DNA of 64,000 bases, from positions 633,329 to 697,328 of the forward strand of contig JAQUNI010000001.1 in the NCBI GenBank assembly GCA_028717685.1, in the 5' to 3' direction. A program made the position numbers and the translations under genes. A model generated the notes under the pieces. That model did no database searches. It was given only the letters and a program-made list of their open reading frames with translations, and had not been told where the DNA came from. This stretch comes from Patescibacteria group bacterium (GTDB lineage Bacteria; Patescibacteriota; JAQUNI01). Positions 1-64,000 of this stretch are shown here, piece by piece. The first letter of the stretch is position 1. The number at the start of each line of letters is the position of its first letter.

Positions 1-47
1 GCATAGGGGTGATTTATCCCCCACCTATACTATAGGTGGGGGGTGTA

Positions 48-899
48 CTAATTTTGCCTTCGGAAAAGGCGGTTTAAAAAAATTCTTGTTTGGAGAGGCA
101 GGAGGGGCACTCTTCTTTTTGTCTTTTCCATGATGGTTTGGGCGTTAAAAAGATGGTATTCATCCTGTCCCAATTTTAATCTTTGATTATAGAACTCTCT
201 GGCTTTTTGAGCAAACCTTTTTTGGATTTTAAGATTTTTAAAACTTAAAGAGCCGCGATAATAACGATATTTAATTAAGCATTGAGGCAGATTGGTAATT
301 TTTTCCCCTGCCGTTAAAAGGGTTAAGTAAAGGTCATAATCTTGGGCATAATAAAATTTTTCGCGATACATCCCCACACCAAAATTTTTGGTGTGGGGAT
401 AAACTCGTTTGTTGCGGAACATAATTGAAGGATGCAGGATACAGTTACGGCGGGTCAAGGTCTGTGCTGTCTTTTGGGGATTATCCTTTTTTAAATAATG
501 ACCGATTTTTTTACCTTGACCGTCAATAAATACAGCGGAACTGCCGATTAAAGACATTTCAGGGTGATTTTCCAAGTAAGAATATTGAATCTGCAAACGT
601 TCAGGCAAAGAGAGATCATCCGCGTCCTGCCGAGCGATGTATTTGCCGCGGGCGACCTTAAGCCCTTCATTTAAAGAACGGGTTAAGCCGAGATTGCGAT
701 TATTCTTGATGATCTTTATTCTTTTATCCTGACTCGCGAACTTTTTTACTATTGACGAAGAATCATCTTCTGAAGCATCGTCAATGATAATAAATTCAAA
801 GTTTGCGAAGCTTTGGTTTAAAATAGAAGAGATGCTGTCTTCTAGGTATTGGGCGCCATTGAAAACAGACATTATGATTGAGATTTGGGGAACTTTCAT
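48..899 (-). CDS. Glycosyltransferase family 2
   Basis: N-terminal ISIIMSVFNGAQYLEDSISSILNQS...IIIDDASEDDS and a DAD motif are typical of the GT2 GT-A fold. ORF of 283 aa. Confidence 0.8.
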   Translation of the reverse strand: MKVPQISIIMSVFNGAQYLEDSISSILNQSFANFEFIIIDDASEDDSSSIVKKFASQDKRIKIIKNNRNLGLTRSLNEGLKVARGKYIARQDADDLSLPERLQIQYSYLENHPEMSLIGSSAVFIDGQGKKIGHYLKKDNPQKTAQTLTRRNCILHPSIMFRNKRVYPHTKNFGVGMYREKFYYAQDYDLYLTLLTAGEKITNLPQCLIKYRYYRGSLSFKNLKIQKRFAQKAREFYNQRLKLGQDEYHLFNAQTIMEKTKRRVPLLPLQTRIFLNRLFRRQN

Positions 900-1048
900 T
901 CTTTTAACTTATAACTTGAAACTTGTAACCCAAGACTTGAGTTACAAGTTATAGGTTACAAGTTACAAAAACTTTTAATTGTTAGCTATCGTATTTAGTT
1001 TAGACTAAGTATATCAATATAATATAAGGTTATTCGTTTTTAGAATTT

Positions 1049-2914
1049 TTAGTTTTCTTTCATTTCAAATAATCTTACCCATTTTTCCGTTGCCCGATCT
1101 TTTTCTTCGTGGACGAGTTTTACTTTTTTCAATTCCCGTGGATGATAAACCATCTGCGCCAGAAAGGAGTTAGTCAATTCCTCTGTGCCCAGGGACTGTT
1201 CAAGCGCCCCGCGGAAACTGTAAGCGATTTTGTCTTGAGGCATTTTATAAATAGCAAAATCATCGGAATTAATGAGGAAATATTTGATTCCTTGTTCTTT
1301 CGCATAGGCTGTAGCTTCTTCCTCCCCTTGCCAGTAGATTTTGTTTTGGTCAAAGCCAGTTTTTGCCAGGCGATTTACGGGCGTGAGATTGGTCAAAAAG
1401 TCATAGTAAGGGGCTTCGCCCCAGTTTAAAAAGATTTTTTCTTGCGGCGGCGTATTCGCCTTCATCCATCGCGCCATTGTGTATTCGCCTTCGGTAAGCG
1501 CGGGTTTGATCCAATATTTATAAAGAAAAAGGGAGAAAAAAGAAGGGGCGAGAAGGAGAATTAAGAGAGCGGTGAGGTAGATTTTTTTGTTCACGATCTC
1601 CCTATATTTCTGAAAGTATTTTTTAAAAGCCCAAAGCAAAATTAAGGGCAAAAGAATAAAGATGACTTTATCCGGTGTTTTGAGCATTCCTGACCCGGGA
1701 TTCAAAATAAATAAGATGATTAAAGCTGAAGCCACAACATAATTAAGAAGATGGAATTTTTGGCGATACCAGAAGGCATAGCTAGCTAAAATGGCGGCGG
1801 CAATGTTGAGCAGGCGGGAGCCGCGGTCCATCGTGGTCGCGAGGAAGTAGCTCGCAATAAAGAAGGTCGGGGCAATCACCCTCCTTTTCTCGTAGGCGGC
1901 GTAAAAACCAAAAGGCAGAAAGAAACATAAAACATATAAATCCAAGAATTTTTTGTCTATATCCGTCGGCACAAGGTCTTTGGAATTTTGACCGAGGATA
2001 TAAAGAAGGTCAATGCCCTGCAGTTTGAGCAGTAGATGCTGAAGAAGCTGAAGAATTTGATCATAGAAGACATAACGGCTTAAAACCAAAGTCAGGAAAA
2101 CAAAAACATAAAGTAAAAGAACAGTACTTTTTTTTACCTTTTTGTGTTTTCGGTAGAGGATTTGGAAAATGGAATAAATTAAGAGAAAGGGCAGGGTGAG
2201 TAAAAAGACAGGATTGATATTGAATCCAAGGTAAGCTAAAAGTGAAGAAGCAGCCAAGTAGGGCCAATTTTTTTTCAGGCCAATTTGCCACTTCTCGGAA
2301 GCATTAAATCTTTTCCAGAAAGCGACGACGCAGGTCAAGAACCCCAACATAATAGGAAACTGGATAAGATCATGGGTAAAAGAAACAACTGACAGAGCTT
2401 GCGTTGAAGAGATACCCGTATAGAAAAAAGCGGCGGCGAGTGGAATAAAATAATCATCTTCTTTGGATTCCTCTTTGGTGTTGGGGAGGATGAGATTTTT
2501 CACTAAATAAAAGATCATCACCGCGGTAAGGCTGGAAAGAATAGCGGCGAAAATGCTGACCGCATGAAGCAGATAATCAAAAGGAAAAATTTTGCCGATG
2601 AGCCTTAATAAATAAAGCGTGATATCTTTGTTCTTGAAAGTTAAGGCTTGGGTCGCTTTTTGGCAGTAGATCCAGATTTCGGTGAGATGGGAGGCGTGCC
2701 AGCCGTATTTTTCCCAAAAAGCAATGTCCAAAATAACCCTTTGGAATAATCCGTAAACAAAGATGGTGACGGCCAGCAGCTTGGAATTTTTTAAAAAGTT
2801 TTGCATAAAGTAATAGCGTCGATATAAGGAAGACGCCTTTCTTATAATTAGGGGAGCAACAGGGTCGTCCCATTTTGTGATGATGATTATTTTTTGCGCC
2901 CCGATGTTTGCCAA
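1049..2914 (-). CDS. Polytopic membrane protein, GT-C-like (ArnT/PMT-type glycosyltransferase family), with C-terminal soluble domain
   Basis: Has more than 10 predicted TM helices followed by a hydrophilic C-terminal domain, inside a glycosylation gene cluster. Family assignment is by architecture only. The true start may be internal, since the 5' end overlaps the next ORF by 28 nt. Confidence 0.5.
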   Translation of the reverse strand: MANIGAQKIIIITKWDDPVAPLIIRKASSLYRRYYFMQNFLKNSKLLAVTIFVYGLFQRVILDIAFWEKYGWHASHLTEIWIYCQKATQALTFKNKDITLYLLRLIGKIFPFDYLLHAVSIFAAILSSLTAVMIFYLVKNLILPNTKEESKEDDYFIPLAAAFFYTGISSTQALSVVSFTHDLIQFPIMLGFLTCVVAFWKRFNASEKWQIGLKKNWPYLAASSLLAYLGFNINPVFLLTLPFLLIYSIFQILYRKHKKVKKSTVLLLYVFVFLTLVLSRYVFYDQILQLLQHLLLKLQGIDLLYILGQNSKDLVPTDIDKKFLDLYVLCFFLPFGFYAAYEKRRVIAPTFFIASYFLATTMDRGSRLLNIAAAILASYAFWYRQKFHLLNYVVASALIILFILNPGSGMLKTPDKVIFILLPLILLWAFKKYFQKYREIVNKKIYLTALLILLLAPSFFSLFLYKYWIKPALTEGEYTMARWMKANTPPQEKIFLNWGEAPYYDFLTNLTPVNRLAKTGFDQNKIYWQGEEEATAYAKEQGIKYFLINSDDFAIYKMPQDKIAYSFRGALEQSLGTEELTNSFLAQMVYHPRELKKVKLVHEEKDRATEKWVRLFEMKEN

Positions 2915-3933
2915 TATTTGAGAACCCCTACCCCTAATCCTAGAAGAGCGACATTGTTGCGCAAAATACTGATCGCGGGATAAAGCAGCATCACCCGATC
3001 ATTTTTGCGCCGCAGGGTCCAAATCATAGGAGGTAGGGTGGAGAGAAGGTAAAGCACGGCGAATAAAAAACAACCGAAAAAGAGCAGCGGGTCATTAAAG
3101 ATAACCGCGAAGAGCAGAATGACAGGGATTAAAAAAGCCAGAACAATTTGAAGCTTAATGATATAATCATAAGGATAAGGAGTAATACCTTTTAGATATG
3201 GCCGGAAACGGGCATAGGCATAGGAACGTTTTAAAAAAGCCGAGAGTGTGGGCTTGTAATGATGCCAGGCCTTCGCGCCGGGGTTATAAACCAGCCGACC
3301 GCCAACACGGATCACTCTTGAATTGAATTCTATATCAAAAGAGGAGTTTTTTAAATCAGCACGGAATTGACCAATTTTTCGGAAGATAGACGCGCGGTAA
3401 AGAACATTTGCCGAGGTAAGATGGATTGGACAGCGCGGTTGATGCGCCAGCTTGTATTCTATTTCGGAGCCTGCCAAGCGCGCAATCCACTTGTCTTTTC
3501 GGAATGGTTGTAAGCTACCTCCCACTCCCATTATAACAGGTCTTTGAAATACAGGGAGATTTTTCTGAAGCCACTCCCTTTCAATTTTTACATCCGCTTC
3601 CACGAGGGCGACAAAGTCGTAGCCTTGCGCCTTTTTGAGCCCAAAGTTTAAAGCCGCTGCCTGGCTTTGATGTTTCTGCTGCAGGATTTGGATTTCCGGA
3701 TATCGGCGCGCTAACTCTTGCACTTTTAGGACAGATTGATCACGGGAGCCGTCATTAATAACTAAAATCTTCTTCTGCCAAGCGCCTCTTTGGCTGATGA
3801 TTGCGGAAAGGGATTCTTGAATAAACTCCTCATTATTAAATAAACTTACGATAAAAAGAATTTTTGGGTCGGGAATATTTTTTAGTTGAAGCGGGGCAAT
3901 GTTGTTTTTTTGGTCAGGGATTGAGGGAAACAT
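2887..3933 (-). CDS. Glycosyltransferase family 2 with C-terminal TM segments
   Basis: LFIVSLFNNEEFIQESLSAIISQ...LVINDGSRDQS is GT2-like. Two C-terminal TM helices. Confidence 0.75.
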   Translation of the reverse strand: MFPSIPDQKNNIAPLQLKNIPDPKILFIVSLFNNEEFIQESLSAIISQRGAWQKKILVINDGSRDQSVLKVQELARRYPEIQILQQKHQSQAAALNFGLKKAQGYDFVALVEADVKIEREWLQKNLPVFQRPVIMGVGGSLQPFRKDKWIARLAGSEIEYKLAHQPRCPIHLTSANVLYRASIFRKIGQFRADLKNSSFDIEFNSRVIRVGGRLVYNPGAKAWHHYKPTLSAFLKRSYAYARFRPYLKGITPYPYDYIIKLQIVLAFLIPVILLFAVIFNDPLLFFGCFLFAVLYLLSTLPPMIWTLRRKNDRVMLLYPAISILRNNVALLGLGVGVLKYWQTSGRKK

Positions 3934-4186
3934 AGGGTTTTTTTGGGGATAACTTGCTTTTAGTAAATCGCGAACCCCCGATTTTTAATGGCAATGCCAT
4001 TACTCTTTAGAGACCGCCTTTCATTATAACAAGATCACTTTGTTGTTGCTAGATTTTTACCCTGTGTTATAATACTAGAAGGAAAACAAAATCAAAGAAA
4101 AAGTTTTAAAAAATCTATCATTTCACAGACTGGGAAAAATCATAAAGAGTTTTTTATGATTTATTCTCCGCATCTATAACATAGGT

Positions 4187-4549
4187 GTGGGGGTATATTT
4201 CCAATTTGTGACTCTAAAAAAAGTGGCCGAAAACACAAAGACCCCTCCTTCTCCTCAGGGAGGCAAAGATGTTGAGGAGAATAAAGTTTTAGCGGCAATC
4301 AGCTATCTCTGGATTATTAGTTTGGTAATCCTGCTGATAAAGAAAGAGAGCCCTTTCGCGAAATTTCACGCTAAACAAGGGTTGATTTTATGGATTGCTT
4401 CAGTCGTCTGTTGGATTATTCCAGTGGTGGGTTGGATTTTGAATTTGGTGATTTTCATCTTTATTGTCATTGGTTTTATTCAGGCTATGTCAGGAAAATG
4501 GTGGAAGGTGCCGGGGGTGGGTCAGCTTGCGGAAAAAATCAAAATTTAA
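4187..4549 (+). CDS. Small membrane protein (DUF4870-like)
   Basis: LAAISYLWIISLVILLIKKESPFAKFHAKQGLILWI matches the DUF4870-type two-TM family. The GTG start is uncertain. Confidence 0.5.
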   Translation: MGVYFQFVTLKKVAENTKTPPSPQGGKDVEENKVLAAISYLWIISLVILLIKKESPFAKFHAKQGLILWIASVVCWIIPVVGWILNLVIFIFIVIGFIQAMSGKWWKVPGVGQLAEKIKI

Positions 4550-4690
4550 ATTCTCAAAAATTGGCTTTTAGAATTGGAGAGGGTTCTCTTTTGAAAGAGG
4601 CGGATTTCTTGTTGGTTTTATTCCATCATATAATATTGTGGGTGTCAGCTCGTGACGATAAACATTTAAGTTATTCTAAAATTTTAATTT

Positions 4691-6145
4691 GTGTTGAAAA
4701 AGCAAACAAAAATTATCTGCACCATTGGACCAGCATCCAGCAGGATGGAGACTATTTTGACGATGCTGAAAGAAGGGATGGATGTGGCACGGGTTAATTT
4801 TTCCCACGGAACACATGAGGATAACGGCGCTTTGATTCGCAATGTGCGCGGCGCGGCGCGCACATTGGGGAAAGGAGTGGCGATTATCCAAGACCTTCAA
4901 GGGCCGCGCGTGCGCGTAAGCAACATCAAAAAGGGAGGTTTGACATTAAGGGAAGGTGAAACCGTAATTATTACTACCGCGCCCCTTACTCCGCAACAGA
5001 AAAAAAATCAAGATAAGCTCAAGGTTTTTCAGGTTACTTACAAGAAGCTGGATCAAGATCTAAAAAAAGGAAGAGTTATTTTGATTGATGACGGTCTCTT
5101 TAAATTTAAAGTCCTCGCCATTCGCAAGAAAGAGATTAAGTGCCGCGTTTTGATTGGCGGTTTGCTCACTTCCGGGCGAGGAATGAATTTTCCAGGGTCT
5201 GCTTTGGGTTTATCCGCCATCACCCCCAAGGACAGACAGGACTTAGAGTATGGGATCAAGATAGGAGTTGATTTTGTCGCCCTTTCTTTTGTGCAGAGCA
5301 CAGAGGATGTGTTGGCTCTAAGACGTTTGATTAAGGTCTATGAAAATAGGGAAACGCCTCGGACTAAGGTTATCGCCAAGATTGAAAAAGAAGAGGCTTT
5401 AAATAATTTAGAAGCGATTATTGAGGAAGCGGATGGTATTATGGTCGCGCGCGGAGATTTAGGCATTGAAATTGATCCTACGCGCCTGCCCTTAATTCAA
5501 AAAGAGATTATCAGCAAGTGTTTAGCCGCGGCGAAGCCGGTGATCGTGGCTACTCATATGTTGGATTCTATGCAGGATAATCCTCGGCCGACGCGAGCGG
5601 AAATTTCCGACGTTGCCAACAGCGTGATGGACCATGTCGACGCGGTAATGTTGTCCCAAGAAACGGCAACAGGCAAGTATCCTACAGAGGCGGTGAGGTT
5701 TATGGCTCGCACCTGCGCCGAGACCGAGCGCTCGCCCTACGATGATATTATTTATCCCTCTCATCCCACAAAGAAAGAGTTATCGCCGGTTTTAGCGATG
5801 AGTCAGGCGGCTTGCATCTTAGCTGCCAATATTCGCGCCAAGGCGATTTTGGTGACCACGCGCTCTGGTTTTTCCGGTCGGGCGCTTGTGAGCCACAGGC
5901 CGAACGCCGGTTCTATTATCGCCATAACTGGCAGCCCCAATGTTTACCGCGAACTTTTACTTTCTTGGGGTATCACTCCTTATCTTGTTCAGGATTTTCA
6001 CGATAGCCAGATGCTCATCCAGAAGAGCATAAAGACACTTCAGAAAGAAGAACTGGTAAAGGCAGGGGACAGGGTGGTAGTAATGACTGGATTTAAAGAG
6101 CGAGGCAATGGCTGGTCTACATCTTTACGCATCGTGACTGTTTGA
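4691..6145 (+). CDS. pyk: Pyruvate kinase
   Basis: TKIICTIGPAS...MDVARVNFSHG...IIQDLQGPRVR and MVARGDLGIEI are canonical PK motifs. GTG start, 484 aa. Confidence 0.9.
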   Translation: MLKKQTKIICTIGPASSRMETILTMLKEGMDVARVNFSHGTHEDNGALIRNVRGAARTLGKGVAIIQDLQGPRVRVSNIKKGGLTLREGETVIITTAPLTPQQKKNQDKLKVFQVTYKKLDQDLKKGRVILIDDGLFKFKVLAIRKKEIKCRVLIGGLLTSGRGMNFPGSALGLSAITPKDRQDLEYGIKIGVDFVALSFVQSTEDVLALRRLIKVYENRETPRTKVIAKIEKEEALNNLEAIIEEADGIMVARGDLGIEIDPTRLPLIQKEIISKCLAAAKPVIVATHMLDSMQDNPRPTRAEISDVANSVMDHVDAVMLSQETATGKYPTEAVRFMARTCAETERSPYDDIIYPSHPTKKELSPVLAMSQAACILAANIRAKAILVTTRSGFSGRALVSHRPNAGSIIAITGSPNVYRELLLSWGITPYLVQDFHDSQMLIQKSIKTLQKEELVKAGDRVVVMTGFKERGNGWSTSLRIVTV

Positions 6146-6413
6146 CTTTTTTTATTTTTATATTATAATTAAAGCACCGTCAGATATGGGTGTTTTTTGG
6201 TTTTTACACAACACCAATGAAAGGAGTGATAGGGTGAAAAGAAGCTTGTACTTCCGTGGGGACTCGTTCTTTGGCATACTGACAATCCATCGCTTTGGGA
6301 GGTGATGAATAAATGCGAGGGGATTGGTTTCGTTTTCCGACTTGAATTGTACCTTCAGTGTTTATGTTCTTGGTGCTATCCTAAAAATTTCCTATTATGG
6401 AGGGAAATAAGAA

Positions 6414-6667
6414 TGAATCGACAGATGTTTGAAGACAGCGTTAGAAGTATTATTAAACAGGCTTGCAAAGCGGTCAATTTTTCCTTGGGTGATTTCAAAG
6501 ATGTTGCCTTCTTCTTAAAAGCAGGTAGTACATTAAGGAAAATTGTGAAAATTCCACGCAAAATTGCTAACGCTATTGGTTTGTCGAGAGTTAGATTTGA
6601 GGGTAGTGCGAAATACATCATCGGATTGATCTTGAATGATGTTGGGCATTTACTGAAGGCTACATAA
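6414..6667 (+). CDS. Hypothetical small protein
   Basis: ATG at 6414 is preceded by GGAGGGAAATAAGA (SD-like). This is the shortened version of ORF 6302-6667. A terminator follows. Confidence 0.35.
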
Positions 6668-6696
6668 CCAGTTTTTCATTGTTCCAAAAAATCGTA

Positions 6697-6727
6697 GGGC
6701 GTCGACCTTAGACGCCCTTTTCTTTTT
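6697..6727 (+). terminator. Rho-independent terminator
   Basis: GGGCGTCGACCTTAGACGCCC hairpin followed by a T-run. Confidence 0.6.
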
Positions 6728-6884
6728 GGCTTAAATTGGGTAGAATAAAGAGGAAGGAAGCAGGGATTTAGAAATTACGAATTTTTGTTTTTGATTCCAT
6801 TATTCCCTATTTCTGATTCCATTTTTGGAGAGGTCGCATCGGCCCAAGGCCGACCAGCCTAGGGCTGGTAGTGGTCTAGTTAAT

Positions 6885-7145
6885 ATGTATTATGTATATA
6901 TATTATTTAGCACGAGGTTAAAAAAAATATACAAGGGTTTCACATCTAATCTTAAAAGAAGATTTTTAAAGCATAATCTAGGTGAAGTTAGATCAACTAA
7001 GAAAGGAATTCCATGGCAGCTGGTGTATTATGAGGCTTTTTTAAGTAAGAGAGACGCTAGGAGAGAAGAGTTATTTTTAAAGTCGGGTAAGGGTAGAGAA
7101 AGGGTGAAATATTTACTTAAGGATATTATGGAATTTAATAAATAA
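6885..7145 (+). CDS. GIY-YIG nuclease family protein (YhbQ/UPF0213-like)
   Basis: MYYVYILFS...KIYKGFTSNLKRRFLKHN...PWQLVYYEAF...AREELFLKSG matches the small GIY-YIG (YhbQ-like) family. Internal Met start at 6885, in frame with ORF 6825-7145. Confidence 0.8.
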   Translation: MYYVYILFSTRLKKIYKGFTSNLKRRFLKHNLGEVRSTKKGIPWQLVYYEAFLSKRDARREELFLKSGKGRERVKYLLKDIMEFNK

Positions 7146-7151
7146 TATTTT

Positions 7152-7239
7152 GGGAGAGGTCGCATAGTTGGTTTATTGCGCACGCTTGGAAAGCGTGTAT
7201 GCCGCAAGGCATCGCGAGTTCGAATCTCGCCCTCTCCGC
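7152..7239 (+). tRNA. tRNA-Ser (anticodon GGA)
   Basis: Manual fold: acceptor GGAGAGG/CCTCTCC; anticodon stem CACGC/GCGTG with loop TTGGAAA (anticodon GGA); long variable arm ATGCC-GCAA-GGCAT; T-arm GCGAG-TTCGAAT-CTCGC; discriminator G. CCA is not encoded. Confidence 0.85.
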
Positions 7240-7348
7240 CTTCGCCTCGCCGAAGCCCGTAATGGCGGAGGCGGGCTTCGCCACGCTGAAAGCTACGCCC
7301 TGCTGAAGGCGGGCTTCGCTCGGCTACGGCGTGATAAATCCGCCAAAT
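7237..7348. other. GC-rich structured trailer after tRNA-Ser
   Basis: CGCCTCGCCGAAGCCCG / GGCGGAGGCGGGCTTCGCC / GGCGGGCTTCGCTCGGC are repeated GC motifs forming hairpins. It shares CGCCTCGCC-GAAGC and GGCGGGC strings with the 58003-58128 island. Confidence 0.45.
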
Positions 7349-7368
7349 ATTGTCTATAATAAAAACAT

Positions 7369-7785
7369 ATGAAATTTAATAGTCTAAAACCTGAATTGTA
7401 TGTTTCTAACTTTCAAAAAAGTTTATATTTTTATACAAATTTATTAGGTTTTAAACTCGAATACCAACGCCCTAATCCTTTGTTTGCCTTTCTTTCATAC
7501 CAAGGTAGTCAAATTATGATTCAGCAAGAAGATAATGTTGAAGAATGGCATAATGGAAAACCAGAGTATCCTTATGGGCGAGGATTAAACTTTCAAATAG
7601 AGACAAATGATGTGCAAAGAATTATTGATTCACTTGCGAGCAGTAATTATCCACTAAAAAGAGGAATAAAAGACAGTTGGTACAAAGTGGATAATACATT
7701 ACATGGTTGTCGAGAAATTCTCGTGATGGATCCTGATGGGTATTTATTGAGATTTTCTCAAGGGATAGGCATAAAACAAGAATAA
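7369..7785 (+). CDS. VOC/glyoxalase-bleomycin resistance family protein
   Basis: About 138 aa with the pattern of paired beta-alpha-beta-beta-beta modules (LGFKLEY...GRGLNFQIETNDV...ILVMDPDGYLLRF). Confidence 0.6.
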   Translation: MKFNSLKPELYVSNFQKSLYFYTNLLGFKLEYQRPNPLFAFLSYQGSQIMIQQEDNVEEWHNGKPEYPYGRGLNFQIETNDVQRIIDSLASSNYPLKRGIKDSWYKVDNTLHGCREILVMDPDGYLLRFSQGIGIKQE

Positions 7786-7912
7786 AAAATTCTAACTTTG
7801 TCTCGCGCTCTCCGCCAAGTTGTGCTTTTAGCGAAATTGAAAGATGTTGCCTCGCACGCTCGAATTTTTATTCCGCCAAAGAAAAATTTAAAAATGGTTT
7901 GCACTATAAAAT

Positions 7913-8641
7913 ATGAGTGATAGACTAATTACAACTTTATTCATGCTTAGCTCTGTTGATGGAAAAATTTCCACTGGTGATACCGATAATATGGATACTG
8001 ATTCTGATTTTCGCAAGATAAAAGGAATAAAAGAGGGAGTTCAGCAGTATTATGATCTTGAAAAAACCACGGATATGCATTTTTTGATCACGGGCAGAGT
8101 GATGACAAAAAATTGCGAATCGTTAAATGTAAATAATAGAAAAGACGAGCCGGCTAAGCTTCCGGCTAACTGCATAATCGTAGACGGAGTTCATTTGCAA
8201 GAAAGTGGCATTCTATATCTTTTAAAAAAGTTTAATTCATTAACTGTCGTAACAGCCAATAGAAATCATCCAGCAGAAAAAGTCAAATCAAAAAATTTAA
8301 AAATAATTAGTTATCAAGATGAGATTAATTTTTTGGATTTATTGAGAAAACTAAAATCGGATTATGGCATTGAAAGATTAACTATCCAGTCTGGGAGCAC
8401 AATGAATGCCGCACTTTTGAGGGCTAATTTAATTGATCATATTTCACTCGTAGTTGCGCCTTGCTTGATTGGTGGGAAAGACACGGTTAGTTTGATTGGC
8501 GGAGAATCATTGCATTCTTTGAATGAGCTAAAACAGATTAAAGCGTTAAAACTCAAGCGGTGCGATGTATTAGAAAATTCGTACTTGCATTTGCAATATG
8601 ATGTTATTAACAAAACAGAAGTTGAAAAATTTGTTATGTAG
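7913..8641 (+). CDS. RibD C-terminal domain / DHFR-like reductase family protein
   Basis: LITTLFMLSSVDGKIS...IIVDG...LIDHISLVVAPCLIGG resembles bacterial bifunctional deaminase-reductase C-terminal (RibD_C/DHFR-like) proteins. Confidence 0.6.
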   Translation: MSDRLITTLFMLSSVDGKISTGDTDNMDTDSDFRKIKGIKEGVQQYYDLEKTTDMHFLITGRVMTKNCESLNVNNRKDEPAKLPANCIIVDGVHLQESGILYLLKKFNSLTVVTANRNHPAEKVKSKNLKIISYQDEINFLDLLRKLKSDYGIERLTIQSGSTMNAALLRANLIDHISLVVAPCLIGGKDTVSLIGGESLHSLNELKQIKALKLKRCDVLENSYLHLQYDVINKTEVEKFVM

Positions 8642-8702
8642 ACAGCAAGCGCAATAATCATCTATACCATAATTATAAAAAATATAACAAATAATAAAAA
8701 TT

Positions 8703-9026
8703 ATGAACCAAAAAAGTATTACCACGGCATTGGAATTGCCGGGCAAAAAGATAACCCAAAATTTGGGTTTGGTGCGGGGCATCACTGTTCGTTCAAGGTC
8801 AATTTTCGGCTCAATCGGGGGCTCATTGCAAACTTTGGTCGGAGGAAACATTTCGCTGTTCACTTCCTTGTGCGAGAAAACGCGCCAGCAGTCGTTTGAC
8901 TTAATGGTAAAACATGCCGAGGAAATGGGCGCCAATGCCATTATCGCGGTGCGCTATGATGCCAATGAAGTTATGTCCGGCGTAACTGAAGTGCTTTGCT
9001 ATGGCACGGCAGTGGTGGTTGAATAA
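8703..9026 (+). CDS. YbjQ/UPF0145 family protein
   Basis: [31 protein letters not shown]...[10 protein letters not shown] is the typical UPF0145 (DUF74) signature. Confidence 0.75.
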
Positions 9027-9144
9027 AAGGTTAGTAAAATAAATTTTTTCAATGGATTTCCAATAAATTGAACTTCAGATATCTCGGAACGTTATACGCC
9101 ATAATTAAAAGCCTTAATAAAAGTAGCCTTCAAAAAAACAATAT

Positions 9145-9477
9145 ATGAGCATGAAATCCGCTCAAGAACAAATCAAAAATATTTTTGACGAGATTCATAA
9201 AAAGAAAGGATTAAAACCAGATCCCTATTATTCTTTTGTCAGAATAGTGGAAGAGATTGGCGAGGTGGCACGACAGATTTTCAGTGAAAAAATTCGTCCT
9301 GAAAAGTATGACGGGGAAAACCTCAAAGAAGAGATTGTGGATGTGATCATAGAATTGTTGTACTATAGCTCTTTGCATGGCATTGAAGTAGAAAAAAAGA
9401 TTTTTGAGAAATTGGAAAAAATACGTCAAAATAATTTAAACAGCAAGACAAAAAATTTACATAACAGTGTGTATTAG
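9145..9477 (+). CDS. MazG-like nucleotide pyrophosphohydrolase domain protein
   Basis: Small all-alpha protein with the EE..E/EExxD motif arrangement (IVEEIGEVARQ...EEIVDVIIELL). Confidence 0.6.
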   Translation: MSMKSAQEQIKNIFDEIHKKKGLKPDPYYSFVRIVEEIGEVARQIFSEKIRPEKYDGENLKEEIVDVIIELLYYSSLHGIEVEKKIFEKLEKIRQNNLNSKTKNLHNSVY

Positions 9478-9530
9478 GCGTGGTTCAATTCACAAGAGTT
9501 GAATTATCAGCTTAATATTCATAAATCAAT

Positions 9531-9842
9531 ATGAAGCAGACAAAATTAATTTTTACAGGTTTTTTGGACGCGCTTGGTGTTGCTGCTTATGTGGTTGTGA
9601 TATCATTGATTCTGGGGCAGGGCGAAAAAATATTCGGCAAGATGGATAATTTTCTCGGGCCCGTGGCGCTTTTGCTGCTTCTCGTTTTATCCGCCGCGAT
9701 TACCGGAGCGCTCACGCTCGGCCGACCGATTATTCTTTATCTTCAAGGTCTGAAGAGAGAGGCGATCAAGCTTTTTCTCTATACTCTAGGCTGGCTTTTT
9801 TTAATGACCTTATTGGTTTTCACATTGCAAGTTTTAAAATAA
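9531..9842 (+). CDS. Small membrane protein, hypothetical
   Basis: Three predicted TM helices. No recognised domain. Confidence 0.4.
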   Translation: MKQTKLIFTGFLDALGVAAYVVVISLILGQGEKIFGKMDNFLGPVALLLLLVLSAAITGALTLGRPIILYLQGLKREAIKLFLYTLGWLFLMTLLVFTLQVLK

Positions 9843-9940
9843 AATTTATTTTAAGAAGTGGAAACCCCGCTAGCCTAGTCATCGCTACGCGAGATCTTTA
9901 GACTAGCGGCTCAGGTAATCCATTCTTAAAATATAAAAAA

Positions 9941-10693
9941 ATGTACATCGTCATTTTAGTCGTCCCTGTTATCATCGCTATGCTCTCCATCAAACAAATT
10001 AACCAATATCAGAAGGGGGTGAAGTTCACACTGGGGAAGTTTGCGGGTATTTTAAATCCGGGGTGGAGGATTGTAGTGCCGGTTTTTCAGAGTTGCCGCA
10101 AAGTGGATATGCGGATTAAAGCTGTGGATGTGCCTGACCAGGAAGCGATCACCAAAGACAACATCTCTGTAACGGTAAACGCGGTTATTTATTATAAAGT
10201 GCGCGACGCCCAGAAAGCGATTATTGAAGTAGAAGACTTTTTTTATGCTGTTTCCCAGCTTGCACAAACGACAATGCGCAACGTTGTAGGCGAAGTTAAT
10301 CTAGACGAGCTTTTATCCAATCGCGAGGCGATTGCGGAGAAGATCAGGGGGATTGTAGATAAGGCTACGGATGCCTGGGGGATTGAAGTGCAATCCGTAG
10401 AATTAAAGGACGTGACTTTGCCCGAACAGATGAAGAGAGTAATTGGCAAGCAGGCGGAAGCAGAAAGAGAAAGGCGCGCGGTGATTATCCAAGCTGAAGG
10501 AGAAGCGGCGGCGGCGACAAATTTGGCTAAGGCGGCGACAATTTTATCCGGAGCGAATGGCGCCTTGCATTTGCGGACATTGAACACTTTAAATGACTTA
10601 GGCGCGGATAAATCAAATACAGTGGTTTTTGCCATTCCAGTAGAAATTTTGCGGGCTTTGGAAAAAAGGGGGAGCGATTATCCAAATCAATAA
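9941..10693 (+). CDS. SPFH/band-7 (stomatin-like) protein
   Basis: N-terminal TM helix followed by an SPFH core (NISVTVNAVIYYKV...VQSVELKDVTLPEQMKRV...AEAERERRA). Confidence 0.85.
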   Translation: MYIVILVVPVIIAMLSIKQINQYQKGVKFTLGKFAGILNPGWRIVVPVFQSCRKVDMRIKAVDVPDQEAITKDNISVTVNAVIYYKVRDAQKAIIEVEDFFYAVSQLAQTTMRNVVGEVNLDELLSNREAIAEKIRGIVDKATDAWGIEVQSVELKDVTLPEQMKRVIGKQAEAERERRAVIIQAEGEAAAATNLAKAATILSGANGALHLRTLNTLNDLGADKSNTVVFAIPVEILRALEKRGSDYPNQ

Positions 10694-10719
10694 ATTACAT
10701 TTTTAACAAAAATAAAGAA

Positions 10720-11931
10720 ATGAAAATAGAAAGCAAAAAATTTCCGCAACAAGGTTTAGCGAAGCCATATGGAGTTCTTATTGTTTTTATAGTGATTTTA
10801 GGATTGGCGATTCTTGGCTATTTTATTTATAGGGGACCAGTCAAACCGGACGGGGTGATTTCAGAGAATGGTACGGGAGTAGTACCGGAGGGGAAAAATG
10901 GGCCCGCCGCGATTCCACAGAAGATTTTGGACAATAAATTTGGCTTTTTGTCCGCGGGATTTGACGATTATTTGTTTATGAATAGCGTGGGCGCAGGCTG
11001 GGTGAGGCCGCATCCGGGCGCGTTTCTGTGGGACGCCATGCAGAAAAACAAAAGTGCGGACTATAACTTTGCCAACACTGACCGCGCAGTGAAAAAATAC
11101 CAGGAGCATAATTTGGCGATTCTCGCTACGCTTTGGCCTTTCGCGGAATGGGATCAGAAAAGCAGGGACGGTTTTGACCTTTGCGCCGTGAGCGAGAATG
11201 ACGAGTTTTTACTGGATATAACCGGAAAAAGAGGCGAGGAATATATTGCCCAGCATAGATGCGCTCCTATGGATTGGACGGCTTATACGGCTTGGGTGAA
11301 AAATGTAGTAGAAAGATACGATGGCGACGGCAATGCTGATATGCCGGGACTCAAAATACCAATTAAATATTGGGAAGTAATGAATGAGCCGGATTTAGAC
11401 GGCAACGACAGATTGGATTTTTGGAAAGACAGCATAGCAGCATACGCGCAACTCTTAGTGCGCACAAGTGCGGCAATTAAAGAAGCGGATCCGGAAGCAA
11501 AAGTAGTAATTGCTGGAGCGGCAGGAGGGGACAAAAGATTTTTGGATTTTTACCGTTCAATTTTTAAGCAGAAGGAAGTGATAGAAATGTTTGATATTGC
11601 CAATATTCATTGCATTTCCAATGACACTTATGATTCCTTTAATGTTGAGCCATATAAAAAGATGCTAGCCGAATTCAAGATTAATAAACCGATTTGGGTG
11701 ACAGAGGCAGAGGCAATAGTATCAGCGGATATGGATGTCAATGCGACGCAGACTATGAAGAGCGCGGAGAAAGCGCTTTCGTTGGGGGCGGAGAGGATTT
11801 TTTTCACGCGTTACGATTTTGGGATACGCGGGGATTTGAATGATCGGCCGATGAAGAATATCCCTTTGATCAAGGCTGAAATTTTCGGCAAAGACCCAGA
11901 AGCAGCGTATAAGAAAATAATTAGTCAGTAG
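10720..11931 (+). CDS. Membrane-anchored glycoside hydrolase-like TIM-barrel protein (GH5-like)
   Basis: N-terminal TM helix. The YWEVMNEPD motif resembles the clan GH-A catalytic NEP acid/base motif. Confidence 0.5.
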   Translation: MKIESKKFPQQGLAKPYGVLIVFIVILGLAILGYFIYRGPVKPDGVISENGTGVVPEGKNGPAAIPQKILDNKFGFLSAGFDDYLFMNSVGAGWVRPHPGAFLWDAMQKNKSADYNFANTDRAVKKYQEHNLAILATLWPFAEWDQKSRDGFDLCAVSENDEFLLDITGKRGEEYIAQHRCAPMDWTAYTAWVKNVVERYDGDGNADMPGLKIPIKYWEVMNEPDLDGNDRLDFWKDSIAAYAQLLVRTSAAIKEADPEAKVVIAGAAGGDKRFLDFYRSIFKQKEVIEMFDIANIHCISNDTYDSFNVEPYKKMLAEFKINKPIWVTEAEAIVSADMDVNATQTMKSAEKALSLGAERIFFTRYDFGIRGDLNDRPMKNIPLIKAEIFGKDPEAAYKKIISQ

Positions 11932-11976
11932 ATAATTTACAAAATAAATTGATTTTATCAGTATCAACTAAATTTT

Positions 11977-12534
11977 ATGAAAAAATCACACGAAAATTTA
12001 TTAAAAGCAATCGCTGGCGAATCGATGGCACGGAATAAATACACCTATTACGCGGAAATCGCAATGAAAGAGGGGTTAGTTTGGATCGCGCGCGTTTTTG
12101 AGGAAACGGCTGACAATGAAAGAGCGCACGCGCAAGAGGAATTAGAAAAATTGCATGAAAAGACAGAGATGACAAATACTTACGATATTCATCCACTGGG
12201 GACGACTTTGGAAAATTTGCGTAATGCGGCAGCGGGGGAAACCTACGAATTTGGCACGATGTATCCTGATTTTGAGAAAGTCGCGCGCGAGGAAGATGAA
12301 GAAGGGATAGCGACTTTGTTTAAAGAAATCGCGGAGGTGGAAGAGAAGCATGCCGAGCGCTATAACATTTTAGCCGAGCGCCTAGAAAAAGGATTGCTTT
12401 TCAAAAGTGATGCCGAGATTGAATGGAAATGTTTAAATTGCGGGTATATCCACAAAGGAATATCGGCGCCTGAAAAATGCCCGCTTTGCCAAAAACCGCA
12501 AGGCTATTATATGGCTTTGGGCGCGGTTAGATAA
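11977..12534 (+). CDS. rbr: Rubrerythrin
   Basis: Ferritin-like diiron domain (EE...ERAH, E..H) plus a C-terminal rubredoxin-like CLNCG...CPLC. Confidence 0.85.
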   Translation: MKKSHENLLKAIAGESMARNKYTYYAEIAMKEGLVWIARVFEETADNERAHAQEELEKLHEKTEMTNTYDIHPLGTTLENLRNAAAGETYEFGTMYPDFEKVAREEDEEGIATLFKEIAEVEEKHAERYNILAERLEKGLLFKSDAEIEWKCLNCGYIHKGISAPEKCPLCQKPQGYYMALGAVR

Positions 12535-12607
12535 AATATGTTTTTTTGGATCTATTTAACAGGATTGTCGGCTGGCTTGATATCCGACATTCTATTGGTG
12601 CAAGATC

Positions 12608-13102
12608 ATGAAAGATTACAAAAGCTTATTTGGCAAGTATAGAACAGTTGTCGACCTCTCTGTCCATACTATTTTATCTTTTGGAATTTCAATCTGGCTA
12701 ATAGTTTTCCAGTTTCCCCTCGTTTATTTTGCTGCTTGTTTTTTAGCCGGATTATTATTAGATATGGATCATTTTTTGAACAGAACTATTGCTAGATTGT
12801 TAAGAGTAAAGAGCCACGAAGACAGCTTAATGTATGGATCTGGCGGTTGCGTAATTAAAATAGCGCACGGTTTTGACATTAGTTTTTTGTTTGGACTGTT
12901 ATATTTTTTAATAACGTCCGACCTTGTTTTTTCATTATTGATTTTTATGAGTTTGTGCGCGCATGAGTTTTGGGATTTCGTCGTTTATCCTCATACATGG
13001 AAAGAATTATTTTTGTTCACCAGGATTAGAAAGGGTTTTTATCCTGGGCAGAGAAAGAAATTTGTTGGAAGAATATTTGATTATAAGACATTAAAATTTT
13101 AA
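12608..13102 (+). CDS. Hypothetical membrane protein
   Basis: Multiple TM helices. An upstream out-of-frame 35-codon ORF encoding one TM helix raises the possibility of a frameshift. Confidence 0.4.
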   Translation: MKDYKSLFGKYRTVVDLSVHTILSFGISIWLIVFQFPLVYFAACFLAGLLLDMDHFLNRTIARLLRVKSHEDSLMYGSGGCVIKIAHGFDISFLFGLLYFLITSDLVFSLLIFMSLCAHEFWDFVVYPHTWKELFLFTRIRKGFYPGQRKKFVGRIFDYKTLKF

Positions 13103-13148
13103 GCTAACATAAAGGAAATAAAGCTATTTAAAAAAATAAATAAAAACC

Positions 13149-13634
13149 ATGGCTAAACCCACTACCTATGCCACGCCGATTTGCCTCGGCTTAACAGCGC
13201 TTTTGATCATTGGCGCCATAATCGGTGTTTGGAAAATGAGCCCTCTTATAATTATTCTGTTTTTATTACCAGCGGTTGCCTACGAGGTTTACCGCACTGA
13301 AGGGAGGTCCACGAAGTTGGCTTCTTGGGTAATGCTTTTGATTTTGTTAGCGGAGATTATTGCCGTTTCCTTCAAGATTAATTTTAATCTGGCGAAGTTT
13401 TTTGGAGAGGAAGGAGGATATGTTGGCGGTTATTATGTTCCTTTCGGTGATTTGAGGGTTATTTTTCCGGCCATTGTCGCTGTCCTATCTATTATCCTCT
13501 TTGTGAGGACTTACGGCGTTTACACCAAGTGGCTGGCAGTTTTAATTTTTATCGGCGCTTTTGTAATCATTTATGTCTTGGATCCAGCAGTACTAAAGAT
13601 GCTTTTAATAGATAACATACGGAAAGTTTTTTAA
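13149..13634 (+). CDS. Hypothetical membrane protein
   Basis: Four to five predicted TM helices. Confidence 0.45.
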   Translation: MAKPTTYATPICLGLTALLIIGAIIGVWKMSPLIIILFLLPAVAYEVYRTEGRSTKLASWVMLLILLAEIIAVSFKINFNLAKFFGEEGGYVGGYYVPFGDLRVIFPAIVAVLSIILFVRTYGVYTKWLAVLIFIGAFVIIYVLDPAVLKMLLIDNIRKVF

Positions 13635-13693
13635 TAGCGCATCACATAAAAAAGCCTAGCAGAATTGTCTTTATTTTAATAAATTTAAAAACT

Positions 13694-14119
13694 ATGAGGA
13701 CAAAAATTCTTCTTGCCCTTACCCTGATTTTTTTCCTGGGTGGGGTAAGCGCGGCAATGGCGAAAGCCACAGCCGCGGCGCAAAATTCTGGCAAGGTTAA
13801 TACTGCCTGCATCCAGAGCGCGGCGGAAAAGAGAGAAAGCGCGATTATTGCTGCCTATGCTAAAAAGACGGATGCGATTAAAGCCGCTTTAGAGACGAGG
13901 AAAGCGGCTCTGAAGGAGGCTTGGGGAAAAGCCACAGTGCGGGAGAGAGTGCAAGCGCGAGCGCAGGCATGGAAGACCTTTAAGGCGGCGGAAGTGAAAG
14001 CGCGGCTTACTTATAATCGGGAATTAAAAGCGGCGTGGGCTACTTTTAATAAGGAGCGGAAGGCCTGCAAGATTACGGAAACTAATGATGAAAATGGCGC
14101 CACGGATACGGGGTTGTAA
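13694..14119 (+). CDS. Secreted alpha-helical protein, hypothetical
   Basis: Signal peptide followed by a K/A/E-rich repetitive helical sequence. Confidence 0.45.
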   Translation: MRTKILLALTLIFFLGGVSAAMAKATAAAQNSGKVNTACIQSAAEKRESAIIAAYAKKTDAIKAALETRKAALKEAWGKATVRERVQARAQAWKTFKAAEVKARLTYNRELKAAWATFNKERKACKITETNDENGATDTGL

Positions 14120-14144
14120 AATATTATCAGTTCACCAACGCGCA

Positions 14145-14178
14145 AAGGCGAGGTTTTTTCAAACCTCGCCTTTTTTGT
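14145..14178 (+). terminator. Rho-independent terminator
   Basis: AAGGCGAGGTTTTTTCAAACCTCGCCTT followed by a T-run. Confidence 0.7.
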
Positions 14179-14237
14179 TCTTTTTGCTTATGATAAGAAT
14201 ATTAGTTGTTAATCCTTTATAACTGAAGTCCATTTTT

Positions 14238-15908
14238 ATGCGATTTTTAAGCCGTCTTTCGCGCAAAGAGCAATATATCAGTTTGGGGGTAGTTTTTGTT
14301 TTGACCACGATTTCCATTTTTGCCTTTAATCCATATGAATATGGCTTATCAGACCACGCGATTACTATTCCTTTTTTGAAATCGATAGCAAATCCCAGCC
14401 TATACCCTAATGATTATTTAGTAGCAGAAAAGTCTTATTATTATAGTTACTTCTGGCAAGCTTTGGGTTTTATCGGCCGTTACTTCCCGCTTAATATCCC
14501 CCTTTTATTTTTTGTTCTTTATTATGTTTCCCTGTTTTTCTTTTTCTGGGGGATTTACTTAATTGCCAAACTCATTTTTCAAAAACAGGAGGTGGCGTAT
14601 CTATCTCTCTTTTTCCTTTTGTTTTTCAAGCCGACCTTAGGCGGAATGTCCACCTTTGACCGCGCTTTTTTGACGCGGGTGGCGGTTCTACCCATTCTGG
14701 TTTTTGCTTTTTATTTTTTTCTCAAAAAGAAGTTTTTGTGGTCTTTTGTTTTGCAGGGATTGGGTTTTCTGATGCACCCTTTAAGCGCGGCGCATATGAT
14801 TGCTATTCTATTTTTAGCGTCAATCATTTGGATACGGGAGATGGGCTGGAAAAGATTATTGGTTTATTTAATTATTTTGGCAAGCATGGCAAGTCCAATT
14901 TTTATTTGGAAGATTATTTCCTCGCCTCCTTCCGTGAGCCTTTTGCACGCGAACGCAGATTGGTTAGAACTGCTTCGCTTGCGGTCCGCTGATGAAATTT
15001 TCCCCTTTTCTTGGTCTCGGGTAGTTTTTTTGGAGGCGGGATTAGTCTTTTTAGCTTTTTTAGCAAGTTGGAAATACAAGCCGCAAGCCCAATACCATCG
15101 GATCATCATTGGCGCCGCCTTTTTAATAATTGGTTTTTGCATTTTGGGCACAATCTTTTCGGAAATTTATTCCTTCCCTCTGGCGCTGAATTTACAGCTC
15201 TTCCGCAGTTTTCAGTGGTTAGTTTATTTAGCTTTCATCTATTTTGCCAATTATGTTTTTCAGGAACTTCGAAGCGGCAGGGGATTATGTAAATTATCAG
15301 CAGTTCTTCTCGCTCTCGGCATTTTTTATGGAGCAAGCAACTGGGTTTATGGTTACGCGGCTTTTTTGATTTTAGCGTTGCTCTTGGTTTTAAAAAAGAG
15401 AGGAACAGATTCTAAATTACCGCGCTATTTTGTCCACGCTCTTTTGGCTGTGGTTCTAATTTTAGGCAGTATTTTTTACTTTCAGGGAGAAAGATTTTCT
15501 TGGGGTAATCATCAAGAGAAATTTTGGCTGGATGTGGCGAAAAAAGCGAAGGCAGAGACAGGACAAAGGGATGTGTTCATTGTGCCGCCTCATTTAGAGG
15601 GTTTTCGTATTGAATCGGAGAGAACAATCTACGGCGACTGGAAAGACGGGACTTTGACTTTTTACAATCCGGCTTTTGGCAAGGAGTGGCTTATGAGGAT
15701 GCAAAGACTGGGTTATCAGAGGGATGTTCCTTTGAAAGAGAGTTTTTTTGTTCTTTCGGAAGCAGATTTTCGCGCCATCGCGAAAGAAACGCGGCAAAGA
15801 GCGGGGGAGAAATCTCGGGTTTTTCTGGTAACTTTCCGCAATGGGAAACAACTTAATTTTCCCTTGGCTTATGGGAATGAGAAGTTTTTGGTTTATGAAA
15901 TTAAGTAG
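14238..15908 (+). CDS. Large polytopic membrane protein with C-terminal soluble domain (possibly GT-C-like)
   Basis: More than 10 TM helices then a roughly 150 aa hydrophilic domain. The architecture parallels CDS 1049-2914. Confidence 0.5.
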   Translation: MRFLSRLSRKEQYISLGVVFVLTTISIFAFNPYEYGLSDHAITIPFLKSIANPSLYPNDYLVAEKSYYYSYFWQALGFIGRYFPLNIPLLFFVLYYVSLFFFFWGIYLIAKLIFQKQEVAYLSLFFLLFFKPTLGGMSTFDRAFLTRVAVLPILVFAFYFFLKKKFLWSFVLQGLGFLMHPLSAAHMIAILFLASIIWIREMGWKRLLVYLIILASMASPIFIWKIISSPPSVSLLHANADWLELLRLRSADEIFPFSWSRVVFLEAGLVFLAFLASWKYKPQAQYHRIIIGAAFLIIGFCILGTIFSEIYSFPLALNLQLFRSFQWLVYLAFIYFANYVFQELRSGRGLCKLSAVLLALGIFYGASNWVYGYAAFLILALLLVLKKRGTDSKLPRYFVHALLAVVLILGSIFYFQGERFSWGNHQEKFWLDVAKKAKAETGQRDVFIVPPHLEGFRIESERTIYGDWKDGTLTFYNPAFGKEWLMRMQRLGYQRDVPLKESFFVLSEADFRAIAKETRQRAGEKSRVFLVTFRNGKQLNFPLAYGNEKFLVYEIK

Positions 15909-16173
15909 AATATAAAGAATAAAGCATTTTTTATTTATTTAAGAAATCCGTAAAACAAGAAACAAAAAATAAGAAATGAGCAAGAAACAAAAAATACCAA
16001 ATAATAAATATTGAAAGGCGAAAGTATAGCACAGCGAATACCGTAGTCTAAATTTCAGGGCATTGTTTCATAAATTATTAATTAATCTTTATCTTACAAT
16101 TCAGATAGACTATAATTTAAAGACTAATGCTCTAAATTCTACATTCTACATTCCAAATTCTAAATTTTAACCT

Positions 16174-17964
16174 ATGAATGAGGTTGAAGAAATTAAAAAT
16201 CGGCTTAATGTTGCCGATGTAATCGCGGACTATATCCAATTGACGCCGGTCGGCGCCAATTTCAAAGCCCGTTGTCCTTTTCACAGCGAGAAAACGCCAT
16301 CTTTTTATGTTTCGCCGGAAAAGCAGATTTGGCATTGTTTCGGGTGTGAAGCGGGCGGTGACATTTTTACTTTTGTCCAAAAAATGGAGGGGCTTGAATT
16401 TCGGGAGGCGCTCAAGATTTTGGCCGATAAGGCGGGCGTAAAGTTGGAAGCGCGCGATCCGAATTTGGAAACAGAACGCGATAGACTGGTTAGCCTTTGC
16501 GAGTGGGCGGCGCGCTTTTTTCACCAGGCTCTTTTGCGTTCCCGTGAGGGGAAGATCGCCAGGGATTATCTGGTTTCGCGCAAGGTTGGAGAAAAAATGA
16601 TCCAGAAATTTCTGCTTGGCTATTCTCCTTTTTCCTGGAATCTCACTATGGATTTTCTGCGCAAGAAAGGGTTTTCCGCGGCGGAGATTTTCGCCGCAGG
16701 GCTTGCGAGCCAAAAAACCCCGGGCAGATTTTATGATCGTTTTCGGGGACGACTGACATTCCCTTTGCGCAACATCCACGGTCAGACAGTTGGTTTTGGC
16801 GCACGGGTTTTAAATGAAGAGAGGGATCATTTGGGCAAGTATATTAATTCTCCTCAAAGCCTGATTTATGATAAAAGCGGCTTGCTTTACGCCTTGGATC
16901 AAGCGAAACAGATGATTAAAAAAGAAAATCTCTGCATCGCAGTGGAAGGATATTTGGATGTGATCTCCTCCCATCAGGCAGGGGTCACCAACGTGGTGGG
17001 CGTTTCGGGTACTGCTCTTACTTCCGCTCAACTTGCTTTAATGAAAAGGTATACCCATAATCTTGCGCTTTGCTTTGACGCGGACATGGCTGGAGTCGGA
17101 GCCGCCAAGCGCGGCATTGAAAACGCAATCGCGGCTGGCTTAGCTGTCCGCGTCATTATTTTACCTAAAGACGAGGATCCCGATTCTTTGATCAGGAAAA
17201 ATCCAGAGCTTTGGCGTGAAGCCACCAAGCGAGCAGTCGGAATTATGGAATTCTATTTTGATCTAGCTTTAAAGCGTTACAACCCAGAGGATCTTGCGGG
17301 AAAGAAAATGATTGCCGCTGAAGTTTTACCAACAGTTAAAAAAATACCAGACCAGATTGAACAAGCCTATTATTTACAAAAGTTGTCATCTCTCATTAAC
17401 ATTCGCGAGGAATCTTTGCGCGAGGCAATGGCTAGAATAGATTTAACTTTTCAATATTCTCAAAATCCTGATCGCAATACTGTCGCACCGCCAGCGGATT
17501 TTAGCCCTGCGCCCGCGGATATCGTAGGCCGCCGTCTTTTAGGTCTCGGCTTAAAATACCCCCGTTTTTTAGGGGAAATTTTAGAGGAATCCAAACCCTC
17601 TATTTTATCCTCCGAATGGCAGGATATTTACAAAGTCTTAAGCGAATATTATAATAAGAGAAGGAGCTTTGATTTTATTCATTTTAAGCGAAAAATTCAG
17701 ACTTCCCATCCGCAGTATGTCACGCGTTTAGAAGTGGCTATTTTAGATGTGGAAAAAGATTTAGAAGAAAATGACCAAAAGGAGGACATTATCGCTTTAG
17801 AGGTGCAACAGGCTTTAAAAAGGCTTAAGGAGCAGTATTATAGACAAAAATTAGAAGCGATTGAACTTCAAATGCAGAGAGCGGAAAATATCAAAGATAG
17901 AATTCTCTTACAGAGTTTGACTAAACAACTTCAATCTTTCACCCAAAAATTGGGGAAATTATAG
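16174..17964 (+). CDS. dnaG: DNA primase
   Basis: CHC2 zinc finger (CPFHSEKTPSFYV...WHCFGC) and a Toprim domain (EGYLDVIS...). Confidence 0.9.
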   Translation: MNEVEEIKNRLNVADVIADYIQLTPVGANFKARCPFHSEKTPSFYVSPEKQIWHCFGCEAGGDIFTFVQKMEGLEFREALKILADKAGVKLEARDPNLETERDRLVSLCEWAARFFHQALLRSREGKIARDYLVSRKVGEKMIQKFLLGYSPFSWNLTMDFLRKKGFSAAEIFAAGLASQKTPGRFYDRFRGRLTFPLRNIHGQTVGFGARVLNEERDHLGKYINSPQSLIYDKSGLLYALDQAKQMIKKENLCIAVEGYLDVISSHQAGVTNVVGVSGTALTSAQLALMKRYTHNLALCFDADMAGVGAAKRGIENAIAAGLAVRVIILPKDEDPDSLIRKNPELWREATKRAVGIMEFYFDLALKRYNPEDLAGKKMIAAEVLPTVKKIPDQIEQAYYLQKLSSLINIREESLREAMARIDLTFQYSQNPDRNTVAPPADFSPAPADIVGRRLLGLGLKYPRFLGEILEESKPSILSSEWQDIYKVLSEYYNKRRSFDFIHFKRKIQTSHPQYVTRLEVAILDVEKDLEENDQKEDIIALEVQQALKRLKEQYYRQKLEAIELQMQRAENIKDRILLQSLTKQLQSFTQKLGKL

Positions 17965-17983
17965 GTATAAATTTTTAAACTTT

Positions 17984-18027
17984 CATTCCTGCCTGCCTAT
18001 CGGCAGATAGGTCTGCCAGCAGGCATG
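17984..18027. repeat. CCTGCCTGC nested hairpin (family D copy 1) between dnaG and rpoD
   Basis: CATTCCTGCCTGCC-TATCGGCAGATAGG-TCTGCCAGCAGGCATG with an inner palindrome CTATCGGCAGATAG. Confidence 0.5.
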
Positions 18028-18050
18028 ATTTAACTTTTAATTTAACCTTC

Positions 18051-19391
18051 GTGCCTCGTCGTAAAAAAACAACAGTGAGGCGCAAATCGCGCCGCAAGAA
18101 ATCTTACAAGCGGAGTCCGCAGCCCAAAAAAATGGGAATAAAGAAGAGGAAAAAAAATAAGCCTAAAACTAAAAGAACGGCTTGGCAGAGAGCTCGCCCC
18201 GCAAGGAAGAGAAAACCTCTTTATTTTTCGCGCGCGAAAAAAAGCGCCGCTAGGCGCAAAAAGACCCGTCGTCCAGTCAGGCGGACGAGGCGGAAAAGCG
18301 CGGTTTCGCAAACGAAATTAGATTATCTTTTTCATAAAGGCAAAGAGCAGGGTTTTATCACGGTGAACGAGATTTTAGCAGCAATTCCTGAGATTGAAGA
18401 TTACGAAGAAGCTCTAGACGATTTTTTATCTAAATTAGAAGAAGAGGGAGTGAGTATAGAAGAAACCAAAGGGGATTTAATTGAGAAGGCAGAAGAGAGC
18501 GGGGAGGAAGAAGGGGAGAAGTCTCCGAAAGAAATAGGATTTTGGGAGGGTCTGGATCTTGGCGATATCTCTTCAGATTCGGTTCAGATGTATTTGCGGG
18601 AGATCGGCAAAGTACCCCTTCTGACTTCTCAAGAAGAGGTTGATTTATCCAAGCGCAAAGAAAAAGATGACCAGGAAGCGAAGAATAAGCTTATTGAAGC
18701 TAATTTGCGCCTCGTTGTTTCTATAGCTAAAAAATACACCGGACGTTCTCTTTCTCTTTTAGATTTAATTCAAGAAGGCAACATTGGTCTTTTCCGGGCG
18801 GTAGAAAAATTTGATTACCGCAGGGGCTATAAATTTTCCACTTATGCCACTTGGTGGGTTCGTCAGGCAATCACGCGGGCGCTCGCCGACCAATCGCGCA
18901 CGATTCGGATTCCCGTGCATATGGTGGAAACGATTAATAAATTCACCCAGACGGAAAGACGTTTAGTGCAGGATTTGGGACGAGAGCCGATGCCTGAGGA
19001 AATCGCGGCGGAAATGGGCATTCCCTTGGAAAAAGTGCGGCAGATTTTAAAGGTGTCGCAGGAAACTGTTTCTTTGGAAACGACCGTGGGTGAAGATGAC
19101 GAAGATTCAACCCTTGGCGATTTTATTGAAGATGAAAAGACGCCTACCCCGGACCGCTTGGCGGGTCAGGAACTCTTAAGAAACCATATTAAGGACGTAA
19201 TTCGGGATTTAAACCCCAGGGAGCAGAGGATTTTAAATATGCGTTTTGGTTTAAGCGATGGCATCTCTCATACCTTGGAAGAGGTGGGGCAGGAGTTCGG
19301 CGTCACCCGTGAGCGGATCCGCCAAATTGAAGCGAAAGCTTTGGAAAAGATTCGGGATCATACGTTGATTAAGAAGTTGAAGGATTATTAG
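18051..19391 (+). CDS. rpoD: RNA polymerase sigma-70 factor RpoD with K/R-rich N-terminal extension
   Basis: Region 1.2 ([11 protein letters not shown]), region 2 ([16 protein letters not shown]...LIQEGNIGL...[13 protein letters not shown]), region 3 and region 4 ([12 protein letters not shown]). GTG start. Confidence 0.9.
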
Positions 19392-19397
19392 AGTAGC

Positions 19398-19428
19398 AAT
19401 CGGTAATCAGTAACTGGTAATCGGTAAT
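19398..19428. repeat. Left arm of inverted repeat flanking the four-helix-bundle gene
   Basis: AATCGGTAATCAGTAACTGGTAATCGGTAAT. Its reverse complement recurs at 19817-19850 (GTAATCAGTAA...TCGGTAAT shared). Confidence 0.6.
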
Positions 19429-19809
19429 ATGAATATTATAGATAAAAAGATCGTCAAATTTTATGATCTGGAGGCTTGGCAGAAGGCTTATGAATTGGTC
19501 TTGGAAATTTATAAGATTACAAAGTTATTTCCCAAGGAAGAATTGTTTGGGATGACAAGCCAATTAAGAAGAGCGGCGGCTTCAATAGTAGCTAATATCG
19601 CAGAAGGTTTTGCGAGATACCATTATAAAGATAAGGTAAAGTTTTATTACCAAGCACGCGGTTCGGTTGCCGAGGTTCAAACCTTTTTGTTATTAGCCAA
19701 AGATTTAAAATATATTGATTTAAAAATTTGTAAATATTTAGGGGAAAAGTGCAATGAGGTAGGAAAGCTGATTAATGGTTTGATTCGTTCCATTGAGAAA
19801 CAAAAATAG
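19429..19809 (+). CDS. Four-helix-bundle protein (23S rRNA intervening-sequence protein family)
   Basis: The sequence features EAWQKAYELVLEIYKITKLFPKEELFGMTSQLRRAAASIVANIAEGFAR...ARGSVAEVQTFLLLAKDL are diagnostic of the PF05635 family. Confidence 0.75.
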   Translation: MNIIDKKIVKFYDLEAWQKAYELVLEIYKITKLFPKEELFGMTSQLRRAAASIVANIAEGFARYHYKDKVKFYYQARGSVAEVQTFLLLAKDLKYIDLKICKYLGEKCNEVGKLINGLIRSIEKQK

Positions 19810-19816
19810 TTTATGA

Positions 19817-19850
19817 ATTACTAATTACTAATTACCGATTACTGATTACG
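19817..19850. repeat. Right arm of inverted repeat flanking the four-helix-bundle gene
   Basis: ATTACTAATTACTAATTACCGATTACTGATTACG is the imperfect reverse complement of 19398-19428. Confidence 0.6.
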
Positions 19851-19857
19851 AATATAT

Positions 19858-19931
19858 TCCGCGATAGCTCAATGGTAGAGCAACTGGCTGTTAACCAGTG
19901 GGTTGCAGGTTCGAGTCCTGCTCGCGGAGCC
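19858..19931 (+). tRNA. tRNA-Asn (anticodon GTT)
   Basis: Manual fold: acceptor TCCGCGA/TCGCGGA; D-arm GCTC-AATGGTA-GAGC; anticodon stem ACTGG/CCAGT with loop CTGTTAA; T-arm GCAGG-TTCGAGT-CCTGC; discriminator G. Confidence 0.85.
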
Positions 19932-20021
19932 GACAAAAATATGGCTTAACAAATCCATATTTTTTATACCCCTTCGTGGACGTTAGAACTTTTTAATGAT
20001 ATAATGAAGTTATGAAAAAAT

Positions 20022-20173
20022 ATCCTCTTATTCTATATGCGGTGGCGATGGCAGCCGTCATAGTCGGTGTAGATTTAGTGTTCTTCAGAAATCATCCCTG
20101 GGAACGGCTGATAGTGAACATTGGCATTGTCTTGGTGTTCGCAGCTTTCTACTTGAGATTCCTTTATCGGTAA
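20022..20173 (+). CDS. Small two-TM membrane protein (50 aa), hypothetical
   Basis: ATG at 20022 (MKKYPLILYAVAMAAVIVGVDLVFF...). It is below the ORF-track cutoff. Confidence 0.3.
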
Positions 20174-20373
20174 AAATAAACAACCATTGGCGGCGCGCTA
20201 ACGAAGTTGGCACAAAAAATTGCGGCGGCGGAAAAAGAAGCGGCGAAAGCTTGGGCGATCTAAAAGTTTTTCAAAATTCAGCGTTCGGCCCCGAAGGAAA
20301 GCCTTCGGCTTCCGACGGGATAAAATTTTCGCTAAAAAAAGTTCGGATTTCGTTCAGCGTTTGGAGCTCATAT

Positions 20374-20406
20374 AAAAAAATGGCTTATTTAAGCCATTTT
20401 TTGGTT
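20374..20406. promoter_or_regulatory. Family-A palindrome copy 1 (AAAAAAATGGCTTATTTAAGCCATTTTTTGGTT) upstream of TTGATA -35-like boxes
   Basis: Perfect A/T-flanked palindrome. TTGATA hexamers follow at 20424 and 20455. Confidence 0.6.
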
Positions 20407-20537
20407 AAAATTAGTAAAAATGATTGATAAAGTGTTGCTAAATATTACGTCTCTTTGATAAATTAGTAAAAAGTTATAAAATACATAGATCTTAATAATT
20501 TAAAGATAACTAAAAAGAAAGTATAAGAAGAAAGGAA

Positions 20538-21908
20538 GTGATAAAGATGGAGATGTTTAGTGGTTTTGATTTTTCGGAATACGGGTCACTCTCCAAGTTT
20601 GGGCAGCATCCGAAATTTGAAAGCTCGTTTAAAAAATGGCGGCGAAGGTTGCTCAATGGGCAATCCTCTAATGTTGTCAAATTAGCTGATATTCCGAAAT
20701 TAGGGAGTGTTTATCTTATCCCAAGGGATCAATATATAGAGATTGTTGATGGATTCGGGGATACGATCGCTATTGGAAGTCCTGGTAATGCTATGTTTCC
20801 ATTTAGCTCTTACGATTTTTTTGGAGACATCTATGAGGATGAGTATTTCCAGGAGCTTCTTCTGCAACCGTTCTTCCGCTTAGGAAAAATCAGTCAGCTC
20901 GGATATCTAGTTCCACCAAAGCCTGAGAGTTGGAAACTAAACGTTTCCATAATTTATCCCGCTCCTTATTTTGTCCATACCAGGTGGGCCCATTCAAGAT
21001 TAGTTGCCTTTTTAATGGAGGTGATTCTTGCTAAGCATGGCTATACAGAGAAAGAGCGGCTTCCTGTTGTTTTAACTGCTGCTTATCATGATGTTGCTAC
21101 GCCGGCGGGTGGGGACTCGGTCAAAAGAGTGGATGCTGAAGGTCTTAATGAAGAAGAGAATTTTGAATCGGTGCTAAGGCATTATGATTTGGTCCAAAAA
21201 TGGTCTGATAGGTATGGGTTTGATATAGAAAAAGCAAAACAATGGGTAAAGGGTATCGGGCTCTTTGGCAGACTCTTGGATATTATAGATAGAGTAGCCT
21301 ATACGGCATTGGACTGTTATTACGTGGGGTCTAGTCGTCCTTGTAAGCTTAGATTCTTTGGGCTAGAAAATCCTTTAACTCTGGACGTGTGGCAAGATTT
21401 AAAATTTAATGATGATCGCAATGACTTTGCTTTTACGGACCCAAACAGATTGTTCAAATTTTTACTCTTTAGGGCGTATGAGCACGAAGAGCTATTGATG
21501 AATCCGTATTCTAGGGCATTGGATTTTTTCCTGCAAAAGCTAGTCCAACCTCTATATAAAACGGGAATGATTATCCGGGAACAGCTTCTTTTGGGGGATG
21601 ATGAGTGGTTATATGGAGTACTTAAAAAACATTATCCAAATAAAAATTTGTGGGCCTTTATTGAGCCAGAGATTGTAATCTGGAAAAAGTTTGACAGTTC
21701 AGAGGGGCTTTGGAGGTTTTGTTTTGGAGATGAAACGATAGATCACGTAGAGCAGATCAAAGGTTTTGATACTGGTTTGGGTCTTGGAGTATACAGCGGC
21801 GCGGAGATTTTGCCCGTCAGAGAATTGCTGGCGGATGATCAGATTGAGGAGTTGGAAGAAATCAATAAGCAGGTAAAAGGATATTATGCTTATTGGATAA
21901 AAGAGTGA
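20538..21908 (+). CDS. HD-domain protein, divergent dGTPase/SAMHD1-like dNTP triphosphohydrolase family
   Basis: FFRLGKISQLGYL...HTRWAHSRLVAFLMEVI...LTAAYHDVATPAGGDSV aligns with the dGTPase motifs FRRLQ..KTQV / RLTHSLEV / AALLHDIGHPPFGH. Confidence 0.6.
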   Translation: MIKMEMFSGFDFSEYGSLSKFGQHPKFESSFKKWRRRLLNGQSSNVVKLADIPKLGSVYLIPRDQYIEIVDGFGDTIAIGSPGNAMFPFSSYDFFGDIYEDEYFQELLLQPFFRLGKISQLGYLVPPKPESWKLNVSIIYPAPYFVHTRWAHSRLVAFLMEVILAKHGYTEKERLPVVLTAAYHDVATPAGGDSVKRVDAEGLNEEENFESVLRHYDLVQKWSDRYGFDIEKAKQWVKGIGLFGRLLDIIDRVAYTALDCYYVGSSRPCKLRFFGLENPLTLDVWQDLKFNDDRNDFAFTDPNRLFKFLLFRAYEHEELLMNPYSRALDFFLQKLVQPLYKTGMIIREQLLLGDDEWLYGVLKKHYPNKNLWAFIEPEIVIWKKFDSSEGLWRFCFGDETIDHVEQIKGFDTGLGLGVYSGAEILPVRELLADDQIEELEEINKQVKGYYAYWIKE

Positions 21909-22028
21909 AAGGTTGGGACAGTGCTAAGGGAAACAAAATTTGTTTCCCTTTTTATTGACTTTTAGAAAAATTGGTTTAATATGAGGGTTAGTTTAATTAG
22001 TTCATTAAACTTGGTTTAATAAGAGAAG

Positions 22029-22829
22029 GTGACAAATATGAACCTACGAGCTTGGTTTCAGAGAAGATATGTAAATGAGATAGTAAAAGTTTTAGTTGAG
22101 GATGATAGAAAATGCCAAGAACTCATCAGGAGAGTAGAGGCGGATTATGAGGTCAAAGTAAAACTACCGGACTCAAACAGCATACCAAGTTGTTTTCTCG
22201 TTGATATGCTGGAAAGAGCCTTTACAACTGGAAAGATTGTTTTGCCTCCGAAGATTACCGTCCTTGATTTCGGGTGTGGCGATTGGTTCTATGCTCCCTT
22301 TTTACTGGGTTTTCTAAAACATTGGCAAGGATTCAGGGAGGTTTGTCTGGAGGGGATTGATTTTCCCAGTCGGAAAAATAAAAGGTCCCTACGCCGATTG
22401 CAGAAAGGAGAACCTGATTTAAGAGTCCATTGGGGCGACATTATGAATTTGTCCCAAGAGAACAAATACGACATAATTTTTGCAAGCCATATGGTGGCTT
22501 CGCCCCATCATTGTAAAATGTGGGGGGTTCCTTATTACAAGCCCAGTATGTTGTTCTCTTATTTACAATCTTTAGGAAAGCCCGACTGTTTGTTCGTTGT
22601 AATAGCTTATGAATATGCTGGAGAAGACGCGATTTTTCGTTGCTTTAAATCAAAGTTAACAGAATTTTTCTATCAACCTTTGGTCGAAAAAAAGTTTAGT
22701 TCCTTTCTTTATAATCGTCGCGGCTTTCATGACAACTCAATTTGTATCAGTAGATCTCCATTTGTGGACCTAGAAGCATGCGCGAGATATGAAGAGAAGA
22801 ATGAGGAAATGGACGCAATACTTTATTAA
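22029..22829 (+). CDS. Class I SAM-dependent methyltransferase
   Basis: Motif I VLDFGCGDW and an acidic post-I/II pattern (DIIFASHMV). ORF of 266 aa. Confidence 0.65.
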   Translation: MTNMNLRAWFQRRYVNEIVKVLVEDDRKCQELIRRVEADYEVKVKLPDSNSIPSCFLVDMLERAFTTGKIVLPPKITVLDFGCGDWFYAPFLLGFLKHWQGFREVCLEGIDFPSRKNKRSLRRLQKGEPDLRVHWGDIMNLSQENKYDIIFASHMVASPHHCKMWGVPYYKPSMLFSYLQSLGKPDCLFVVIAYEYAGEDAIFRCFKSKLTEFFYQPLVEKKFSSFLYNRRGFHDNSICISRSPFVDLEACARYEEKNEEMDAILY

Positions 22830-22831
22830 AC

Positions 22832-22864
22832 AAAGGACGGCTCTATCGGGAGCGTCCTTTTATA
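22832..22864 (+). terminator. Terminator-like hairpin
   Basis: AAAGGACGGCTCTATCGGGAGCGTCCTTT followed by T-rich sequence. Confidence 0.5.
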
Positions 22865-22908
22865 ATCTTAAGGATTACCGTTATCCGCTCCGTCTAAGAT
22901 ATAATGAG

Positions 22909-22977
22909 TAGCAGACCACGTCGCTCGCGAGCCCCGTCGCTCTTGAGCGACAGGGCGAGCGGCGTGGCAGGGCAAGG
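22909..22977 (+). other. GC-rich structured 5' leader element
   Basis: GTCGCTCGCGAGCCCCGTCGCTCTTGAGCGACAGGGCGAGCGGCG forms interlocking stems. It is preceded by a TATAAT -10 at about 22900. Confidence 0.45.
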
Positions 22978-23049
22978 TAAAATATGATAAACTAAGCTTG
23001 CGGGTTTAAATCAGGAGATATTTTCACTAAAAATATTAAAACAAAAAAT

Positions 23050-25020
23050 ATGAAATGGCGCGTGATTTTATTTATTGTTTTTTTCTGGTCAATCGCGGGA
23101 AAAATAGAGGCCGCTCAAGTGACCATCAATGCAACCGCGGATACCTATGTGAACTCTTATGCACCGACCCAAAATTTTGGCAGCGTTAATACTCTGGAGG
23201 TGCGCTCGCGCGATATTTCCCGCTCGAGTTTTCTCCAGTTTAATCTTTCCCACTTTATTCCCTTAGATGCGACGGTGACCAGGGCTTACTTGAAACTATA
23301 TCTTTTTGACAATTTTTGTTATACCAATGCCACCGCGCCGATGAATATCCGCATCTATCGGGTGAGCGGTCGTTGGTCTGAACAGAGCATTACTTACCAG
23401 AGCCAGCCTGATGCTTCCACCGTGGACGGCGCAAGCCTTACGCTTCCTCTAAATTCTGCCGCGGGATATAAAACTTGGGATGTTACGAATATTGTTAAGG
23501 GTTGGATTGATAACCAATATCTTAATTATGGTTTGCGCACATATTATTATTCAGAAAATAATTGTCAAGCCACATTTTATGCCCGTGAGGCAGGGGAAGG
23601 AATGAAGCCTCAGTTAGTTGTTGAATATACGCCGCCTCCGGACCGCACCCCGCCGCAGATTAGGGAAGTTTCAGCCGAAGTAACGGCGACGACAGCGACC
23701 ATTCGTTGGAAGACATACAATGACCCCTCTTCAAGCACGGTTGCTTACCGGCGGCCGGGAGCACAGCTCTGGCCAATCCAGAGCGCCGGGGGTTTAACAG
23801 TTGATCACAGTGTAACTTTAACCAATTTACAACCCCAAACACTATATCAATACACGGCGAAATCCAGAGACGCGGCAGGCAATGAAGCGGTTTCCGCGGT
23901 TTTAGAATTTACCACGGCAGAGGCCGAAGATCTGACTGCGCCGGATATTTCCAATCTGAGCGTTAATCACCTTTCAAGCCGCGCGGTAGAAATTATTTGG
24001 AGCTCGCAGGAAGAGGGGACAGGAGAGGTACGCTATAGCACAGATCGCCAACGCGTATCCATTGCCACCCAGGCGGGGCTCAAGACCAATCATACTGTGC
24101 GGTTGGAGCCGTTATTACCCGCCACAACTTACTATTTTGTGATTGACTCGGAAGATGCTCACGGGAACAGGACAGTCCGCGAGGAGGATCAATTTACTAC
24201 GCAGGCAGACGCTGCCGCTGAAGAAGAGGATGGAGAGGAACAGGATGAGGAAGAGAATTATAATCCTCTTTCCGTTTACAATATTGTTTCAGATGTTTTG
24301 AGCCCGACTAGTATGCGGTTCAGGTGGTGGAGCACAATTGACGGCACCTCTTGGGTTTTTGCTTCGGCAGACGCGGATGACGCGACATCGATTGAAGATT
24401 ATGAGTTTGTCGCGGGGCGCAATGATGGAGTAGATATGCACGAGGTTGTCTTGAACAATCTCGCGCCCGCCACAACCTATAGCTATCGCGTTCTAACGCG
24501 CGGCGCGGATGATCAAGTGGGTCTTTCAGAACTTAAAACTTTTCGCACTGACGCCCAATCTGCTCCCGAGGCCGCGGATGAGCAGCCCGAGGCACCTCCC
24601 CCGCTGCCGGCTGAACCCGATGGCACTCCGCAAGGTCAAGTCCCAGAACAAGTTACTGATCCGGCGGTGATTGAAGAGATTCGGCACCAGGCTCAAGAGG
24701 TAGTAGAGAAAAAAGAGAGTCCGGAGCCTGCCGTGAAAGAAAGTGAAAATTTGGAAGATGAGGGTCAAAAACCAGCCAACTTGGGCTCAAAGTTTTTATT
24801 TATTTTATCGCGCTTCTGGGTTTGGATTATTCTGGGGGGCGTTTTTTTCCTTGCTTTGCTGGGCATATTACTGTATTTATTATTACGCAAGAAAAAAGGC
24901 GGTGAAAATAGGGAGGCAAATCCCATCGCGTCGCAGCCAAGCAAGACAGTACCGAGCCAGATAGCGGCAGGGCAAACAGGCACGCAGACCCCCCAGCCCC
25001 AAAAGACCAAAAAGAGCTAA
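23050..25020 (+). CDS. Cell-surface protein: signal peptide, DNRLRE-like domain, fibronectin-III-like repeats, acidic linker, C-terminal TM anchor
   Basis: ATADTYVNSYAPTQNFGSVNTLEVRSRD...SFLQFNLS (DNRLRE-like). Repeated T-x-T-IRW/IIWSS...TLTNLQP..YQY segments (Fn3-like). Hydrophobic helix then a basic, P/Q-rich tail. Confidence 0.7.
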   Translation: MKWRVILFIVFFWSIAGKIEAAQVTINATADTYVNSYAPTQNFGSVNTLEVRSRDISRSSFLQFNLSHFIPLDATVTRAYLKLYLFDNFCYTNATAPMNIRIYRVSGRWSEQSITYQSQPDASTVDGASLTLPLNSAAGYKTWDVTNIVKGWIDNQYLNYGLRTYYYSENNCQATFYAREAGEGMKPQLVVEYTPPPDRTPPQIREVSAEVTATTATIRWKTYNDPSSSTVAYRRPGAQLWPIQSAGGLTVDHSVTLTNLQPQTLYQYTAKSRDAAGNEAVSAVLEFTTAEAEDLTAPDISNLSVNHLSSRAVEIIWSSQEEGTGEVRYSTDRQRVSIATQAGLKTNHTVRLEPLLPATTYYFVIDSEDAHGNRTVREEDQFTTQADAAAEEEDGEEQDEEENYNPLSVYNIVSDVLSPTSMRFRWWSTIDGTSWVFASADADDATSIEDYEFVAGRNDGVDMHEVVLNNLAPATTYSYRVLTRGADDQVGLSELKTFRTDAQSAPEAADEQPEAPPPLPAEPDGTPQGQVPEQVTDPAVIEEIRHQAQEVVEKKESPEPAVKESENLEDEGQKPANLGSKFLFILSRFWVWIILGGVFFLALLGILLYLLLRKKKGGENREANPIASQPSKTVPSQIAAGQTGTQTPQPQKTKKS

Positions 25021-25100
25021 GGATGTATTATTGCCTTCTTCTTAATTAGTTTTGCTCCTTTTTTGAGGGCATTCTTCTAAACACAGTTAAAATTGGAAAG

Positions 25101-26066
25101 ATGAAAAAGATTTTAATAATTGGATTGATTGCAGGTATTTTAGTAATTGGAATTATTGCCTTTTTCTTATTACATTTTTCTTCAGAAGAGGAGAATAATG
25201 TGGGCCAAGAATCAGAAATTTTTTGCGCAGATTACGATGGAAATCAACAAGAATGTTTATCCTATTCAGAATGCAAGTGGAGTTCAGATATAAATGAATG
25301 TGATTCAACAGATATGGTTGATGAAAATTATGAAGGATTGAACCAAGAATTAGAAAATATTGCTGTTCCAAATAATCCCTCAAATACTCTTTGCAAAAAA
25401 ATACCTTTGTCAGGTAAACCTCCTTATGGTGAAAGATATTACTGTTTGGCAGTTGTAAATCATGATGAAAGATTTTGTGAAGGGATTGATGAAGAAAAGG
25501 GGAAAAATATTTGCCTAGCCCATGCAAAAGCAGACCCCTCTTATTGTAAAAAAATCCAAGAAGATTCAGCTAAACATGTTTGTTATTATATGCTTGCGGT
25601 ATCAAGCAAAAATGCTGATTTTTGTAGTGATATTAGTTATAGCCAACATGAAAAAGAACAATGCTATTTTAATTTTATGAGTAATTTATATCAGTGGGAT
25701 AAATCTGATGAGATAAAAACAGAATACTGTAATCAACTTGGTACTCCAGATAAAAATACTTGTCTTGCGTTAAAGGCGAGAGATATTTCTCTTTGCGGAG
25801 ATAATCCTCATTGTTTGACTTTTTTTGGGCAAGATTTGTCTTTTTGTGATGAACATCCTGAAATAGATGGTTGCATAAAAGATAGGGCAAAGACAAGTAA
25901 AAATGTGTCAATTTGTGAATTACTTCCCCAGCCAGATAGAGATAGCTGTGTCGGGGTTTATTGCACCCACACAGAGCTTGATGTTAATATTTGTGATAGG
26001 ATTGAGGGTATTAAAGAAAGGCAAGACAGGTATATAGAACTTGCAATGAATTTAGGTAATTGGTAA
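25101..26066 (+). CDS. Membrane-anchored cysteine-rich protein, hypothetical
   Basis: N-terminal TM helix. More than 30 Cys in a repeating C..C pattern. Confidence 0.5.
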   Translation: MKKILIIGLIAGILVIGIIAFFLLHFSSEEENNVGQESEIFCADYDGNQQECLSYSECKWSSDINECDSTDMVDENYEGLNQELENIAVPNNPSNTLCKKIPLSGKPPYGERYYCLAVVNHDERFCEGIDEEKGKNICLAHAKADPSYCKKIQEDSAKHVCYYMLAVSSKNADFCSDISYSQHEKEQCYFNFMSNLYQWDKSDEIKTEYCNQLGTPDKNTCLALKARDISLCGDNPHCLTFFGQDLSFCDEHPEIDGCIKDRAKTSKNVSICELLPQPDRDSCVGVYCTHTELDVNICDRIEGIKERQDRYIELAMNLGNW

Positions 26067-26159
26067 AAATTTAATGCCGCAAAATCCTAAAAGTTTATTT
26101 TGTTTTTTTTATTCATTCTGATTCAAAATTAAAATCCAGTAATTTTTTCCTAGGGGAAA

Positions 26160-26197
26160 TTGGGGTCAGATCTTGTATCTTGACCTCTTTTTATTTT
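26160..26197 (+). terminator. Family-B conserved terminator copy 1
   Basis: TTGGGGTCAGATCTTGTATCTTGACCTCTTTTTATTTT. Confidence 0.6.
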
Positions 26198-26238
26198 AAA
26201 GCGGTTCATAACTTGGTCCGCCTTGGAGGAATTTATAT

Positions 26239-26269
26239 AAAAATGGCTTATTACAGCCATTTTTTGGTT
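26239..26269. promoter_or_regulatory. Family-A palindrome copy 2 upstream of TTGACA/TATCAT promoter
   Basis: AAAAATGGCTTATTACAGCCATTTTTTGGTT, then TTGACA at 26277 and TATCAT 17 nt later. Confidence 0.6.
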
Positions 26270-26619
26270 AAATAATTTGACAAAATAATTCAACTGTTTT
26301 ATCATTATATTTTATAACTCATAATTTACTGAAAGAGGCGATTTTTTGAAACACGAACATTGTTTTTTGGAAGATAGACTTTTTCAGTAGAATAGAGAGT
26401 TTCAATCTCTATCCTAGTAATGATAATGATTTATAAGTTCTACTGTTCATTCACAATTGAATAAGGTTAGAAAATCTTGAAATTTCTGTGAGGAGGAAAT
26501 GATGAAATCAAAGAATTATAATAAGAGATGGTTGGAAAAGTAGAGGTTATTTTTTAGCTATCTTTAGTTACGCTTGATTAGTAGGATACAAGGGTGTGAA
26601 AATCAAGAAGGAGAAAAAA

Positions 26620-29600
26620 ATGGTAAAAGGTGATGTTGATAGAGTGAAGGGGTATATTGATAGTGGTCTGATTGATCCTGTCAAAATAGCTCAAGAAATT
26701 GAAGGGTTGCCAGCATTACAGGTGGCTTATATTATTGATACGTATGACTTGATGCCGTCTACAATTGAACGTGGTGAGCTATATGAATCTGATAGTTTTA
26801 TTGACTTAGCTATGAAAACCCCTGGAATTCTTGAGGATACTCGTTTTGAAATACTTGCGCGATTTCATGAAAATTATGCTGCTAAGCTTTTTGCAGAAGG
26901 GCTGAAACTTTATCTTGATAGTCAAGAGGGAACTATTTTCGAATTTAATAAAGATACTGAAATAGATCCTACCAAGCCAATATCTTTTGTGAGGATTACT
27001 TACCGTCCTAATAAAGGAATAGAGCTGAAATATCTAAATGGAAATGCGCCTAGTAAGGGGTTTTATACCGTTTATTTGGGGAATAATTACACGGTTGTGT
27101 TTGATAACTCGGTTTTTAATAATAGGAAGGCAGTTTTTGAAGAACTTAGCTCAATTTTTTTATCTCGCAAAATTACATTTGTGGACTGTTCTCAGGAAGA
27201 GTTAAATGTGGTACAGCAATTAGAATCCGCTTTCTTATTAGCTTCAGTTGGCAGGACTCCGGTCTCTTGTCGATTTAAAGAGTCTTTCTTAATTGAGTGG
27301 TTGTCTTGGCAGGGCAAGCGGCAATTAGCCCGTGAGGAGGTAAAGCTTTTAGCCCGCCTCCTAAGGGAGAAAAATTTGTCTATCATGACTCCGGCAAGAA
27401 TTAAGCTTTATAAAGCTTCAAAAGGGCAATATGATAGAAGGCTTTTGACGGATATATTCTTTAGGAAGGAGGAGCCCAAAAAAATGGTTTCTAATATAAA
27501 TTGCCTAATGAATTTTAATATGGATTTAGCAGGCATTAAAGGTCCTATTGAAAAAGCGCCATTTCATATTTTAGCTCAAGACGTACCGATTAAGGTTGCT
27601 CCATTAAAAGGGTCGATTTCTTGCGCTTCTTATCTCATGAAATTTTATCCAGGGTATGGGGTATTAGACCAAAGTAAATCCATAATGGTATTAGATGAAC
27701 TTTCGCGCGAGAAGCGCTCTCGTTTGTATCTTAGCTTCTTTTATGATCCCGAGAGTCCGCTTTACAAAGCGCATTCCGCTTTTAGTAATGAAGTTAGCAA
27801 ACAGCTCAGAGAAAGAGGATTAGATAATGCCCGAAAGCTAATCCAGGCTTATATTGTTCGAAATAAGATGAGGATTGAAGATATAAAAGCCGAGGATATA
27901 GCTTTTCTATTTTCAGGTGGTTCTACTTTTTCTTTGTGCGGGATAAAAATACCTCATAGGACGAGACTTATTATGAATAAGATCTTTCCTGACGAATACG
28001 GACGGCTTTCTTTAGAAAGCGGTGAGGAATTATTTTCGCTTGATAATGAAGGCTTAATAGGTATTCGCAAAAGAGCTTATTTTGACGATGGTGCTGATGA
28101 TGCCGATATTTATACATCGGATGAGTTAAAGAGAATCAAGGAACGTTTTCGAGAAAATAGCAAAATGGCAATTAAATGCTATCTTGCTTTGCATCCCGAA
28201 AAAAGCTTAGATCTATTAAGCCAAGGAGATTTGACCGCTATTTCAGCTAAAATGTTGAGAATTTTGGGCGGTAGTTCTGTAAGGGTTTGTTTGAATAGAT
28301 TGATGCCTGATCAGTTCTTAATCCTTGATGAGGAAAAATCCCTTCATTATCTCATGGCAAAAGATAGGGATAAATTTTCTTTAGCCAGAAGATACATTCC
28401 GGATTATTACCATATCGTAGAGGAGGAGCCAGATAATTCCCAAATTTTATATGATGAGCATGATATAGCAGTGATTCGTGAAAGAACTATTGAGAATCTG
28501 AGAACTCTTGTTAAAACTCTTTTAAAATTCAAAGGATTTAGGTTTGTAGAGGAATTGGGCAGGCATAATACTGAAGGGCTGATTGATTTGCGCATTTTAG
28601 GCAATGCTTTCCCTAGTAGAGTTGATGGCAGTAATAATTTTATTGCTTCCACGAGAAAACTTTTCTTTAATGATTACGGTGTTTTAACTGAAGAAAAGTA
28701 TAGATATTGGAAGCATCAGGCAACGGGTCCAAAGAAACGTTATTTAAGCAATGTTTTTTTTATGGATCCAGACCTTGAAGATGGCTGGACTAAAGAAGAA
28801 ATTGAGGTAATCAAGTCACAATCTAAGAAAAATGCTATATTAGCCCTTAAGCTTTATATGCAAGAAGAAGGTATATTAGATATTCATAATATAACCAAGG
28901 AGATGCTGATAAAAGGAGTTGGGAAGCAGCCATTACTTCGTATCCTTGGTGTTTCTAGCTTTAGGAGCATTTTGAATGAAATATTCCCGGATGATTTTGC
29001 TGTTTTAACCCAAAACGGAGTTAAAAATTATTTTTCTTCTTCAACTACCCAGAAGCAGGCTCTTAATTATTCCTACTTTGGGACAAATGCTGACGGAGGG
29101 CTTGAACGGTATGCTGAAATTTCTGGCTTGAATAAAAAGTGGGTTTCTAATGCTATTGTGATGTTTCTTGAATTTCTAAGGGTAAATAGACTGTCATGGA
29201 AAGTATTCGGAGATGATGGGAGTTTACATTCTGATATTACTTTTACTCTTCCGGACAGTGTTTTTAGGATATTCAAGACCGATAACCATCACTTCATGTG
29301 GATTAAGGAGCAAATCGCGCCATTCCTTCATCCCATTGAAGATACAGAAGCTTTCTATTGGATCAATCTTGCTGAAACTGTAAATTTAGTAAAATTTTGG
29401 CAGTTAGATGATCTAAAAAATACTAATAGAATTCAAGACGTTCCTCTGCAGTTAAGAGCTAGAATCGCCGCAAAGGTTTTTGAGCATGGATATCCTTTTA
29501 TTTCTAATCAAAGAAACATGCTCGCAGCTGATTCAAAGGCGCTATTGCTTGCTAACCTTGATTCAATATCGGATCAACTTGATGGGATTGAAAAAGTTTT

Positions 29601-30228
29601 ATCGTTAGCTTGTTCCGACAGGTATGCCAATGTTAAAAAAGCTAGTTGGCAATCAATTTACTTGCTTAATCGCCACAATCCAGCGAAAGCAGAGGAAAGC
29701 ATTGCAATCTTGATGCGTTCCCGCAATCTTTCTGATGCTGAGGTAAAAAATATTCCGTCTGAATTACTAAAGGTAGTGAGCATTACGGCTGGAAAAGTTA
29801 ACAGCGATTTAGTTGACTTGCTTAAAATTTTTGGGCAAGAGCTAGATCTTGATCAAAATTGGCATAGCGACCAAATCAAGCTTATCAAGGGTGCGATTGC
29901 TGCGATAGATCATTTGGCCAAGGGTGAAATAGATCAATTGTTAAGATTGGCAAAGTTGGTTATAGAAAAGAATTTTTTTCTTTTTTATAATAGGGTTTTT
30001 AGGATTTTGGCAAAAAATATCAAATTTTTAACCGTTGATCATTTTGGAAGTTTAGCGCCAATAATTCCGGATTTAGTCTTTGATTCCAATGATGTGACGA
30101 AACAAGTCGGAATGATGCTGGTTGAAAATTTGCGTTTAGCTTACCCTGTTTTAGGAGAAACGAATCAAGCTATGACAGGGAATGTTTTACAAGATGTTAA
30201 GAATAGGATAATCACTGGAAATTTTTAG
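26620..30228 (+). CDS. Large hypothetical protein (about 1200 aa) with internal repeats; no recognised catalytic motif
   Basis: ATG at 26620 preceded by AAGGAG, in frame with ORF 26596. At least four copies of an RILG-SS-R..LN.IFPD-F..L-like module. No Walker A motif found. Confidence 0.6.
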   Translation: MVKGDVDRVKGYIDSGLIDPVKIAQEIEGLPALQVAYIIDTYDLMPSTIERGELYESDSFIDLAMKTPGILEDTRFEILARFHENYAAKLFAEGLKLYLDSQEGTIFEFNKDTEIDPTKPISFVRITYRPNKGIELKYLNGNAPSKGFYTVYLGNNYTVVFDNSVFNNRKAVFEELSSIFLSRKITFVDCSQEELNVVQQLESAFLLASVGRTPVSCRFKESFLIEWLSWQGKRQLAREEVKLLARLLREKNLSIMTPARIKLYKASKGQYDRRLLTDIFFRKEEPKKMVSNINCLMNFNMDLAGIKGPIEKAPFHILAQDVPIKVAPLKGSISCASYLMKFYPGYGVLDQSKSIMVLDELSREKRSRLYLSFFYDPESPLYKAHSAFSNEVSKQLRERGLDNARKLIQAYIVRNKMRIEDIKAEDIAFLFSGGSTFSLCGIKIPHRTRLIMNKIFPDEYGRLSLESGEELFSLDNEGLIGIRKRAYFDDGADDADIYTSDELKRIKERFRENSKMAIKCYLALHPEKSLDLLSQGDLTAISAKMLRILGGSSVRVCLNRLMPDQFLILDEEKSLHYLMAKDRDKFSLARRYIPDYYHIVEEEPDNSQILYDEHDIAVIRERTIENLRTLVKTLLKFKGFRFVEELGRHNTEGLIDLRILGNAFPSRVDGSNNFIASTRKLFFNDYGVLTEEKYRYWKHQATGPKKRYLSNVFFMDPDLEDGWTKEEIEVIKSQSKKNAILALKLYMQEEGILDIHNITKEMLIKGVGKQPLLRILGVSSFRSILNEIFPDDFAVLTQNGVKNYFSSSTTQKQALNYSYFGTNADGGLERYAEISGLNKKWVSNAIVMFLEFLRVNRLSWKVFGDDGSLHSDITFTLPDSVFRIFKTDNHHFMWIKEQIAPFLHPIEDTEAFYWINLAETVNLVKFWQLDDLKNTNRIQDVPLQLRARIAAKVFEHGYPFISNQRNMLAADSKALLLANLDSISDQLDGIEKVLSLACSDRYANVKKASWQSIYLLNRHNPAKAEESIAILMRSRNLSDAEVKNIPSELLKVVSITAGKVNSDLVDLLKIFGQELDLDQNWHSDQIKLIKGAIAAIDHLAKGEIDQLLRLAKLVIEKNFFLFYNRVFRILAKNIKFLTVDHFGSLAPIIPDLVFDSNDVTKQVGMMLVENLRLAYPVLGETNQAMTGNVLQDVKNRIITGNF

Positions 30229-30254
30229 GTTTCCAGTGATTCAGGAGGTTTAAG

Positions 30255-31136
30255 ATGGGCAGCACAATAATGAGCGGTTCTTTGATGAAATTAATTGATG
30301 CAACACTGGAAGAGGCAGAAAGAAGAAATGCGCTTTTAAAGTTTCGGGGGGAACATGGATTGGGAATAAAGCTAGTAAAGAGGAAATATTTACTTGAAGC
30401 TTTAGAAAGCTTAAATGCAAATGCAATGTCGGTTGTTCTTAACGAACAGCTGTTAGAAATTATTAAGTCATTTTGGGCGTGCATTATAGATCCTTTAATG
30501 AGAACAGGGTCTATTCTAGGCCACCATTTGGACTTTTTGCGCAATGAAGTAAAGCTTACAGCTACGATCGGCATCAAGGCTATATGTTTTATTCAAGAAA
30601 AATATGAACCACCAGAAGTTTTAGTGGACTTATATTTCAATGAAAAAAACAAAGAAGGCGTAGAAGCTAAGATCAATAAGCTCGGCGAATTGGTTTTTAT
30701 TGACCCTGATATTAATAGGTTGTGGCCAATAAATATTCGCAGGGTTATCCAGGCTTCGGTCTTAGCTTATTATCTTGTATTAGTTTGTCCTGGAATATGC
30801 AAAGAGTCACCTAGCGGCGATGATGATGAAAAGGACAATGAAAAACGAGAGCAAAAAAAGAAACGGAAGGGAGTAATAAATTTCCGAAGGGCGCATTTAC
30901 GCACATTGCCAGAAGGTTATGTCGCCTCAGCACGCCAGTTGGCACTAGCTATCTCTTCTGGAAAATATAGCGAAGAAGAGATTGAACATATAGTGCAAGA
31001 GGGAAGGCACCAAACTTTTGTGAAGGAATTTTCAAAAGAGGATAGCGACCTTCCGAATATAGATCCTAGAAAGTTATTTAGTAAAATTTCCCCAATAAAA
31101 TTTCTAAATGCTTATTTAGATTTAACGGGAGGTTGA
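30255..31136 (+). CDS. Hypothetical protein (293 aa), co-operonic with the 1210-aa gene
   Basis: Starts 27 nt after the upstream stop with GGAGG upstream. K/E-rich linker. No recognised domain. Confidence 0.5.
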   Translation: MGSTIMSGSLMKLIDATLEEAERRNALLKFRGEHGLGIKLVKRKYLLEALESLNANAMSVVLNEQLLEIIKSFWACIIDPLMRTGSILGHHLDFLRNEVKLTATIGIKAICFIQEKYEPPEVLVDLYFNEKNKEGVEAKINKLGELVFIDPDINRLWPINIRRVIQASVLAYYLVLVCPGICKESPSGDDDEKDNEKREQKKKRKGVINFRRAHLRTLPEGYVASARQLALAISSGKYSEEEIEHIVQEGRHQTFVKEFSKEDSDLPNIDPRKLFSKISPIKFLNAYLDLTGG

Positions 31137-31419
31137 GTTTTCTGGGTTATTCTGAAAAAGAATAACCCTTTTTATTACTAAAATTTTAAAACAGACCGTG
31201 CTTTTTTTGTATTTATTTTTAATTGTTTAAATATATTTAGCTTCCACGAAAGAAAGATTTTTGAATTCTCCTGTAATTTTGTCCCAATCCGTCAAAATAG
31301 AGGAGGTTTAGAATAGTTTTTTTGTTTGCCGAAAGTAGGTTATAATAAAAAAGATATCCCCTTCAAGTTTGCTGCGGCTGGGTAATTTGTTAGTATATTG
31401 GAGACAAAAATCAAGGTGT

Positions 31420-32772
31420 ATGAAACAACAATTAGCAAAATTAATTCCGGCTGGCAGCGTAATTTTGGGAATTACTACTTTAATCTCGTATTTATTAGGA
31501 TTGGTTCGCGATCACTATTTCGCTCAAATCTTTGGCGCTTCAAGGGCTCTTGACGCTTATAACGCCGCTTTTTTGATTCCTGATTTGTTATTTAATATTT
31601 TGGTGGCGAGCGGGATTGCCGCGGCTTTTATCCCGATTTTTACCGAGCTTTTGAAACTTGACGCGGAGCGGGCTTTAAAATACGCAAACTCAGTTATTAC
31701 CGCCGCTATCGGATCAATGATCATTATTTCGGTAATTATTATTATTTTTGCCGGTCCGATTAGCGCGTTAGTGGTCCCGGGGTTTAATCTGACGGATCGC
31801 GCGCTGGTGGCTAAAATTCTTCGCCTCTTGGCTCTATCGCCCATATTTTTTGGAGTCTCAAACGCTATCGGCGCTATGTTAGTAACTAAACGGCGTTTTC
31901 TTTTTTATGGCTTGTCTCCGGTTTTATATAATTTAGGAATAATCGGCGGCACAATTTTTCTCGCGCCGCATTTCGGAATTATGGGCGTGGCATTAGGCAC
32001 TGTCGGCGGCGCATTTTTACATCTCGCAGCCAGATTTTTTGACGCGCGGCGGTCAGGTTTTGTTTTTAGTTTAAAATATTCTTTTGGGACCGCGGAGTTT
32101 AAACAAACTCTCAAATTAATGTTGCCGAAAATGCTTGGCCATCCGATGGAGCTCATTACTTTTTGGGCGTTTACAGCTATTAGTTCTACTTTAATTCCCG
32201 GTTCGGTAGCGGTGATGAGTTTTGCCCGAAATTTTGAAAGTGTTCCAGTTAGTTTAATTGGTATTACTATTGCCACAACCACCTTCCCGATTTTAGCGAT
32301 GACGATTGCCGACCGTTCGATTGAACGTTTCCGCAAAATTTTAAGAAATTCTTTTTTGTTAATATTTTTTACCAGTATCGCCGCCGCCTGCGCTACCTTT
32401 TGGATAAAAGAACCCTTGGTTCGGATTGCTTTGGGAGGGGGAGCGTTTCAGGCGAGTGATATTGCCAGAACCTCGGCGACTTTAGGGATGTTTGCTTTAG
32501 CCATACCGACCGAAGCCTCGATTCAGCTTTTGGCGCGCGCTTTTTACGCTACAAAAAACACGATCATTCCGGTCGCGTTAAGTATTGTCGGGCTTATTAT
32601 TTCAGTTGGCGGCGCCTATTTATTGGTTCCGCGCTATGAGATTTTAGCTTTGCCTTTAGGATTTTTTATCGGCAGCGCGGTAGAATTAATTTTGTTGATC
32701 TTCTTAATTTTGATTAGGACTCGGCAATTATTCAGCCATATTCCCAAAAATGAACAACCGTTGTTGCAGTAA
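31420..32772 (+). CDS. murJ: Lipid II flippase MurJ
   Basis: LGLVRDHYFAQIFGASRALDAYNAAFLIPDLLFNILVAS... is the MurJ/MviN N-terminal signature. 14 TM helices. ATG at 31420 after AAGGTG. Confidence 0.85.
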   Translation: MKQQLAKLIPAGSVILGITTLISYLLGLVRDHYFAQIFGASRALDAYNAAFLIPDLLFNILVASGIAAAFIPIFTELLKLDAERALKYANSVITAAIGSMIIISVIIIIFAGPISALVVPGFNLTDRALVAKILRLLALSPIFFGVSNAIGAMLVTKRRFLFYGLSPVLYNLGIIGGTIFLAPHFGIMGVALGTVGGAFLHLAARFFDARRSGFVFSLKYSFGTAEFKQTLKLMLPKMLGHPMELITFWAFTAISSTLIPGSVAVMSFARNFESVPVSLIGITIATTTFPILAMTIADRSIERFRKILRNSFLLIFFTSIAAACATFWIKEPLVRIALGGGAFQASDIARTSATLGMFALAIPTEASIQLLARAFYATKNTIIPVALSIVGLIISVGGAYLLVPRYEILALPLGFFIGSAVELILLIFLILIRTRQLFSHIPKNEQPLLQ

Positions 32773-32775
32773 GTT

Positions 32776-33576
32776 TTAGTTCGGGTAAACAACTATAATG
32801 GCTTTGCGGCCAGTGGGGATATCTTTCTCTAATTCTAAATTGTTTAATTCGCCGCCGCCAAAAGGCGCGTCGTGAACAGCGTTATATAGAACATTAGCGT
32901 TGTAAACATAATTGTAGCCTCTTCTTGTGCCGACATCATTGGTAATAAAGTTGCCATCTTTAGTTATACCTTTAACCACGATCATATGATAAATCGGTCC
33001 GGGTTGGCGATAAAACGGATTGTTGACCATGCGGCCAGCTAAGGGCACGATGACTGGACGGCCGGCAATTATTTGCGTTTTAATATCTTCCAGAGAAATA
33101 TCATAATCGACATCTACCCGTTTATAACCAAAATATTCTTTTAGTATTTGTCCGGTTTCTTTGGCGGTGGTATGTTCGTAATAGCCAAAGGTTTTATTTT
33201 CCCAATCTACTATTTTAAGAATTTCTTGTTTGGCAATTGCCGGAGTAAGCTTTTCGTGTTTGTAAAAGCGGTCAACTAAAAGAGCCGAGGTTTCTTCGCA
33301 GGCTTCTCCATATGGCAAACTCCAATCTTTATATGGCGCTTGGGCGGAAAAGGGCACAGCTAAGTTTATGCCGGCAAATTTAGTGGAGGTGGCGGCAATG
33401 GGCGACGTTGAAACATTTTCAACCTCTGTTGGCAATTGGCGTTTCTCCAATTCCAGAATAAGGTCTCGAATATTGCTGCGAAAATAAAAAGCCGAAATCC
33501 CGACAACTATCAATGCCCCCGCGGTTATTAATATTTTTTTCATACTATTTATTATACAATATTTATATAATATCAA
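32776..33576 (-). CDS. Membrane-anchored peptidase C39-like domain protein
   Basis: N-terminal TM helix. C39-like (PF13529-type) pattern with Cys (EACEETSALLV) and His (PIYHMIVVKG) segments. Confidence 0.55.
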   Translation of the reverse strand: MILYKYCIINSMKKILITAGALIVVGISAFYFRSNIRDLILELEKRQLPTEVENVSTSPIAATSTKFAGINLAVPFSAQAPYKDWSLPYGEACEETSALLVDRFYKHEKLTPAIAKQEILKIVDWENKTFGYYEHTTAKETGQILKEYFGYKRVDVDYDISLEDIKTQIIAGRPVIVPLAGRMVNNPFYRQPGPIYHMIVVKGITKDGNFITNDVGTRRGYNYVYNANVLYNAVHDAPFGGGELNNLELEKDIPTGRKAIIVVYPN

Positions 33577-33641
33577 ACAATATTAAGCCCACGCATTTCG
33601 CATTCTGATGCCGTTATGATAAAGGCAATCGCAGAATCAAA

Positions 33642-34169
33642 ATGCGTAGCCCCAATAACCTTATTATGAACAAGCATTTAAAAGTTAAATCTTTCCAGGA
33701 AACTTTAAACGCTGGCATGTGCGGGCCGGCTAGTTTAAAGATATTATTTAGTTATTATGGGATAAATAAGACAGAAAAAGAATTAGCCAAGATGATTGGA
33801 TGGGATAAAGATCTAGGGGTAGATGATAAAGGAATCAAACAGGTGGCAGAAACACTGGGTTTTAAGGTAAAAATAAAGAATAATAGCAGCTTCGGAGATA
33901 TTGAGAACTGGCTAAATAAAGGCGTGCCAGTTATTGTGGACTGGTTCACGCGAGGCAGATCTGACTATCCTGATTCGGAAACAGCCGATGGACATTATTC
34001 GGTTGTAGCCGGTTTGGATAATAAATTTATTTATCTTCAGGATCCGGAGATTGGAAAAATAAGAAAAATAAAAAGGTATGATTTTATGAGAGTATGGTTT
34101 GATTTTAAAGGGGACTATATTCAGAAAAATAAATTGATAATTAGACAGTTAATAGTAATTTATCGCTAA
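33642..34169 (+). CDS. Peptidase C39-like domain protein
   Basis: NAGMCGPASLKILFSYYG...DGHYSVVAGLD are classic C39-like Cys and His motifs. Confidence 0.7.
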   Translation: MRSPNNLIMNKHLKVKSFQETLNAGMCGPASLKILFSYYGINKTEKELAKMIGWDKDLGVDDKGIKQVAETLGFKVKIKNNSSFGDIENWLNKGVPVIVDWFTRGRSDYPDSETADGHYSVVAGLDNKFIYLQDPEIGKIRKIKRYDFMRVWFDFKGDYIQKNKLIIRQLIVIYR

Positions 34170-34262
34170 TAAGATGTTTGGAAAGTATCGTTTTTCCGAG
34201 AGCGCAAATATAGTAACTCCCAAAATACTAGGACCTAAATCCGAAGAACTATTAAGAATAAA

Positions 34263-34301
34263 TTTGGGGTCAAGTCTTAAAGCTTGACCTTTTTTTATTT
34301 T
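34263..34301 (+). terminator. Family-B conserved terminator copy 2
   Basis: TTTGGGGTCAAGTCTTAAAGCTTGACCTTTTTTTATTTT with a perfect 7-bp GGTCAAG/CTTGACC stem. Confidence 0.7.
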
Positions 34302-34373
34302 AAATTATAAAATCGCCAGAAGGGCGATTTTTTGGTAAAATAAAAAAGAGTTCATTAAAATAAAAACAAATTT

Positions 34374-34832
34374 ATGCATTTAAAAGTAAGATACATTTTT
34401 ATCCTTGCCCTTTCGGTCATTTTTATAGGAATTGGCATATATATTTTGTTTTCAAAGACAAAAAAGGAGTCTTCTAAAACTCCAGAGAGGACTCAAATTA
34501 TTTGGGTATTGGAAAAAGCGGGCGAAGATAAGGAGACAGGAGCGCCGCTTACGAGAGTAAAAGTAGATTTCAAAGGTGAAATCAATAAAGGATATGACGC
34601 GGGGGTTTATGCCGGAAACTGTTTTGAGATTGCCAAATCTGAATGGGAACTCTTAGAAAATGAAGTTTCGGGAGTGATTTGCTGGTGGGCAGGCGGGGGA
34701 GATGAAATCGGTATTTTTCAGGAGGATGACAAATTGGTTATCAAACACGGGACACTGAGCGCGGGTGGTCCTGCCACAGAAGATGAGCCAGCCATACCGA
34801 ATTTTAGAGGCGACTTTGAAAAACTTTTTTGA
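34374..34832 (+). CDS. Membrane-anchored hypothetical protein
   Basis: N-terminal TM helix then a roughly 120 aa soluble domain. Confidence 0.4.
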   Translation: MHLKVRYIFILALSVIFIGIGIYILFSKTKKESSKTPERTQIIWVLEKAGEDKETGAPLTRVKVDFKGEINKGYDAGVYAGNCFEIAKSEWELLENEVSGVICWWAGGGDEIGIFQEDDKLVIKHGTLSAGGPATEDEPAIPNFRGDFEKLF

Positions 34833-34882
34833 AATGAAAGTAAGACCTGTTTTTTAACCCCAATAAAAAGAAGCATTATTTT

Positions 34883-35626
34883 ATGAAGAGAATTTATCTT
34901 TTATTTTTTTTAGTTATTATAATTGCCGTCATTGTTTTATTAGTTTATATTTTTTTTCAAAAGCCAAAATCATCCTTGCCGCAAAACAATCTCCCCACGG
35001 TTTCAACCAGCGAGCCAAGGCAGAAAAATAATTCGCCATCAGTTTCAAACACAGAGCCAGCGCCGCAACAAACCCAACCCAAAAATGCAAATGTCGGAGA
35101 TACTGGCAAAGGAAGTGCAAGTATTTTTCAACCTCCTTTGGATAGAGCAGGGGAAAGGGTACTTAAGAAAAAGTTTGGTATGTATATCACTCCTCAAAAT
35201 TCGCCAGTGCAGCCGGAAAGATTTCAAGGATATCACACGGGAGTTGACTTTGAAATTTTTCCCGAGGAGTTAAACGCAGAGGTCCAAGTCCACGCGGTTT
35301 GTTCAGGAGAACTCAAGCTGAAAAAATACGCGTCTGGTTATGGAGGAGTCGCAGTTCAGGCTTGCGAATTAGATAAAGATCCGATAACTGTGGTCTATGG
35401 ACACTTGAAATTGTCTGGTATCGCTGCTGATGTTGAAACAAATATTAATGTTGGCGAAATAATTGGGATTCTAGGAGCTAATAGAAGCGTGGAGACAGAT
35501 GGTGAACGCAAACATTTACATTTAGGTTTTCATAAAGGAACAGCGATAGATATTCGAGGTTATGTGAGTTCGGAGGCAGAACTCGCTAACTGGATTGATC
35601 CCTGCCTTTATGTTTGTCATAATTAG
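34883..35626 (+). CDS. Peptidase M23 (LytM-type) family protein
   Basis: HTGVDFEI...GYGGVAVQ...VVYGHLKL...HLHLGFH are M23 metallopeptidase motifs. N-terminal TM helix. Confidence 0.8.
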   Translation: MKRIYLLFFLVIIIAVIVLLVYIFFQKPKSSLPQNNLPTVSTSEPRQKNNSPSVSNTEPAPQQTQPKNANVGDTGKGSASIFQPPLDRAGERVLKKKFGMYITPQNSPVQPERFQGYHTGVDFEIFPEELNAEVQVHAVCSGELKLKKYASGYGGVAVQACELDKDPITVVYGHLKLSGIAADVETNINVGEIIGILGANRSVETDGERKHLHLGFHKGTAIDIRGYVSSEAELANWIDPCLYVCHN

Positions 35627-35644
35627 AGCTATAAATTTTAAAAA

Positions 35645-35684
35645 GTTTGGGGTCAGGTCTAAAAAATTTAACCTCTTTTTTATT
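35645..35684 (+). terminator. Family-B element copy 3 (stem degenerate)
   Basis: TTTGGGGTCAGGTCTAAAAAATTTAACCTCTTTTTTATTT. The sequence is conserved but the 3' arm is mutated (TAACC for TGACC). Confidence 0.5.
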
Positions 35685-35742
35685 TGTTGGCTCCACAGCC
35701 TTCGCTAACGCTTAAGACTATGGAGCCAACAACTGACATCTA

Positions 35743-35771
35743 AAATGGCTTACTTAAGCTATTTTTGGTTT
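35743..35771. promoter_or_regulatory. Family-A palindrome copy 3 upstream of a TTGACA promoter
   Basis: AAAATGGCTTACTTAAGCTATTTTTGGTT, then TTGACA at 35785. Confidence 0.55.
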
Positions 35772-35995
35772 TGAATAGTAAATATTGACAAAAAGTAGAT
35801 AGTATGCTATTCTATGAGCATAGTTCTTTGTAAATGAGACTTACCGAAATTTTACCGATTTTCCTTATTTTACCTCTGCTATTTCAGAGATTTAATTATT
35901 TTAGATGCCTGAAATGGCAGAGGTTAGTTTTGTCCATCTGTTGTCGCGTAAATTTAGTTGTAATAGTAAATGGGATAAAACCCAAGGAGAGAAAG

Positions 35996-36292
35996 ATGAA
36001 GATATTAAAGTTTTTAGCAATAGCAGTGACATTTTTGTTGGGTATTGTTTTTGCGATTTTTACAGTATTATTAGGGATAGGATATTTATCCATGGTTTTT
36101 ACTGGTACCCACTTATCTGCCGAAGAGCAGACAGAAATCTTGCTTATGGGTCTGCCAATATCTGCTTCCTGTTTGGGATTGGGGTATGTCTCTTATGGAT
36201 TTTTCTCTTTTTTCCACTGGTTGCGGAAACGTTGGTTTCAGGTGAACAGAGAGGAGAAATTTGGGGTCAGGACATTTGGGGTCAGGTTTTGA
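35996..36292 (+). CDS. Small membrane protein, hypothetical
   Basis: ATG at 35996 after GGAGAGAAAG, in frame with ORF 35834. Three TM helices. The 3' end overlaps family-B copy 4. Confidence 0.4.
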   Translation: MKILKFLAIAVTFLLGIVFAIFTVLLGIGYLSMVFTGTHLSAEEQTEILLMGLPISASCLGLGYVSYGFFSFFHWLRKRWFQVNREEKFGVRTFGVRF

Positions 36293-36313
36293 AACTTGAC
36301 CTCTTTTTTTATT
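36259..36313 (+). terminator. Family-B conserved terminator copy 4 with internal duplication
   Basis: ATTTGGGGTCAGG occurs twice in tandem, then TTTTGAAACTTGACCTCTTTTTTTATTT. Confidence 0.6.
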
Positions 36314-36498
36314 TCTAAATTTCATTATCCCTTCGGTAAACTTAGGGTAAGCACCTTCGGCTTCACTCAAGGCAAGCATCATTTATCCAAGCGGGAAAAG
36401 TTTTACAAACCGAGCTATCTGTTCGGAAGTTTTTTTATAAAGCGAATTGCCAAAAAGGCGAATTTTTTGTAAAATAAAATAAAATAATACAAATATTT

Positions 36499-38940
36499 AT
36501 GTTATCAGGAGGATTAAGCGAAAAACAAGTTTTAGAATTAAGAGAGAAATTTGGCGAGAATTTGATTCTATCTAAAGAGAAAACCACTTGGCTTTCAATT
36601 TTATTATTTCAACTTAAGAGCCCCTTAATTTATATTTTAATTGTTATCGGGTTTATTTCCCTATTTTTTAAAGAATACTTTGATCTGATTTTAATTTGGT
36701 CCGTGATCGTCCTTAATACCCTGATGGGTTTTTTCCAAGAATACCATGTTAAAAAAACCCTCGCTGCTTTTAGAAAACTTTTAAAGCCTAAGGCGCTAGT
36801 TGTCCGAGAAGGCAAAAGGAAGGAGATTGAAGCAAGGGAATTAGTGCCGGGCGATTTGGTTGTTTTAAATTCTGGAGATAAAGTCCCGGCTGACGGAAAA
36901 ATCATCGAAGGAGTAAATTTGTTAATTAATGAAGCAATTTTAACCGGCGAAGAGGAGGCGGTGGCGAAAACAACAGAGAAAGAAAACAGTCTTGCTTTTA
37001 TGGGCACGATGGTGATTTCCGGCAGGGGAATCATAAAAGTTTTAAATATCGGGAAAGAAACAGCAATTGGAAAGATTGAGCAAAAATTAGCCGACATAAA
37101 AGAAAGGAAAACGCCGATTCAGCTGAAACTTGACGAATTTTCAAAAAGTTTAGGGAAGATTATTTTAATCGTTTGCGTAATTGTTTTTTTAGTAGGATTG
37201 TTCTATCGGGTAGACGCTTGGGAAATGTTTAAGTTCGCCGTTATCCTGGCGGTGGCGGCAATACCCGAGGGTTTGCCGATAGCGATAACCGTGATTTTAG
37301 CCCTCGGGGTGAGGAGAGTATTAAAAAGAAACGGGCTGGTTAAAAGGTTAATTTCAGTTGAGACCCTAGGTTCAACCTCGGTTATTTGCACCGATAAAAC
37401 CGGAACCCTGACAGAAGGAAAAATGAAAGTCGTAAAAACAGATTTTTTAGATAAGGGAAAAACATTGCTTGCTTTAACTTTGAATAATGAGCAAAGGAGC
37501 GGTTTGGAGGCTGCTATTTGGGATTATGTAAAAAAGGAAAAGAGATTTAACCCCCAAGATATTTTTGATAAAGCGGAAAGAATTTATGAGGAGCCATTTG
37601 ATAGCGAAAAGAAATATTCAATGACTATAAATAAAGTTGAAAATAAGGAAATTGCTTTTTTGAAAGGGGCTCCAGAAATTATTCTTTCATTTTGCCAGAT
37701 TTTTGATGAAGAGAAAAATAAAATTTTGAGAGAAATTGAAAAATGGGCGGACGAGGGATTGAGAATTTTAGGGGTAGCTTTTAAAGAGAAAGGAAATTTA
37801 AAGGAGAAGAAAGGATTTTCTTGGCTTGGCTTAGTCGGTATTATTGATCCGATCAGGAAAGATGTGAGAGAGGCAATTTTGAGCGCTCAAAAAGCCGGGA
37901 TAGAAATTAAAATAGTGACCGGCGACTATCGAAAAACAGCCGAAAGATTAGCAGCCAATCTCGGATTTAAACTCGCGCCAAAAAATATTTTAGAAGGTCA
38001 GATGCTGGAAGCTATTTCAGAGGAAGAACTTGAAAAGAAAATAGACGACATTGTTGTATTCAGCAGGGTTGCCCCCCATCAAAAACAAAAAATAGTAAAA
38101 GTGCTTCAGGAAAAAGGAGAGATAGTGGCGATGACAGGAGATGGCGTAAATGATGTCCTTGCCTTAAAAAAAGCCGATATTGGCGTCGCGGTAGGAAGCG
38201 CTTCCGAGGTAGCCAAGGAAGCGGGAGATTTAATTTTACTGGACAATAATTTTACGACGATTGTCGCGGCAGTGGAGGAAGGCAGATTAATTTTTTCAAA
38301 CATTAAAAAAGTTGTAAGTTATGTTCTCTCCAATTCTTTTGTGGAGATTTTTTTGATTTTCGGCTCCATAATTTTAGATTTGCCCTATCCTCTTATAATA
38401 GTTCAAATTTTGTGGCTTCACCTTATTTGCGACGGACCACCCGATATTATATTGGGCTTTGAGCCTAAAGAAAAAGATCTTATGAAAGAAAGACCAGAAA
38501 ATCTTCGGAAAGAAAGCATTCTCTCTAACGCAATGAAATTTTTAATCTTCGGAATCAGTTTTATTATCGGATTCCTCTGTTTATTTCTCTTCTGGTATAT
38601 TCTGGAAAAAACAGGGGATCTAATTTTTGCTCGCACCATTATTTTTACAACAGTCGCCATAGTTGATTTAATTTATATTTTTTCTTTTAAGAATTTGAAA
38701 AAACCCATTTTCAAAACCGAGAATTTTTTCAAAAATAAGCTTTTGTTTTTAGGCGTGCTTTATGGACTTTTACTTACTTTCGCCGCCATTTATTTGCCTG
38801 TTTTGAATCGAATTTTAGGCACAGAGCCTCTCAAACCAATTCATTGGTTATTAGTTTTAAGCGTTGCTTTAATTGCTACCCTTTGGGCTGAATTAGTTAA
38901 AATTGTATATAATCGAAAACATAGGCTTAATAATAATTAG
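36499..38940 (+). CDS. P-type cation-transporting ATPase (P2/P3-type, Ca2+/Mg2+-like)
   Basis: DKTGTLT phosphorylation motif, TGDGVNDVLALKKADIGVAVG hinge and TGES-like region. 8 to 10 TM helices. Confidence 0.9.
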   Translation: MLSGGLSEKQVLELREKFGENLILSKEKTTWLSILLFQLKSPLIYILIVIGFISLFFKEYFDLILIWSVIVLNTLMGFFQEYHVKKTLAAFRKLLKPKALVVREGKRKEIEARELVPGDLVVLNSGDKVPADGKIIEGVNLLINEAILTGEEEAVAKTTEKENSLAFMGTMVISGRGIIKVLNIGKETAIGKIEQKLADIKERKTPIQLKLDEFSKSLGKIILIVCVIVFLVGLFYRVDAWEMFKFAVILAVAAIPEGLPIAITVILALGVRRVLKRNGLVKRLISVETLGSTSVICTDKTGTLTEGKMKVVKTDFLDKGKTLLALTLNNEQRSGLEAAIWDYVKKEKRFNPQDIFDKAERIYEEPFDSEKKYSMTINKVENKEIAFLKGAPEIILSFCQIFDEEKNKILREIEKWADEGLRILGVAFKEKGNLKEKKGFSWLGLVGIIDPIRKDVREAILSAQKAGIEIKIVTGDYRKTAERLAANLGFKLAPKNILEGQMLEAISEEELEKKIDDIVVFSRVAPHQKQKIVKVLQEKGEIVAMTGDGVNDVLALKKADIGVAVGSASEVAKEAGDLILLDNNFTTIVAAVEEGRLIFSNIKKVVSYVLSNSFVEIFLIFGSIILDLPYPLIIVQILWLHLICDGPPDIILGFEPKEKDLMKERPENLRKESILSNAMKFLIFGISFIIGFLCLFLFWYILEKTGDLIFARTIIFTTVAIVDLIYIFSFKNLKKPIFKTENFFKNKLLFLGVLYGLLLTFAAIYLPVLNRILGTEPLKPIHWLLVLSVALIATLWAELVKIVYNRKHRLNNN

Positions 38941-39020
38941 CAGATATAATGATAAAATTCCATTTTACCTCTTTTTTATTTGAATCCTCACAGGAGTTAT
39001 CTTTCAATTACTATAAAGAG

Positions 39021-39058
39021 GAGGGGTCGAGTCTAAAAAGCTTGACCCTTTTTTATTT
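39021..39058 (+). terminator. Family-B conserved terminator copy 5
   Basis: GAGGGGTCGAGTCTAAAAAGCTTGACCCTTTTTTATTT. Confidence 0.65.
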
Positions 39059-39154
39059 CTATATTCTAGCAAAGCAGATGATTATTTTTTAATACCCACA
39101 TTAGATAGCAAGAAATTTTGTGATATAATGAATGTGATTTTTAAAAACAAAACT

Positions 39155-39757
39155 ATGAAAAAAATTGCCATTATCGTGGGTGCGATGTTGCTTTTTTCGG
39201 GTTGTAGTATTGGTGCGAATAAAGCATCCGAATCTGATACCAGCCAAGTCCAAAAAGGGAAAGAGGGAGAAGTTTGCAGCGCCAGCAAGATTTGCGAGGA
39301 GGGACTGAAATGTATCAGTAATATCTGTTCTTCGGGGGTCGTTGGTTCGGCATGCGCGACTTATAAAGATTGTCAAACGGGGTTGTACTGCATTAAAGCG
39401 GTCTGCTCTAATCCGCCTTCTTATACCCAATACTTTAACAAAATTCAGATCGGTAAAATGAAACCAGAACCGCCAGGGCCAAAAAATATTCCCGTTCCTG
39501 CCACCGAATTTACCTCGGCTGACACTCTGGAAATTGATGTGCAGACCAAAACCGGCGTGACAGGCACTTTGCATTATGAACTCATCAATGCCACGACAGG
39601 TCAAACCGAAATGTCTAGCGCGGACAACAAACAGAAAGTAGCGCCAGGATCGTGGGGGACAGGGTTCATGATCCCTGCAGGATTGTCGGGGCAATACGAT
39701 TTGAATATCTATTTTAATGACGAGCTTATTTACACGACTACTATTACTGTGACCTAA
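39155..39757 (+). CDS. Lipoprotein with Cys-rich N-terminal region, hypothetical
   Basis: Signal peptide with lipobox LFSGC. Repeated C..C.SNIC/KAVC motifs then a beta-rich C-terminal domain. Confidence 0.55.
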   Translation: MKKIAIIVGAMLLFSGCSIGANKASESDTSQVQKGKEGEVCSASKICEEGLKCISNICSSGVVGSACATYKDCQTGLYCIKAVCSNPPSYTQYFNKIQIGKMKPEPPGPKNIPVPATEFTSADTLEIDVQTKTGVTGTLHYELINATTGQTEMSSADNKQKVAPGSWGTGFMIPAGLSGQYDLNIYFNDELIYTTTITVT

Positions 39758-39763
39758 TAGTAA

Positions 39764-39794
39764 ACCCCGTTAGAGAGTCGTTCTCTAATGGGGT
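39764..39794 (+). terminator. Family-C conserved hairpin copy 1
   Basis: ACCCCGTTAGAGA-GTCGT-TCTCTAATGGGGT, starting 7 nt after the stop codon. Confidence 0.65.
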
Positions 39795-40009
39795 AAATAA
39801 CGAAATCGCAGAACCATAAGGAGGTGTGCATTTTGACTACACTTTTTTTGAGCTGACTAATTAAACAGGTTCTAACCCTTCGGCTTAGTTCGATAGGTAT
39901 GACGGTGAGCCCGTCGAACCGATAACTATAAATTGCTTGAGGGCAGGCGTTCGTCCCGAGAGGACTTGAGCCCCGAGGGGCTATTGTCTACGATGCGGAG
40001 TTTATATTA

Positions 40010-40043
40010 AAAAAATGGCTTAAATAAAGCCATTTTTTGTTTC
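40010..40043. promoter_or_regulatory. Family-A palindrome copy 4 upstream of a TTGACT promoter
   Basis: AAAAAATGGCTTAAATAAAGCCATTTTTTGTT, then TTGACT at 40049. Confidence 0.6.
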
Positions 40044-40217
40044 CAGTATTGACTTATCCGACAAAATAGGAAATAATGATGTTTATAGGATTTATTTTTT
40101 TTATTGAGATGGTTCTTTTTTACTAAAATTAATCTAGTATATTAAGCGGCAGAAGCGACCTTTGAGATGTATATAATATTTTTTGAAGTAATCATTATTT
40201 TTTGTGGAGGTGAAGAT

Positions 40218-41165
40218 ATGCAAGGAGGGCAGCATTGGAATATTCTGAAAGAGATCCCTGTTTCCATTAATAATATTATTGGTGACCCCTTCGTTCCAGC
40301 GCAGATAGAAGACACTTTTTATAAGTTATCTAGCTTACGGGCATCCGGTCATAAAGGGCCGATTTCCATCATCACTAAATCCAAATTTGATACCGCGATG
40401 TTGGAGAGGCTCTCCCTTTATGGCGATATGACCAACTTGATCATTTTCTACACATTAACAGGAATGAAAGAAGGAGGCATCCCGTTTCCGGAAAGAATTC
40501 AGACTTATAAAGAACTGGCACAGCTTAAATCTCACACTGTCTTGCTCTATCGCCCGATTATTCAGGGCCATAATGATTCCCCGGAAATAATTAAGACTAT
40601 GGTGGACCTTTGCAAAGTGACAGGAACCCGTCTTGTTTATACCGGATTTTATAACCAGAAGAAAGAGAAGTTTCTTAATCCTGTAACAGAAAATAAAATT
40701 GTTCAATATGCTAGGGAAATGGGCGTTGGGAATTTTCCCAAATCAGCCTGCGCAACAAGCGATATTTTAGGTGATGTTTGTTTCGCGCATGTGAACGAGG
40801 GGTCCATGAACTTAAAGTTGATCAGGGAACTTTACGATATAGAGGACCAAGATGGGAAGATTATCCTTGCTTATGGTACGCCCGGTGATCGTAATTTCAT
40901 TCGTTTCATCACCCATGCCAATGTTACTATCAACAAGAGTGAGCCTTACCATTTTTTATCTCTTCAGACAGAGATCCCTTTATTATGTTCATCAAGCTGG
41001 TTTAGCTGGAGCCAGATTGTGCCTTGCAGTATAGGATGCTGGTACTGCTCAACAGAATATGTGTTTCCGGAATGCAAGGAGCCGAAACAAATTGGATGCA
41101 ACCCCGTAGAAATCCCGCATCTTGTTTCAGATAACATCGTTATGCCCGTTGGCGCATTATCTTAA
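40218..41165 (+). CDS. Hypothetical protein with C-terminal CxxxCxxC (PCSIGCWYC) cysteine cluster
   Basis: ATG at 40218 after GGAGGTGAAG. The C-terminal 50 aa carry six Cys including CSIGCWYC, a radical-SAM-like spacing but at an atypical position. Confidence 0.45.
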   Translation: MQGGQHWNILKEIPVSINNIIGDPFVPAQIEDTFYKLSSLRASGHKGPISIITKSKFDTAMLERLSLYGDMTNLIIFYTLTGMKEGGIPFPERIQTYKELAQLKSHTVLLYRPIIQGHNDSPEIIKTMVDLCKVTGTRLVYTGFYNQKKEKFLNPVTENKIVQYAREMGVGNFPKSACATSDILGDVCFAHVNEGSMNLKLIRELYDIEDQDGKIILAYGTPGDRNFIRFITHANVTINKSEPYHFLSLQTEIPLLCSSSWFSWSQIVPCSIGCWYCSTEYVFPECKEPKQIGCNPVEIPHLVSDNIVMPVGALS

Positions 41166-41244
41166 ATTATGCTTAAAACGGGCTTTTTATTTTTAACTTG
41201 AGAAAAGCGTCAAAGCAGGGTAAAATTAAAAAAGAGATAAAATT

Positions 41245-41961
41245 ATGTGTAAAAAACCAATTGCCATTGCCACAATTTCTTTAAATAGGACCCCCGAAGA
41301 AGGAGAAACAGTTTTAGAGACAGTGAAAATTCTGAATAGTCTTGGTATCCCCATAGTAATAGCAGATGGCGGTTCCCCAATAAAACAAAAGAAAATAATG
41401 AAATCATTTTCCAATGTTACTTTTTTGGAAGCAGAAGGACTGACCAATGAAATAAAGACCACTTTTTGGCAGGGCGCGGCAATGGCTGATTCTCTTTTCT
41501 ATCTTCATTTGGATAAATTGGATTTTGTCAGGAAATATGTTCCGAAGTTGATTCAACACTACCTCGCTTGCAAAAAGAAAAAGATGCTTGTTGTTGCGCG
41601 GACTAAAAAGTCCTTCCAAACTTATCCTCCCTACCAAAGGAAAGTGGAGGAATATTTGAATTATGTTCTCGGAGACTATTGCGGTTTAAGGTCGGATTAT
41701 TATTATGGTCCGAAGATTTTTTCCTCAATGCTTGTCCCATATCTTAAAGCGCTCAAAGGGGATGTGGCTTTTGGCATTGAAGCCTATTTTTATGTTTTAA
41801 ATCACAGACTCTCTCTGCCTATGGAATTCTATCCCGTGGAGATTACCGCCCCTGCCGAGGTGCTTGCAGACGAGCTCGAATTCAAACAATATCGTTTGAA
41901 AGGTCTTTCGCAACAGGTAGAAGGTTTTTTACAGGGGCAGAAAGTGGAAGTCGCAGGGTAA
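41245..41961 (+). CDS. GT2-like (GT-A fold) protein, divergent
   Basis: IAIATISLNRTPEEGETVLETVKILNSLGIPIVIADGGS resembles the N-terminus of GT2/Dpm1-like enzymes. Weak similarity. Confidence 0.4.
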   Translation: MCKKPIAIATISLNRTPEEGETVLETVKILNSLGIPIVIADGGSPIKQKKIMKSFSNVTFLEAEGLTNEIKTTFWQGAAMADSLFYLHLDKLDFVRKYVPKLIQHYLACKKKKMLVVARTKKSFQTYPPYQRKVEEYLNYVLGDYCGLRSDYYYGPKIFSSMLVPYLKALKGDVAFGIEAYFYVLNHRLSLPMEFYPVEITAPAEVLADELEFKQYRLKGLSQQVEGFLQGQKVEVAG

Positions 41962-42146
41962 TTCCCATCTTAAAAAGATGGCTCATTTAACAGCCTATAT
42001 TAAAAATGGTTCCTATTGCGTTATTTTTCAATGGCAAAATTTCCAAGGGCATTGTCCAGAAATACTGTAACTTTTAGCGATTTTATATTATAATATTAAT
42101 GAAGGGTAATAAAATAAATTAAATAAAAAATAAAGAGGAGGTAAGA

Positions 42147-42614
42147 ATGAAAAAGTATATTTACATCTTGGTTATTCTAGTTGTGATCGTGGTGGGTTTA
42201 GGAGCTTATTTTTTGTGGAAGCGGTCAAATGCGCCGCAAGCCGCGCCTTCTGTTGGTCCGCAGAGCGTTTCGCAGGTGCTGTCGGAGGTGGAAAAGATCT
42301 CCGGGTTGCCCAGCGCAAAGCCAGTAAAAGTGAAACAGGATTTTGGCAGCACAGAGAATTTGCTGGACGCTCAAGGCTTTACCTTTACAGCAAAGTTGGG
42401 TGCGCCGGAAATTCAGCAAAAAGTTGACTCTACAGATGAGTGGCTCAAAAATCAGGGATTTACGGCACAAGAATTCAAGCAACCCGAATCAGACAGTGTG
42501 GGTAATCGGTTTATAAAATACAAAAAAGGCTCCACGGAGTGCGTTTTGGAAAAAACGGACATTGAAAGCCAAGACACAAGCGAAGTCTCTTTTGGTTGTC
42601 GTGAATTAAAGTAG
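42147..42614 (+). CDS. Secreted or membrane-anchored hypothetical protein
   Basis: N-terminal hydrophobic helix. AAGGAGG RBS. Confidence 0.4.
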   Translation: MKKYIYILVILVVIVVGLGAYFLWKRSNAPQAAPSVGPQSVSQVLSEVEKISGLPSAKPVKVKQDFGSTENLLDAQGFTFTAKLGAPEIQQKVDSTDEWLKNQGFTAQEFKQPESDSVGNRFIKYKKGSTECVLEKTDIESQDTSEVSFGCRELK

Positions 42615-43025
42615 AGGGAAGGCGAAGCCGCATAAAAAACAGACACGCGAGGCAACTCTAGAGAGGTGAAACTTGAGAGATTTCTGTTTAAAAAAATCAA
42701 AACAAAAAAATATAAGGATGGAATATGGTCATTATTCTATATTTTGCCTAGGCTAGTCTTGGGTATATTTTTTGTTTTTAGCTGATAAAGAAAAAGGGGA
42801 ATAGTTTTGCGCGCGTCAAAATATCAGGGTGATAGTATGAGCGCACTAAATTACACATAAAATTTTGCCCTTTTGGAAAAATATGCTAAAGTAGTTTGAT
42901 GTTTTCGGGAAGGAGGGAAACATCAAAAAGTTTTGTTTTTTCGTTCTTTCATAAATAAGAGCCGCGCGCGGCGGAATATTGGGATAGGCTCTTTTTTGTT
43001 TATTAGTTAAGGGAGGAATTGTGGT

Positions 43026-44195
43026 ATGGATAAGAGAAAGGTCAACATAGGTTTAATTGGTTACAAATTTATGGGCAAGGCGCACAGCCACGCTTATCTG
43101 GATATGCCTAAATTTTTTCCGGATACAAGTGGTGTGCCGGTAATGCAGGCTGTGTGCGGAAGGAACGCAAGTGATCTTATTACTTTTGCGCGACAATGGG
43201 GATGGAAAAATTCATGTACGGATTGGCGCGATCTTATAGAACGGGATGATATTGATCTCGTGGACATTACCGCACCGAACAATAGTCACGCAGAAATCGC
43301 TATTGCAGCTGCGAAAGCAGGTAAACATGTGTTCTGTGAAAAACCGCTAGCAATGAACGTCATTGAAGCACGAGATATGCTAGGAGCTGTAAAAGAAGCT
43401 GGTGTCAAGCACATGATCAACTTTAATTATCGTAAAGCTCCAGCAATCGCACTTGCGAAGAAGATGATTGACGAGGGAAAGCTTGGTAAAATCTATCACT
43501 TCCGCAGCGTCTATCTGCAGGACTGGATAATTAACCCTGATTTTCCGATCGTATGGCGCCTAGATAAGACTGTTGCCGGTTCGGGCTCTCTTGGAGACCT
43601 TGGCGCTCATATAGTGGACCTTGCCAGATACCTCATTGGTGAGTTCAAGTTCGTTGTTGGTATGGGAGAGACTTTTATTAAGGAACGTCCATTGACCGAG
43701 ATCGGCACTACCGGCGGATTAGCGGCAAAAGCGACTGGTGGCAAGGGCGAAGTTACTGTTGACGATGCTACGCTATTCCTCGCGAGGTTTGTAAATGGTG
43801 CTGTGGCGACTTTTGAGGTAACAAGGTTCGCCACAGGAAGGAAGAATTATAACAGATTTGAGATTAACGGCAGTAAAGGCAGTATAGTATTCAACCTTGA
43901 AAGAATGAATGAGCTGGAATACTACAATGTTGATGATCCTGAAGGTTTGCAGGGATTCAGAGTAATTCAGGTCACCGATCCATCACATCCATATATGCAA
44001 GCTTGGTGGCCGCCAGCCCACATCATCGGGTATGAACATACCTTTATACATCAGGTCTATGACTTGATGCAGGCTATAGCCAGTGATAAACAGGCATCTC
44101 CAAACTTTGAAGATGGCTTGGAATGTCAAAGAGTGTTGGAAGCAGTAAAGTGTTCGATAGAGGATGATAAATGGGTTCAGATATATTACATGTAA
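43026..44195 (+). CDS. Gfo/Idh/MocA family NAD(P)-dependent oxidoreductase
   Basis: VNIGLIGYKFMGKAHSHAY...VDITAPNNSHAEIAIAAAKAGKHVFCEKP is the Rossmann N-terminal domain of this family. Local GC is higher than surroundings. Confidence 0.85.
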   Translation: MDKRKVNIGLIGYKFMGKAHSHAYLDMPKFFPDTSGVPVMQAVCGRNASDLITFARQWGWKNSCTDWRDLIERDDIDLVDITAPNNSHAEIAIAAAKAGKHVFCEKPLAMNVIEARDMLGAVKEAGVKHMINFNYRKAPAIALAKKMIDEGKLGKIYHFRSVYLQDWIINPDFPIVWRLDKTVAGSGSLGDLGAHIVDLARYLIGEFKFVVGMGETFIKERPLTEIGTTGGLAAKATGGKGEVTVDDATLFLARFVNGAVATFEVTRFATGRKNYNRFEINGSKGSIVFNLERMNELEYYNVDDPEGLQGFRVIQVTDPSHPYMQAWWPPAHIIGYEHTFIHQVYDLMQAIASDKQASPNFEDGLECQRVLEAVKCSIEDDKWVQIYYM

Positions 44196-44237
44196 CCCAT
44201 TGGGTTATTGAAAAAAACAAGAAAGGAGAAAAGAAAA

Positions 44238-45251
44238 ATGGCAAGACCAGTGACTCTTTTTACAGGACAATGGGCAGATTTACCCCTAGAAAAACTTGCA
44301 ATCATGGCAAAAAAGTTTGGCTATGATGGGCTTGAACTTGCGTGTTGGGGCGATCACTTTGACGTGAGTGCCGCATTAAAGGTTAATTACTGTAGAGACA
44401 GATATTCAATTCTGCGTAATCAGGGGCTTGGAGTTTGGGCAATAAGTAATCACCTTGCTGGACAGGCAGTATGTGATAACATAGATCAGCGACATCAATC
44501 AATTCTTCCACCGCATATATGGGGTGATGGAAATCCTGAAGGTGTAAGACAAAGGGCGGCAGAGGAAATGAAAAATACAGCGAGAGCCGCTAGAATATTT
44601 GCTGATATAGTGGGTCACGAAATAGTCGTCTGCGGGTTTACTGGTTCAGGTATATGGCATCTGCTTTATTCATTCCCGCCTGTTTCACCAGATATGATTG
44701 ATGCTGGATACAAGGATTTCGCAGATAGATGGAATCCGATTCTTGACGTTTTTGACGAGGTTGGAGTGAAATTCGCTCTGGAGGCGCACCCAACGGAGAT
44801 AGCATTTGACGCATGTTCAGCAGCGAGAGCAGTTGAGGTATTAGATGGACGCAAAGCTTTCGGCTTCAACTATGACCCCAGCCATCTTGTGTATCAGGGG
44901 GTTGACTACATTAAATTCCTTGAAATGTTTGGCGATAGAATCTATCACGTACATATGAAGGATGCGTGGAAATCTGACAAACCAACCCTCGCTGGCACAT
45001 TTGGGGGGCACACTAACTTTGGCGATGTGAGACGCAATTGGGATTTCAGGTCGCTGGGGCGCGGAAGTGTTGATTTTGAGGAGATCATTCGTATGCTCAA
45101 CAGGGTCAATTATCAAGGTCCATTGAGTGTGGAATGGGAAGATTCAGGCATGGATCGTGAGCATGGCGCCGTTGAAGCCTGCGAGTTTGTGAAGGCATTG
45201 GATTTTCCGCCTTCAACTACAGCCTTTGATGCTGCTTTTGAGAAGAAGTAA
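44238..45251 (+). CDS. Sugar phosphate isomerase/epimerase (xylose-isomerase-like TIM barrel)
   Basis: ATG at 44238 after AAAGGAGAAAAG. AP-endonuclease-2/xylose-isomerase-like TIM pattern (LELACW..., EAHP, HVHMKD, VEWED). Confidence 0.8.
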
Positions 45252-45265
45252 ATTTTCATTGATAC

Positions 45266-45302
45266 CCTGCAATCGTTCGATTGCAGGTTTTTTATTTTTT
45301 TT
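45266..45302 (+). terminator. Rho-independent terminator
   Basis: CCTGCAATCGTTCGATTGCAGG followed by a T-run. Confidence 0.7.
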
Positions 45303-45380
45303 GGAATTGTGTTAAAATAAACATAAAGCTACAAACAAGCCGTCTGTAAAAATAAAGATCAAAAAATAACTTAAAAAAAT

Positions 45381-47756
45381 ATGCCTAAGAAAAAATTATT
45401 ACTCGGGATTTTGATTCCAGTTGGCGTTTTGATTTTAATCATTGTCGGCTTGTGGGTCTGGGGTTTTAGAGTACGTAAAAGTTTTTCCGCGAGGCAAAAC
45501 ATTACTGTTGATTTGCCGCAAGGAATGGATTACCAAAATTTGAATTCGGATGACCAAAAGAAACTTTTGCAGGATATTAAAAAGCACCTTCCAAATAAGA
45601 TTGTAGTTCCTAATGAAGAAGGGCAGCCGGTGCGGATTGTGCAGGATGTGATATTGACTCAAAATCAAAAAGCGCTGCCTGCGGGATTAAAGTCGCTTAG
45701 CGGCGACAAAATTCTGGAGAGCACGCCTGCTCAAACTCTTCCTCTTTTCAGTCAACCTCAAGCCGCATCCGAGAAAACAGATATTAAGGGAGCTTCTCGC
45801 GTGAAACAAGTTCAAGGGAGGAAGATAGCGGCTAGTGAGAGCGGCTCGGAACAGGAAGAAGAAATTAACTGGCCGGCGCTTGCCTATTCTTATAATGTGC
45901 CGCCGGGCGGTCAGGATAAGGGCGTGGAGTACAAGGAAATGGTGAAGATTATGGAGCTCACTAAAAAATATTATCCCACACTGGTCAAATATTATGGCGA
46001 GCCTTTTAATGTTAAAAATCGGTTTCTGATGTTTGTTTATGACCCTGCGGCTGAATCTTCCGTTTTCCTTCCCCAATACGATACGATTATCTTAGCAAGT
46101 TCCAGACCTTGGGAAGTGATTCCCGCTTTTGTCGCCGCGTTTCAAAGCAATTTTTACTCTGTGATTCCGGAAACTTGGAGAGACGGCATGGTTTATGCCG
46201 TAGCGCAACTCGCGATTCGGCAATTTCCAGAGGATTGGCCTCGCGATCCAATGATGGATATAATCGTTCAGGGTGTGGAAGGCAGTTATGAAAAATATAA
46301 TGTGGCGGCTTATCCTATCTTGGGCGCGAAGACCACTTATCTTAATGATTTTCCTGATTTTGCTTGGAAACGTCCTTTTTTGGCAGCCGCGGCGTGGCTC
46401 AAAATTTATCAATATGACAGAGAGTTCTTCCGCCGAATGAATATTGAGCTTTATGGCAATTCCTTGGACAGCGAAATCTGGCAGGATGAAATGAAGGTCT
46501 TTCTGCGCACCAAGAATATTTTTTATCCCGAGATTGAAAAGTTTACACCGGACTCTTGGTATAATAATCAGCATGTTTTACATCAAACACAAACCAATCC
46601 CATTGTTTTTTTAATGTGGGCGCTTTTTGGCAGCACCTTTGTGGTGGAGGACAATGGGATTCATCTGTATGAATTTAAAACTGCGAATGCCGGGCAAGGG
46701 ACGCGTTTTGAGCCCCGCCAGAATCGTTCGCATATGCTCCAAATTCACAATGACCGCGCTTTACTTCAAACTATCAGCCGGAATACAGACAGCCGTGGTC
46801 AGATTGACATTCCTCTCGCGGAAGCAGGGACTTTAAGCAACGGTCGCTATGAAGTGAGATATAGCGAGGAAGTCATTCCCATTAACTATGCCTACTTTAC
46901 GGAAAAACCGTATGCCTTATATGGAAGCGTGGATAATTTCGGGGAAGGGAAGATTTTAGCTTATGACCAGAACCAAAATCTGTTGGGAGAGGCGCCGATT
47001 TCCGCAGGCGCTTTTCGTTTTGAGAGACACTTTCAGGGCGTGATTAAATTAGATATTCAGGACTACTTGGGTGATATTCCTTTACATAAGGAGCTTTCCA
47101 AACCTGAAGGTCCATATTATGCCGCCCTCGCTTCGCGCTCCTCCTCTTATGAGCCGGAGGGACCAGGCTCGCGCGGCGCTCCGCCGATCGGCGAAGGTGA
47201 GACAACCGCACCGGAGAGCGAGGACACTTCTCCCGCTCCTCGCAATGTAGCGCCTCCAGCGCCGCAGACAGAAGGACTGCCGAATACTTTTATTTCCGAC
47301 AAGTATAAATTTAAGATTAATTATCCAGATGATTTTGACGCGACGGACACCACTAAATTACAGGGACCAAACCTGACTCCTGATATTCCTATTAAAAGCG
47401 AACAAGCGGCGCAGTTTACGGAAAAGAATAAGCAAATCGGCGCGAAAGAGGTGGGGATTATTTGGCATTCCAATCCGGATAAATCGTTGAAAAGTTTTGC
47501 GGAAGATTATACGTCTATAACAGCAACAGAGGCGCAGTATGGCGCCCTGACCATTAACGGTCGGGAGGTAGTTACGGCGAAGTATAAAGTGACGCCGGGG
47601 GCGCCCGGTAATCCAGCCGCGCGGCTCCCCGAGGTGGAAATGAAAAGTTATTTTATAAACAGGGGGACTGATGTTTTTATTTTTGGTTGCACTCTAGATA
47701 AAGAGAGCCAGGATTTGCTCAATAAAATGATTCAGACCTTTGATTTTGTGCAATAA
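45381..47756 (+). CDS. Large membrane-anchored hypothetical protein with Pro-rich linker
   Basis: N-terminal TM helix. Roughly 790 aa. Low-complexity P/E/A/G segment near residues 590-640. Confidence 0.5.
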   Translation: MPKKKLLLGILIPVGVLILIIVGLWVWGFRVRKSFSARQNITVDLPQGMDYQNLNSDDQKKLLQDIKKHLPNKIVVPNEEGQPVRIVQDVILTQNQKALPAGLKSLSGDKILESTPAQTLPLFSQPQAASEKTDIKGASRVKQVQGRKIAASESGSEQEEEINWPALAYSYNVPPGGQDKGVEYKEMVKIMELTKKYYPTLVKYYGEPFNVKNRFLMFVYDPAAESSVFLPQYDTIILASSRPWEVIPAFVAAFQSNFYSVIPETWRDGMVYAVAQLAIRQFPEDWPRDPMMDIIVQGVEGSYEKYNVAAYPILGAKTTYLNDFPDFAWKRPFLAAAAWLKIYQYDREFFRRMNIELYGNSLDSEIWQDEMKVFLRTKNIFYPEIEKFTPDSWYNNQHVLHQTQTNPIVFLMWALFGSTFVVEDNGIHLYEFKTANAGQGTRFEPRQNRSHMLQIHNDRALLQTISRNTDSRGQIDIPLAEAGTLSNGRYEVRYSEEVIPINYAYFTEKPYALYGSVDNFGEGKILAYDQNQNLLGEAPISAGAFRFERHFQGVIKLDIQDYLGDIPLHKELSKPEGPYYAALASRSSSYEPEGPGSRGAPPIGEGETTAPESEDTSPAPRNVAPPAPQTEGLPNTFISDKYKFKINYPDDFDATDTTKLQGPNLTPDIPIKSEQAAQFTEKNKQIGAKEVGIIWHSNPDKSLKSFAEDYTSITATEAQYGALTINGREVVTAKYKVTPGAPGNPAARLPEVEMKSYFINRGTDVFIFGCTLDKESQDLLNKMIQTFDFVQ

Positions 47757-47786
47757 ATTGGTTAACTTTCTAAAAAGGAGGTTAAA

Positions 47787-48677
47787 ATGAAAATTAGACA
47801 TTTGGTTTTAATTCCTATCCTACTCGGGTCATTAGCGATTTTGCCCGGTTGCACTGGTTATGAAATTTTAGATGTTGCTTTTGAAATTGCGGATGACATG
47901 TTTCATTTAAGTGGCGATGATGACCACGATGGCTTGACTAATCATCAAGAAGAGAGTGCGCATACCAATCCTGATGATCCTGATACGGATCATGATGGGC
48001 TGGACGATTATCAAGAGGTGAGGATTTACAAAACTGACCCCAATAATCCGGATACAGACGGTGATGGAATGATGGATGGTCCAGAGGTATATGCGGGACG
48101 CAATCCCCTCGTGCCTGATAATCCTGAACCGGGTACGGTTAGCCGTGGAGGGTCGGAGGAAGAGGATACAACGCCGCAAGCAGACCAGGACAGCGCGCCA
48201 CCCGCCGAGACTCCTACCGAACCCCGCGAGAGCAGTGAGGCGCCGGTTTTGACAGGGGGGCATACCTATCTTAATGAAGCCTGCCGTTTTTCTTTTCATT
48301 ATCCTAATGATTGGGAGATTCAAAGCGCAGAATTTTATACAATGTTAGATGGGACCAAAGCAGATTTTCCGACGGTAATTTTAGTAAGAGATGAAGCTCC
48401 TAATGACAAGATTGCCTTGAATATGCGCCAGGCTTTTTGTATGACCGTGGAGCCATATGACAAGAAGACAGAGAGCGCCGGCGCGAGAAAAGTGAATGTT
48501 TACACTTATTATAGCGCTGATCGCAAAACAAAAATTGGCGGCTGTTTGGAAGCAGAAGTAGAGGCGCTTAATATGAAGGGCAAAACAGTGACCTATACCT
48601 TTATTTCGCAATCCGATGATTCCATAGTTCTATCCGCTTTTAAAGAAGCAGTCAAAACATTCCAAGTGATAAAATAA
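47787..48677 (+). CDS. Lipoprotein with thrombospondin type-3-like Ca-binding repeats
   Basis: Lipobox LPGCTG. Repeated DxDxDGxxD units (DDDHDGLTN, DPDTDHDGLDD, DTDGDGMMDG). Confidence 0.6.
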   Translation: MKIRHLVLIPILLGSLAILPGCTGYEILDVAFEIADDMFHLSGDDDHDGLTNHQEESAHTNPDDPDTDHDGLDDYQEVRIYKTDPNNPDTDGDGMMDGPEVYAGRNPLVPDNPEPGTVSRGGSEEEDTTPQADQDSAPPAETPTEPRESSEAPVLTGGHTYLNEACRFSFHYPNDWEIQSAEFYTMLDGTKADFPTVILVRDEAPNDKIALNMRQAFCMTVEPYDKKTESAGARKVNVYTYYSADRKTKIGGCLEAEVEALNMKGKTVTYTFISQSDDSIVLSAFKEAVKTFQVIK

Positions 48678-48711
48678 TCAAGACTGGAAAATATTCAATT
48701 AATATAAAAAA

Positions 48712-48915
48712 ATGCGCACTGAACAAGAGATTCAAACCAAACTTTCTGAACTTGAAAAAGAGTTAGCAGAAATAGAAGAAGGTTTTGATGATGAGATTGA
48801 AATGGCGGAGGATGATGATAATACAAAGGAAGCAGAAAATTTGGAAGGTGAAAAGGAGATTAAGATGGAAAAATTAGAGAAGCAGGTGGAAATTCTAAGG
48901 TGGGTTTTAAGCTAA
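48712..48915 (+). CDS. Small acidic coiled-coil protein, hypothetical
   Basis: 67 aa, E-rich heptad-like sequence. Confidence 0.3.
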   Translation: MRTEQEIQTKLSELEKELAEIEEGFDDEIEMAEDDDNTKEAENLEGEKEIKMEKLEKQVEILRWVLS

Positions 48916-48927
48916 TATGAATAAAAT

Positions 48928-48960
48928 AAACCTCGGCAAAACTTGCGCCGAGGTTTATTG
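48928..48960. terminator. Bidirectional terminator between convergent genes
   Basis: AAACCTCGGCAAAACTTGCGCCGAGGTTT with A/T runs on both sides. Confidence 0.6.
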
Positions 48961-48983
48961 TCTTTAAATAAAAGGACTCTAAT

Positions 48984-49688
48984 CTAGAATTCTTTCACTG
49001 TGCCAAATAAAAAACTCTCCATTATTTTTTGCCAGATGCGCGGCAATACTTGGAGGGACAATGTTTCTGAATCTTGGTTCCAGTCAATTTTAGCTTGCTC
49101 CACGTTTTTTTTGTCCAAAATAATACCGTACACTTCACTCTCTTCAGTAATACTACCCGAGTAAGGAGAGATATTGGCCATATAAGCATGGAGGGTGACC
49201 GTAGCAATATGCTCATTGCTGGTATAAATCGTTTTTAAGATTTCGCCCATCTTGAGCAGAGTATTCCTTTTAGCAGTTTTAGTGTCTAAATAGTAGTCAG
49301 TGTTAAATTCCAAGCTGACGCCATAATTTTCCTCCTTGGTCATTTGGCGGACAACGAGCAGAGAGGAGATGCGCAGATAAGGCTGCCCTACATTATTATT
49401 GCCAGCCAAGACATTTTTGATTTTAGACTCAATGTCGTGGATTGTTGCCTCTTCTTGTGCTTTTTCTCTGGCCGAACGTTGCTCTAATTCTTCAGCCGTT
49501 TCGGCGATTTTTTCCTCCTGTCTGGAAACTGGTCCGTATTTTTCTTGAATCTTTTTGCGGTGGAGATATTTGGGAATGATCACGGCTAATATAATTATCA
49601 TCACGATAAAGATAATCACTCCTATGATAATAACCTTTTTATTTTGCATCAATTTTTGGAGCATAGATTTGTTTTTATTTTTTTGCAC
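48984..49688 (-). CDS. Membrane-anchored hypothetical protein
   Basis: N-terminal TM helix. 234 aa. Confidence 0.5.
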   Translation of the reverse strand: MQKNKNKSMLQKLMQNKKVIIIGVIIFIVMIIILAVIIPKYLHRKKIQEKYGPVSRQEEKIAETAEELEQRSAREKAQEEATIHDIESKIKNVLAGNNNVGQPYLRISSLLVVRQMTKEENYGVSLEFNTDYYLDTKTAKRNTLLKMGEILKTIYTSNEHIATVTLHAYMANISPYSGSITEESEVYGIILDKKNVEQAKIDWNQDSETLSLQVLPRIWQKIMESFLFGTVKEF

Positions 49689-49776
49689 CTTTATTATAGT
49701 TTATTCCACCCAAGATAACAACGGAAGGGTTTACCCCTATTTTTATTGATGCTATAATATTTAATACTAATCAAAT

Positions 49777-50178
49777 ATGTTTAATGATATGCCTAAAATT
49801 ATCGTTGTTTCCGGACCGGTGATTGTGGAAGATGGCAAAGTCCTGTTAAATCAACACGGCGAGGATAATTTTTGGAAATTCTGCGGCGGCAGGGTAGAGG
49901 ATTATAATGCTGATTTAGTGGAAAACGCGCGGCGCGAGGCTAAAGAGGAAATGGGGATTGATATAGAAGTGATTAATGAAAATCCTTTTATTACTCATCT
50001 CCAAAAAGAAACAGCGGAAGGCAAGGTTGATGTTATTTTGGCGCATTTTTTAGTAAAAAGGATAGGCGAAGTGAAACCTGATGTTGAAATCAGGGAGTGG
50101 AATTGGTTTTCTGTAGATAACCTTCCTGAAAATACGGCGCCAAATGTGAAGCCAGCCTTGAAGCATTTTGGATTTTAA
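49777..50178 (+). CDS. NUDIX hydrolase
   Basis: Nudix box GGRVEDYNADLVENARREAKEEMGI. Confidence 0.8.
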   Translation: MFNDMPKIIVVSGPVIVEDGKVLLNQHGEDNFWKFCGGRVEDYNADLVENARREAKEEMGIDIEVINENPFITHLQKETAEGKVDVILAHFLVKRIGEVKPDVEIREWNWFSVDNLPENTAPNVKPALKHFGF

Positions 50179-50241
50179 GCCGTCTATTAGCGAGCGAACT
50201 TCAATATCCTTTATTTTACAAAAATGAGAGATGAGTGGGGG

Positions 50242-50350
50242 AACGAAGCAATTTTATTGATGACTATGTTCAAAGTCATTCCAATAATTTTTTAAAGCTC
50301 AATGAATATTGAGTTTTATGAAATTGCTTCGTTGTCCGCCTGGGGCGGAC
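50242..50350 (+). other. Structured intergenic element (13-bp perfect inverted repeat enclosing two hairpins, plus GC hairpin)
   Basis: AACGAAGCAATTT at 50242 pairs with AAATTGCTTCGTT at 50321. Internal hairpins GATGACT/AGTCATT and CTCAAT/ATTGAG. GTCCGCC-TGG-GGCGGAC at 50334-50350. Confidence 0.5.
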
Positions 50351-50365
50351 TCCTCGCAATAACAA

Positions 50366-50815
50366 ATGGATAATACTAAAAAACCCGGAGTGGGCGTAGG
50401 AGTAATGCTTTTGAAAGAGGGTAAGGTCTTGCTCGGCAAACGGCATTTTGATGCGGCGCGAGCGGACAGCGAGCTCCACGGCGAAGGCACTTGGACTATG
50501 CCCGGCGGCAAATTGCATTTTCACGAAGAATTAGAGGGCGCGGCGTATCGCGAGGTTTTGGAGGAAACAGGGGTGACCATTAATCAAAAAAAACTAAAGA
50601 TGTTTAGTGTCACCAATGATATTGTGAAAGATGCGCATTTTGTGACCATTGGTTTTTTATGCGAAGATTTTCAAGGCGAACCAAAGGTAATGGAACCCGA
50701 TGAAATTACAGAATGGCGCTGGTTTGCTTTAGACAAGCTCCCTCGCCCCATTTTCTTCCCGAGTAGAAAGATTTTAAATCAATACCAAAATTTTATAGAC
50801 TTGAATCACAAGTAA
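50366..50815 (+). CDS. NUDIX hydrolase
   Basis: Nudix box GGKLHFHEELEGAAYREVLEETGV. Confidence 0.8.
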   Translation: MDNTKKPGVGVGVMLLKEGKVLLGKRHFDAARADSELHGEGTWTMPGGKLHFHEELEGAAYREVLEETGVTINQKKLKMFSVTNDIVKDAHFVTIGFLCEDFQGEPKVMEPDEITEWRWFALDKLPRPIFFPSRKILNQYQNFIDLNHK

Positions 50816-50884
50816 GTAATTTCGGTGATTTCTAAACTATCAAATCTTTCGTTTTAATTTAGGTTTGGCAGTTTAAAAAATGGT

Positions 50885-51913
50885 ATGCGGTTTGTTAAAT
50901 ATTTTTTAGTAATGATCTTTATTCTGATTGCGGTTTTTGTGATTTATCCGAAATTAAAGATTTCTTTTCATGAGATCCCTTTGTTATTTCAAGAGGCAAA
51001 TAAGTTTTTGATTCTACTTCTTTTAGGGCTTCAGGTCGTTGTTTATTTAGGGGATGGTTGGCTCTCTAAATTACTTTTAGGAATAGCGGGTTTTCCCTTA
51101 AGCATCAGAGATACTTTGAAGGTGGCAATTTTAGGCAATTTAGGCAACCAAACAATACCTGTTACGGGGGGGCCGGCTGCGACTTACTATTTTTATCGTA
51201 AACTCAAGGTCCCTCCTGAAGGGATTTTTTTCTTGGTTTGGACTTGGTTCATTTCTGTCTGGGGCGTAAATCTTTTTTTCTTTCTTGTGGCGCTTTTTTT
51301 TCTGCCGGGCTCAATCTTGGGCTTAATTCAGCAAAAATTTTTCTTTGTTTTTTTGGTTCTTTTTGCGACACTTTTATTTATGAGTTATTTTTTATTGAGA
51401 AACCAGGGAAAGAGCCTCTTTTTTATTCTCCGTCCGTTGCTTGCGTTCGCGAATAAAATCGGTAGGCATTTTCACAATAAAAATTTCATCACGCCAAAAC
51501 GGTTAAAAAGATTTGTGGCTGGAATGAGCGGAGGTTTACGCTTTTTGTGGTCTAATAAAAGCAAACTTCCTAAGATTATCCTCGCTTCCTCTATATTTTA
51601 TCTAGGGACGATTGCCACCCTTTATTCTGCTTTTTTAGTTTTTGGTTTTAGACCCAATCCTTTCTATGTGATTTTTGGCTTTACGGTTTCTTCTATTTTA
51701 GCTCTTTTAACCTTTATGCCCGAGGCGCCAGGCGTTATAGAGGCTTCTCTTAGCGGGGTGTTTGTGGGTTTAGGTTTTCCCGCTCACATTGCTTTATTTG
51801 CGGCGATTTTATTTCGTTTTTTTTCTTACTGGATTTTTTTCCCTTTGGGACTCCATCTTTTTTTGACTTTGAGAAGAAAAAATAAACAAACTAACGATGT
51901 CAGAGAGCCTTAA
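50885..51913 (+). CDS. Polytopic membrane protein (flippase-like / LPG-synthase-TM-like), hypothetical
   Basis: Eight predicted TM helices. Adjacent to a membrane GT2. Confidence 0.45.
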   Translation: MRFVKYFLVMIFILIAVFVIYPKLKISFHEIPLLFQEANKFLILLLLGLQVVVYLGDGWLSKLLLGIAGFPLSIRDTLKVAILGNLGNQTIPVTGGPAATYYFYRKLKVPPEGIFFLVWTWFISVWGVNLFFFLVALFFLPGSILGLIQQKFFFVFLVLFATLLFMSYFLLRNQGKSLFFILRPLLAFANKIGRHFHNKNFITPKRLKRFVAGMSGGLRFLWSNKSKLPKIILASSIFYLGTIATLYSAFLVFGFRPNPFYVIFGFTVSSILALLTFMPEAPGVIEASLSGVFVGLGFPAHIALFAAILFRFFSYWIFFPLGLHLFLTLRRKNKQTNDVREP

Positions 51914-53318
51914 AGAAAAACTAGCCCTGGTCCTGATCGCATATTGGGCGACTATCTTGGCGGCGCGCAGTTTTATTTTTTATTACGGGAACAAAAATCT
52001 AGCCGCACCTTTGATTATGATTGGCGGATTTCATATTTACCACTTTATTATTGGTCTTTTTTTGATTTTAATTTTTGGTGGCTTATTTTATCTATTGGGT
52101 TTGCAAAGAAATTTTTTTTCCCTTACTTTTTTGGGCATAGGACTTGGGCTTTTGTTTGATGAATTGTCTTTTTTATTTAGTTTGCGGTTCAACGACTATT
52201 GGGGGGTGCGCAATTTTCTGGCTATTGCGATTTTGGGACTCCCTTTGTCTTTATTTGTGTTTTGGCCAAAGAGGAAGCGGACAGAAGAGACTCCTGTTTC
52301 TAAAAGAATGTTTAATCGCAAGTCGGGCAGGCATTTTATTTCCGTAGTGATTCCAGCATTTAATGAGGAGAAATTTTTAGCAAGGAGCCTTCAAAGCCTT
52401 GCACGCCAAAGTTATCAAGATTTTGAACTTATTGTAGTAGATAACAATTCACAAGATAAAACGCGGGAGATTGCCGAAAGTTTCGGCACCAAAGTTATTT
52501 TTGAACCAAAAAGGGGGGTAGAGTGTGCGCGGCAGGCAGGGTTTCAGGCTGCCCAAGGGAAAATTATCGCGACTACTGACGCAGATACAGTTTTACCGCG
52601 AGATTGGCTGGAGCGCATTGTGCTGGAATTTAAAAAAGATAAGAATTTAGTTGCCTTTGGTGGTCTTTATATCCTTGATTCAGGGACATTTCCAGCTAAG
52701 TTAGGTGTATATTATTTTCTTTACCCAATCTGGATTTGGGACCGGTTAATCTCTGGTGGTTGGAGTTTGGCTGGAGCTAATTTGGCGGTGTGCAAAAGAG
52801 CTTTCTTAAAGGTTGGCGGTTTTACGCCAGAGATCAAACTGGGTGAAGATATCAATCTTGCTCGGAAACTCAAGGCCGTTGGCAGGGTGAAGCTGGACCC
52901 TCATTTTCGAGTACGCACCTCGGGACGGCGTTTTAAGGATGGTCTTTTAAGGGCGCTTTTTACTTATGCGCCCAATCGTATCGCGAGCACAGTTTTTGCC
53001 CGAGAAAAATTTCATCACCATTTTCCCACTATTCGCACGGAAACATCGTTGTTTCAGAGATCATTTTTGCTTCCCCTTTTGTTCGCTACTCTCTTTCTTT
53101 TCTTTTTATTTTATTTTTCGAACCCCTTAATTTCCGAAGCCAAGGGCGTGAAGCTCATCAAACGAGGCGTTGCTTCTCCTGTGCGAGAGGTAAAGAAAAA
53201 TAGCAAAGAGATGAAGAATTTTTTCGTGAAAGCCGAAAAGGGCATCAAGAGCGGGAAAAGATTGCAACACTATAAAATATGGAAATTTCCAAAATTACAT
53301 CACCTCAAGTTTTCTTGA
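51897..53318 (+). CDS. Membrane glycosyltransferase family 2
   Basis: N-terminal four-TM domain then GT2 (ISVVIPAFNEEKFL...ELIVVDNNSQD...TDADT). Confidence 0.75.
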   Translation: MSESLKEKLALVLIAYWATILAARSFIFYYGNKNLAAPLIMIGGFHIYHFIIGLFLILIFGGLFYLLGLQRNFFSLTFLGIGLGLLFDELSFLFSLRFNDYWGVRNFLAIAILGLPLSLFVFWPKRKRTEETPVSKRMFNRKSGRHFISVVIPAFNEEKFLARSLQSLARQSYQDFELIVVDNNSQDKTREIAESFGTKVIFEPKRGVECARQAGFQAAQGKIIATTDADTVLPRDWLERIVLEFKKDKNLVAFGGLYILDSGTFPAKLGVYYFLYPIWIWDRLISGGWSLAGANLAVCKRAFLKVGGFTPEIKLGEDINLARKLKAVGRVKLDPHFRVRTSGRRFKDGLLRALFTYAPNRIASTVFAREKFHHHFPTIRTETSLFQRSFLLPLLFATLFLFFLFYFSNPLISEAKGVKLIKRGVASPVREVKKNSKEMKNFFVKAEKGIKSGKRLQHYKIWKFPKLHHLKFS

Positions 53319-53869
53319 CCTTTGATGACGGACCGAGCGCGCCTTTCACCAATGAGATTTTAGATATTTTAGCAGGGTTTCAAGTGCTGGCTTCTTTTTT
53401 TGTTTGCGGCAAAAATGTAGAGCGGCATCCCGAAATTGCCAAAAGGATTGCGGCGGGCGGGCATACGCTTGGCAATCATAGTTATTCCCATTCTCGTTTT
53501 TTATCTTTGACTGGCTGTTTATCTTCCGAAATAGAAAAAACCCAATCCATTATCCAAGAAGTTACGGGAGTGAGGGTAAAATTTTTTCGGCCTCCTTGGG
53601 GGTATGTTCGTCCTTGGCTTGCAAGTTATCTCAAAAAGCAAGGTTACCAATTAGCGCTTTGGGATATAAAAGTTTATGATTGGCAAAAGCCGGCTGCCGC
53701 CATTATTGCTAAGCGAGTTTTACAAAAAGTGAAACCGAACGCTGTTATTCTTCTGCATGATGGCGATAGAACCCGCCTTTCCTGTGACCGTTCCCAGACC
53801 GTTCTTGCCCTTCCTATGATTATTCAGAACTTAAAAGAAAAAGGTTATACATTCGGTAAAATTGTTTAG
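53279..53869 (+). CDS. Polysaccharide deacetylase (NodB homology domain)
   Basis: LTFDDGPS...HTLGNHSYSH...FFRPPWG...ILLHDG motifs. Confidence 0.8.
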   Translation: MEISKITSPQVFLTFDDGPSAPFTNEILDILAGFQVLASFFVCGKNVERHPEIAKRIAAGGHTLGNHSYSHSRFLSLTGCLSSEIEKTQSIIQEVTGVRVKFFRPPWGYVRPWLASYLKKQGYQLALWDIKVYDWQKPAAAIIAKRVLQKVKPNAVILLHDGDRTRLSCDRSQTVLALPMIIQNLKEKGYTFGKIV

Positions 53870-53900
53870 CACTCATTTTTAAGATTCTGTTACAATAAAA

Positions 53901-53964
53901 ACGCCCTTGGTTAATTCTAAGGGTGTTTTTTACCCCGTTAGAGAACAAAGTTTTCTAATGGGGT
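53901..53964 (+). terminator. Tandem hairpins: terminator plus family-C hairpin copy 2
   Basis: ACGCCCTTGG-TTAATTCT-AAGGGTGT then T-run, followed by ACCCCGTTAGAGAAC-AAA-GTTTTCTAATGGGGT. Confidence 0.6.
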
Positions 53965-53990
53965 TTATCTGATAATTTTTTAATCCAGAT

Positions 53991-54530
53991 TTATGGGTTG
54001 GGCGGATGATGAAAGCGGGCAACTAAATCCATAATTACCTTTTTGATTTTTTGCGGATGGGGGAGGGCATTAAAATAAAATTTATCCTGCTCCGCGCCAG
54101 CGGATTCAATCTCAATATCGCCATAGTCTAAAAATGCGGCAAGGATGCCAAACATTTTAATGGAAATGTCCTGAATGTTATATAATTTTAATTCATTCAA
54201 ATTATATTTAAAAAATCCTTTTTGTTCATTTTCCATAACCCTCTTGTTGGTTATAATCACCGTGTTTAGGGTATAAATCATAATATTGTAAAAAGCGATC
54301 ATCCATAAAATAAAAAGATAAACCGCCGCTAAAAACCAATAGACAGAGGAGAAGATTTCATACCAGCCGCTTGCTGCGATTAAAAAATAAATCCAGAAAG
54401 GAATTAAAGCAAAGAGGGCAAGGACGAAAAGAGGTCCGAATAATCTAATCCAGTGCCGGCGAGTGAGCAAAATAACTGTTTCATCTGGCTGGCGGCCGCG
54501 GAAATTATTTGTGGAAGAAAAGATAGGCAT
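53991..54530 (-). CDS. Membrane protein with bacterial PH (bPH_2/YdbT-like) domain
   Basis: Two N-terminal TM helices then a bPH-like domain (ETVILLTRRHW...; FFKYNLNELKLYNIQDISI...DIEIESAG). Confidence 0.6.
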   Translation of the reverse strand: MPIFSSTNNFRGRQPDETVILLTRRHWIRLFGPLFVLALFALIPFWIYFLIAASGWYEIFSSVYWFLAAVYLFILWMIAFYNIMIYTLNTVIITNKRVMENEQKGFFKYNLNELKLYNIQDISIKMFGILAAFLDYGDIEIESAGAEQDKFYFNALPHPQKIKKVIMDLVARFHHPPNP

Positions 54531-54567
54531 AAAATTAAGTCAAAACTCAAATCTCAAAAGTCAAAAC

Positions 54568-54804
54568 TTAGAAGATATTTTGGGAAATTTCGTCCCAGTT
54601 GATTTGGCGATAAAGGATAAGAATAATGGCGAAAAAGAAAAAAGAACCCAAGAAGAAACACAGGGCTAAAATCTTAGGTTTACCCCCCACGCCAAACCGA
54701 ATGAAATGATAGATAACGCAAAAGGCGTACCAAAAATAGATGGCAAGGAATATCAAGAAAACAATTAAGGGAAGATTGAAGCCATTTTCAAGAATAGAAC
54801 CCAT
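54568..54804 (-). CDS. Small membrane protein, hypothetical
   Basis: 78 aa with two TM helices. No RBS evaluated. Confidence 0.3.
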   Translation of the reverse strand: MGSILENGFNLPLIVFLIFLAIYFWYAFCVIYHFIRFGVGGKPKILALCFFLGSFFFFAIILILYRQINWDEISQNIF

Positions 54805-54926
54805 ATTTTATGTTAAGTATAATTAAATCTATTTTAGCAGGAATCAGATAAATTGGCAAAGAGTTTTCCCGCGTTTCTAATTATGTTAGAATAGAATCAA
54901 TTAAAAAATAAAATAATATTCGTTTT

Positions 54927-55469
54927 ATGCCACTCAAAAAGTTTGGAAACAAAAAAATAAGGGTGCGCAAGTTAAATAAAAGGGATTTAGAACAGCCAAA
55001 GAAATTTCAGGATTTTATTAATTCTTTAGTGAAAGAAGACGTAATGATTTTGATGAATAGCAAAAAGACGCAAAAAGAAGAAAAGGATTGGGTTAAAGAA
55101 CAGTTAGATAAAATCGCCAGAAAGAAAAAGATTTCTTTAGTAGCTGAATGCGAAGGGCGGATTGTGGGAGGCGCGAATCTAGAATTATGGAGAGAGCGCA
55201 AAAACCATATCGCGGAATTCGGGATTACGATTCGGGATGGCTATCGCGGGATTGGTTTAGGGCAGTACTTAATGGCTAAAATTATTCAGTATGCTAGGTG
55301 CGACTTGCAACCTTGTCCAAAGATCATCCGTTTAAGTGTTTATGAAGGAAACGATCCGGCAATAGGGTTGTATAAAAAAATGGGTTTTCGGGAAGCCGCG
55401 CGCATCCCGAAACAAATCCAATTTCAAGGAAAACTTATTGATGAAATTGTGATGCTTTTGGAATTGTAA
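54927..55469 (+). CDS. GNAT family N-acetyltransferase
   Basis: Acetyl-CoA binding motif RGIGLGQYLMAKIIQYAR and C-terminal GFRE. Confidence 0.8.
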   Translation: MPLKKFGNKKIRVRKLNKRDLEQPKKFQDFINSLVKEDVMILMNSKKTQKEEKDWVKEQLDKIARKKKISLVAECEGRIVGGANLELWRERKNHIAEFGITIRDGYRGIGLGQYLMAKIIQYARCDLQPCPKIIRLSVYEGNDPAIGLYKKMGFREAARIPKQIQFQGKLIDEIVMLLEL

Positions 55470-55678
55470 ATATCCATAGGTTAAAAGTCCGCTCCGTTGA
55501 AGTAGTCTTCGGTGGAGTAGGCTAAGCCCGTGAGGCTTCATTTACAAGCTGCGGAGGAAAAGACCGTAGCCTTGTTTTTTTATTGAAGATTTGCTAAGCT
55601 ACCTTGTTTTACAGATTAAGTATAAAATCAGTTATTGGTAGAAATATAGATTGATGGCTTTTTCAACAAAGGAGATGA

Positions 55679-57922
55679 GTGATGGAAGAAGTTAATGTAT
55701 TTATTCCCGGGAAGATTGTGCGGTTGTCGGTAGAAGATATAGAAGGTAATCAAAGCGAGGAACGCTTTAAGGTTCAAAGGAGACTCGGCACGGGTTACGC
55801 TGGCGAAGTCTATCTCTTGACCCATCAGGATTCAAAAGAGAAGGTGGTCTTGAAAATTCTGCGTTCGGGCAATTTTTTAAAGAGAATTATCGCGCTCTTG
55901 GCGCGGCTATTCGCCACTTCTGATTTTGCTTGGTGTGAGGCGGAGGTAAAGATGGCGGTTTTGCACCGTACGCTTTTACCCCTTGCAGTTAAAAAGAGGA
56001 TAGGAAGAGATTATCTCATCCCTTCTTGGCGCCGCAGTTATACTCGGATTCCAGAAAAGAAGGCGTGGGGAATTTTTTTAGAGTATGATGATCTCCGTTC
56101 TGCCTATCACGGGACATTGTCCGGAGTAGATGATCTAGAGGTTAAAGAGCGGGCGAGGACAGCCCATATTTTGATTGATTATTTCAAGGGGATTGGCGCC
56201 CTTGCCTTTGCTTGGCAGTTTAATCATTTTAAGCGCGAGCCGAGAGGCAAATGGTATGTTTGGTGCACTTTGTTTTGCGCCTTAGCCGTTCTTCTTCTCA
56301 CCATCTTTCTAAATCTTCCTTATGACCCGAAAGTGAATATGCTGGGGGTTTTGTGCCTCTTTTTCGGTCTCGCGGGCGCCTCTTGGTTATCCGCAGATAA
56401 TCTGAAGAAAAGTGAAAAGCACGGATTTTTCCGCGGTCCGGATTTAGAGCTTGGAATGCCGCACATTGGATTCTGTCTGCCTGTAGGGTTTCTGGTTGTG
56501 TCAGCTCTCTTCCTGATGCATAAATTTTGGGGACTTTCTCCCTCTTGGGCGATTTTTTTAGCCTTACTCTTTTCTCCGGGCTATCTTTTCTTGTTCGAGT
56601 TGCCCTTGTTTTGGGAGAATATCAAGAAGGGTTACCCTATTCCTTTCGGACAATTAGAGATAGAGGAATTTGCTTATGCTTTTGGGGGTGATCCGGAATT
56701 AAAAGAAGATATTGAGCAATATCGCTCTCTGCTTTATCAGTTTGAGTCGGGAAGGCTTAATCCGATTAATCGTTTGTTCGCTTTGTTGGTTTTAAGGCGG
56801 CTTTTGCCTTTTTCCGGGCGGGAATGGCGGCGGCGCACTATTGAACGTTGGGGACTAAAGGGAAAAAACACTTCAGGGCAAGCGCAGAAGATGTGGGAAA
56901 GTTTTGCTTATTATTTTTTCTTTCTGGCGGTAAGTTTGTTTGGTATAATCCCTTGGCGTTTTATGCTGGACCGTGCTTTTCGCCAGAGGCAAATCGTTTA
57001 TTGGAAGATGAGGCGGCTGGAAAAGATGTTGCAAAAAGGACAGATAAGCCGTCGGACAGCGAGAGAATTAGCTCTAGATAGAGTAAGCTTATTTTCTTTT
57101 TTCCTAAGCTCCGTTTTAATTCGGAAGTTTTATCGCCTTGCTTTTGAGCGGCATTATCGGAGGCTTTTTCTGCGCAATACTTTCAAGATTTTCTGGAACA
57201 GAGAGTTTCTGAAAAGGCGGGCGGTCGCTCGTTTTCAGCGCTATCTGACGAATCAAAGGCGCGATGGCCGCATCACAGACCAATATTATTACAGGATAAA
57301 GCGTTTGCAAGAAGTAACCGCTATTCACTGGTGGTTAATCCTGTATTTTAGCTTGCTTGCCCCTAAGTCAATCACCTGGTCTGTGCGCATCGCGGCAATT
57401 TCAGGGTTTTTGATGGCTCGGAAGTTATTAGACATAATGCCGGGATTGCCTAACTGGCTTGCCGAGATCATCAGGTATGATATTGTTCCGCACGTGCCGG
57501 GCTGGCTTGCCGTCATTCTTTTAGCGATGGGGATTACAGCCTTATATGAGATTGTGGCCACACTAATCTTCGGAGCGTTTTTTCTCCTGCGGCTTATTCC
57601 GCGGCTGAAGATGGAGAGGTTTCTAGCGGGTCGAGTTATCGTGGCTTTGTTGAATTTTTTCCTGTATGTTATTTTCGCTTGCCTAAACGGCATTCCCGGG
57701 TTTTCTATCGTGGGAGTGCCGTTGGCTGTGTCTTCAACCCCTTACCGCTCTCCCTTTTGGCTGTTGACGATAATCCGTTGGCAGTCATTGTTCTTGGGAT
57801 TTATCCGTCTCATATCCCTTGGGATGTGGGATAAAGGAGGACTGGGGGAATTCTATTTTGCCGAGCTTGGCGTTAACAGCCAAGCCCGTATTATCCTTAA
57901 ACTTTGTGCCCTGCCTGCTTGA
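55679..57922 (+). CDS. Large polytopic membrane protein with N-terminal soluble domain, hypothetical
   Basis: Roughly 150 aa soluble N-terminal region then more than 12 TM helices. R-rich cytoplasmic loops. Confidence 0.5.
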   Translation: MMEEVNVFIPGKIVRLSVEDIEGNQSEERFKVQRRLGTGYAGEVYLLTHQDSKEKVVLKILRSGNFLKRIIALLARLFATSDFAWCEAEVKMAVLHRTLLPLAVKKRIGRDYLIPSWRRSYTRIPEKKAWGIFLEYDDLRSAYHGTLSGVDDLEVKERARTAHILIDYFKGIGALAFAWQFNHFKREPRGKWYVWCTLFCALAVLLLTIFLNLPYDPKVNMLGVLCLFFGLAGASWLSADNLKKSEKHGFFRGPDLELGMPHIGFCLPVGFLVVSALFLMHKFWGLSPSWAIFLALLFSPGYLFLFELPLFWENIKKGYPIPFGQLEIEEFAYAFGGDPELKEDIEQYRSLLYQFESGRLNPINRLFALLVLRRLLPFSGREWRRRTIERWGLKGKNTSGQAQKMWESFAYYFFFLAVSLFGIIPWRFMLDRAFRQRQIVYWKMRRLEKMLQKGQISRRTARELALDRVSLFSFFLSSVLIRKFYRLAFERHYRRLFLRNTFKIFWNREFLKRRAVARFQRYLTNQRRDGRITDQYYYRIKRLQEVTAIHWWLILYFSLLAPKSITWSVRIAAISGFLMARKLLDIMPGLPNWLAEIIRYDIVPHVPGWLAVILLAMGITALYEIVATLIFGAFFLLRLIPRLKMERFLAGRVIVALLNFFLYVIFACLNGIPGFSIVGVPLAVSSTPYRSPFWLLTIIRWQSLFLGFIRLISLGMWDKGGLGEFYFAELGVNSQARIILKLCALPA

Positions 57923-58002
57923 AAAACAGCGCAGGGTTTTTTTATTTTGTATTTTGAATTACGAAATATATTTTGTCATTGTGGGCGATTTTTTCTCCTC
58001 TT

Positions 58003-58128
58003 GACCTGCGGGAGGTGGGGAGGGGTCTAATTTATAGATAGATGACTATTCTCCCACCCCCTCCCCGCCCGCCTCGCCTGAAGCGAAGCGATGGCGGGCA
58101 GGCATCTCCCCCTCGGGCAGGGGGAGTG
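58003..58128. other. GC-rich structured island (G-tract/C-tract hairpins)
   Basis: GGGAGGTGGGGAGGGG...CTCCCACCCCCTCCCCGCCCGCCTCGCC...GGCGGGCAGGC...CTCCCCCTCGGGCAGGGGGAG. GC content is far above the local background. Confidence 0.5.
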
Positions 58129-58169
58129 GATACATTTCGTAATTCAAGCTTTTGTAATATAATGGGGTT

Positions 58170-58847
58170 ATGATAAACAATAGAATTTCCCGAGCCGTCA
58201 TTCAAAAAATAGAAAAAGAAGCTAAAGCATATTTTCGCGGCGCGAGCGGCTGCCACGACTGGAGTCATGTGGAAAGGGTCTTAAAGCTTGCGCTTCATTT
58301 GGGTCGCAGAGAAAAAGCGGATTTAGGCATTTTAGAGGTCGCGGCTTTATTGCATGATATCGGACGGCGCGAAGAAATGAAGGCGAAAGGCGCTTTCTGC
58401 CATGCTGAAGCTGGGTCTGCCTTGGCGCAAAAAATTCTAGGGAAGTATAAATTTAATAAAGACACGGTGAGGAATATTATTCATTGCATCAGGACTCACC
58501 GTTTTCGCGACCGCCGGAATGTTCCGAAAACCATTGAAGCTAAAGCGCTGTTTGACGCAGATAAACTGGATTCGATCGGCGCGGTGGGTTTGGGACGCGC
58601 CTTTCTCTTCGCGGGTGGTCCGGGTTCGGGCAATCTTTATACGGGCAATGAGAGACATTTAGCGAAAACAGGACGCGACTACTCTTTTACCAAAGAGGAC
58701 TCTGCTTTTCTGGAATACGAAATTAAACTGAAAAAAATTAAAGATGTAATGCTTACTGCAAGCGGCAGGAGGATTGCCCTTGGCCGGCATCGTTTTATGG
58801 TTAATTTTTGGCAGCAGTTTTGGCAGGAGGTAGAGGGGAGAAAATAA
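58170..58847 (+). CDS. HD-domain phosphohydrolase
   Basis: H..H...HDIGR motifs (CHDWSHVERV...AALLHDIGRRE...D). Confidence 0.8.
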   Translation: MINNRISRAVIQKIEKEAKAYFRGASGCHDWSHVERVLKLALHLGRREKADLGILEVAALLHDIGRREEMKAKGAFCHAEAGSALAQKILGKYKFNKDTVRNIIHCIRTHRFRDRRNVPKTIEAKALFDADKLDSIGAVGLGRAFLFAGGPGSGNLYTGNERHLAKTGRDYSFTKEDSAFLEYEIKLKKIKDVMLTASGRRIALGRHRFMVNFWQQFWQEVEGRK

Positions 58848-58861
58848 TTTTATAAAAATTT

Positions 58862-59422
58862 ATGCACAAATGGAAATGTCAAAAATCAGAACTCATTTTG
58901 GATACGAAATATTTTAAAGTGCGCAGGGATACTGTCAAATTACCGAATCAAGAAATAGTAGAATGGATTTATTGGGACAGCAAAGATTCGGCAATGGTTT
59001 TAGGTATGACTTTTGATAAAAAGCTGGTAATGATTCAGCAGTACCGTTATTTAGCGGACAGAGAGGTATTGGAATTTCCCTCCGGCGGCTTGCATAACAA
59101 TGAGAATATTGAGGAATGCGCGCGGCGGGAATTTGAAGAAGAAAGCGGGTATAGGTGCGGTCAACTAATTAAACTTGGTTCATTTTATGAAACCTATGGC
59201 CAGCTCAATCGCAAAATCCATTTCTTTTTCGCGCCGCAAGTGCAAAAAACCAAACAGAATCTGGATCAAGGCGAAAAAGGTTTTGAAGATATCAAGGTAG
59301 AGCTCGTGGAGTTTAAGGACGCGGTGCGGATGGCATCCGACAATACTATTGTCGCTATGGGCTCGGCTTTGGCAATTTTGTTGCTAAAGGAGAAGATAGA
59401 AAATAAGGAGATTAAAATTTGA
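58862..59422 (+). CDS. NUDIX hydrolase (ADP-ribose pyrophosphatase-like)
   Basis: Nudix box GGLHNNENIEECARREFEEESGY. Confidence 0.8.
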   Translation: MHKWKCQKSELILDTKYFKVRRDTVKLPNQEIVEWIYWDSKDSAMVLGMTFDKKLVMIQQYRYLADREVLEFPSGGLHNNENIEECARREFEEESGYRCGQLIKLGSFYETYGQLNRKIHFFFAPQVQKTKQNLDQGEKGFEDIKVELVEFKDAVRMASDNTIVAMGSALAILLLKEKIENKEIKI

Positions 59423-59434
59423 AACTATTCATTT

Positions 59435-60088
59435 ATGGCGAGTTTTAAAACCCATATTTCCTTTGGGATCATTTTAGGTATTGTAGCGATGGTTGCGGTT
59501 TTGTTTTACACCTCGCTTGCTAGCGGTTTTTTGTTTTCCGTTTTATTTTTTTTAGCCATTGTTTTAGGTTCCTTTCTGCCTGATTTTGACAGTGATGAAA
59601 GTATGCCCTTTCAAATTGTTTTCGGATTAGCGGCTTTGGTTTCCGCAGCGATCATTTTGATTTATTTTTATAAGCAAGATCCGCATAACTTTAAATTTTT
59701 AATCGGCGCGCCCCTTGCCGTTTTTATTTTTGTCCGATTTATTTTGGGCGCGATTTTTAAAAAGTTTACCCACCACCGCGGTATTTTTCATTCATTGCCG
59801 ATGATGGGTGCGGCGGCGCTCTCTGCGCTTTTAATCTTCAGCCAATTTAATTTTTCGCCCCGCGAAAAGATTCTGCTCGCAGGCGGGGTGGGCTTGGGAT
59901 TTTTAGGGCATCTTATTTTGGATGAACTGAAATCAGCTACACGCTTCAGAGGGATTTTTTTGATTCCGAGCCATTCCTTGGGGAGCGCTTTGAAACTGGT
60001 ATCGCGATCGCGGATTGCAACTGTTTTTCTTTATTTAATTTTAGCGGTTTTAATTGGTTCAAACTGGCCAATCCTGAAGCAATTTTGA
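59435..60088 (+). CDS. Polytopic membrane protein (possibly YdjM/DUF457-like membrane hydrolase)
   Basis: Six predicted TM helices. The N-terminal MASFKTHISFG resembles the DUF457 start. Weak similarity. Confidence 0.45.
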   Translation: MASFKTHISFGIILGIVAMVAVLFYTSLASGFLFSVLFFLAIVLGSFLPDFDSDESMPFQIVFGLAALVSAAIILIYFYKQDPHNFKFLIGAPLAVFIFVRFILGAIFKKFTHHRGIFHSLPMMGAAALSALLIFSQFNFSPREKILLAGGVGLGFLGHLILDELKSATRFRGIFLIPSHSLGSALKLVSRSRIATVFLYLILAVLIGSNWPILKQF

Positions 60089-60181
60089 ATGGATTAGCGA
60101 CAGCCCTTGAAGAGACTACTATATAAGACCATCTTTAAGATGTCGTTCTGGGAGATTATGTGGTAAAATAGAAATAGAAAT

Positions 60182-60336
60182 AGGACTTTCGCGTTGGGTA
60201 ATAATTAAATTGAATATACTTATTGTCATTCCCGCCCCGTAATAAATACGGGGTAAACTCCAGCGGGAATCCAGGATTAGTGCTATCAATCTGGATCCCC
60301 GATCGGGTCGGGGATGACATTAAACGCGAAAGTCCT
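60182..60336 (+). other. Structured element with 14-bp perfect terminal inverted repeats (candidate cis-regulatory RNA, ncRNA or MITE)
   Basis: AGGACTTTCGCGTT...AACGCGAAAGTCCT enclose three hairpins (TTCCCGC[CCCCGTAATAAATACGGGG]...GCGGGAA; CCAGGATT...AATCTGG; TCCCCGA-TCGGG-TCGGGGA). It ends 17 nt upstream of the ATG at 60354. Confidence 0.5.
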
Positions 60337-60353
60337 GAAATTAAAATAAAAAT

Positions 60354-62405
60354 ATGGAGAACAATCAAAATTTAGAGGCCTTACTTCCGGAAAACCGAAA
60401 GCCATCTCCGAAGAAAAAAAAGCGAGCTAGTAAAGTAGTAGCTATTATTATTGCCGTTCTTCTTTTGGGAATAATGGTTATCTTAGGTATTCAGAGACTG
60501 ACTTTCAAACCGACTTCGATTCTTACCCCTTCTCTTCCCTCCGTCACTCGTAAGACCGAGGAGGTGAAAAAATTTGAGGGGGCGCAGGATTTCAAAGCTT
60601 ATCTGGAAAAGGGGGCTATGCTTTCCGACAGCAGCTACTATCCTTCCGGCGCGGGTTTAGGGGGCAATCTTTTAAGGGAGGGAATGCCGACTTCAGAAGC
60701 AGCCGCGCCTACTGCCGCGCCTACTGATCTTGCCAAAGAGACTCCTTCTTCCGAAAGAGCTTCCGAAACCAATGTTCAGGTGGCGGGAATTGATGAGCCG
60801 GATATTGTCAAAACCGACGGCAAGGAGATTTATTATTCCGGAACGAACCGCTATTATCCTCTATATAGTGAAGGATCAGAGAGCGTTCCTCCCTACAGCG
60901 AGGCAAAAACACGGATTTTGAGGGCTTTTCCACCTGAAGATTTAGCCAAGAAATCCGAAATTGACAAGACAGGCAATTTACTTTTGGATAAAGATATTTT
61001 GATTGTCTTTTCGGAGCCGAATATCATAGGCTACAATGTCGCCGACCCGGAGAAGCCGGAAAAGAAATGGGAGCTTGCGCTGGAAGAGAGCACTGCTCTA
61101 GTAGCGGCGCGTTTATATCAAGACAAAATCTATTTAGTAACCCGCAATCAAATTAACGGAAATGAGCCTTGTCCGATTAAACCCTTGAGCGTGAACGGGG
61201 TCGCTTTAGAGTTTTCTTGCGGAGATATTTATCATCCTTCTGAAGTTATTCCCGTGGATGTGACTTTTATGGCGATGACTATTGATCCCGACTCGGGCAA
61301 GGTGGAGGATAAAATTTCCTTTGTGGGTTCTTCAGGCTCTTCGGTAGTTTATATGTCTTCCGGCGCGCTCTATGTGACCTATACTTATTACTCGAGCGTG
61401 GCGGGATTTTTATTTGACTTTTATAAAAACAAAGCCTCGGATTTAATTTCCGAAGACGCTTTAAAGAAGTTGGAGAAAATTAAGGATTATGACTTGAGCG
61501 AGCGGGCGCGCCTCACGGAAATTGAGGTTATTCTGGCTAATTATGCGGCGTCGCTCGCGTCTGATGAAGCTTTAAGAATAGAGAATGAAACCACAAACCG
61601 TATGGCGGCTTACCAAAAAGAACATCAAAGGGAATTGGAAAAAACAGGAATTGTGAAGATAGGACTAGATAAAGGTTTAGAAGTGCAGGCGGCGGGGGCA
61701 GTGGCGGGTCGTCCCTTAAATCAATTTGCCCTGGATGAATATGAAAGCAATTTGCGCGTTGCCACGACGGTGGGCGGGCGAAGCGGATTTATAGGACAAG
61801 CAGAGAGCGCCAATGATGTTTATATTCTAGATAAAGAATTAGAGCCGAAAGGTCAAGTCCATGATTTGGGGGTTAGCGAGCGGATTTACGCGGTGCGGTT
61901 TATTGAAGACAAGGGTTATGTGGTGACCTTTAAAGAGACTGACCCTTTTTATGTTTTAGACTTAAGTAATCCCGAAAAGCCAGTGATGGCTGGAGAGCTT
62001 AAAATCCCGGGTTATTCTGGTTATTTGCATCCCATTACCAAGGATAAAATTTTAGGCATTGGCGAAGAAAATGGCAAAGTCAAAATTTCTTTTTTTGATG
62101 TTTCTACTGCCGCCAATCCCAAAGAATTGGACAAGTACCTTTTAGATGAATATTACTCCGCTGTTCTGGAAACGCATCATGCCTTCCTTCTGGATAAAAA
62201 GCATAATGTCTTTTTTCTGCCCGGGGAAAAGGGGGGATATATTTTTTCTTACGGGGATGAAAAGTTGAAACTGGTGAAAGCGGTTTCGGAATTTAATGTG
62301 GAACGCGCGATCTATCTTGATGACTATCTGTATATTATCAGCAACAGCAAGATCACCGTGCTCAATGAGACGAATTGGGAAACGGTCAAAGAATTGTCAT
62401 TTTAA
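60354..62405 (+). CDS. Beta-propeller domain-containing secreted/anchored protein (PF09826-like)
   Basis: N-terminal TM helix. VQVAGIDEPDIVKTDGKEIYY matches the conserved E(A/P)DIVKTDG motif of the Beta_propel family. Confidence 0.65.
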   Translation: MENNQNLEALLPENRKPSPKKKKRASKVVAIIIAVLLLGIMVILGIQRLTFKPTSILTPSLPSVTRKTEEVKKFEGAQDFKAYLEKGAMLSDSSYYPSGAGLGGNLLREGMPTSEAAAPTAAPTDLAKETPSSERASETNVQVAGIDEPDIVKTDGKEIYYSGTNRYYPLYSEGSESVPPYSEAKTRILRAFPPEDLAKKSEIDKTGNLLLDKDILIVFSEPNIIGYNVADPEKPEKKWELALEESTALVAARLYQDKIYLVTRNQINGNEPCPIKPLSVNGVALEFSCGDIYHPSEVIPVDVTFMAMTIDPDSGKVEDKISFVGSSGSSVVYMSSGALYVTYTYYSSVAGFLFDFYKNKASDLISEDALKKLEKIKDYDLSERARLTEIEVILANYAASLASDEALRIENETTNRMAAYQKEHQRELEKTGIVKIGLDKGLEVQAAGAVAGRPLNQFALDEYESNLRVATTVGGRSGFIGQAESANDVYILDKELEPKGQVHDLGVSERIYAVRFIEDKGYVVTFKETDPFYVLDLSNPEKPVMAGELKIPGYSGYLHPITKDKILGIGEENGKVKISFFDVSTAANPKELDKYLLDEYYSAVLETHHAFLLDKKHNVFFLPGEKGGYIFSYGDEKLKLVKAVSEFNVERAIYLDDYLYIISNSKITVLNETNWETVKELSF

Positions 62406-62444
62406 CCGTGGTTTATATCTAATCAATTTTCTTGAAGAAATTTT

Positions 62445-62777
62445 ATGCTTGAATCCGATTCGCGAAGAGCGGAGTTTCAAGGTTCTTCCCATGAGGAGGA
62501 GGCAGAAGCGCCGAAGAAGAAACCCTACAAATTAGTGGGTAATCTTAGCGGACAGAATGTAGAAATTTATACCCACGCTCACGATTTAGGCGAGGCAATC
62601 CATAACGCTGGATACCAATTGGAAGAAAAATATCGTGAACCGGAATATAGCCGCATTCCATATTTAAAAAAAAGATTTATGGAAAAGGTGATAGTGTATT
62701 GTCAGGAAGACGCAGATTCCGATTGGACTAAGATTGATTCCGGGGAAGTGAATAAGATACTAACTTGGAGGAAATGA
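62445..62777 (+). CDS. Hypothetical small protein
   Basis: 110 aa, soluble. No recognised motif. Confidence 0.4.
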   Translation: MLESDSRRAEFQGSSHEEEAEAPKKKPYKLVGNLSGQNVEIYTHAHDLGEAIHNAGYQLEEKYREPEYSRIPYLKKRFMEKVIVYCQEDADSDWTKIDSGEVNKILTWRK

Positions 62778-62848
62778 GAAAGGAAGGGATAATTTAACGC
62801 CCTTTAATTTAACCCGAATATTATCAATAATTAAAATTGCTTGGCACT

Positions 62849-62873
62849 CCTGCCTGCGTTCGTGGCAGGCAGG
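62849..62873. repeat. CCTGCCTGC hairpin (family D copy 2)
   Basis: CCTGCCTGC-GTTCGTG-GCAGGCAGG. Related to 17984-18027 (CATTCCTGCCTGCC...TCTGCCAGCAGGCATG). Confidence 0.5.
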
Positions 62874-62893
62874 TTAATGCGGGCTAAAAAATT

Positions 62894-63532
62894 ATGGCAC
62901 AAGTTCAAGCACCTTCCGCTCCTTCATCAGGGGGGAACAAAAAAACAATTATTTTGATTGTGGTGATTGTTATCGTTGTGTGCGTTGTCGGCGCGGGGGT
63001 CGGCGGCTATTTGATTTTCAGAAAAATTAAGACAGCGGCGAAGAACAAAATTGAACAGACACTTACCAATCCTGCCGAGAATGGAGATTTATTGAATAAG
63101 CTTTCTGAAGAGGCAGATAACAGCGATGAGGCGGCGGAAGATTTTAAAAGGGTGGAAGATGTGGAAATAGCTGACAGTTATTTGAAGACATTGGATTCAA
63201 GCTTTCGCCCTGTACTCACGAGCGTTTTCGGCGAAGTAAAAATTACCAACTATCAGACTGATTATTTAGGTTTGGACATGGGTCAACAATTCTTGGAATA
63301 CACAGTGAGCCGCAATATCGTGGCGCGTGATCTAAATGCTATTTTGAGCAGTTTAAAACAAGCCGGTTACACGGTAGGAAGCAGCAACCAAGATAAAGAT
63401 GGGGCGAGTATATTGGCGGAGAAAAGTGGAGTCTCTTTAGAAATTACTTACTGGCATGATGATTCCACAATTGGCGTGGTCATAACACCCGTTGTTAAAG
63501 ATGAAACTAACGGGGACGGAACAGCGGAGTAA
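62894..63532 (+). CDS. Membrane-anchored hypothetical protein
   Basis: N-terminal TM helix (IILIVVIVIVVCVVGAGVGGYLIF). 212 aa. Confidence 0.45.
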   Translation: MAQVQAPSAPSSGGNKKTIILIVVIVIVVCVVGAGVGGYLIFRKIKTAAKNKIEQTLTNPAENGDLLNKLSEEADNSDEAAEDFKRVEDVEIADSYLKTLDSSFRPVLTSVFGEVKITNYQTDYLGLDMGQQFLEYTVSRNIVARDLNAILSSLKQAGYTVGSSNQDKDGASILAEKSGVSLEITYWHDDSTIGVVITPVVKDETNGDGTAE

Positions 63533-63537
63533 TTTTA

Positions 63538-63577
63538 ACCCGTTAGAAATAAATTCTAACGGGGCATAACGGGGTTT
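63538..63577 (+). terminator. Family-C conserved hairpin copy 3
   Basis: CCCGTTAGAA-ATAAA-TTCTAACGGG then a second AACGGGGTTT. Starts 6 nt after the stop codon. Confidence 0.6.
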
Positions 63578-63629
63578 ACACCACTGGCGGCTTGCAGTAA
63601 AATAAAACTAGAAACTAAATATAAAATTT

Positions 63630-63950
63630 ATGACCAAAAAGAAAAAAGATTCCAGTAATTCCTTGGAAGATTTTATTATTAATTTATTAAAAGACAAGGG
63701 TTTAGCGGGCGAAGACAAGATGGTTTTTGAGCAATTAAAAAGCGATTTGATGGGTGATTTAGAAGAAAGGATTAATGCAGCAATCTTGGCGGCGATGCCC
63801 GAAGAAAGGCTTGCTAGTTTTGAGAAGATATTAGACACGGGCAGCGCGGCTGAAATCCAGAAATTTTGTATGGAAAATGTGCCTAATTTATCTGAAATTA
63901 CGGCTTTGGAAATGCTTAATTTTCGCAAGACCTATTTGACCGCCATTTAA
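63630..63950 (+). CDS. Hypothetical small helical protein
   Basis: Charged helical 106 aa. Preferred over the overlapping minus-strand S/L-rich ORF. Confidence 0.4.
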   Translation: MTKKKKDSSNSLEDFIINLLKDKGLAGEDKMVFEQLKSDLMGDLEERINAAILAAMPEERLASFEKILDTGSAAEIQKFCMENVPNLSEITALEMLNFRKTYLTAI

Positions 63951-64000
63951 GAGGAAAGATAAAGATATGAAGGGGAGTGAGAATATTGGTTTTTTGCCTG

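Follow-up and report, generated by a model that had tools for sequence, protein, structure and literature searches.

Bacteria of the CPR/Patescibacteria have very small genomes with few recognizable mobile elements, and their strains differ in accessory genes for surface and secreted proteins. Neisseria has minimal mobile elements, alternative cassettes flanked by conserved genes, with exchange through transformation and homologous recombination, and in the same genus inverted DUS pairs, or Correia elements, are repeats that double as terminators; DUS occur about once per kb genome-wide and act in DNA uptake. In Acinetobacter, pdif modules are bounded by XerC/D sites with an 11-6-11 layout, which are found as inverted pairs on plasmids. 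REPs are hot spots for recombination and IS insertion (PMC1525189), and REP/RAYT repeats are GTAG/CGTC-tagged (PMC3733652). Promoter reuse, or putative mobile promoters, refers to highly similar regulatory DNA beside non-homologous genes, in one genome or in close genomes (PMC3575422).

Here we describe a repeat, element B, in a window (i.e., the whole 64 kb stretch of DNA that was analyzed) from an uncultured Doudnabacteria-like (CPR) genome. The element is ~50 nt long, with the consensus GGGAAATTTGGGGTCAGGTCTTGAAACTTGACCTCTTTTTTATTTC, and is present in five copies, B1 to B5, all on the + strand and in a fast-changing stretch. A regular-expression search over the 64 kb found exactly five full copies, all confined to 13 kb, and a covariance model (R1) scored them at 54-65 bits, the next match in the window reaching 17 bits. 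The first-pass annotation had reported five copies, each directly 3' of a gene, and all five are present at the positions it gave, on the + strand and 3' of a co-oriented ORF. The shared sequence that it gave is close, but not literal in all of them: copy 1 reads ATTGGGGTCAGATCTTGTATCTTGACC, and copy 5 reads GGAGGGGTCGAGTCT...GCTTGACCC.

B1 (26152-26201, + strand) lies 96 nt 3' of the ORF 25101-26066; its hairpin (GGGGTCAGAT/ATCTTGACCTC) contains a single bulge and a T-run comes after it (R1 score 60.6 bits; fold -12.9 kcal/mol). B2 (34256-34306, +), 97 nt from its upstream co-oriented ORF, is 3' of a C39 peptidase gene (33642-34169); it is a perfect 10-bp hairpin with a T7 tract (62.9 bits; -17.0 kcal/mol, z = -4.7), and a 37-aa ORF is called across it. 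B3 (35639-35690, +), 23 nt 3' of an M23 peptidase gene (34883-35626), is degenerate (55.6 bits), with the 3' arm ATTTAACC. Its stem is dead, as previously recognized, and the fold of this copy (TTTAACC) at -6.0 kcal/mol (z = +0.18) is no better than those of shuffles. B4 (36268-36318, +) has a hairpin and T7 (64.9 bits; 11 pairs in the terminator scan) and overlaps an ORF. Immediately ahead of it is an extra tandem copy of the 5' half (36259-36271, +), the sequence ATTTGGGGTCAGG being repeated at 36274-36286; the frame 35996-36292 crosses both repeats (...KFGVRTFGVRF) and has its stop codon in the B4 loop, bearing out the earlier claim of a tandem duplication that overlaps the end of this CDS. 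B5 (39013-39064, +), 83 nt 3' of a P-type ATPase gene (36499-38940), has a hairpin (GGGGTCGAG/CTTGACCC) lengthened by pairing between AGAGGA and the T-run (53.9 bits; -19.6 kcal/mol, z = -3.7).

The structure of these copies suggests that B is a homologous family of predicted Rho-independent terminators, which would end transcription of the upstream gene. As RNA, the + strand forms the hairpin GGGGUCARG/CUUGACC, with nine pairs including two or three G·U, followed by a U-tract. In B1, B2, B4 and B5 a run of T5-T7 comes directly after the stem, and the folds range from -12.9 to -19.6 kcal/mol on the + strand versus -7.8 to -10.4 kcal/mol on the - strand; B2, B4 and B5 are the top matches of the region in the terminator scan. 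All 21 family members from the window and its relatives are co-oriented with an ORF ending 12-250 nt upstream. The T-run is missing or unusable in L029 3104-3127 and L088 910-960, and the stem is lost in B3 and L086 8833; the B sequence can therefore persist without terminator function. A search of the window against Rfam at the gathering threshold returned two tRNAs only, and no match to B.

Other roles for the sequence were also considered. A general role for TTGACC of the 3' arm as a -35 box was rejected, a matching -10 at the right spacing being found only in B2. A peptide-coding role was likewise rejected: reading frames vary between copies, with stops at differing places. A role as a DNA-uptake sequence was set aside as well, B being rare and clustered, not genome-wide.

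Across the 21 copies, 97.4% of 189 pair cells are paired; where a cell deviates from the commonest pair (30 cases), the change is in 25 cases of the G·U type, which pairs on the + strand only, and there are no compensatory pairs. Because pairing is strand-specific via G·U wobbles, with zero compensatory changes, the copies are homologous. The flanks GGRAAATTT and ATTTC, outside the stem, are also conserved, and R1 scores are bimodal, with family members at 46-70 bits and the rest at 31 bits or less (25-34 bits for the pattern matches in other phyla). As the first-pass annotation had suggested, B is a dispersed repeat; its copies are homologous and, judging from the window, it is not the general terminator style of the genome: about 14 clear terminators are found in the window, of which four are B, and the other ~10 each have a unique stem.

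The family is confined to a narrow Doudnabacteria species group, with about ten copies per genome. The strict motif gave 32 matches in 185,579 species genomes, eight of them in one Doudnabacteria MAG. B is concentrated in a hypervariable stretch of the window, at ~20-43 kb, which is built up of accessory cassettes that encode secreted proteins, peptidases or membrane proteins. It was not found within 10 kb on either side of the ATPase ortholog in ~85% identical relatives; these relatives are non-syntenic, and are therefore informative solely on the absence of B there. A near-identical copy occurs in a MAG labeled Saccharibacteria (L015, 59 bits), which has no further detectable homology to the window. 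In viral contigs the pattern had two weak matches, neither of them scored by R1, and a stricter consensus had none. Exact look-ups of two window proteins (39128-39757 and 25101-26066) returned the same strain only.

Several other intergenic modules accompany B. A family-A palindrome (AAAATGGCTTATTACAGCCATTTTTTGG; 26240-26274, +) comes after B1 and is followed by the promoter-like sequence TTGACA-17-TATCAT (26277-26305); another (35742-35776, +) comes after B3 and is followed by TTGACA-17-TATTCT (35785-35813). The composite terminator-palindrome-promoter module proposed in the first pass is thus real as a co-occurrence at B1 and B3, but A and B are independent elements that are also found apart, A without B at 20377 and 40012, and B without A elsewhere. 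The downstream partner of B2 is a hairpin-promoter of family D16 (34309-34341, +), in which AAAATCGCCAGAAGGGCGATTTTTTGG overlaps an extended -10 (TGGTAAAAT). A second D16 hairpin-promoter, at 36447-36475, precedes the ATPase gene and is kept in the ~85% relative L082. Element C (22905-23016, +) is a GTAG-tagged, GC-rich long hairpin plus GGTAAAAT, and in relatives is found directly 3' of B copies.

Comparison of five related strains showed that the same sites hold different gene cassettes, with junctions in or beside B. The arrangements comprise empty sites with one B, filled sites of the form B-gene-B, half B and hybrid B, and the presence of B at orthologous positions is variable, a comparison that the first-pass annotation had suggested making. 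The interval between the M23 peptidase and ATPase genes contains just B-C in strain 3 and B3-gene X-B4 in the window; in the strain JBAZQX it reads Ba-C-DUF998-Bb-C', with ~73 nt of B plus C repeated with three differences. Gene X (35996-36292, +), which encodes a small membrane protein, occurs in the window strain only; its site is empty in strain 3 and holds the DUF998 gene in JBAZQX. In its left flank and 5' half, B3 matches the only B of strain 3 (L085 1-33) exactly. A unit made up of the DUF998 gene, its 3'UTR and B occupies one locus in JBAZQX and a different one in L088, where the junction falls within the 3' arm of B.

Other sites vary in a similar manner. B1 was found in strain 4 (L089 1709-1759, 64.6 bits) and is absent from JBAZQX, where homology ends at window position 26148. 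JBAZQX carries only the 3' half of B2, lacks B1, and has ~2 kb of other DNA in place of the window's 8.2 kb between B1 and B2. B5 has orthologous copies in JBAZQX (L086 12519-12570) and strain 3 (L085 2754-2805), and three strains have three different contents after it. At 21929-21951 (+) the window has a non-B terminator hairpin (AGGGAAACAAAATTTGTTTCCCT) where JBAZQX carries a B copy, the downstream T-run and promoter being common to both.

The positions of the junctions vary: they were seen in the loop, where the stem ends on its 3' side or the T-run begins, after the T-run, and 12 nt upstream of B. The strain comparisons revealed no B-only insertion and no target duplication, and a scan of ~57 ORFs in the window found no transposase, recombinase, integrase or HUH domain. 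Strain junctions affect ~11/16 intergenic regions (from alignments read by eye), the region being hypervariable overall. B is at junctions in 5/5 cases, not significantly more often than intergenic regions that lack B (Fisher p ~0.1, a rough estimate). At least five junctions occur without B, e.g., at window 31410, 33609 and 41140 and at L089 4375/4543. We also considered whether L011 (with the order 175-aa ORF, B, 1256-aa ORF) was a circular permutation of the 8.2-kb segment; this was rejected, the proteins being non-homologous to those of the window.

On balance, we favor the interpretation that B copies are lineage-restricted intrinsic terminators at the 3' ends of cassettes, spread or shuffled by homology-driven recombination. 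Because strains gain, lose and swap genes at or inside the hairpins, the repeat is real, and its spread was probably by recombination and not by transposition. The copies are related by descent and did not arise by convergence, and the hairpin would travel at the 3' end of the cassette. Together with modules A and C and the hairpin-promoter, B may provide short homologous tracts, within which cassettes could be joined, inserted, deleted or swapped through RecA-type or illegitimate recombination. Exchange probably follows uptake of DNA from co-occurring strains, and natural competence has been demonstrated in cultivated Patescibacteria (PMC10633639). The predicted outcome would be B-gene-B arrangements, single-B empty sites, and hybrid, half and decayed copies. 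We infer that recombination at B is a cause, and not merely a consequence.

It is unlikely that B is instead a site-specific recombination site (an integron attC, a Xer/dif-type site or an HUH-read hairpin), termination being a side effect; on this reading, a recombinase encoded at another genomic site would cut out genes plus their 3' B as circles and place them at further B copies. Units of a gene plus a 3' imperfect hairpin, with all copies arrayed in direct orientation, would suit such a system, as would inverted arms around a 7-9 nt center (cf. the core sites of tyrosine recombinases), but the crossover point varies (loop, stem end, after the T-run, 12 nt upstream), and the R''/R' boxes of attC (RYYYAAC/GTTRRRY) are absent from B. 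One locus exists as a one-B empty site and as a B-gene-B site filled with two different genes, and the DUF998-UTR-B unit occurs at two loci; however, the duplication flanking DUF998 consists of ~73 nt of B and part of C, not B alone. Half and hybrid B at junctions could also be taken as traces of crossover within the site, although conservative recombination should not yield a half site. In addition, the cassettes have their own promoter-like sites, and 0 of ~57 window ORFs match an integrase, transposase or HUH domain. We also consider it improbable that B is the recombination site of an unrecognized Patescibacteria system of cassette shuffling, either integrase-independent or distantly encoded. 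If it were, this would be an integron-like variation of surface and secreted proteins in which the site doubles as the cassette terminator. Chance likeness among ordinary terminators can be set aside almost entirely: although hairpins that fit the strict pattern are found, one at a time, across many unrelated phyla, these score 25-34 bits versus 46-70 for family members, the flanks of B are conserved, and the core patterns gave 12 and 9 matches versus 3.5 and 1.9 expected, with 0/100 shuffles reaching either count. The matches in other phyla (Desulfobacteraceae, Elusimicrobia, an Actinomycetota MAG and others) were rejected as separate families or chance.

The first-pass annotation had offered two readings of the repeat, of which a recombination-spread terminator cassette is the better fit. 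The other, a REP/MITE-like element moved in trans by a RAYT or an IS transposase, landing preferentially after genes and doubling as a terminator, we regard as unlikely. B is a short, extragenic, imperfect palindrome in several copies, some of them decayed, with conserved outer arms (GGAAAT...ATTTCC), but there are about ten copies per genome (eight strict matches in one related MAG), not hundreds, and no B-only polymorphism with both flanks conserved was found; changes in B always accompany a gene. In the Logan contig L069, an IS30-like transposase ORF is followed, 189 nt further 3', by a B copy in which the contig ends. Target-site duplications were not seen in the strain comparisons, no Y1/RAYT gene is among the ~57 window ORFs scanned, and the search of viral contigs found no B copy. 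GTAG is a hallmark of REPs (PMC3733652), and B adjoins the GTAG-tagged, GC-rich palindrome C in relatives; B itself begins with (T/A)GGGGTCA, ends in a T-run and has no GTAG or CGTC tag, which is carried on the separate element C only. Selection might alternatively hold B copies alike, with the stem and flanks bound by a sequence-specific protein or RNA that co-regulates accessory genes, e.g., a termination or antitermination factor, or a factor for 3'-UTR stability or regulation. We think this distinctly unlikely. Conservation does exceed the needs of pairing, including flanks and parts of the loop, with zero compensatory changes, and the associated genes mostly encode secreted, peptidase or membrane proteins. 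However, orthologous B copies differ at ~14% of positions while neighboring coding DNA is ~94% identical, i.e., B is no better conserved; B persists as dead and half copies, no family member lies around the ATPase ortholog of relatives with an ~85% identical ATPase, and no candidate factor was found.

The locus displays, at base-pair resolution, how variation in accessory genes is arranged: a few reused intergenic modules delimit small cassettes, and many of the junctions carry the same homologous, predicted terminator. Should B and its partners really function as portable homology, or as a true recombination site, the turnover of cassettes in an uncultured lineage would be explained, and the emerging genetics of Patescibacteria would gain natural terminators and promoters as parts. 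Even as a mere passenger, B would clearly exemplify the reuse of terminators, in parallel to the promoter reuse known in prokaryotes.

How, then, does B compare with known systems? Like Rho-independent terminators, it is a G+C-rich hairpin with an immediate U-tract, located 3' of genes and co-oriented with them, with strand-specific G·U pairing and an A-rich 5' flank that can pair with the U-tract; unlike ordinary terminators, which have unrelated stems within a genome, B copies have inherited a common stem, common flanks and part of a common loop. The REP/BIME repeats of E. coli and Pseudomonas resemble B in being short, extragenic, lineage-specific imperfect palindromes found after genes, and can terminate or stabilize transcripts, but B has no tag, about ten copies, an obligatory T-run and no RAYT nearby, and changes only with genes. 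As with the attC cassettes of integrons (e.g., Vibrio VCRs), there is a co-oriented array of units made up of a gene and a 3' imperfect hairpin, the hairpins are homogeneous and fold strand-specifically, and a position is occupied by different cassettes in different strains. Unlike integrons, B (35-50 nt versus 57-141 nt for attC) has no R''/R' boxes and no GTTRRRY at its 3' end, no IntI or attI was found in the 64 kb, the cassettes have their own promoter-like sites, and junctions are variable. As in Neisseria, alternative cassettes occur at B sites and the repeat is a predicted terminator; unlike DUS, B is rare and clustered, with no uptake role indicated. Gene modules bounded by one short palindromic site in varied contexts recall pdif modules, whereas B copies are direct, with T-runs and no resemblance to dif. 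Finally, as in promoter reuse, closely similar regulatory DNA lies beside non-homologous genes; here the reused unit, B, is a predicted terminator, often with promoter modules, at cassette junctions that vary between strains.

The first-pass annotation had described five copies of a repeat, here called B, consisting of a hairpin followed by a T-run, and all five were found at its positions and on the + strand (B1, 26152-26201; B2, 34256-34306; B3, 35639-35690; B4, 36268-36318; B5, 39013-39064). Core patterns of B gave 12 and 9 matches, versus 3.5 and 1.9 expected, and neither count was reached in any of 100 shuffles. A looser regular expression recovered five full copies and no more from the 64 kb of the window, spanning 26.1-39.1 kb, and in a repeat search of the window B was the top direct-repeat family, with family A, a separate palindrome, second. 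A covariance model (R1), trained on 16 B copies, gave scores of 54-65 bits for the five copies and 17 bits for the next best window match, a gap showing that B is a discrete family and not the tail of a terminator continuum.

The conserved unit is ~50 nt, with the consensus GGRAAATTT-GGGGTCAGG-TCTTGAAA-CTTGACCTC-TTTTTT-ATTTC. RNA folds of B1, B2, B4 and B5 had energies of -12.9 to -19.6 kcal/mol on the + strand, but only -7.8 to -10.4 kcal/mol on the - strand. Two or three of the consensus pairs are G.U, so that the + strand alone forms the hairpin. In 21 B copies, taken from the window and from relatives, 97.4% of pair cells were paired, and one-sided variation (switching between G-C, G.U and A-U) occurred in six of the nine pairs, with compensatory double changes in none. 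Because covariation is absent and the flanks beyond the stem are conserved, the copies must be related by descent. There is a co-oriented ORF upstream of every copy. In its pairing, strandedness and position 3' of ORFs, B has the anatomy of an intrinsic terminator and, judged by it, is likely to function as one. The two irregular copies were also as first described. In B3, ATTTAACC replaces CTTGACC, and the stem is indeed dead, its fold (-6.0 kcal/mol; z = +0.18) being no better than that of shuffled sequence. B4 is preceded by a tandem half copy, ATTTGGGGTCAGG, which is crossed by the frame 35996-36292 (gene X), a plausible small membrane protein (…KFGVRTFGVRF*) with its stop in the loop. A public gene call through B4 in another frame (35905-36318, 137 aa) looks spurious; both it and a public 37-aa ORF ending inside B2 (34174-34287) appear to be by-products of gene prediction running across the repeat.

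A scan of all gene ends in the window found ~14 clear hairpin plus T-run terminators, of which four were B and ten each had an unrelated stem. No B was found within ±10 kb of the ortholog of the P-type ATPase gene (36499-38940) in relatives with an ~85% identical ATPase; at L082, the conserved ATPase 3' region is followed by sequence different from that of the window. The ten other stems, and the absence of B near these orthologs, argue against the reading that B is simply the consensus of all intrinsic terminators in this genome. Among 185,579 species-representative genomes the strict motif occurred in only 32 stretches, eight of them in one MAG, Candidatus Doudnabacteria SO_2017_SWC_9 (JBAZQX01; hereafter JBAZQX). 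A MAG labelled Saccharibacteria, which otherwise shows no detectable similarity to the window, carries a single near-identical copy (L015, CAZKRD010000003.1, 3771-3821; R1, 59 bits) whose loop is identical to that of one JBAZQX copy; this could represent cassette transfer, a mislabelled MAG or binning contamination. The remaining stretches, singletons or small families in unrelated phyla, scored only 25-34 bits. JGI metagenomes yielded the same Doudnabacteria contigs and one more short contig with B, and no members were found in viral contigs. On a short JGI contig (L069), an IS30-like transposase ORF (634-1632) is followed after 189 nt by a B copy (1811-1857); the contig ends inside B, an assembly break of the kind that a repeat would cause.

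Higher-GC unrelated bacteria (Desulfobacteraceae, a Proteobacteria MAG, Elusimicrobia and an Actinomycetota MAG) carry recurrent 28-nt hairpins of the form GGGGTCAAGTCT-NNNN-TTTGACC-T-run (L003, L016, L025, L030, L032, L033, L037, L044, L047, L053, L063, L066, L076 and others). Their loops are sometimes identical across genomes, some have an extra upstream GGGGTCA half copy, and with R1 scores of 25-34 bits they appear to be repeat families separate from B.

JBAZQX (L031 plus L006, and L086) aligns with window 21.9-42.8 kb as a mosaic at 90-95% identity. The 8.2 kb from B1 through B2 (26149-34308) are replaced there by ~2 kb with a methyltransferase gene and a 269-aa ORF; B1 is missing, and B2 is reduced to the loop end, 3' arm and T-run. 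The interval between the M23 peptidase gene (34883-35626) and the ATPase gene reads B3-palindrome A-promoter-gene X-B4 in the window, Ba-C-DUF998 gene-Bb-C' in JBAZQX, and one B followed by element C in a third strain (L085). The repeat around DUF998 in JBAZQX is ~73 nt, comprising B and the first half of C, with three differences only. The single B of L085 is a hybrid that agrees with window B3 in its 5' half and left flank, and with the JBAZQX copies in its right half and right flank. All three strains retain B5 downstream of the ATPase gene, and beyond it lie a lipoprotein gene in the window, palindrome A directly in L085 and four other genes in JBAZQX. At position 21929 the window has a non-B hairpin in place of a JBAZQX B copy, the downstream T-run and promoter being common to both. 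In another strain (L088), a junction inside the 3' arm of B joins the DUF998 gene, its 3' UTR and B to the segment found downstream of B2 in the window, which comprises the spacer, the hairpin-promoter and the 160-aa gene. A fourth strain (L089) has the DUF998 gene upstream of MurJ without B, and B1 after a 321-aa gene, with different genes beyond.

Other intergenic modules recur in the same lineage. Element C (window 22905-23016; L086 8884-8999 and 9832-9880; L024; L029; L085 58-135) is ~110 nt, with a GTAG tag, a long GC-rich perfect hairpin (ACCACGTCGCTCGCGAGCCCCGTCGCTC-TTGA-GAGCGACAGGGCGAGCGACGTGG) and then GGGGTAAAAT.TGATAAA; relatives have it immediately 3' of B. Some versions (L023, L011, L089) lack the hairpin, which suggests that the hairpin is itself a REP-like insertion into a promoter module. 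The family A palindrome, AAAATGGCTTATTTAAGCCATTTTTTGG, has four window copies (20377-20411, 26240-26274, 35742-35776 and 40012-40046), each with a strong promoter-like site 30-45 nt downstream, and another at L085 2823-2864; it also marks strain junctions, as directly after the B5 equivalent in that third strain. The composite of A and B first proposed holds for some copies of A, others occurring without B. A hairpin AAAATCGCC-N4-GGCGATTTTTTGGTAAAAT (window 34309-34341 and 36447-36475; L082 ~9950-10000) overlaps the -35/spacer and extended -10; relatives at ~85% identity still have it upstream of their P-type ATPase, and it may represent a promoter or operator architecture typical of the lineage. 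Small intergenic hairpins with CCTTCGGCTT-like cores lie at ~20285-20320, 35688-35730, 36335-36365 and 39860-39990, one of them aligning at the place of the JBAZQX element C'. Two conserved non-coding modules, at window 60175-60338 (matching L086 21643-21805 and L073 12424-12567) and 58064-58109 (L006 5122-5168), one upstream of a beta-propeller gene and one a GC-rich hairpin, occupy different positions in the related MAG, indicating that reuse of intergenic modules is general in the lineage. Window genes mostly lack NCBIfam matches. ORF 19429-19809, beside tRNA-Asn, strongly matches the 23S rRNA intervening-sequence protein family and more weakly bAvd; no reverse transcriptase was seen nearby.

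The first-pass annotation had proposed either a REP/MITE-like element or a terminator cassette spread by recombination. Transposition is argued against by the strains compared, in which movements and changes of B always involve genes as well, with neither a B-only insertion between conserved flanks nor target duplications, and by the absence of any recombinase or transposase when ~57 window ORFs were compared with Pfam or NCBIfam. Strain junctions at B, and its changing only with genes, favor the second proposal, and spread by recombination rather than transposition is probable. A dedicated recombination site, integron-like or Xer-like, would be much more interesting, and arrays of gene plus 3' hairpin units, a one-B empty site versus B-gene-B filled sites, and the same cassette with its B at two loci are all consistent with it. 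However, junctions fall at various positions (in the loop, at the stem end, past the T-run or 12 nt upstream of B), the duplication around DUF998 extends well past B, one site is present as a half only, B lacks the attC core boxes, and the cassettes have their own promoter-like sites, so that we regard this minority possibility as improbable.

The simplest interpretation is that B travels at the 3' ends of cassettes as a working terminator and that, with the other reused intergenic modules, it would supply short homology at which recombination could shuffle cassettes among co-occurring strains. Natural competence has been shown in cultivated Patescibacteria (PMC10633639), making such a route between strains plausible. 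By our reading, about 11 of the 16 intergenic regions in the hypervariable 20-43 kb region are junctions in some comparison, so that finding all five B copies at junctions carries no significance on its own; B may be carried along by cassette turnover rather than cause it. B is a genuine and well-defined terminator repeat, restricted to one lineage and located at the seams of a hypervariable, cassette-like region.

No description of a B-like family in CPR bacteria was found in the literature, and in the membership tests applied B did not qualify as a REP, MITE or attC element. By its anatomy it would work like an intrinsic terminator, and it recalls REP/BIME elements in three respects: it lies outside genes, is palindromic and would be recombinogenic. 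Correia elements and DUS pairs double as terminators, and these, with REP, are among the concepts nearest to B, as are the minimal mobile elements of Neisseria, which exchange cassettes between conserved flanks. Also among the nearest is the documented reuse of promoters beside unrelated genes (PMC3575422).

Follow-up and report, generated by a model that had tools for sequence, protein, structure and literature searches.

The window, by which we mean the whole 64,000-nt stretch analysed here, comes from a Patescibacteria MAG and contains two adjacent uncharacterised genes, A and B, whose coordinates and associated features are listed in Table 1. Both proteins, as well as their homologues from Candidatus Sungbacteria, are labelled 'hypothetical protein' at NCBI. 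Gene A could start at ATG 26620, which has an AAGGAG sequence 6 nt upstream, or as a longer ORF at GTG 26596. Based on the spacing of the AAGGAG sequence and the fit to the N-termini of the homologues, the ATG was preferred. The large uncharacterised ORF noted in a preliminary description of this DNA was retained, with its length corrected from 1203 to 1,202 aa. The 293-aa partner was likewise found where it had been placed, closely downstream, with a gap of 26 nt between the stop codon of A and the start of B, and with a Shine-Dalgarno sequence of its own. The TTGACA/TATCAT promoter held up as a consensus match; three plus-strand sites of this quality are present in the 64 kb, compared with 1.2 ± 1.1 per strand in shuffled sequences. 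With its own putative promoter, closely spaced genes and its own putative terminator, the pair is best read as a self-contained operon, in agreement with the earlier proposal of an operon of two tightly coupled, uncharacterised genes with internal repeats.

Table 1. Features of the A–B locus (positions in the window; aa, residues of protein A)
Feature	Position	Strand	Remarks
84-nt element (direct repeat D1)	26189-26272	+	recurs at 20326-20409
Terminator-like hairpin of the upstream gene	26240-26268	+	AAAATGGCT-tattac-AGCCATTTT; within the 84-nt repeat element
Promoter-like site, sigma-70-type	26277-26305	+	TTGACA-17-TATCAT; 11/12 consensus matches; consensus match only
Putative 5' leader	26312-26619	+	~308 nt; transcription start deduced from the promoter
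Putative uORF	26499-26543	+	14 codons, MMKSKNYNKRWLEK; preceded by GAGGAGG at 26490-26496
Gene A	26620-30228	+	1,202 aa; corresponds to NCBI MDD5626997.1, whose annotated start is GTG 26596
A, N-terminal domain (aa 1-286)	26620-27477	+	missing in the short A forms of loci L005 and L009
A, degenerate module R0 (aa 287-375)	27478-27744	+	hhalign against module profile: probability 95.8%, E = 8e-9
A, module R1 (aa 388-489)	27781-28086	+	HMM i-E = 7.5e-27
A, module R2 (aa 498-594)	28111-28401	+	HMM i-E = 4.5e-30; 55% identity to R2 of locus L002
A, module R3 (aa 611-715)	28450-28764	+	HMM i-E = 5.2e-25
A, module R4 (aa 723-821)	28786-29082	+	HMM i-E = 1.9e-28
A, C-terminal region (aa 822-1202)	29083-30225	+	putative HEAT/ARM-like alpha-solenoid; DRYxxV(R/K)xxAW near aa 1000
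Shine-Dalgarno sequence of gene B	30243-30248	+	AGGAGG; equivalent GGAGG sites before B in other loci
Gene B	30255-31136	+	293 aa; NCBI MDD5626998.1
Intrinsic-terminator-like hairpin	31144-31168	+	stem of 10 bp, then a T-run; 8 nt past the B stop codon

The putative leader had a minimum free energy of -71.8 kcal/mol versus -56.4 kcal/mol for shuffled sequence (z = -3.8), and the hairpin quoted earlier was found at about 26393-26413 (ATAGAGA-gtttcaa-TCTCTAT). The claim of a structured leader of about 310 nt was thus borne out at this locus but not as a feature of the family, for the upstream regions of the other loci span 70–190 nt and have promoter-like sites of their own, and a long structured leader is not common to them. 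At the gathering threshold, Rfam identified only two tRNAs in the whole window and no match in the leader, so that no known riboswitch, leader or T-box family could be assigned to it. A permissive Rfam scan of positions 26050-26700 gave a best E-value of 0.38, far under the gathering scores. The 33-nt core of the 84-nt element upstream occurs in exactly two copies in the window, where none would be expected.

The family proved to be very small. An exhaustive HMMER scan of 1.84 billion (1.84e9) representative proteins retrieved six relatives of A, giving seven proteins with that of the window, whereas a word-prefiltered search with A or the A-family alignment recovered the query only. The B family comprised about 10 proteins (clusters) among 5.8 billion clusters. 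All relatives of A and B are unannotated, and one family member lies in a Candidatus Sungbacteria genome. A pattern-based genome scan detected the pair in only one of 185,579 species genomes; such a scan can miss divergent members, and the 'patchy' distribution may consequently be in part an artefact of sampling or sensitivity.

Where the family occurs, the two genes stay together. In all ten other loci recovered, the A homologue is immediately followed by a B homologue in the same orientation, at a spacing of -4 to +55 nt, and the pair is thus conserved as a unit, while no third gene is common to the loci. The homologues are full-length at 25-78% identity, with length and order retained. Identities of A and B to the window proteins were 70% and 78% for locus L014, 54% and 72% for L010, 37% and 46% for L002, and 25% and 34% for L003; between L005 and L009, A is 53% and B 87% identical. 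The dN/dS values of 0.17-0.22 for A and 0.09-0.16 for B indicated purifying selection on both genes. A and B are therefore real, linked and conserved genes under selection. An antisense ORF at 30212-30577 also appears 'conserved' in L010, which is explained by its overlap with the coding strand alone.

Protein A begins with an N-terminal domain (aa 1-286) for which no known family was matched, followed by an array of repeats. The module HMM found exactly four units of about 100 aa in each homologue, each with an E-value of about 1e-22 to 1e-34, and these modules are positionally orthologous between homologues. The preliminary description had reported at least four modules of about 30 aa, with peptide cores that we located at aa 448-468, 545-573, 655-693 and 772-800. 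In Smith-Waterman comparisons of these peptides, R2 and R4 were related with z = 15 and the remaining pairs with z = 3-6. The repeats are hence significant, but each unit spans about 100 aa, the 30 aa being its best-conserved core, and the four clear tandem copies are accompanied by a fifth, degenerate one at aa 287-375.

The LxxILGxS pattern in these repeats had been likened to helix-hairpin-helix units. No HhH or HTH family was matched at E ≤ 1 by A, by the 28 individual modules of the family or by the module consensus, and the module profile had no match in the PDB. Moreover, across the family the LxxILGxS segment shows the lowest conservation and the most indels of any part of the module, varying in both sequence and length. 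An HhH or HTH identity of the modules was accordingly rejected, or is at best unsupported. Nucleic-acid binding by the modules is a guess prompted by their net positive charge, seen in 26 of the 28, and this charge may be due in part to the Lys-rich proteomes that go with AT-rich genomes. A motif scan bore out the absence of Walker A and of other simple catalytic motifs from A. The Walker A motif (GxxxxGK[ST]) is absent from both A and B, and no Pfam or NCBIfam ATPase model matched, which speaks against P-loop NTPases, helicases or SMC-type large subunits. Neither a signal peptide nor a transmembrane segment was predicted in A or B.

The C-terminal region of A is probably a helical repeat binding surface. 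Its family consensus matched Pfam HEAT (PF02985) with E = 4.2e-5 and a score of 23.9 bits (cut-off, 23.5), and also matched HEAT_2, Cnd1 and CLASP_N. The corresponding profile retrieved only HEAT/ARM proteins from the PDB, including Integrator subunit 4, with E-values of 0.005-0.06. The natural A sequences remained below the HEAT threshold, with E = 0.061 for P0002 and no match for the A protein of the window. These roughly 380 residues may resemble HEAT/ARM scaffolds such as Integrator subunit 4, CAND1/TIP120, condensin Cnd1 and designed armadillo-repeat proteins. However, the weak signal spans only one or two repeats, and HEAT/ARM proteins have no counterpart to the other 820 residues of A, which comprise the N-terminal domain and the 100-aa modules.

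Protein B consists of an acidic alpha/beta N-terminal domain (aa 1-180), a charged linker (aa 181-210) and a small basic C-terminal domain (aa 211-293). The linker, described beforehand as K/E-rich, was found as SGDDDEKDNEKREQKKKRKG; it is disordered, and acidic at first and then basic. The N-terminal domain has a pI of 5-6.4 in nine of ten proteins. Residues 8-180 were modelled with moderate confidence (pLDDT values of 70-89) as an alpha/beta fold with a five-stranded sheet and a long N-terminal helix preceding the antiparallel strands; the C-terminal third was modelled at pLDDT below 50, and a single-sequence AlphaFold2 model of B (pLDDT 37) was discarded. Five acidic residues, D93, E115, D125, E137 and D150, are invariant and lie on consecutive strands.

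Comparison of the B fold with the PDB and BFVD yielded no significant structural relative. The best Foldseek matches were the Vps75/NAP1 histone chaperones (E about 1, probability 0.10), which are not significant. The NAP1/Vps75 fold and three small acidic proteins with inhibitor or immunity roles, Ugi, CdiI and Cpi1, are the nearest, likewise non-significant, neighbours of the N-terminal domain, with which they share the long N-terminal helix, the antiparallel sheet and the acidity. A PD-(D/E)XK nuclease identity of B, for which a D...(D/E)xK signature on strands 2 and 3 of an alpha-beta-beta-beta-alpha-beta core and a match to restriction-endonuclease-like folds would be expected, was considered and rejected. 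The hydropathy (KD) peak at aa 164-182 was also rejected as a transmembrane helix, because the segment contains polar residues in the homologues and forms a buried core helix in the model.

Searches with both proteins matched no known housekeeping or other family. With the gene pair also conserved elsewhere, neither of the two outcomes that the preliminary description had named as refuting it was obtained. A, B and the B consensus, as well as four homologues of each protein, had no match in PADLOC-DB v2 (5,027 models), and ten neighbouring genes gave only chance-level PADLOC matches, with no defence island. Relatives of B were absent from IMG/VR, the INPHARED phages and the PLSDB plasmids, and PHROG returned no match, which speaks against phage or plasmid cargo. 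An effector-type domain (nuclease, protease, NADase, kinase etc.) was recognised in neither protein. A bAvd-like gene at 19429 had raised the idea of a diversity-generating retroelement (DGR) target, which was dismissed since no DNA repeat of the template/variable-region type involves A or B. Neither protein can thus be assigned to a known kind with the tools used, and 'new' here means unassigned rather than a new mechanism.

Several explanations of the pair were weighed against these data. We give virtually no credence to spurious or decaying ORFs with repeats that are compositional artefacts. The missing annotation, the absence of known domains and the AT-rich region would fit such ORFs, but the conservation and selection data refute them, and the strong Shine-Dalgarno sites and the significant, positionally orthologous repeats point the same way. 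A lineage-specific housekeeping or chromosome- or transcription-associated complex, inherited vertically near the dnaG-rpoD-parB region, is rather unlikely. In such a complex, A would be a HEAT scaffold loosely like condensin or Integrator subunits, and B an acidic partner, either histone-chaperone-like or nucleoid-associated. The pair lies 2-9 kb from an rpoD-like sigma gene in four loci (the window, L003, L005 and L009) and adjoins parB in L005 and L009. At most loci its GC content matches that of the surrounding sequence, and the strong purifying selection, the Cnd1, CLASP_N and Integrator subunit 4 matches of A and the top Foldseek matches of B would also suit a core function. However, the orientation and distance relative to rpoD vary between loci, with mobile-element genes intervening, and the Vps75 similarity is not significant. 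Furthermore, RpoD identity between the window and L003 is just 60%; many lineages between them would be expected to carry a core pair, and the extreme rarity of the pair therefore counts against it.

A role in host interaction (episymbiosis) seems improbable to us; here A would be a large repeat protein that is delivered to the host cell of the CPR bacterium or acts on it, and B would assist as chaperone or co-effector. The neighbours of the operon in the window do encode secreted or surface proteins (a CBM96/FN3 protein, a Cys-rich protein, C39-like peptidases, an M23 peptidase and MurJ), and some effectors typically have eukaryote-style HEAT repeats and an NLS-like stretch such as the KKKRK seen here. 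Many lineage-specific families of unknown function are also found in CPR bacteria (PMC6744442). Nevertheless, the surface-protein neighbourhood is not conserved at the other loci, no linked secretion-system gene was found, and both proteins lack export signals and membrane segments.

The explanation we favour, though tentatively, is that A and B are two cytoplasmic proteins acting in a complex, a scaffold or sensor with an acidic partner, in an accessory module of the conflict or defence type. The evidence for complex formation is the gene order, and we propose it with low confidence. A, which is large, modular and apparently not an enzyme, would serve as the scaffold or sensor; it would be built of a dispensable N-terminal domain, five modules of about 100 aa (one degenerate, four clear) and a HEAT/ARM-like alpha-solenoid. 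The basic module array and the solenoid might bind a polyanionic or extended ligand, either nucleic acid or the acidic domain or charged linker of B, while the conserved acidic cluster of B would provide the activity or output. Because the pair is rare, patchy and fast-evolving, and has recombinase or transposase neighbours in some genomes (L003 has a serine recombinase, L011 has IS1595/DDE transposases), we read it as a probably accessory module, with a conflict or defence-type role, in a few Patescibacteria rather than as core machinery, and the earlier placement in an 'accessory block' is plausible. Within the window the GC content of the pair is 0.369, compared with 0.408 for the remaining sequence; this and the unequal identities of A and B between L005 and L009 were likewise counted as signs of a dynamic setting. 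On the other hand, the rpoD proximity in four loci and the flank-like GC content at most loci are compatible with vertical inheritance of a lineage-specific chromosomal function. The absence of an effector domain, of a convincing PADLOC match and of relatives in virus and plasmid collections also counts against a defence role.

The pair could be an undescribed intracellular conflict, defence or nucleic-acid surveillance system restricted to Patescibacteria and made of two new domains, in which five basic helical modules on a HEAT-type scaffold would sense and the five-carboxylate cluster of B would effect, but this is a speculative and fairly doubtful reading. Like the two-gene anti-phage systems in PADLOC-DB that combine a large repeat or solenoid sensor with a small effector, A–B is a two-gene cassette with a putative promoter and terminator of its own, in which a large fast-evolving protein is paired with a small conserved partner, and it is patchily distributed with mobile genes near some loci. 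It differs from them in having no PADLOC match, effector domain, defence island or phage or plasmid homologues, and the likeness is one of analogy.

Patescibacteria are the least-characterised part of the bacterial tree, with roughly half of their genes lacking an assignable function, and orphan families are common in CPR genomes. Therefore, an orphan pair is unsurprising in itself. Should the pair have a defined activity, two new protein domains would be gained, the 100-aa repeat module and the B alpha/beta domain, and possibly a new two-component system from Patescibacteria; with two genes in 4.5 kb, it is a compact and well-delimited target. Protein families of unknown function that are enriched in CPR bacteria were described by Meheust et al. 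(2019; PMC6744442). A–B resembles these families in being lineage-restricted to Patescibacteria and unannotated. It occurs much more rarely than the families by which CPR as a whole is defined, and here its two genes are additionally resolved as a fixed unit whose domain architecture is defined.

Genes A and B form a real, selected and strictly linked two-gene unit. At all loci with sufficient sequence (L002, L003, L004, L005, L008, L009, L010, L011/L012, L013 and L014, the genomic or metagenomic stretches carrying homologues), the A homologue lay directly 5′ of the B homologue on the same strand, with a spacing between a 4-nt overlap and 55 nt and a separate GGAGG site for B, which bore out the preliminary description of the pair as uncharacterised and conserved. 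The divergence of A and B ran parallel across loci, and both are functional protein-coding genes, with dN/dS values (Nei-Gojobori) of 0.17-0.22 for A and 0.09-0.16 for B. Between L005 and L009, B was 87% identical and A just 53% (dN 0.07 vs. 0.36), a possible sign that A has undergone accelerated or diversifying change in this lineage. In an all-against-all comparison of flanking ORFs, no third gene was common to the loci except DnaG and an RpoD-like sigma factor.

The pair is restricted to a few lineages of Patescibacteria, in which orphan families are common. A word-indexed search with A returned the query alone, and an exhaustive search of 1.84 billion representatives with HMMER yielded six relatives: three proteins of full length, at 38%, 26% and 26% identity, two fragments, and a short form of 872 aa in which the first ~345 residues are missing. 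The B profile retrieved ten proteins of ~293 aa from 5.8 billion clusters. Among 185,579 species genomes, the pair occurred in one, a Candidatus Sungiibacteriota (Sungbacteria) groundwater MAG whose RpoD and DnaG were 60% and 35% identical to those of the window. It was also present on two JGI metagenome contigs, and absent from the viral contigs, phage records and plasmids searched. The NCBI entries MDD5626997.1 (A) and MDD5626998.1 (B), from a 722-kb contig of a Patescibacteria MAG, are both labelled 'hypothetical protein'.

Features of the A-B unit and its surroundings (window coordinates unless a locus or protein is named)
Feature	Location	Strand	Details
Gene A	26620-30228	+	ORF, 1,202 aa
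Gene B	30255-31136	+	ORF, 293 aa; same strand as A
Terminator-like hairpin	26240-26268		Upstream of A-B promoter-like site
Putative promoter TTGACA-17-TATCAT	26277-26305	+	11/12 consensus positions matched
uORF, 14 codons (MMKSKNYNKRWLEK, then stop)	26499-26543		In A leader; strong GAGGAGG RBS; uORF and RBS span 26490-26543
Terminator-like hairpin, 10-bp stem	31144-31168		End of A-B unit
R0, fifth degenerate module	aa 287-375 of A		hhalign probability 95.8%, E = 8e-9
R1	aa 388-489 of A		Iterated HMM
R2	aa 498-593 of A (about)		Iterated HMM
R3	aa 611-714 of A (about)		Iterated HMM
R4	aa 723-821 of A		Iterated HMM
rpoD-like genes near A-B	18051-19391; L003 6757-7953; L005 6237-7607; L009 9340-11052
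Flanks	Window		Upstream: CBM96/FN3 surface protein, Cys-rich protein; downstream: MurJ
Flank	L002		Upstream: VanY-type peptidase
Flank	L003		Serine recombinase, then rpoD and dnaG
Flanks	L005 and L009		HNH-repeat gene, parB, sigma factor
Flanks	L010		metK, csoR
Flanks	L011		IS1595 and DDE transposases

The four peptides first taken for ~30-aa modules were located at residues 448, 545, 655 and 772 of A, merely as conserved cores of a longer unit. The iterated HMM resolved exactly four tandem units of ~100 aa (R1 to R4, numbered from the N-terminus) in window A and all its homologues, with per-unit E-values of 1e-22 to 1e-34. Segment-by-segment Smith-Waterman comparison against shuffles gave z = 15 for R2/R4 and 3-6 for the remaining pairs, and the 28-module alignment had the consensus Y-T-x-x-E-x-x-x-I-x-x-R-x-x-x-N-A-R-x-x-I-x-x-Y-L...L-E-x-L...L-L-x-x-L-F-P-D-x-Y-G-V-L-T-x-E-K...L-S-x-V-Y-F. 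The modules are orthologous by position, each R2 being nearest the R2 of the other proteins and likewise for the rest, so the array is ancient and fixed rather than a variable repeat; the module was not found in the remaining window ORFs. The modules are net basic in 26 of 28 cases (pI 8.8-10.1), and the N- and C-terminal regions of A are mostly near neutral or acidic, being basic in two short forms. The short forms of A (L005 1163-3781, 872 aa; L009 157-2790, 877 aa) begin within R0 and have no N-terminal domain at all, so this domain is dispensable for the core unit.

Searches of Pfam, NCBIfam, PADLOC (a catalogue of anti-phage defence systems used as an HMM set) and PHROGs with A, B, homologues, individual modules and consensus sequences gave nothing above noise save a HEAT/ARM signal, and sequence or profile searches of the PDB with whole proteins, modules, B and the A N-domain gave nothing above noise. 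This sole positive family signal lies in the last ~380 residues of A. The C-terminal family consensus reached the Pfam HEAT threshold (E = 4.2e-5) and touched HEAT_2, Cnd1 and CLASP_N, natural A sequences gave sub-threshold HEAT/TIP120 matches at the same DRYxxVR motif, and the C-terminal profile matched only HEAT/ARM proteins in the PDB (E = 0.005-0.06), namely Integrator subunit 4, designed armadillo proteins and CAND1. The signal is weak, but it coherently suggests a HEAT-type region; save for it, the A-B domains have no detectable relatives. A contains no Walker motif, signal peptide or transmembrane segment. The helix-hairpin-helix analogy proposed earlier found no support, the modules being neither HhH nor HTH by the tests run, and the same tests rejected A-B as P-loop or PD-(D/E)XK proteins.

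The structure of B was modelled with a 10-sequence alignment (mean pLDDT 63.8, pTM 0.64). Residues 8-180 (pLDDT 70-89) are predicted to fold into a five-stranded sheet, long helices at the N- and C-terminal ends and two further helices; the model is unreliable across residues 182-274. The invariant polar residues are E22, T84, D93, N97, Q114, E115, D125, E137 and D150, and the model puts the five carboxylates from D93 onward on consecutive strands or at their ends. Charge varies along B: acidic in the N-domain, acidic turning basic in the linker (KKKRK in the window protein) and mildly basic in the C-domain.

AAGGAG at 26608-26613 lies ahead of the A start codon (ATG 26620). The NCBI version of A begins at GTG 26596, a longer ORF that the homologue N-termini do not support. 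AGGAGG at 30243-30248 precedes the B ATG, 26 nt beyond the A stop. Plus-strand sites as good as the promoter-like site numbered 3 in 64 kb vs. 1.2 ± 1.1 in shuffles. The ~308-nt leader, which contains the hairpin quoted in the preliminary description, folds more stably than its shuffled versions (z = -3.8) and matched no Rfam family; its uORF may encode a regulatory leader peptide or be fortuitous. The earlier stress on this leader needs correction: at other loci the region upstream of A spans 70-190 nt and carries TTGACA-like sites of its own, which makes the long leader particular to the window genome. A 121-aa antisense ORF (30212-30577, minus strand) runs across the junction of A and B, and L010 has a counterpart 57% identical to it; it was rejected as a gene, being best explained as a shadow cast by the conserved genes on the sense strand.

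Two copies of an 84-nt direct repeat (20326-20409 and 26189-26272, 70% identical overall) stand on either side of a four-gene, 5.8-kb block (HD-like, unknown, CBM96/FN3, Cys-rich), which lies ~0.5 kb downstream of tRNA-Asn and directly 5′ of the A-B promoter-like site. Their 33-nt core (terminator hairpin and TTGGTTAAA) has exactly two occurrences in the window vs. 0 expected, and the two copies may be a shared terminator/promoter cassette or island boundaries. Just before tRNA-Asn (19858-19931) lies a gene for a 23S-rRNA-intervening-sequence/bAvd-like four-helix protein (19429-19809), set between 27-nt inverted repeats (19395-19421 and 19817-19843; region 19395-19849); neither a reverse transcriptase nor a template/variable repeat was seen in the vicinity. 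Downstream of murJ, two divergently oriented C39-like cysteine peptidase genes (32776-33576, minus; 33642-34169, plus) and an M23 peptidase gene (34883-35626) form a cell-envelope or peptide-processing cluster with no tie to A-B in other loci.

Gene order, coupling and co-divergence suggest that the A and B products form a cytoplasmic complex. The repeats and putative solenoid of A, with no catalytic motifs, point to a non-enzymatic binding scaffold, whose basic module array may bind a polyanion or the acidic domain of B; the carboxylate cluster would be the functional site of B.

The genes flanking A-B vary from locus to locus. In L011, IS1595-family and DDE_Tnp_1_3 transposase genes (3625-4926) lie directly 3′ of B; in L003, whose A is 88% identical to that of L011, a serine recombinase and rpoD occupy this position, the recombinase lying between B and rpoD. 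The GC content of A-B is 0.369 vs. 0.408 in the rest of the window, and equals that of the flanks in most other loci. An accessory, conflict-type role is the single most likely reading, tentatively held, because of the rarity and fast divergence of the pair, the mobile-element neighbours at two loci and the GC dip in the window. A lineage-specific chromosome- or transcription-associated role appears somewhat less probable; 2-9 kb separate A-B from an rpoD-like sigma-factor gene at each of four independent loci, with differing orientations. A role in host interaction is the least probable of these readings and seems improbable. Functions of other kinds together account for a large part of the probability.

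A-B is a member of none of the PADLOC-catalogued defence systems. It is a genuine orphan system, new only in the sense that no known kind could be assigned to it, and its compactness suits it well to structural and functional study.

What the first reader, a model, noticed from the sequence alone, without database searches (positions are those of the whole stretch)
58003..58128. Extreme GC-rich G-tract/C-tract island in an AT-rich genome, upstream of an HD hydrolase gene
About 125 nt are composed largely of G-runs and C-runs: GGGAGGTGGGGAGGGG, then CTCCCACCCCCTCCCCGCCCGCCTCGCC, then GGCGGGCAGGC and CTCCCCCTCGGGCAGGGGGAG. GGGGAGGGG pairs perfectly with CCCCTCCCC across an AT-rich 35-nt loop, and a second 8-bp CTCCCCCT/AGGGGGAG hairpin follows. 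The G-runs could also form a G-quadruplex. The island shares the strings CGCCTCGCC-GAAGC and GGCGGGC with the GC-rich trailer after tRNA-Ser at 7237-7348, so these may be members of a dispersed GC-rich repeat. Such islands stand out compositionally. They could be structured RNAs, protein-binding sites, recombination hotspots or remnants of foreign DNA.
Basis: seen in the sequence. Interest (0 to 1): 0.55.

Follow-up and report, generated by a model that had tools for sequence, protein, structure and literature searches.

The report
GC-hairpin core of a palindromic repeat element
The GC-rich island is the hairpin-forming core of a small non-coding, inverted-repeat-bounded repeat element (MITE/REP-like) lying between a terminator and the HD-hydrolase gene of a tiny Doudnabacteria (CPR) genome; it is probably selfish or neutral DNA that is fast rearranging, not a new kind of gene or RNA.

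Summary
Window 58009-58128 is 65% GC against 40.6% overall and forms three GC-rich hairpins (RNA fold z = -4.8 on +, -6.8 on -).

It lies between the upstream gene's terminator and a TATAAT 6 nt before the HD start codon.

Three relatives (about 90% identity) keep the flanks and this repeat but carry rearranged or unrelated interiors:
- L014's interior is inverted relative to the window.
- L003's whole element is flipped relative to L014.
- A more distant relative (L021) has only the bare hairpin.

The inner ends, GTC(T)ATT(A)GCGAGG, recur at non-orthologous intergenic sites: window 50181-50366, whose central 89 nt is inverted in the relative, two loci in L015, and one in L018. Presence/absence differences are seen.

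The middle hairpin (58064-58103) is a window-specific insertion.

There are no Rfam, phage or plasmid matches, and no transposase in 64 kb.

Verdict: a MITE/REP-like modular palindromic element, a new member of a known kind, of modest interest.

The parts
57910..57945 (+). Intrinsic terminator of the upstream 747-aa membrane-protein gene (CCCTGC-CTG...CAG-C-GCAGGG followed by a T7 run).
   Evidence: Read from the sequence. Conserved in L003, L014, L018 and L021. A partial Rfam terminator-type alignment covers it.
57954..57967 (.). Left arm of the outer inverted repeat, TTGAATTACGAAAT.
   Evidence: Perfect 14-nt inverted repeat, with only these two copies in the window. Conserved in L003, L004 and L014. 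A homologous bare hairpin is present in L021.
57968..57989 (.). Degenerate 'A-type' inner terminal repeat (ATATTTTGTCATTGTGGGCG), a family signature.
   Evidence: Matches TTGTCATTGCGAGG with 3 mismatches. The 28-nt stretch TTGAATTACGAAATAYATTTTGTCATTG is shared with L004 and L014.
58010..58066 (.). Hairpin C: GGGAGGTGGGGAGGGG / CTCCCACCCCCTCCCC with an AT-rich loop. The 16 nt at 58030-58045 are a window-specific loop insertion.
   Evidence: Folds. Homologous in reverse complement to L014 GGGGGAGGGAGAATAGTAGACCCCTCC.
58053..58070 (-). The only canonical G-quadruplex motif (C-rich on the + strand).
   Evidence: Regex scan.
58064..58103 (.). Hairpin B module (stem GCCCGCC/GGCGGGC, 58067-58099). 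A 40-nt insertion absent from L014. Homologous to the tRNA-Ser 3' end plus trailer. Bases 58071-58098 are missing from the Logan contigs of the same strain.
58106..58126 (.). Hairpin A: CTCCCCCT-CGGGC-AGGGGGAG.
   Evidence: Folds. Homologous in reverse complement to L014 CACTCCCCCTGCCCTGAGCGGGGAG.
58134..58147 (.). Right arm of the outer inverted repeat, ATTTCGTAATTCAA. It overlaps the expected -35 region of the HD promoter.
58158..58163 (+). Conserved TATAAT 6 nt upstream of the HD start codon (58170), probably a leaderless promoter. It lies outside the element.
   Evidence: Identical in L003, L004 and L014. SD-less, TATAAT-proximal starts are common in this window.
50181..50366 (.). Second family copy, lying between two NUDIX genes. 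Left end CCGTCTATTAGCGAGC, right end CTCCTCGCAATAACAA, with three internal hairpins. The central 89 nt (50243-50331) is inverted in the ortholog L015.
7230..7283 (+). tRNA-Ser 3' acceptor strand plus GC-rich trailer hairpin, homologous to hairpin B of the island.
60179..60337 (.). Related-class 159-nt MITE with a 14-nt perfect terminal inverted repeat AGGACTTTCGCGTT, inner GTCATTCCCGC...GGGGATGAC ends and GC hairpins. Absent from L015, which shows the empty site.

Best explanation
The island is the GC-rich, hairpin-forming interior of a non-coding palindromic repeat element of about 180 nt (57954-58147). The element lies between the intrinsic terminator of the upstream gene and the probably leaderless promoter of the HD-NUDIX-YdjM gene cluster in a Doudnabacteria-like (CPR) genome.

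Architecture. The element is nested: an outer 14-nt inverted repeat, then inner imperfect terminal repeats GTC(T)ATT(A)GCGAGG, then a modular set of stem-loops.

Family. It belongs to a small dispersed family of MITE/REP-like elements that occupy intergenic DNA in this lineage.

How it evolves (shown):
- Inversion between its nested inverted repeats.
- Gain and loss of hairpin modules. The middle hairpin is a recent insertion related to the sequence after tRNA-Ser.
- Insertion or loss of whole elements.

Inferred: the copies spread or turn over by a DNA-level mechanism that recognises the terminal repeats or hairpins (a transposase encoded elsewhere, or recombination and template switching at hairpins). 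The element is essentially selfish or neutral. Any host effect would be a by-product of strong DNA/RNA secondary structure just upstream of the HD promoter, for example insulation from read-through.
For: Anatomy:
- Perfect 14-nt inverted repeat bracketing the island.
- Closed multi-hairpin fold, z = -4.8 on + and -6.8 on -.

Orthologs:
- L003 (HD protein 91% identical) and L014/L015 (upstream protein 89% identical) keep the terminator, the outer repeat and the promoter, but have different interiors.
- The window interior aligns to L014 only in reverse complement: score 47 vs 15 +/- 2.3 for shuffles, 0/300 as high.
- L003's end motifs are swapped relative to L014.
- L021 (same gene order, HD 64% identical) has only the bare hairpin.

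Family:
- The same terminal motifs occur at window 50181-50366, L015 7072-7246, L015 16949-16994 and L018 7908-7980, all intergenic.
- All fold as a closing stem plus hairpins, z about -4.4 to -6.3.

Dynamics:
- An 89-nt inversion at copy 2: 78/89 identical in reverse complement vs 62/92 forward.
- The L015 16927-17006 element is absent from the window.
- A clean 159-nt MITE with terminal repeats and a short target duplication is present in the window and absent in L015.
- Hairpin B is a 40-nt insertion homologous to 7230-7283.

No known RNA or coding identity: nothing credible in Rfam, and no phage or plasmid similarity.
Against: - Only two family copies are seen in the 64 kb. The genome-wide copy number is unknown.
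- No target-site duplication can be defined for the HD-locus copy or for copy 2.
- No transposase or recombinase domain was found in 61 ORFs of the window.
- Interiors differ far more between copies than is typical for MITEs.
- The + strand fold is more stable than the - strand in 4 of 10 elements, and the reverse is never true by much.
- One hairpin of copy 2 shows one compensatory and two wobble changes between orthologs (by eye). This hints at RNA-level constraint.
- The bare hairpin in L021 can be read either as the empty target or as a collapsed element.
Confidence: 0.55

Rival explanations
1. It is a structured RNA: either a cis-regulatory leader of the HD-NUDIX-YdjM genes or an independent small RNA. 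Its conserved closing stem and GC hairpins would act at the RNA level.
For: - Very stable folds.
- GNRA-type tetraloop (GUAA) and other short hairpins in the L003 version.
- The + (sense) strand is more stable in L003, copy 2, L015-3 and the tRNA trailer.
- Wobble and compensatory changes in a copy-2 hairpin (by eye).
Against: - It lies downstream of a strong terminator and upstream of a TATAAT only 6 nt from the ATG, so it is probably not in the HD mRNA.
- The interior is unrelated or inverted relative to the flanking genes in relatives of about 90% identity.
- It is absent from L021.
- There are no Rfam matches.
Confidence: 0.18
2. It is an invertible (phase-variable) DNA switch. A site-specific recombinase would flip the segment between the inverted repeats to control the HD operon.
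For: - The segment is bounded by inverted repeats.
- Orientation differs between relatives at two loci.
- Logan assemblies break inside the element in several samples.
Against: - No recombinase in 64 kb.
- No conserved promoter inside the flipped part. The TTGACC-19-TCTAAT in the window (read by eye) is not conserved in L014.
- The HD -10 lies outside the repeats.
- The inverted segments have since diverged by about 12%, so the inversions are old fixed events.
- The contig breaks bracket hairpin B, not the inverted-repeat boundaries.
Confidence: 0.07
3. It is a remnant attachment site or foreign DNA: a decayed copy of the tRNA-Ser 3' end plus downstream sequence left by an element that integrated at tRNA-Ser.
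For: A 52-nt direct-orientation similarity that includes 11 nt of the tRNA acceptor 3' strand. It scores 39 vs 16.5 +/- 2.8 for shuffles.
Against: - Identity is only about 78%, with 4 gaps.
- The 50.8 kb in between carries dnaG, rpoD and pyruvate kinase, and no integrase.
- L015 is collinear across the site and simply lacks the 40-nt module.
Confidence: 0.05
4. It is a G-quadruplex / i-motif or other non-B DNA regulatory site upstream of the HD promoter.
For: One canonical G4 motif on the minus strand at 58053-58070, about 100 nt upstream of the start codon. Only 3 such motifs occur in the 64 kb.
Against: - The + strand G-tracts fail the four-run rule.
- The L014 homolog has only two G-runs of 3 or more by eye.
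- The same bases are engaged in a strong Watson-Crick hairpin.
Confidence: 0.04

Closest known systems
MITEs with modular or variable interiors (pneumococcal BOX elements; enterobacterial ERIC/IRU; Neisseria Correia elements). Comparison from general knowledge.
   Same: Length of 100-200 nt. Terminal inverted repeats. Intergenic location near promoters or terminators. Folds into a long closed stem with internal hairpins. Presence/absence differences between close relatives. Modular gain and loss of internal units. The neighbouring 159-nt element at 60179-60337 shows the full MITE signature, including an empty site and a short target duplication.
   Different: For the island-bearing copy, no target duplication can be defined. 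Interiors are almost unrelated between copies. Few copies are seen. No parent IS or transposase has been identified. The host is a roughly 0.7-Mb CPR genome, and two literature searches found no description of such elements there.
REP / BIME / REPIN elements mobilised by RAYT transposases (PMC3116915, PMC3337134)
   Same: Extragenic imperfect palindromes. Two inverted end-units separated by a spacer form the larger hairpin, as in a REPIN. A conserved short linear motif (GTCATT) lies next to the stem, analogous to the GTAG of REPs (general knowledge). The position between co-directional genes matches.
   Different: The spacer is 100-150 nt and variable, not short. High copy number and near-identity of copies are not shown. 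No RAYT (Y1 transposase) gene occurs in the 64-kb window.
GC clusters of yeast mitochondrial DNA and Rickettsia palindromic elements (comparison from general knowledge)
   Same: Short GC-rich palindromic modules appearing as lineage-specific insertions in AT-richer non-coding DNA. Hairpin B (58064-58103) behaves this way and has a relative at 7230-7283.
   Different: Only two related copies are seen. There is no evidence of insertion into coding sequence. The taxon is unrelated.
Small hairpin-associated inversions ('flip-flop' of a loop between inverted-repeat arms), as known from chloroplast non-coding DNA, and invertible promoters (fimS-type invertons). Comparison from general knowledge.
   Same: Segments bounded by short inverted repeats are found in opposite orientation in close relatives at two loci.
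   Different: There is no recombinase and no promoter in the flipped segment. The inversions look like old, fixed events, not a switch.

Membership tests
MITE (non-autonomous TIR transposon) | Terminal inverted repeats bounding a short (<300 nt) non-coding sequence. | tested here: met
   Outer repeat is 14/14 nt. Inner GTC(T)ATT(A)GCGAGG ends occur in inverted pairs at 4 further loci.
MITE (non-autonomous TIR transposon) | Multiple dispersed copies in one genome. | tested here: inconclusive
   There are 2 copies in 64 kb of the window, 3 in 22 kb of L015 and 1 in 22 kb of L018. The rest of the 722-kb genome could not be read.
MITE (non-autonomous TIR transposon) | Target-site duplication and empty sites in relatives. 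| tested here: inconclusive
   Clean for the neighbouring 60179-60337 element. Roughly so for L015 16927-17006 vs window 62780 (GAAA on both sides by eye). For the HD-locus copy, only a bare hairpin in L021 was found, and no duplication can be defined.
MITE (non-autonomous TIR transposon) | A cognate autonomous element or transposase with the same terminal repeats. | tested here: not met
   No transposase or recombinase Pfam domain in 61 ORFs of the window. The remainder of the genome was not testable.
REP/REPIN-RAYT | Short imperfect palindrome with a conserved adjacent motif, occurring as inverted doublets. | tested here: met
   GTCATT/GTCTATTA + GCGAGG ... CCTCGC + AATGAC/TAATAGAC pairs.
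REP/REPIN-RAYT | Tens to hundreds of near-identical copies, and a RAYT gene flanked by REPs. | not testable with these tools
   Only 64 kb of the genome is held. No Y1 transposase occurs in it.
Known structured RNA family (riboswitch, ribozyme, sRNA) | Match to a curated covariance model. | tested here: not met
   Rfam 15 at gathering threshold finds only two tRNAs. At E<=10, only noise such as miRNA models below 19 bits was found.
Invertible promoter (inverton) | Inverted-repeat-bounded segment containing a promoter, with an adjacent or dedicated recombinase and both orientations in one population. | tested here: not met
   Inverted repeats are present and orientation differs between species. 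There is no recombinase and no conserved internal promoter (and by eye). Population reads are not available.
tRNA-linked integration (att) site | Exact or near-exact direct repeat of the tRNA 3' end bounding a mobile island that carries an integrase. | tested here: not met
   The repeat is only about 78% identical with gaps. The interval holds housekeeping genes and no integrase. L015 is collinear across the site.

The most novel reading that the evidence does not exclude
The GTCATT-ended hairpin modules would be the footprint of a widespread, still unassigned DNA-hairpin-recognising mobility or recombination system. This covers GTCATTGCGAGG...CCTCGCAATGAC here and the near-universal GTCATTCCCGC-N4-GCGGGAATGAC seen in viral contigs of 38-71% GC. 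The system would insert preferentially into the loops of existing hairpins, producing nested palindromes like this island, even in minimal CPR genomes that show no transposase nearby.
Probability: 0.1. Interest if true: 0.6.

Novelty: new member of a known kind. Interest (0 to 1): 0.3.

Why it matters
CPR/Patescibacteria genomes are very small (about 0.7 Mb here) and are generally considered streamlined. A family of palindromic, inverted-repeat-bounded elements that invert, swap hairpin modules and come and go between relatives of about 90% identity shows that intergenic DNA in these genomes is dynamic.

There are three practical consequences:
- Such elements break short-read assemblies. Logan contigs stop inside this one.
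- They generate spurious small ORFs.
- They can be mistaken for riboswitches or small RNAs.

If the GTCATT-hairpin modules prove to be a pan-bacterial class with a dedicated enzyme, that would be of wider interest. The present evidence does not require this.

Tried and rejected
- Known RNA families. Rfam at gathering threshold on the whole window, and at E<=10 on four element regions, gave only noise.
- Dispersed exact repeat within the window. The repeat finder and blastn-short found no second copy of the GC-rich interior. The only lead was the end motifs.
- Coding potential. The 43-aa proline-rich ORF 58042-58173 and the minus-strand ORFs lie in an interior that is not conserved in L003 or L014, so I treated them as spurious. 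I did not translate the relatives' interiors.
- Phage or plasmid origin. No blastn match.
- Genomic island bounded by tRNA-Ser-like repeats. Rejected on gene content and synteny.
- Assembly chimera. Rejected because both flanks are collinear in L003, L014/L015 and L021, and Logan contigs agree base for base outside 58071-58098.
- G4 on the + strand. Fails the four-run rule.
- nhmmer profile of the end motifs and a symmetric GTCAT...ATGAC scan found no further copies in about 143 kb of held CPR sequence.
- Literature. Searches for the motif string and for MITEs or palindromic repeats in Patescibacteria/CPR found nothing relevant.
- The NCBI 722-kb contig itself could not be retrieved through the look-ups, which returned only Logan fragments.

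Full report
**Context.** The window is 40.6% GC. Its proteins are named 'Patescibacteria group bacterium' in NCBI (locus tag PHW01_03405; longest contig 722,217 bp). The closest assembled relative is a Candidatus Doudnabacteria MAG, JBAZQX010000002.1 (L015, the same contig as L014). It is 89% identical at the protein level for the upstream gene and 89-92% at the DNA level in syntenic blocks.

The finding lies in the 247-nt spacer between two genes:
- A 747-aa membrane protein (55679-57922, +) that ends in a terminator hairpin plus T-run at 57910-57945.
- An HD-domain gene (58170-58847, +), followed by NUDIX and YdjM genes.

**Observation check.**
- Region 58009-58128 is 65% GC.
- By my comparison with the ORF list, it is one of only three non-coding stretches that reach about 68% GC in 60-nt windows. 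The others are the tRNA-Ser trailer and 22904-22982.
A third, GCCCGCC...GGCGGGC at 58067-58099, lies between them.
- The 227-nt spacer folds much better than dinucleotide shuffles: z = -4.81 on + and -6.83 on -.
- The + strand G-tracts do not satisfy the four-run G4 rule. The only canonical motif is on the minus strand, 58053-58070.

The island is bracketed by a perfect 14-nt inverted repeat, TTGAATTACGAAAT, at 57954-57967 and 58134-58147. These are its only occurrences in the window. In the predicted fold this repeat closes a multi-branch loop that carries the three GC hairpins.

Just outside the right arm is a TATAAT (58158-58163), 6 nt before the ATG. Most genes in the window lack a Shine-Dalgarno sequence, and several have a TATAAT-like hexamer a few bases before the start. 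The HD mRNA is therefore probably leaderless, and the element probably lies upstream of its promoter (inference).

**Orthologous loci.**
- L003 (ENA contig; HD protein 91% identical) and L014/L015 keep the terminator, the outer repeat and the TATAAT-ATG region almost base for base. What lies between the repeat arms differs.
- All versions fold as a closing stem plus several hairpins: z = -5.5 for L003 and -4.4 for L014.
- Next to the outer repeat, L003 and L014 each carry two inner end motifs. These are A = (T)TGTCATTGCGAGG and B = GTCTATTAGCGAGG, which are imperfect inverted repeats of each other.
- L003 has B on the left and A on the right. L014 has A on the left and B on the right. The whole element is therefore flipped between them, and their interiors align only in reverse complement (31 vs 15.4 +/- 2.4 for shuffles, 0/300).
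- The window keeps a degenerate A on the left and has lost the other end.
- The window's GC-rich interior aligns to L014's interior only in reverse complement: score 47 vs 15.0 +/- 2.3 for shuffles, 0/300, against 23 in the forward direction.
- Relative to L014 the window has two extra pieces. One is a 16-nt AT-rich loop insert (58030-58045). The other is the 40-nt hairpin-B module (58064-58103) (and inspection).
- A more distant relative with the same gene order, L021 (upstream protein 54%, HD 64% identical), has between the terminator and the HD gene only a simple hairpin, GGTAATTAACGAAC-TCCGA-GTTCGTTAATTTAAGG. This is homologous to the outer repeat and has no interior.
- Relatives at 80% HD identity have a different upstream gene and no element.

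**A dispersed family.**
- The A/B end motifs recur at other intergenic sites. In the window, 50181-50366 lies between two NUDIX genes, with left end CCGTCTATTAGCGAGC and right end CTCCTCGCAATAACAA. It is 37% GC and its fold has z = -6.3.
- Its ortholog in L015 (7072-7246) has the central 89 nt inverted: 78/89 identical in reverse complement without gaps, against 62/92 forward.
- L015 has a third, short copy (16949-16994), preceded by GAATTACGAAAC. It lies in an 80-nt insertion absent from the window.
- A distant relative, L018 (43% identity in the neighbouring protein), has a copy at another locus, 7908-7980.
- A 14-mer matched with at most 1 mismatch is not expected by chance in these lengths. 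Shuffles gave 0.1 symmetric hits per 64 kb.
- The window also contains a textbook MITE 2 kb downstream, at 60179-60337. It has 14-nt perfect terminal repeats, a target duplication of about 3-5 nt, and inner GTCATTCCCGC...GGGGATGAC ends with GC hairpins. L015 shows the empty site.
- Perfect GTCATT-stem hairpins of both kinds occur in unrelated viral-metagenome contigs of 38-72% GC: 3 contigs for the GCGAG type and 11 for the CCCGC type. The end-module type is therefore not restricted to this lineage.

**The tRNA-Ser link.** Region 58059-58110 aligns with 7230-7283, which comprises the last 11 nt of tRNA-Ser plus the first 43 nt or so of its trailer. The score is 39, against 16.5 +/- 2.8 for shuffles (0/1000) and at most 21 for other GC-rich segments. 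This corresponds essentially to hairpin B, the module that L014 lacks.

Logan contigs of the same strain end at 58070 (L016) and restart at 58099 (L001, L002). Exactly the inside of hairpin B is unassembled in those samples. This fits either a presence/absence polymorphism or a coverage dropout at a GC hairpin, and I cannot distinguish the two.

An attachment-site interpretation is rejected for three reasons. The 50.8 kb between the two copies carries dnaG, rpoD and pyruvate kinase. It carries no integrase. L015 is collinear across the site.

**Interpretation.**

Shown:
- The island is the interior of an element bounded by inverted repeats.
- The element belongs to a dispersed family defined by its ends.
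- The interior is modular and has been inverted, expanded and replaced among close relatives.
- Whole elements are gained or lost.
- No known RNA family, protein-coding signal, or phage or plasmid homology applies.

Inferred: the family is MITE/REP-like selfish or neutral DNA. Its ends or hairpins are substrates for a transposase encoded elsewhere, or for hairpin-mediated recombination. Any host effect comes from strong secondary structure immediately upstream of the HD promoter.

Points against, or unresolved:
- Few copies are seen.
- No transposase occurs in 61 ORFs.
- No target duplication can be defined for this copy.
- There is a mild trend for sense-strand RNA stability.
- One hairpin of copy 2 has one compensatory and two wobble substitutions (by eye). 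This keeps an RNA-level role alive at roughly 0.2.
- A phase-variation switch is unlikely. There is no recombinase and no conserved internal promoter, and the inverted segments have already diverged by about 12%.

**Novelty.** Modular palindromic MITE/REP-type elements are well known in other bacteria; REPINs and RAYTs are described in PMC3116915 and PMC3337134. My literature searches found no description of such elements in Patescibacteria/CPR. This is therefore a new member of a known kind, of modest interest.

Noticed in passing
window 60179-60337 (empty site at L015 ~14478): A 159-nt MITE with perfect 14-nt terminal repeats AGGACTTTCGCGTT/AACGCGAAAGTCCT, a target duplication of about 3-5 nt (GAA/GAAAT), and inner GTCATTCCCGC...GGGGATGAC ends with GC hairpins. 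It is present in the window and absent from the Doudnabacteria relative.
   Followed up: partly
L022-L035 (IMG/VR contigs): Perfect hairpins GTCATTCCCGC-N4-GCGGGAATGAC (11 contigs) and GTCATTGCGAG...CTCGCAATGAC (3 contigs) occur in unrelated viral-metagenome contigs of 38-72% GC. This suggests a very widespread GTCATT-stem hairpin class whose nature I could not establish.
   Followed up: partly
window 22916-22967: Another intergenic GC-rich hairpin with a stem of about 20 bp (CCACGTCGCTCGCGAGCCCCGTCGCTCTTGAGCGACAGGGCGAGCGGCGTGG). It starts about 12 nt after a TATAAT (22899-22904), upstream of the gene at 23050. Fold z = -3.3.
   Followed up: partly
window 62843-62867: GC hairpin CCTGCCTGCGTTCGTGGCAGGCAGG, present in the window but absent from the orthologous spacer of L015. 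That spacer instead carries an 80-nt A-type element (L015 16927-17006).
   Followed up: partly
window 19395-19421 / 19817-19843: A 27-nt inverted repeat (85% complementary) brackets a 126-aa 23S_rRNA_IVP / bAvd-like gene (19429-19809), immediately upstream of tRNA-Asn (19858-19931).
   Followed up: no
window 39760-40045: A hairpin-rich intergenic stretch of about 250 nt, ending in one of the repeated terminators. It has no Rfam match at E<=1 apart from noise and may be an unannotated ncRNA.
   Followed up: partly
window 26153-26197, 34257-34301, 35640-35684, 36269-36313; and 20377-20411, 26240-26274, 35742-35776, 40012-40046: Two families of near-identical terminator-like hairpins with T-runs (TTTGGGGTCAGGTC...GACCTCTTTTTTT and AAAATGGCTTATTTAAGCCATTTTTT), re-used after different genes.
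   Followed up: no
window 48941-49700 and 50885-53869: Two segments present in the window but absent from L015. One is a 234-aa minus-strand ORF of unknown function. The other is a 3.2-kb block encoding LPG_synthase_TM, a GT2 glycosyltransferase and a polysaccharide deacetylase. The same three-gene block lies near the HD gene in the 80%-identity relatives L005-L011.
   Followed up: no
window-wide gene starts (e.g. 7369, 7913, 49777, 58170): Most genes lack a Shine-Dalgarno sequence. Several have a TATAAT-like hexamer 5-10 nt before the ATG, suggesting widespread leaderless mRNAs in this organism.
   Followed up: no
window 7241-7348: The tRNA-Ser trailer contains an internal direct repeat GGCGGGCTTCGC (7270 and 7308) as well as the hairpin-B-like module. 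A GIY-YIG nuclease gene (6825-7145) lies immediately upstream of the tRNA.
   Followed up: partly

Follow-up and report, generated by a model that had tools for sequence, protein, structure and literature searches.

Locus, element and empty site

The window (the whole 64-kb stretch of DNA analysed here) carries a compact palindromic element between a gene for a YdjM-family membrane protein (59435-60088) and a gene for a secreted protein with a beta-propeller domain. The coordinates of the element, its parts and the neighbouring features are listed in Table 1. An earlier note on this DNA had described a 155-nt, four-stem structure closed by a perfect 14-bp inverted repeat, and this repeat is indeed present: AGGACTTTCGCGTT occupies 60182-60195 and its exact reverse complement 60323-60336. 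Perfect 14-mer inverted repeats no more than 250 nt apart were found at three places in the window, whereas among 20 composition-preserving shuffles 19 contained none and the other contained one. On the basis of the family comparison given below, the true ends lie one base further out on each side than the 155-nt core. The element is non-coding, with just short overlapping mechanical ORFs of 50-70 aa in its 157 nt. It is the only copy of its family in the window, and no IS701-type transposase is encoded there. As the earlier note had also stated, the element is richer in GC than its surroundings (0.45 versus 0.36 in the intergenic DNA to its left) and ends 17 nt before the start codon, an ATG at 60354.

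Table 1. Positions of the element, its components and associated features in the window
Feature	Position	Strand	Remarks
GIY-YIG protein, 86 aa	6885-7142		PF01541, 48.6 bits
Possible extended -10 promoter element	60161..60169	+	TGGTAAAAT; suggested by sequence only; conserved in L002
GAAAT direct repeat, left copy	60177..60181		possible 5-bp target duplication if the ends are AGGAC...GTCCT
Whole element (probable MITE)	60181..60337		157 nt, family-consensus ends TAGGAC...GTCCTG; 155-nt core of the earlier note, 60182-60336
Left terminal inverted repeat	60181..60197	+	TAGGACTTTCGCGTTGG; one mismatch to family consensus YAGGACTTTCGCGTTTG
AT-rich spacer	60198..60223		conserved in the 134-nt subfamily (alignments)
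Hairpin 1, NTS/SRM-type	60224..60274	+	TGTCATTCCCG...CGGGAATCCAG; 6-nt loop CGAAAG replaced by 29 nt
Nested insertion	60235..60263	+	net +23 nt; in the window copy only
Hairpin 2 / central spacer	60271..60294		CCAGGATTAGTGCTATCAATCTGG; between the two inverted SRM hairpins
Intact SRM-type hairpin	60291..60319	-	TGTCATCCCCGACCCGATCGGGGATCCAG; hairpin 3 of the earlier note plus ATGACA
Right terminal inverted repeat	60321..60337	-	CAGGACTTTCGCGTTTA read on the - strand; one mismatch to consensus YAGGACTTTCGCGTTTG
GAAAT direct repeat, right copy	60337..60341		from sequence
Downstream gene, secreted protein with beta-propeller domain	60354..62405	+	Pfam PF09826, 356 bits

A stable fold was predicted for the 155-nt core, as the earlier note had expected of folding software, with -67.4 kcal/mol on the + strand (z = -7.0 against shuffles) and -67.2 kcal/mol on the - strand (z = -7.5). 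Such equal stability of the two strands is the signature of a DNA palindrome and is no indication of RNA. The three internal hairpins of that description exist, except that the first had been written with one C too many and should read GTCATTCCCG-CCCCG-TAATAAATA-CGGGG. The cloverleaf-like four-way junction into which they had been assembled is not the minimum-energy fold: when enforced, it reached -61.1 kcal/mol, compared with -67.4 kcal/mol for a nested fold that exploits the inverted-copy relationship of hairpins 1 and 3 by pairing one with the other. In addition, hairpin 3 (ATCCCCGA/TCGGGGAT) and the GTCAT/ATGAC helix overlap in the bases AT, and thus they are not both complete.

The earlier note had recognised no Rfam family here, which is consistent with our searches. 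No match at the element was obtained with Rfam 15 at gathering score over the whole 64-kb window, and at E<=10 the region 60050-60450 gave two chance-level snoRNA matches only (E = 2.4 and 3.7). ARAGORN reported no tRNA or tmRNA at the site. Y-RNA or tRNA-like modules, retron msr-msd, and fragments of SRP, 6S or RNase P were also considered and rejected, given that none of them had Rfam support and that the element is an indel between close relatives.

This indel was revealed by the closest homologue of the beta-propeller protein, which is 95% identical and named Candidatus Doudnabacteria. It is encoded on three contigs (L002, L003 and L004) with the same gene order as the window (HD, NUDIX, YdjM, Beta_propel and the downstream genes) and with nucleotide identities to the window of 93.0% on the upstream side and 95.1% over the downstream gene. 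Between YdjM and the beta-propeller gene, these contigs have a spacer of 109 nt and the window one of 265 nt; exactly the element is absent from them, and the size difference maps to the terminal repeats. Thus, the element is an indel bordered by inverted repeats, and an insertion polymorphism between the two relatives is established. The empty site is TAGAAAATTAAAA in L002, where the relative's sequence runs ...ATAGAAATAGAAAATTAAAATAAAAATATGG, and the window reads ...ATAGAAATAGAAA[T AGGAC...GTCCT G]AAATTAAAATAAAAATATGG at the same place. In principle, the empty allele need not be ancestral and could stem from a precise excision. In two more distant homologous beta-propeller loci that were examined (L005-L007), the spacers are short and contain no element-type ends. 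An identical beta-propeller protein is encoded on one other contig only, and this contig begins within the element, which is what a repeat that interrupts assemblies would produce. The beta-propeller gene lies outside the element and has homologous loci without it; it is a bystander.

It should be noted that the flanks of the window copy are less regular than those of some relatives. The repeat GAAAT surrounds the 155-nt core and sits one base further in than the consensus ends, and the 157-nt form has just AA(A) repeated around it; a clean 5-bp duplication at the consensus ends was not found for this copy, unlike both copies of L125 and that of L118. The net size difference between the window and the empty site is 159 nt, not 162. 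A length difference in an A-run homopolymer of the relative would be the simplest reconciliation of these flanks with the 159-nt net insertion. The possible extended -10 element upstream was not reported by a consensus promoter scan; if it is used as a promoter, the element would lie in the 5' untranslated region of the downstream gene. No Shine-Dalgarno sequence is visible for this gene in the filled or the empty allele, in agreement with the earlier note.

A dispersed family and its insertion sequence partner

To search for relatives, we scanned one genome per species with a two-arm pattern (GGACTTTCGCG, 115-145 nt, CGCGAAAGTCC). Twelve matches were obtained, eight of which had the longer end YAGGACTTTCGCGTTTG. 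These eight clear relatives were in metagenome-assembled genomes (MAGs) labelled Planctomycetales, Omnitrophota, Patescibacteria, Kuenenbacteria, Gammaproteobacteria and Bipolaricaulota, labels that can err. L012, L014, L017 and L019 were rejected as members, since they share the 11-nt arms only or are longer unrelated palindromes. A scan of metagenome contigs with a single 17-nt arm gave at least 120 loci, and by pairing arms (no more than three mismatches per arm and four per pair) we identified at least 75 distinct small elements of ~90-240 nt bounded by YAGGACTTTCGCGTTTG in MAGs and metagenomes, with labels that cover six phyla or more. Between the shared ends, their sequences are highly diverse or unrelated, and several elements often share a contig (L040, L084, L095, L098, L108, L116, L125 and L130). 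In L084, two arms 1.3 kb apart could be taken for an insertion sequence (IS); this candidate was rejected, as the arms belong to two separate small elements that flank a host gene. On viral contigs, the single-arm scan gave 15 single unpaired matches, consistent with chance.

Copies with target-site duplications had been proposed in the earlier note as the mark of a miniature inverted-repeat transposable element (MITE). Among the matches listed, a perfect 5-bp repeat stands directly outside YAGGAC...GTCCTR in 27 of the 75 elements, and at least four of the five positions agree in 43 of the 75. When flanks were permuted, the corresponding means were 0.75 (maximum 5) and 4.6 (maximum 12), and other offsets and duplication lengths gave background counts. 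Both the family and its target duplications are thereby established. For 26 of 147 exact arms, the locus stops no more than 250 nt away on the interior side, although some loci had been cut from longer contigs; this and the contig that starts inside the element both fit a repeat that breaks assemblies.

Insertion sequences with the same ends were also identified. L056 (354-1370, 1017 bp) and L105 (282-1365, 1084 bp) have ends as in the MITE around a single 320-aa ORF, whose product scored 371.4 and 369.6 bits against NCBIfam NF049921 (transpos_IS701_2, equivalog; cut-off 250) and also matched Pfam DDE_Tnp_1 and DDE_5. An autonomous partner with the same ends is thus established. At E<=1e-30, the scored candidates included 1432 relatives of its transposase, mostly on contigs of 1.0-1.4 kb; therefore, the IS appears to have been assembled on its own. 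Further full-length copies were found on longer contigs (L155-L161), with ends identical to that of the family or with one to two mismatches, and the copy in L160 has the 5-bp duplication ATAAA. The transposase is 40-47% identical to annotated-plasmid proteins named IS701-like, including that of ISMesi2 (~42%), an IS of Allomeiothermus silvanus whose homologous ends TAGGAGTTACGCAGTTG agree with YAGGACTTTCGCGTTTG at 13 of 17 positions. On the evidence of the curated model and of this end similarity, the partner is a member of the IS701 family.

The family bounded by YAGGACTTTCGCGTTTG is apparently new to the literature. A literature search for the end sequence gave no relevant match, only unrelated eukaryotic papers; nothing on such a family was present among the listed matches that name IS701 together with MITE, and none was found that mentions both MITEs and Patescibacteria.

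Interior hairpins and GIY-YIG proteins

The closest relatives of the window copy form a 134-nt subfamily (L116, L125 twice, L118, L078 and L110) that is 89-97% identical to it over the right 75 nt, and several of its members, including both copies in L125 and that in L118, have clean 5-bp duplications. The subfamily consensus runs from the end TAGGACTTTCGCGTTTG through an AT-rich spacer, TGTCATTCCCG-CGAAAG-CGGGAATCCAG, GATTAGTGCTATCAAT and CTGGATTCCCG-ATCAGGT-CGGGAATGACA, in this order, to the other end. The window copy differs from this consensus in two respects. One is the 29-nt segment in place of the 6-nt loop of the first hairpin; a small hairpin lies within this nested insertion (CCCCG-TAATAAATA-CGGGG, 60235-60253), and the 23-nt insert, when searched for elsewhere, was unique to the window copy. 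The other is a change of both bases of a pair in the third hairpin, C:G in place of T:A, which is also seen in two other copies.

The earlier note had suggested that covarying copies upstream of homologous genes would identify a regulatory RNA. None of the family loci examined encodes a beta-propeller or YdjM homologue. In the subfamily alignment, 97% of cells were paired, hairpin 2 being the least conserved helix (helix 6, 85.7%), and changes on both sides were seen in 2 of 42 pairs, a level that 150 of 500 shuffles reached. There is no case for selection on RNA structure, because the subfamily copies are too similar (nearly invariant).

The hairpins themselves resemble a known nuclease target. 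SsnA, a 94-aa single-domain GIY-YIG nuclease, cuts the Neisseria Transformation Sequence (NTS) as single-stranded DNA (PMC11893778), and we searched for Ssn-related motifs (SRMs), the hairpin targets of such single-strand nucleases (Ssn), with the degenerate pattern published in that paper, in which Patescibacteria go unmentioned. The subfamily hairpin TGTCATTCCCGCGAAAGCGGGAATCCAG matches the Neisseria NTS pattern CGTCATTCCCGCGMAVGCGGGAATCYRG at 27 of 28 positions, and other family members contain NTSvar-like hairpins (GTCATCCTCGGG-N5-CCCGAGGATC). The intact hairpin on the - strand is the single SRM-pattern match in the 64 kb, with 0.24 expected from shuffles; the hairpin on the + strand is NTS-like but interrupted. 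At least one match, some of them of the NTSvar type, occurred in 15 of the 75 family members and none in the other 60, and SRM density was 1.4 per kb inside family elements versus 0.013 per kb outside. The full-length IS copies have the MITE ends but no SRM, and thus the hairpin pair is a passenger rather than part of the transposase's own element.

Small GIY-YIG proteins, found with a phmmer probe and confirmed with Pfam, are encoded near some of these hairpins. In L107, two inverted SRMs enclose a gene for a GIY-YIG protein of 104 aa, and this gene lies next to a half-element whose interior resembles the SRM-bracketed GIY-YIG cassette minus the gene. Homologues of this protein are abundant. 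SRM-type hairpins flank the gene on either side in four of their loci, labelled Patescibacteria (L163-L166), and one such hairpin lies upstream in two labelled Peregrinibacteria (L167 and L168). The window itself encodes a GIY-YIG protein of 86 aa, which shares 41% identity with that of L107 and has UPF0213 proteins as its nearest solved structures; no published-pattern SRM flanks this gene in the window. Ssn genes (cd10448) typically have SRMs on their flanks. The small GIY-YIG proteins were matched by no NCBIfam model.

Nature of the element and possible consequences

On the basis of these results, the element is very probably (about 90%) a MITE, that is, a non-coding and non-autonomous derivative or passenger of an IS701-family IS of the ISMesi2/ISAba11-like branch. 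This reading, which the earlier note had raised as one option, rests on the dispersed copies with target duplications, the empty site in a close relative and the autonomous partner with the same ends. The terminal repeats of ~17 bp (YAGGACTTTCGCGTTTG) would be the putative binding and cleavage sites of the 320-aa IS701-type DDE transposase, which probably acts on the MITE in trans; insertion by a staggered cut would normally give the 5-bp target duplication. The window copy probably inserted between a probable promoter and the beta-propeller start codon after the split from the 93-95% identical relative. Some 12 nt separate the possible extended -10 element (TGGTAAAAT) from the insertion point, and 17 nt lie between the latter and the ATG, so that the copy would be transcribed as a long structured 5' leader, compared with a leader of ~25 nt in the relative, and any effect on expression would probably be incidental. 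Palindromic DNA architecture, and not selection on behalf of the beta-propeller gene, probably explains the four-stem fold: the terminal repeats are combined with a pair of NTS/SRM-type hairpins in inverted orientation, one of which the 23-nt nested insertion has split.

The strong predicted fold and a position 17 nt upstream of the ATG and downstream of a possible -10 element are also what a riboswitch or another evolved cis-regulatory leader of the beta-propeller gene would show, a role that the earlier note had proposed. This possibility is largely refuted and appears highly improbable. The element is missing from the orthologous leader of the 93-95% identical relative and from the two more distant loci examined, nothing in Rfam matched it even at E<=10 beyond the chance-level snoRNA models, and the opposite strand folds equally well. 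Moreover, related copies occur in unrelated contexts and orientations, no family member was found beside a homologous gene, and a copy-specific nested insertion interrupts the interior. The same evidence applies equally to a free-standing gene for a small stable ncRNA, which had been the other RNA candidate and which we consider just as improbable. A compact fold with several stems, a higher GC content and pairing of the 5' end with the 3' end would suit such a gene, but the element is dispensable in the close relative, the interiors of the family are not conserved and a consensus scan shows no promoter-like or terminator-like site at the element ends. The least credible of all readings is that the inverted repeat belongs to a long palindrome serving as terminator for the YdjM gene upstream, the outcome that would have spoken against a separate element in the earlier note. 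The element does lie downstream of the YdjM stop codon at 60088; however, it starts 93 nt past this codon, its stem has no following T-run, the sole terminator-like site found is inside the gene end (60004-60018), and the relative ends YdjM without the element.

A different kind of alternative is that the NTS-like hairpin pair is the functional mobile unit, spread or maintained by a GIY-YIG nuclease, with the IS701-type ends being incidental. Several observations would fit such an Ssn/SRM repeat unit: the - strand hairpin at 60291-60319 follows the SRM pattern, the subfamily hairpin on the + strand is close to the NTS, SRMs are concentrated inside the elements, the L107 gene is flanked by the type of hairpin that fills the adjacent element, hairpins of this type surround or precede the homologues in L163-L168, and the window encodes a related GIY-YIG protein. 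On the other hand, the insertion boundaries are the IS701-type ends and not the hairpins, the 60 of 75 members without a published-pattern SRM have the same ends and 5-bp duplications, the full-length IS copies share the ends without any SRM, and the 64-kb window holds a single SRM. It is therefore very unlikely that the hairpins define the mobile unit, and we prefer to regard the element as a MITE with hairpins inside it.

A MITE of this kind may still have something to do with Ssn systems. We consider it possible, though rather unlikely, that the MITE superfamily serves as a vehicle that spreads Ssn-type hairpins across phyla, including the ultra-small Patescibacteria. The paired-hairpin interior would then be a gene-less miniature of an SRM-ssn-SRM cassette that was captured between IS701-type ends. 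If so, each insertion of the MITE would introduce a mark for single-strand cleavage of the DNA in the course of transformation or repair, the element would have a host-level consequence beyond that of selfish DNA, and the 27/28 likeness to the NTS in uncultivated genomes, probably of the Patescibacteria type, would reflect a shared nuclease specificity.

For annotation, these results remove one false riboswitch or ncRNA candidate, and YAGGACTTTCGCGTTTG together with the 5-bp duplications provides a search key for a widespread, apparently undescribed MITE/IS701-like family, which breaks up the assemblies of uncultivated lineages, among them Patescibacteria, Omnitrophota and Planctomycetota. Two Doudnabacteria populations with reduced genomes, although close relatives, are set apart by recent transposon activity. 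Through the insertion, the gene for the secreted beta-propeller protein may have acquired a longer and structured 5' leader, and the two alleles would offer a natural pair, with and without the element, for the study of expression. In addition, NTS/SRM-type hairpins and small GIY-YIG nuclease genes are now placed in genomes labelled Patescibacteria, a lead on Ssn/SRM systems in uncultivated bacteria.

Bacterial MITEs such as the Correia elements of Neisseria, RUP of Streptococcus pneumoniae and ERIC/IRU of enterobacteria are non-coding, ~100-250 bp long and bounded by terminal inverted repeats with short target duplications. They are intergenic, often in 5' untranslated regions, form long hairpins when transcribed and differ in presence between close strains. 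The window MITE shares with elements of this type its small non-coding form, its terminal inverted repeats and its presence or absence between relatives, whereas its ends, duplication and hosts (uncultivated Patescibacteria, Omnitrophota and others) are different from those of the Correia elements, which duplicate TA, and of the other named MITEs; for the present family, an autonomous partner with the same ends was identified here. REP/BIME sequences are short extragenic palindromes that cluster, fold as hairpins and are associated with RAYT (IS200/IS605-like) Y1 transposases; REPs are not known to have long terminal inverted repeats or target duplications. The MITE family is similar to them in clustering and in hairpin folding and differs in having terminal inverted repeats, target duplications and a DDE partner. 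Its likeness to the NTS, dRS3 and SRM targets of SsnA (PMC11893778) lies in the subfamily hairpin and the - strand hairpin described above; unlike those targets, the hairpins of the window form an inverted pair inside transposon ends, one of them disrupted, in a single instance, and their cleavage by a GIY-YIG protein is putative.

Another resemblance is to the ISMesi2-like branch of the IS701 family, in which, as in the partner IS, the last part of the transposase ORF and the right end overlap. The window element differs in that it lacks an ORF, measures 157 nt and contains an interior that bears no relation to that of the IS. Its family duplicates 5 bp, compared with a 7-bp repeat, TGGAGGA, around the single ISMesi2 copy inspected. 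Duplication lengths in ISfinder are 4 bp for IS701 and 5 bp for ISAba11. The plasmid search also matched 121 Acinetobacter records, which are presumably ISAba11-type elements.

GIY-YIG genes between SRM hairpins and tandem repeats

In L107, one of the metagenomic loci carrying the MITE family, a GIY-YIG gene is flanked by inverted SRM hairpins, and a half-element comprising two further SRMs and a right IS701-type end is located immediately upstream (coordinates are listed in the table below). Because the inter-SRM spacer of this half-element is similar to the flanks of the GIY-YIG gene with the gene deleted, the comparison suggests that SRM pairs are miniatures of an SRM-ssn-SRM cassette that lack the gene. 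Repeats were also observed in the Patescibacteria-labelled loci L163-L166, for which a region of about 120 nt on either side of a homologous GIY-YIG gene was considered. Here, up to four tandem half-hairpin repeats (CGTCATCCCTGCGAACTCAT) followed by a complete hairpin precede the gene, and tandem half-repeats in mirror image (GAGGGGGAGGTGCTGGGATGAC) are found downstream of it.

The window itself also contains a gene for an 86-aa single-domain GIY-YIG protein (PF01541, 48.6 bits), with a tRNA-Ser gene directly downstream. One copy of a direct repeat of ∼17 nt lies upstream of the GIY-YIG gene, and the other, ∼325 nt away, includes the first 13 nt of the tRNA-Ser (TTTTGGAGAGGTCGCAT); thus, the gene is bracketed by the repeat. 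This arrangement looks as if a small cassette had been inserted at the 5' end of tRNA-Ser.

Coordinates of the features in the window and in the compared loci
Locus	Feature	Position	Strand
L107	GIY-YIG gene (within 500-990)	636-950	-
L107	Inverted SRM hairpins flanking the gene	634-661 and 961-988	
L107	Right IS701-type end of the half-element	608-623	
Window	GIY-YIG gene	6885-7142	+
Window	Direct repeat	6825-6841 and 7148-7165	
Window	tRNA-Ser	7153-7240	
L116	Subfamily copy with loop insert	6837-7011	
L148	Subfamily copy with loop insert	1676-1882	
Window	Loop insert of the subfamily copy	60235-60263	
L016	MITE remnant	6658-6713	
L162 (NC_014213.1)	ISMesi2 copy	36375-37837	
Window	Second inverted-repeat element	57954-58147	
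Window	Terminator-like hairpins (repeat families D1-D3)	19934-40041	

Nested inserts, possible spread and a remnant of the MITEs

Extra palindromic inserts were located exactly within SRM hairpin loops in three different copies of the 134-nt subfamily, and a related insert of ∼42 nt (GCCTACTTCGCCG...GCGAAGGCT) is common to L116b and L148. Hairpin loops seem to be hot spots of nested insertion. A MITE of 146-148 nt, nearly identical in sequence including its interior, was shared by a Planctomycetales MAG (L008/L010) and an Omnitrophota MAG (L009/L018). This match between MAGs of two assigned phyla indicates that one subfamily has recently spread horizontally, or else that there were errors in binning. 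In L016, a 56-nt remnant retains both ends as degenerate copies (AGGGCTTTTGCATTTG ... CAAACGCGAAAGTTGT), 1 kb away from a full MITE. The direct repeat that borders the one inspected copy of ISMesi2, a named IS701 relative, has 7 bp (TGGAGGA), whereas that of the MITE family has 5 bp.

Other repeats of the window

Another element, 194 nt in length, has a perfect 14-bp inverted repeat at its ends (TTGAATTACGAAAT / ATTTCGTAATTCAA) and lies between the HD gene and a terminator-like hairpin. Its interior is palindromic and GC-rich (GC up to 0.61). At the same site in the relatives L002-L004, the ends are kept and the interior is largely different (TTGTTATTGCGAGAAG...). It looks like a further repeat, MITE-like or palindromic, whose core can be replaced. 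Elsewhere, two families of short terminator-like hairpins, AAAAATGGCTTA...TAAGCCATTTTT and GGGGTCAAGTCT...AGCTTGACC followed by a T-run, occur four to five times each and are probably shared intrinsic terminators of an operon-dense region.
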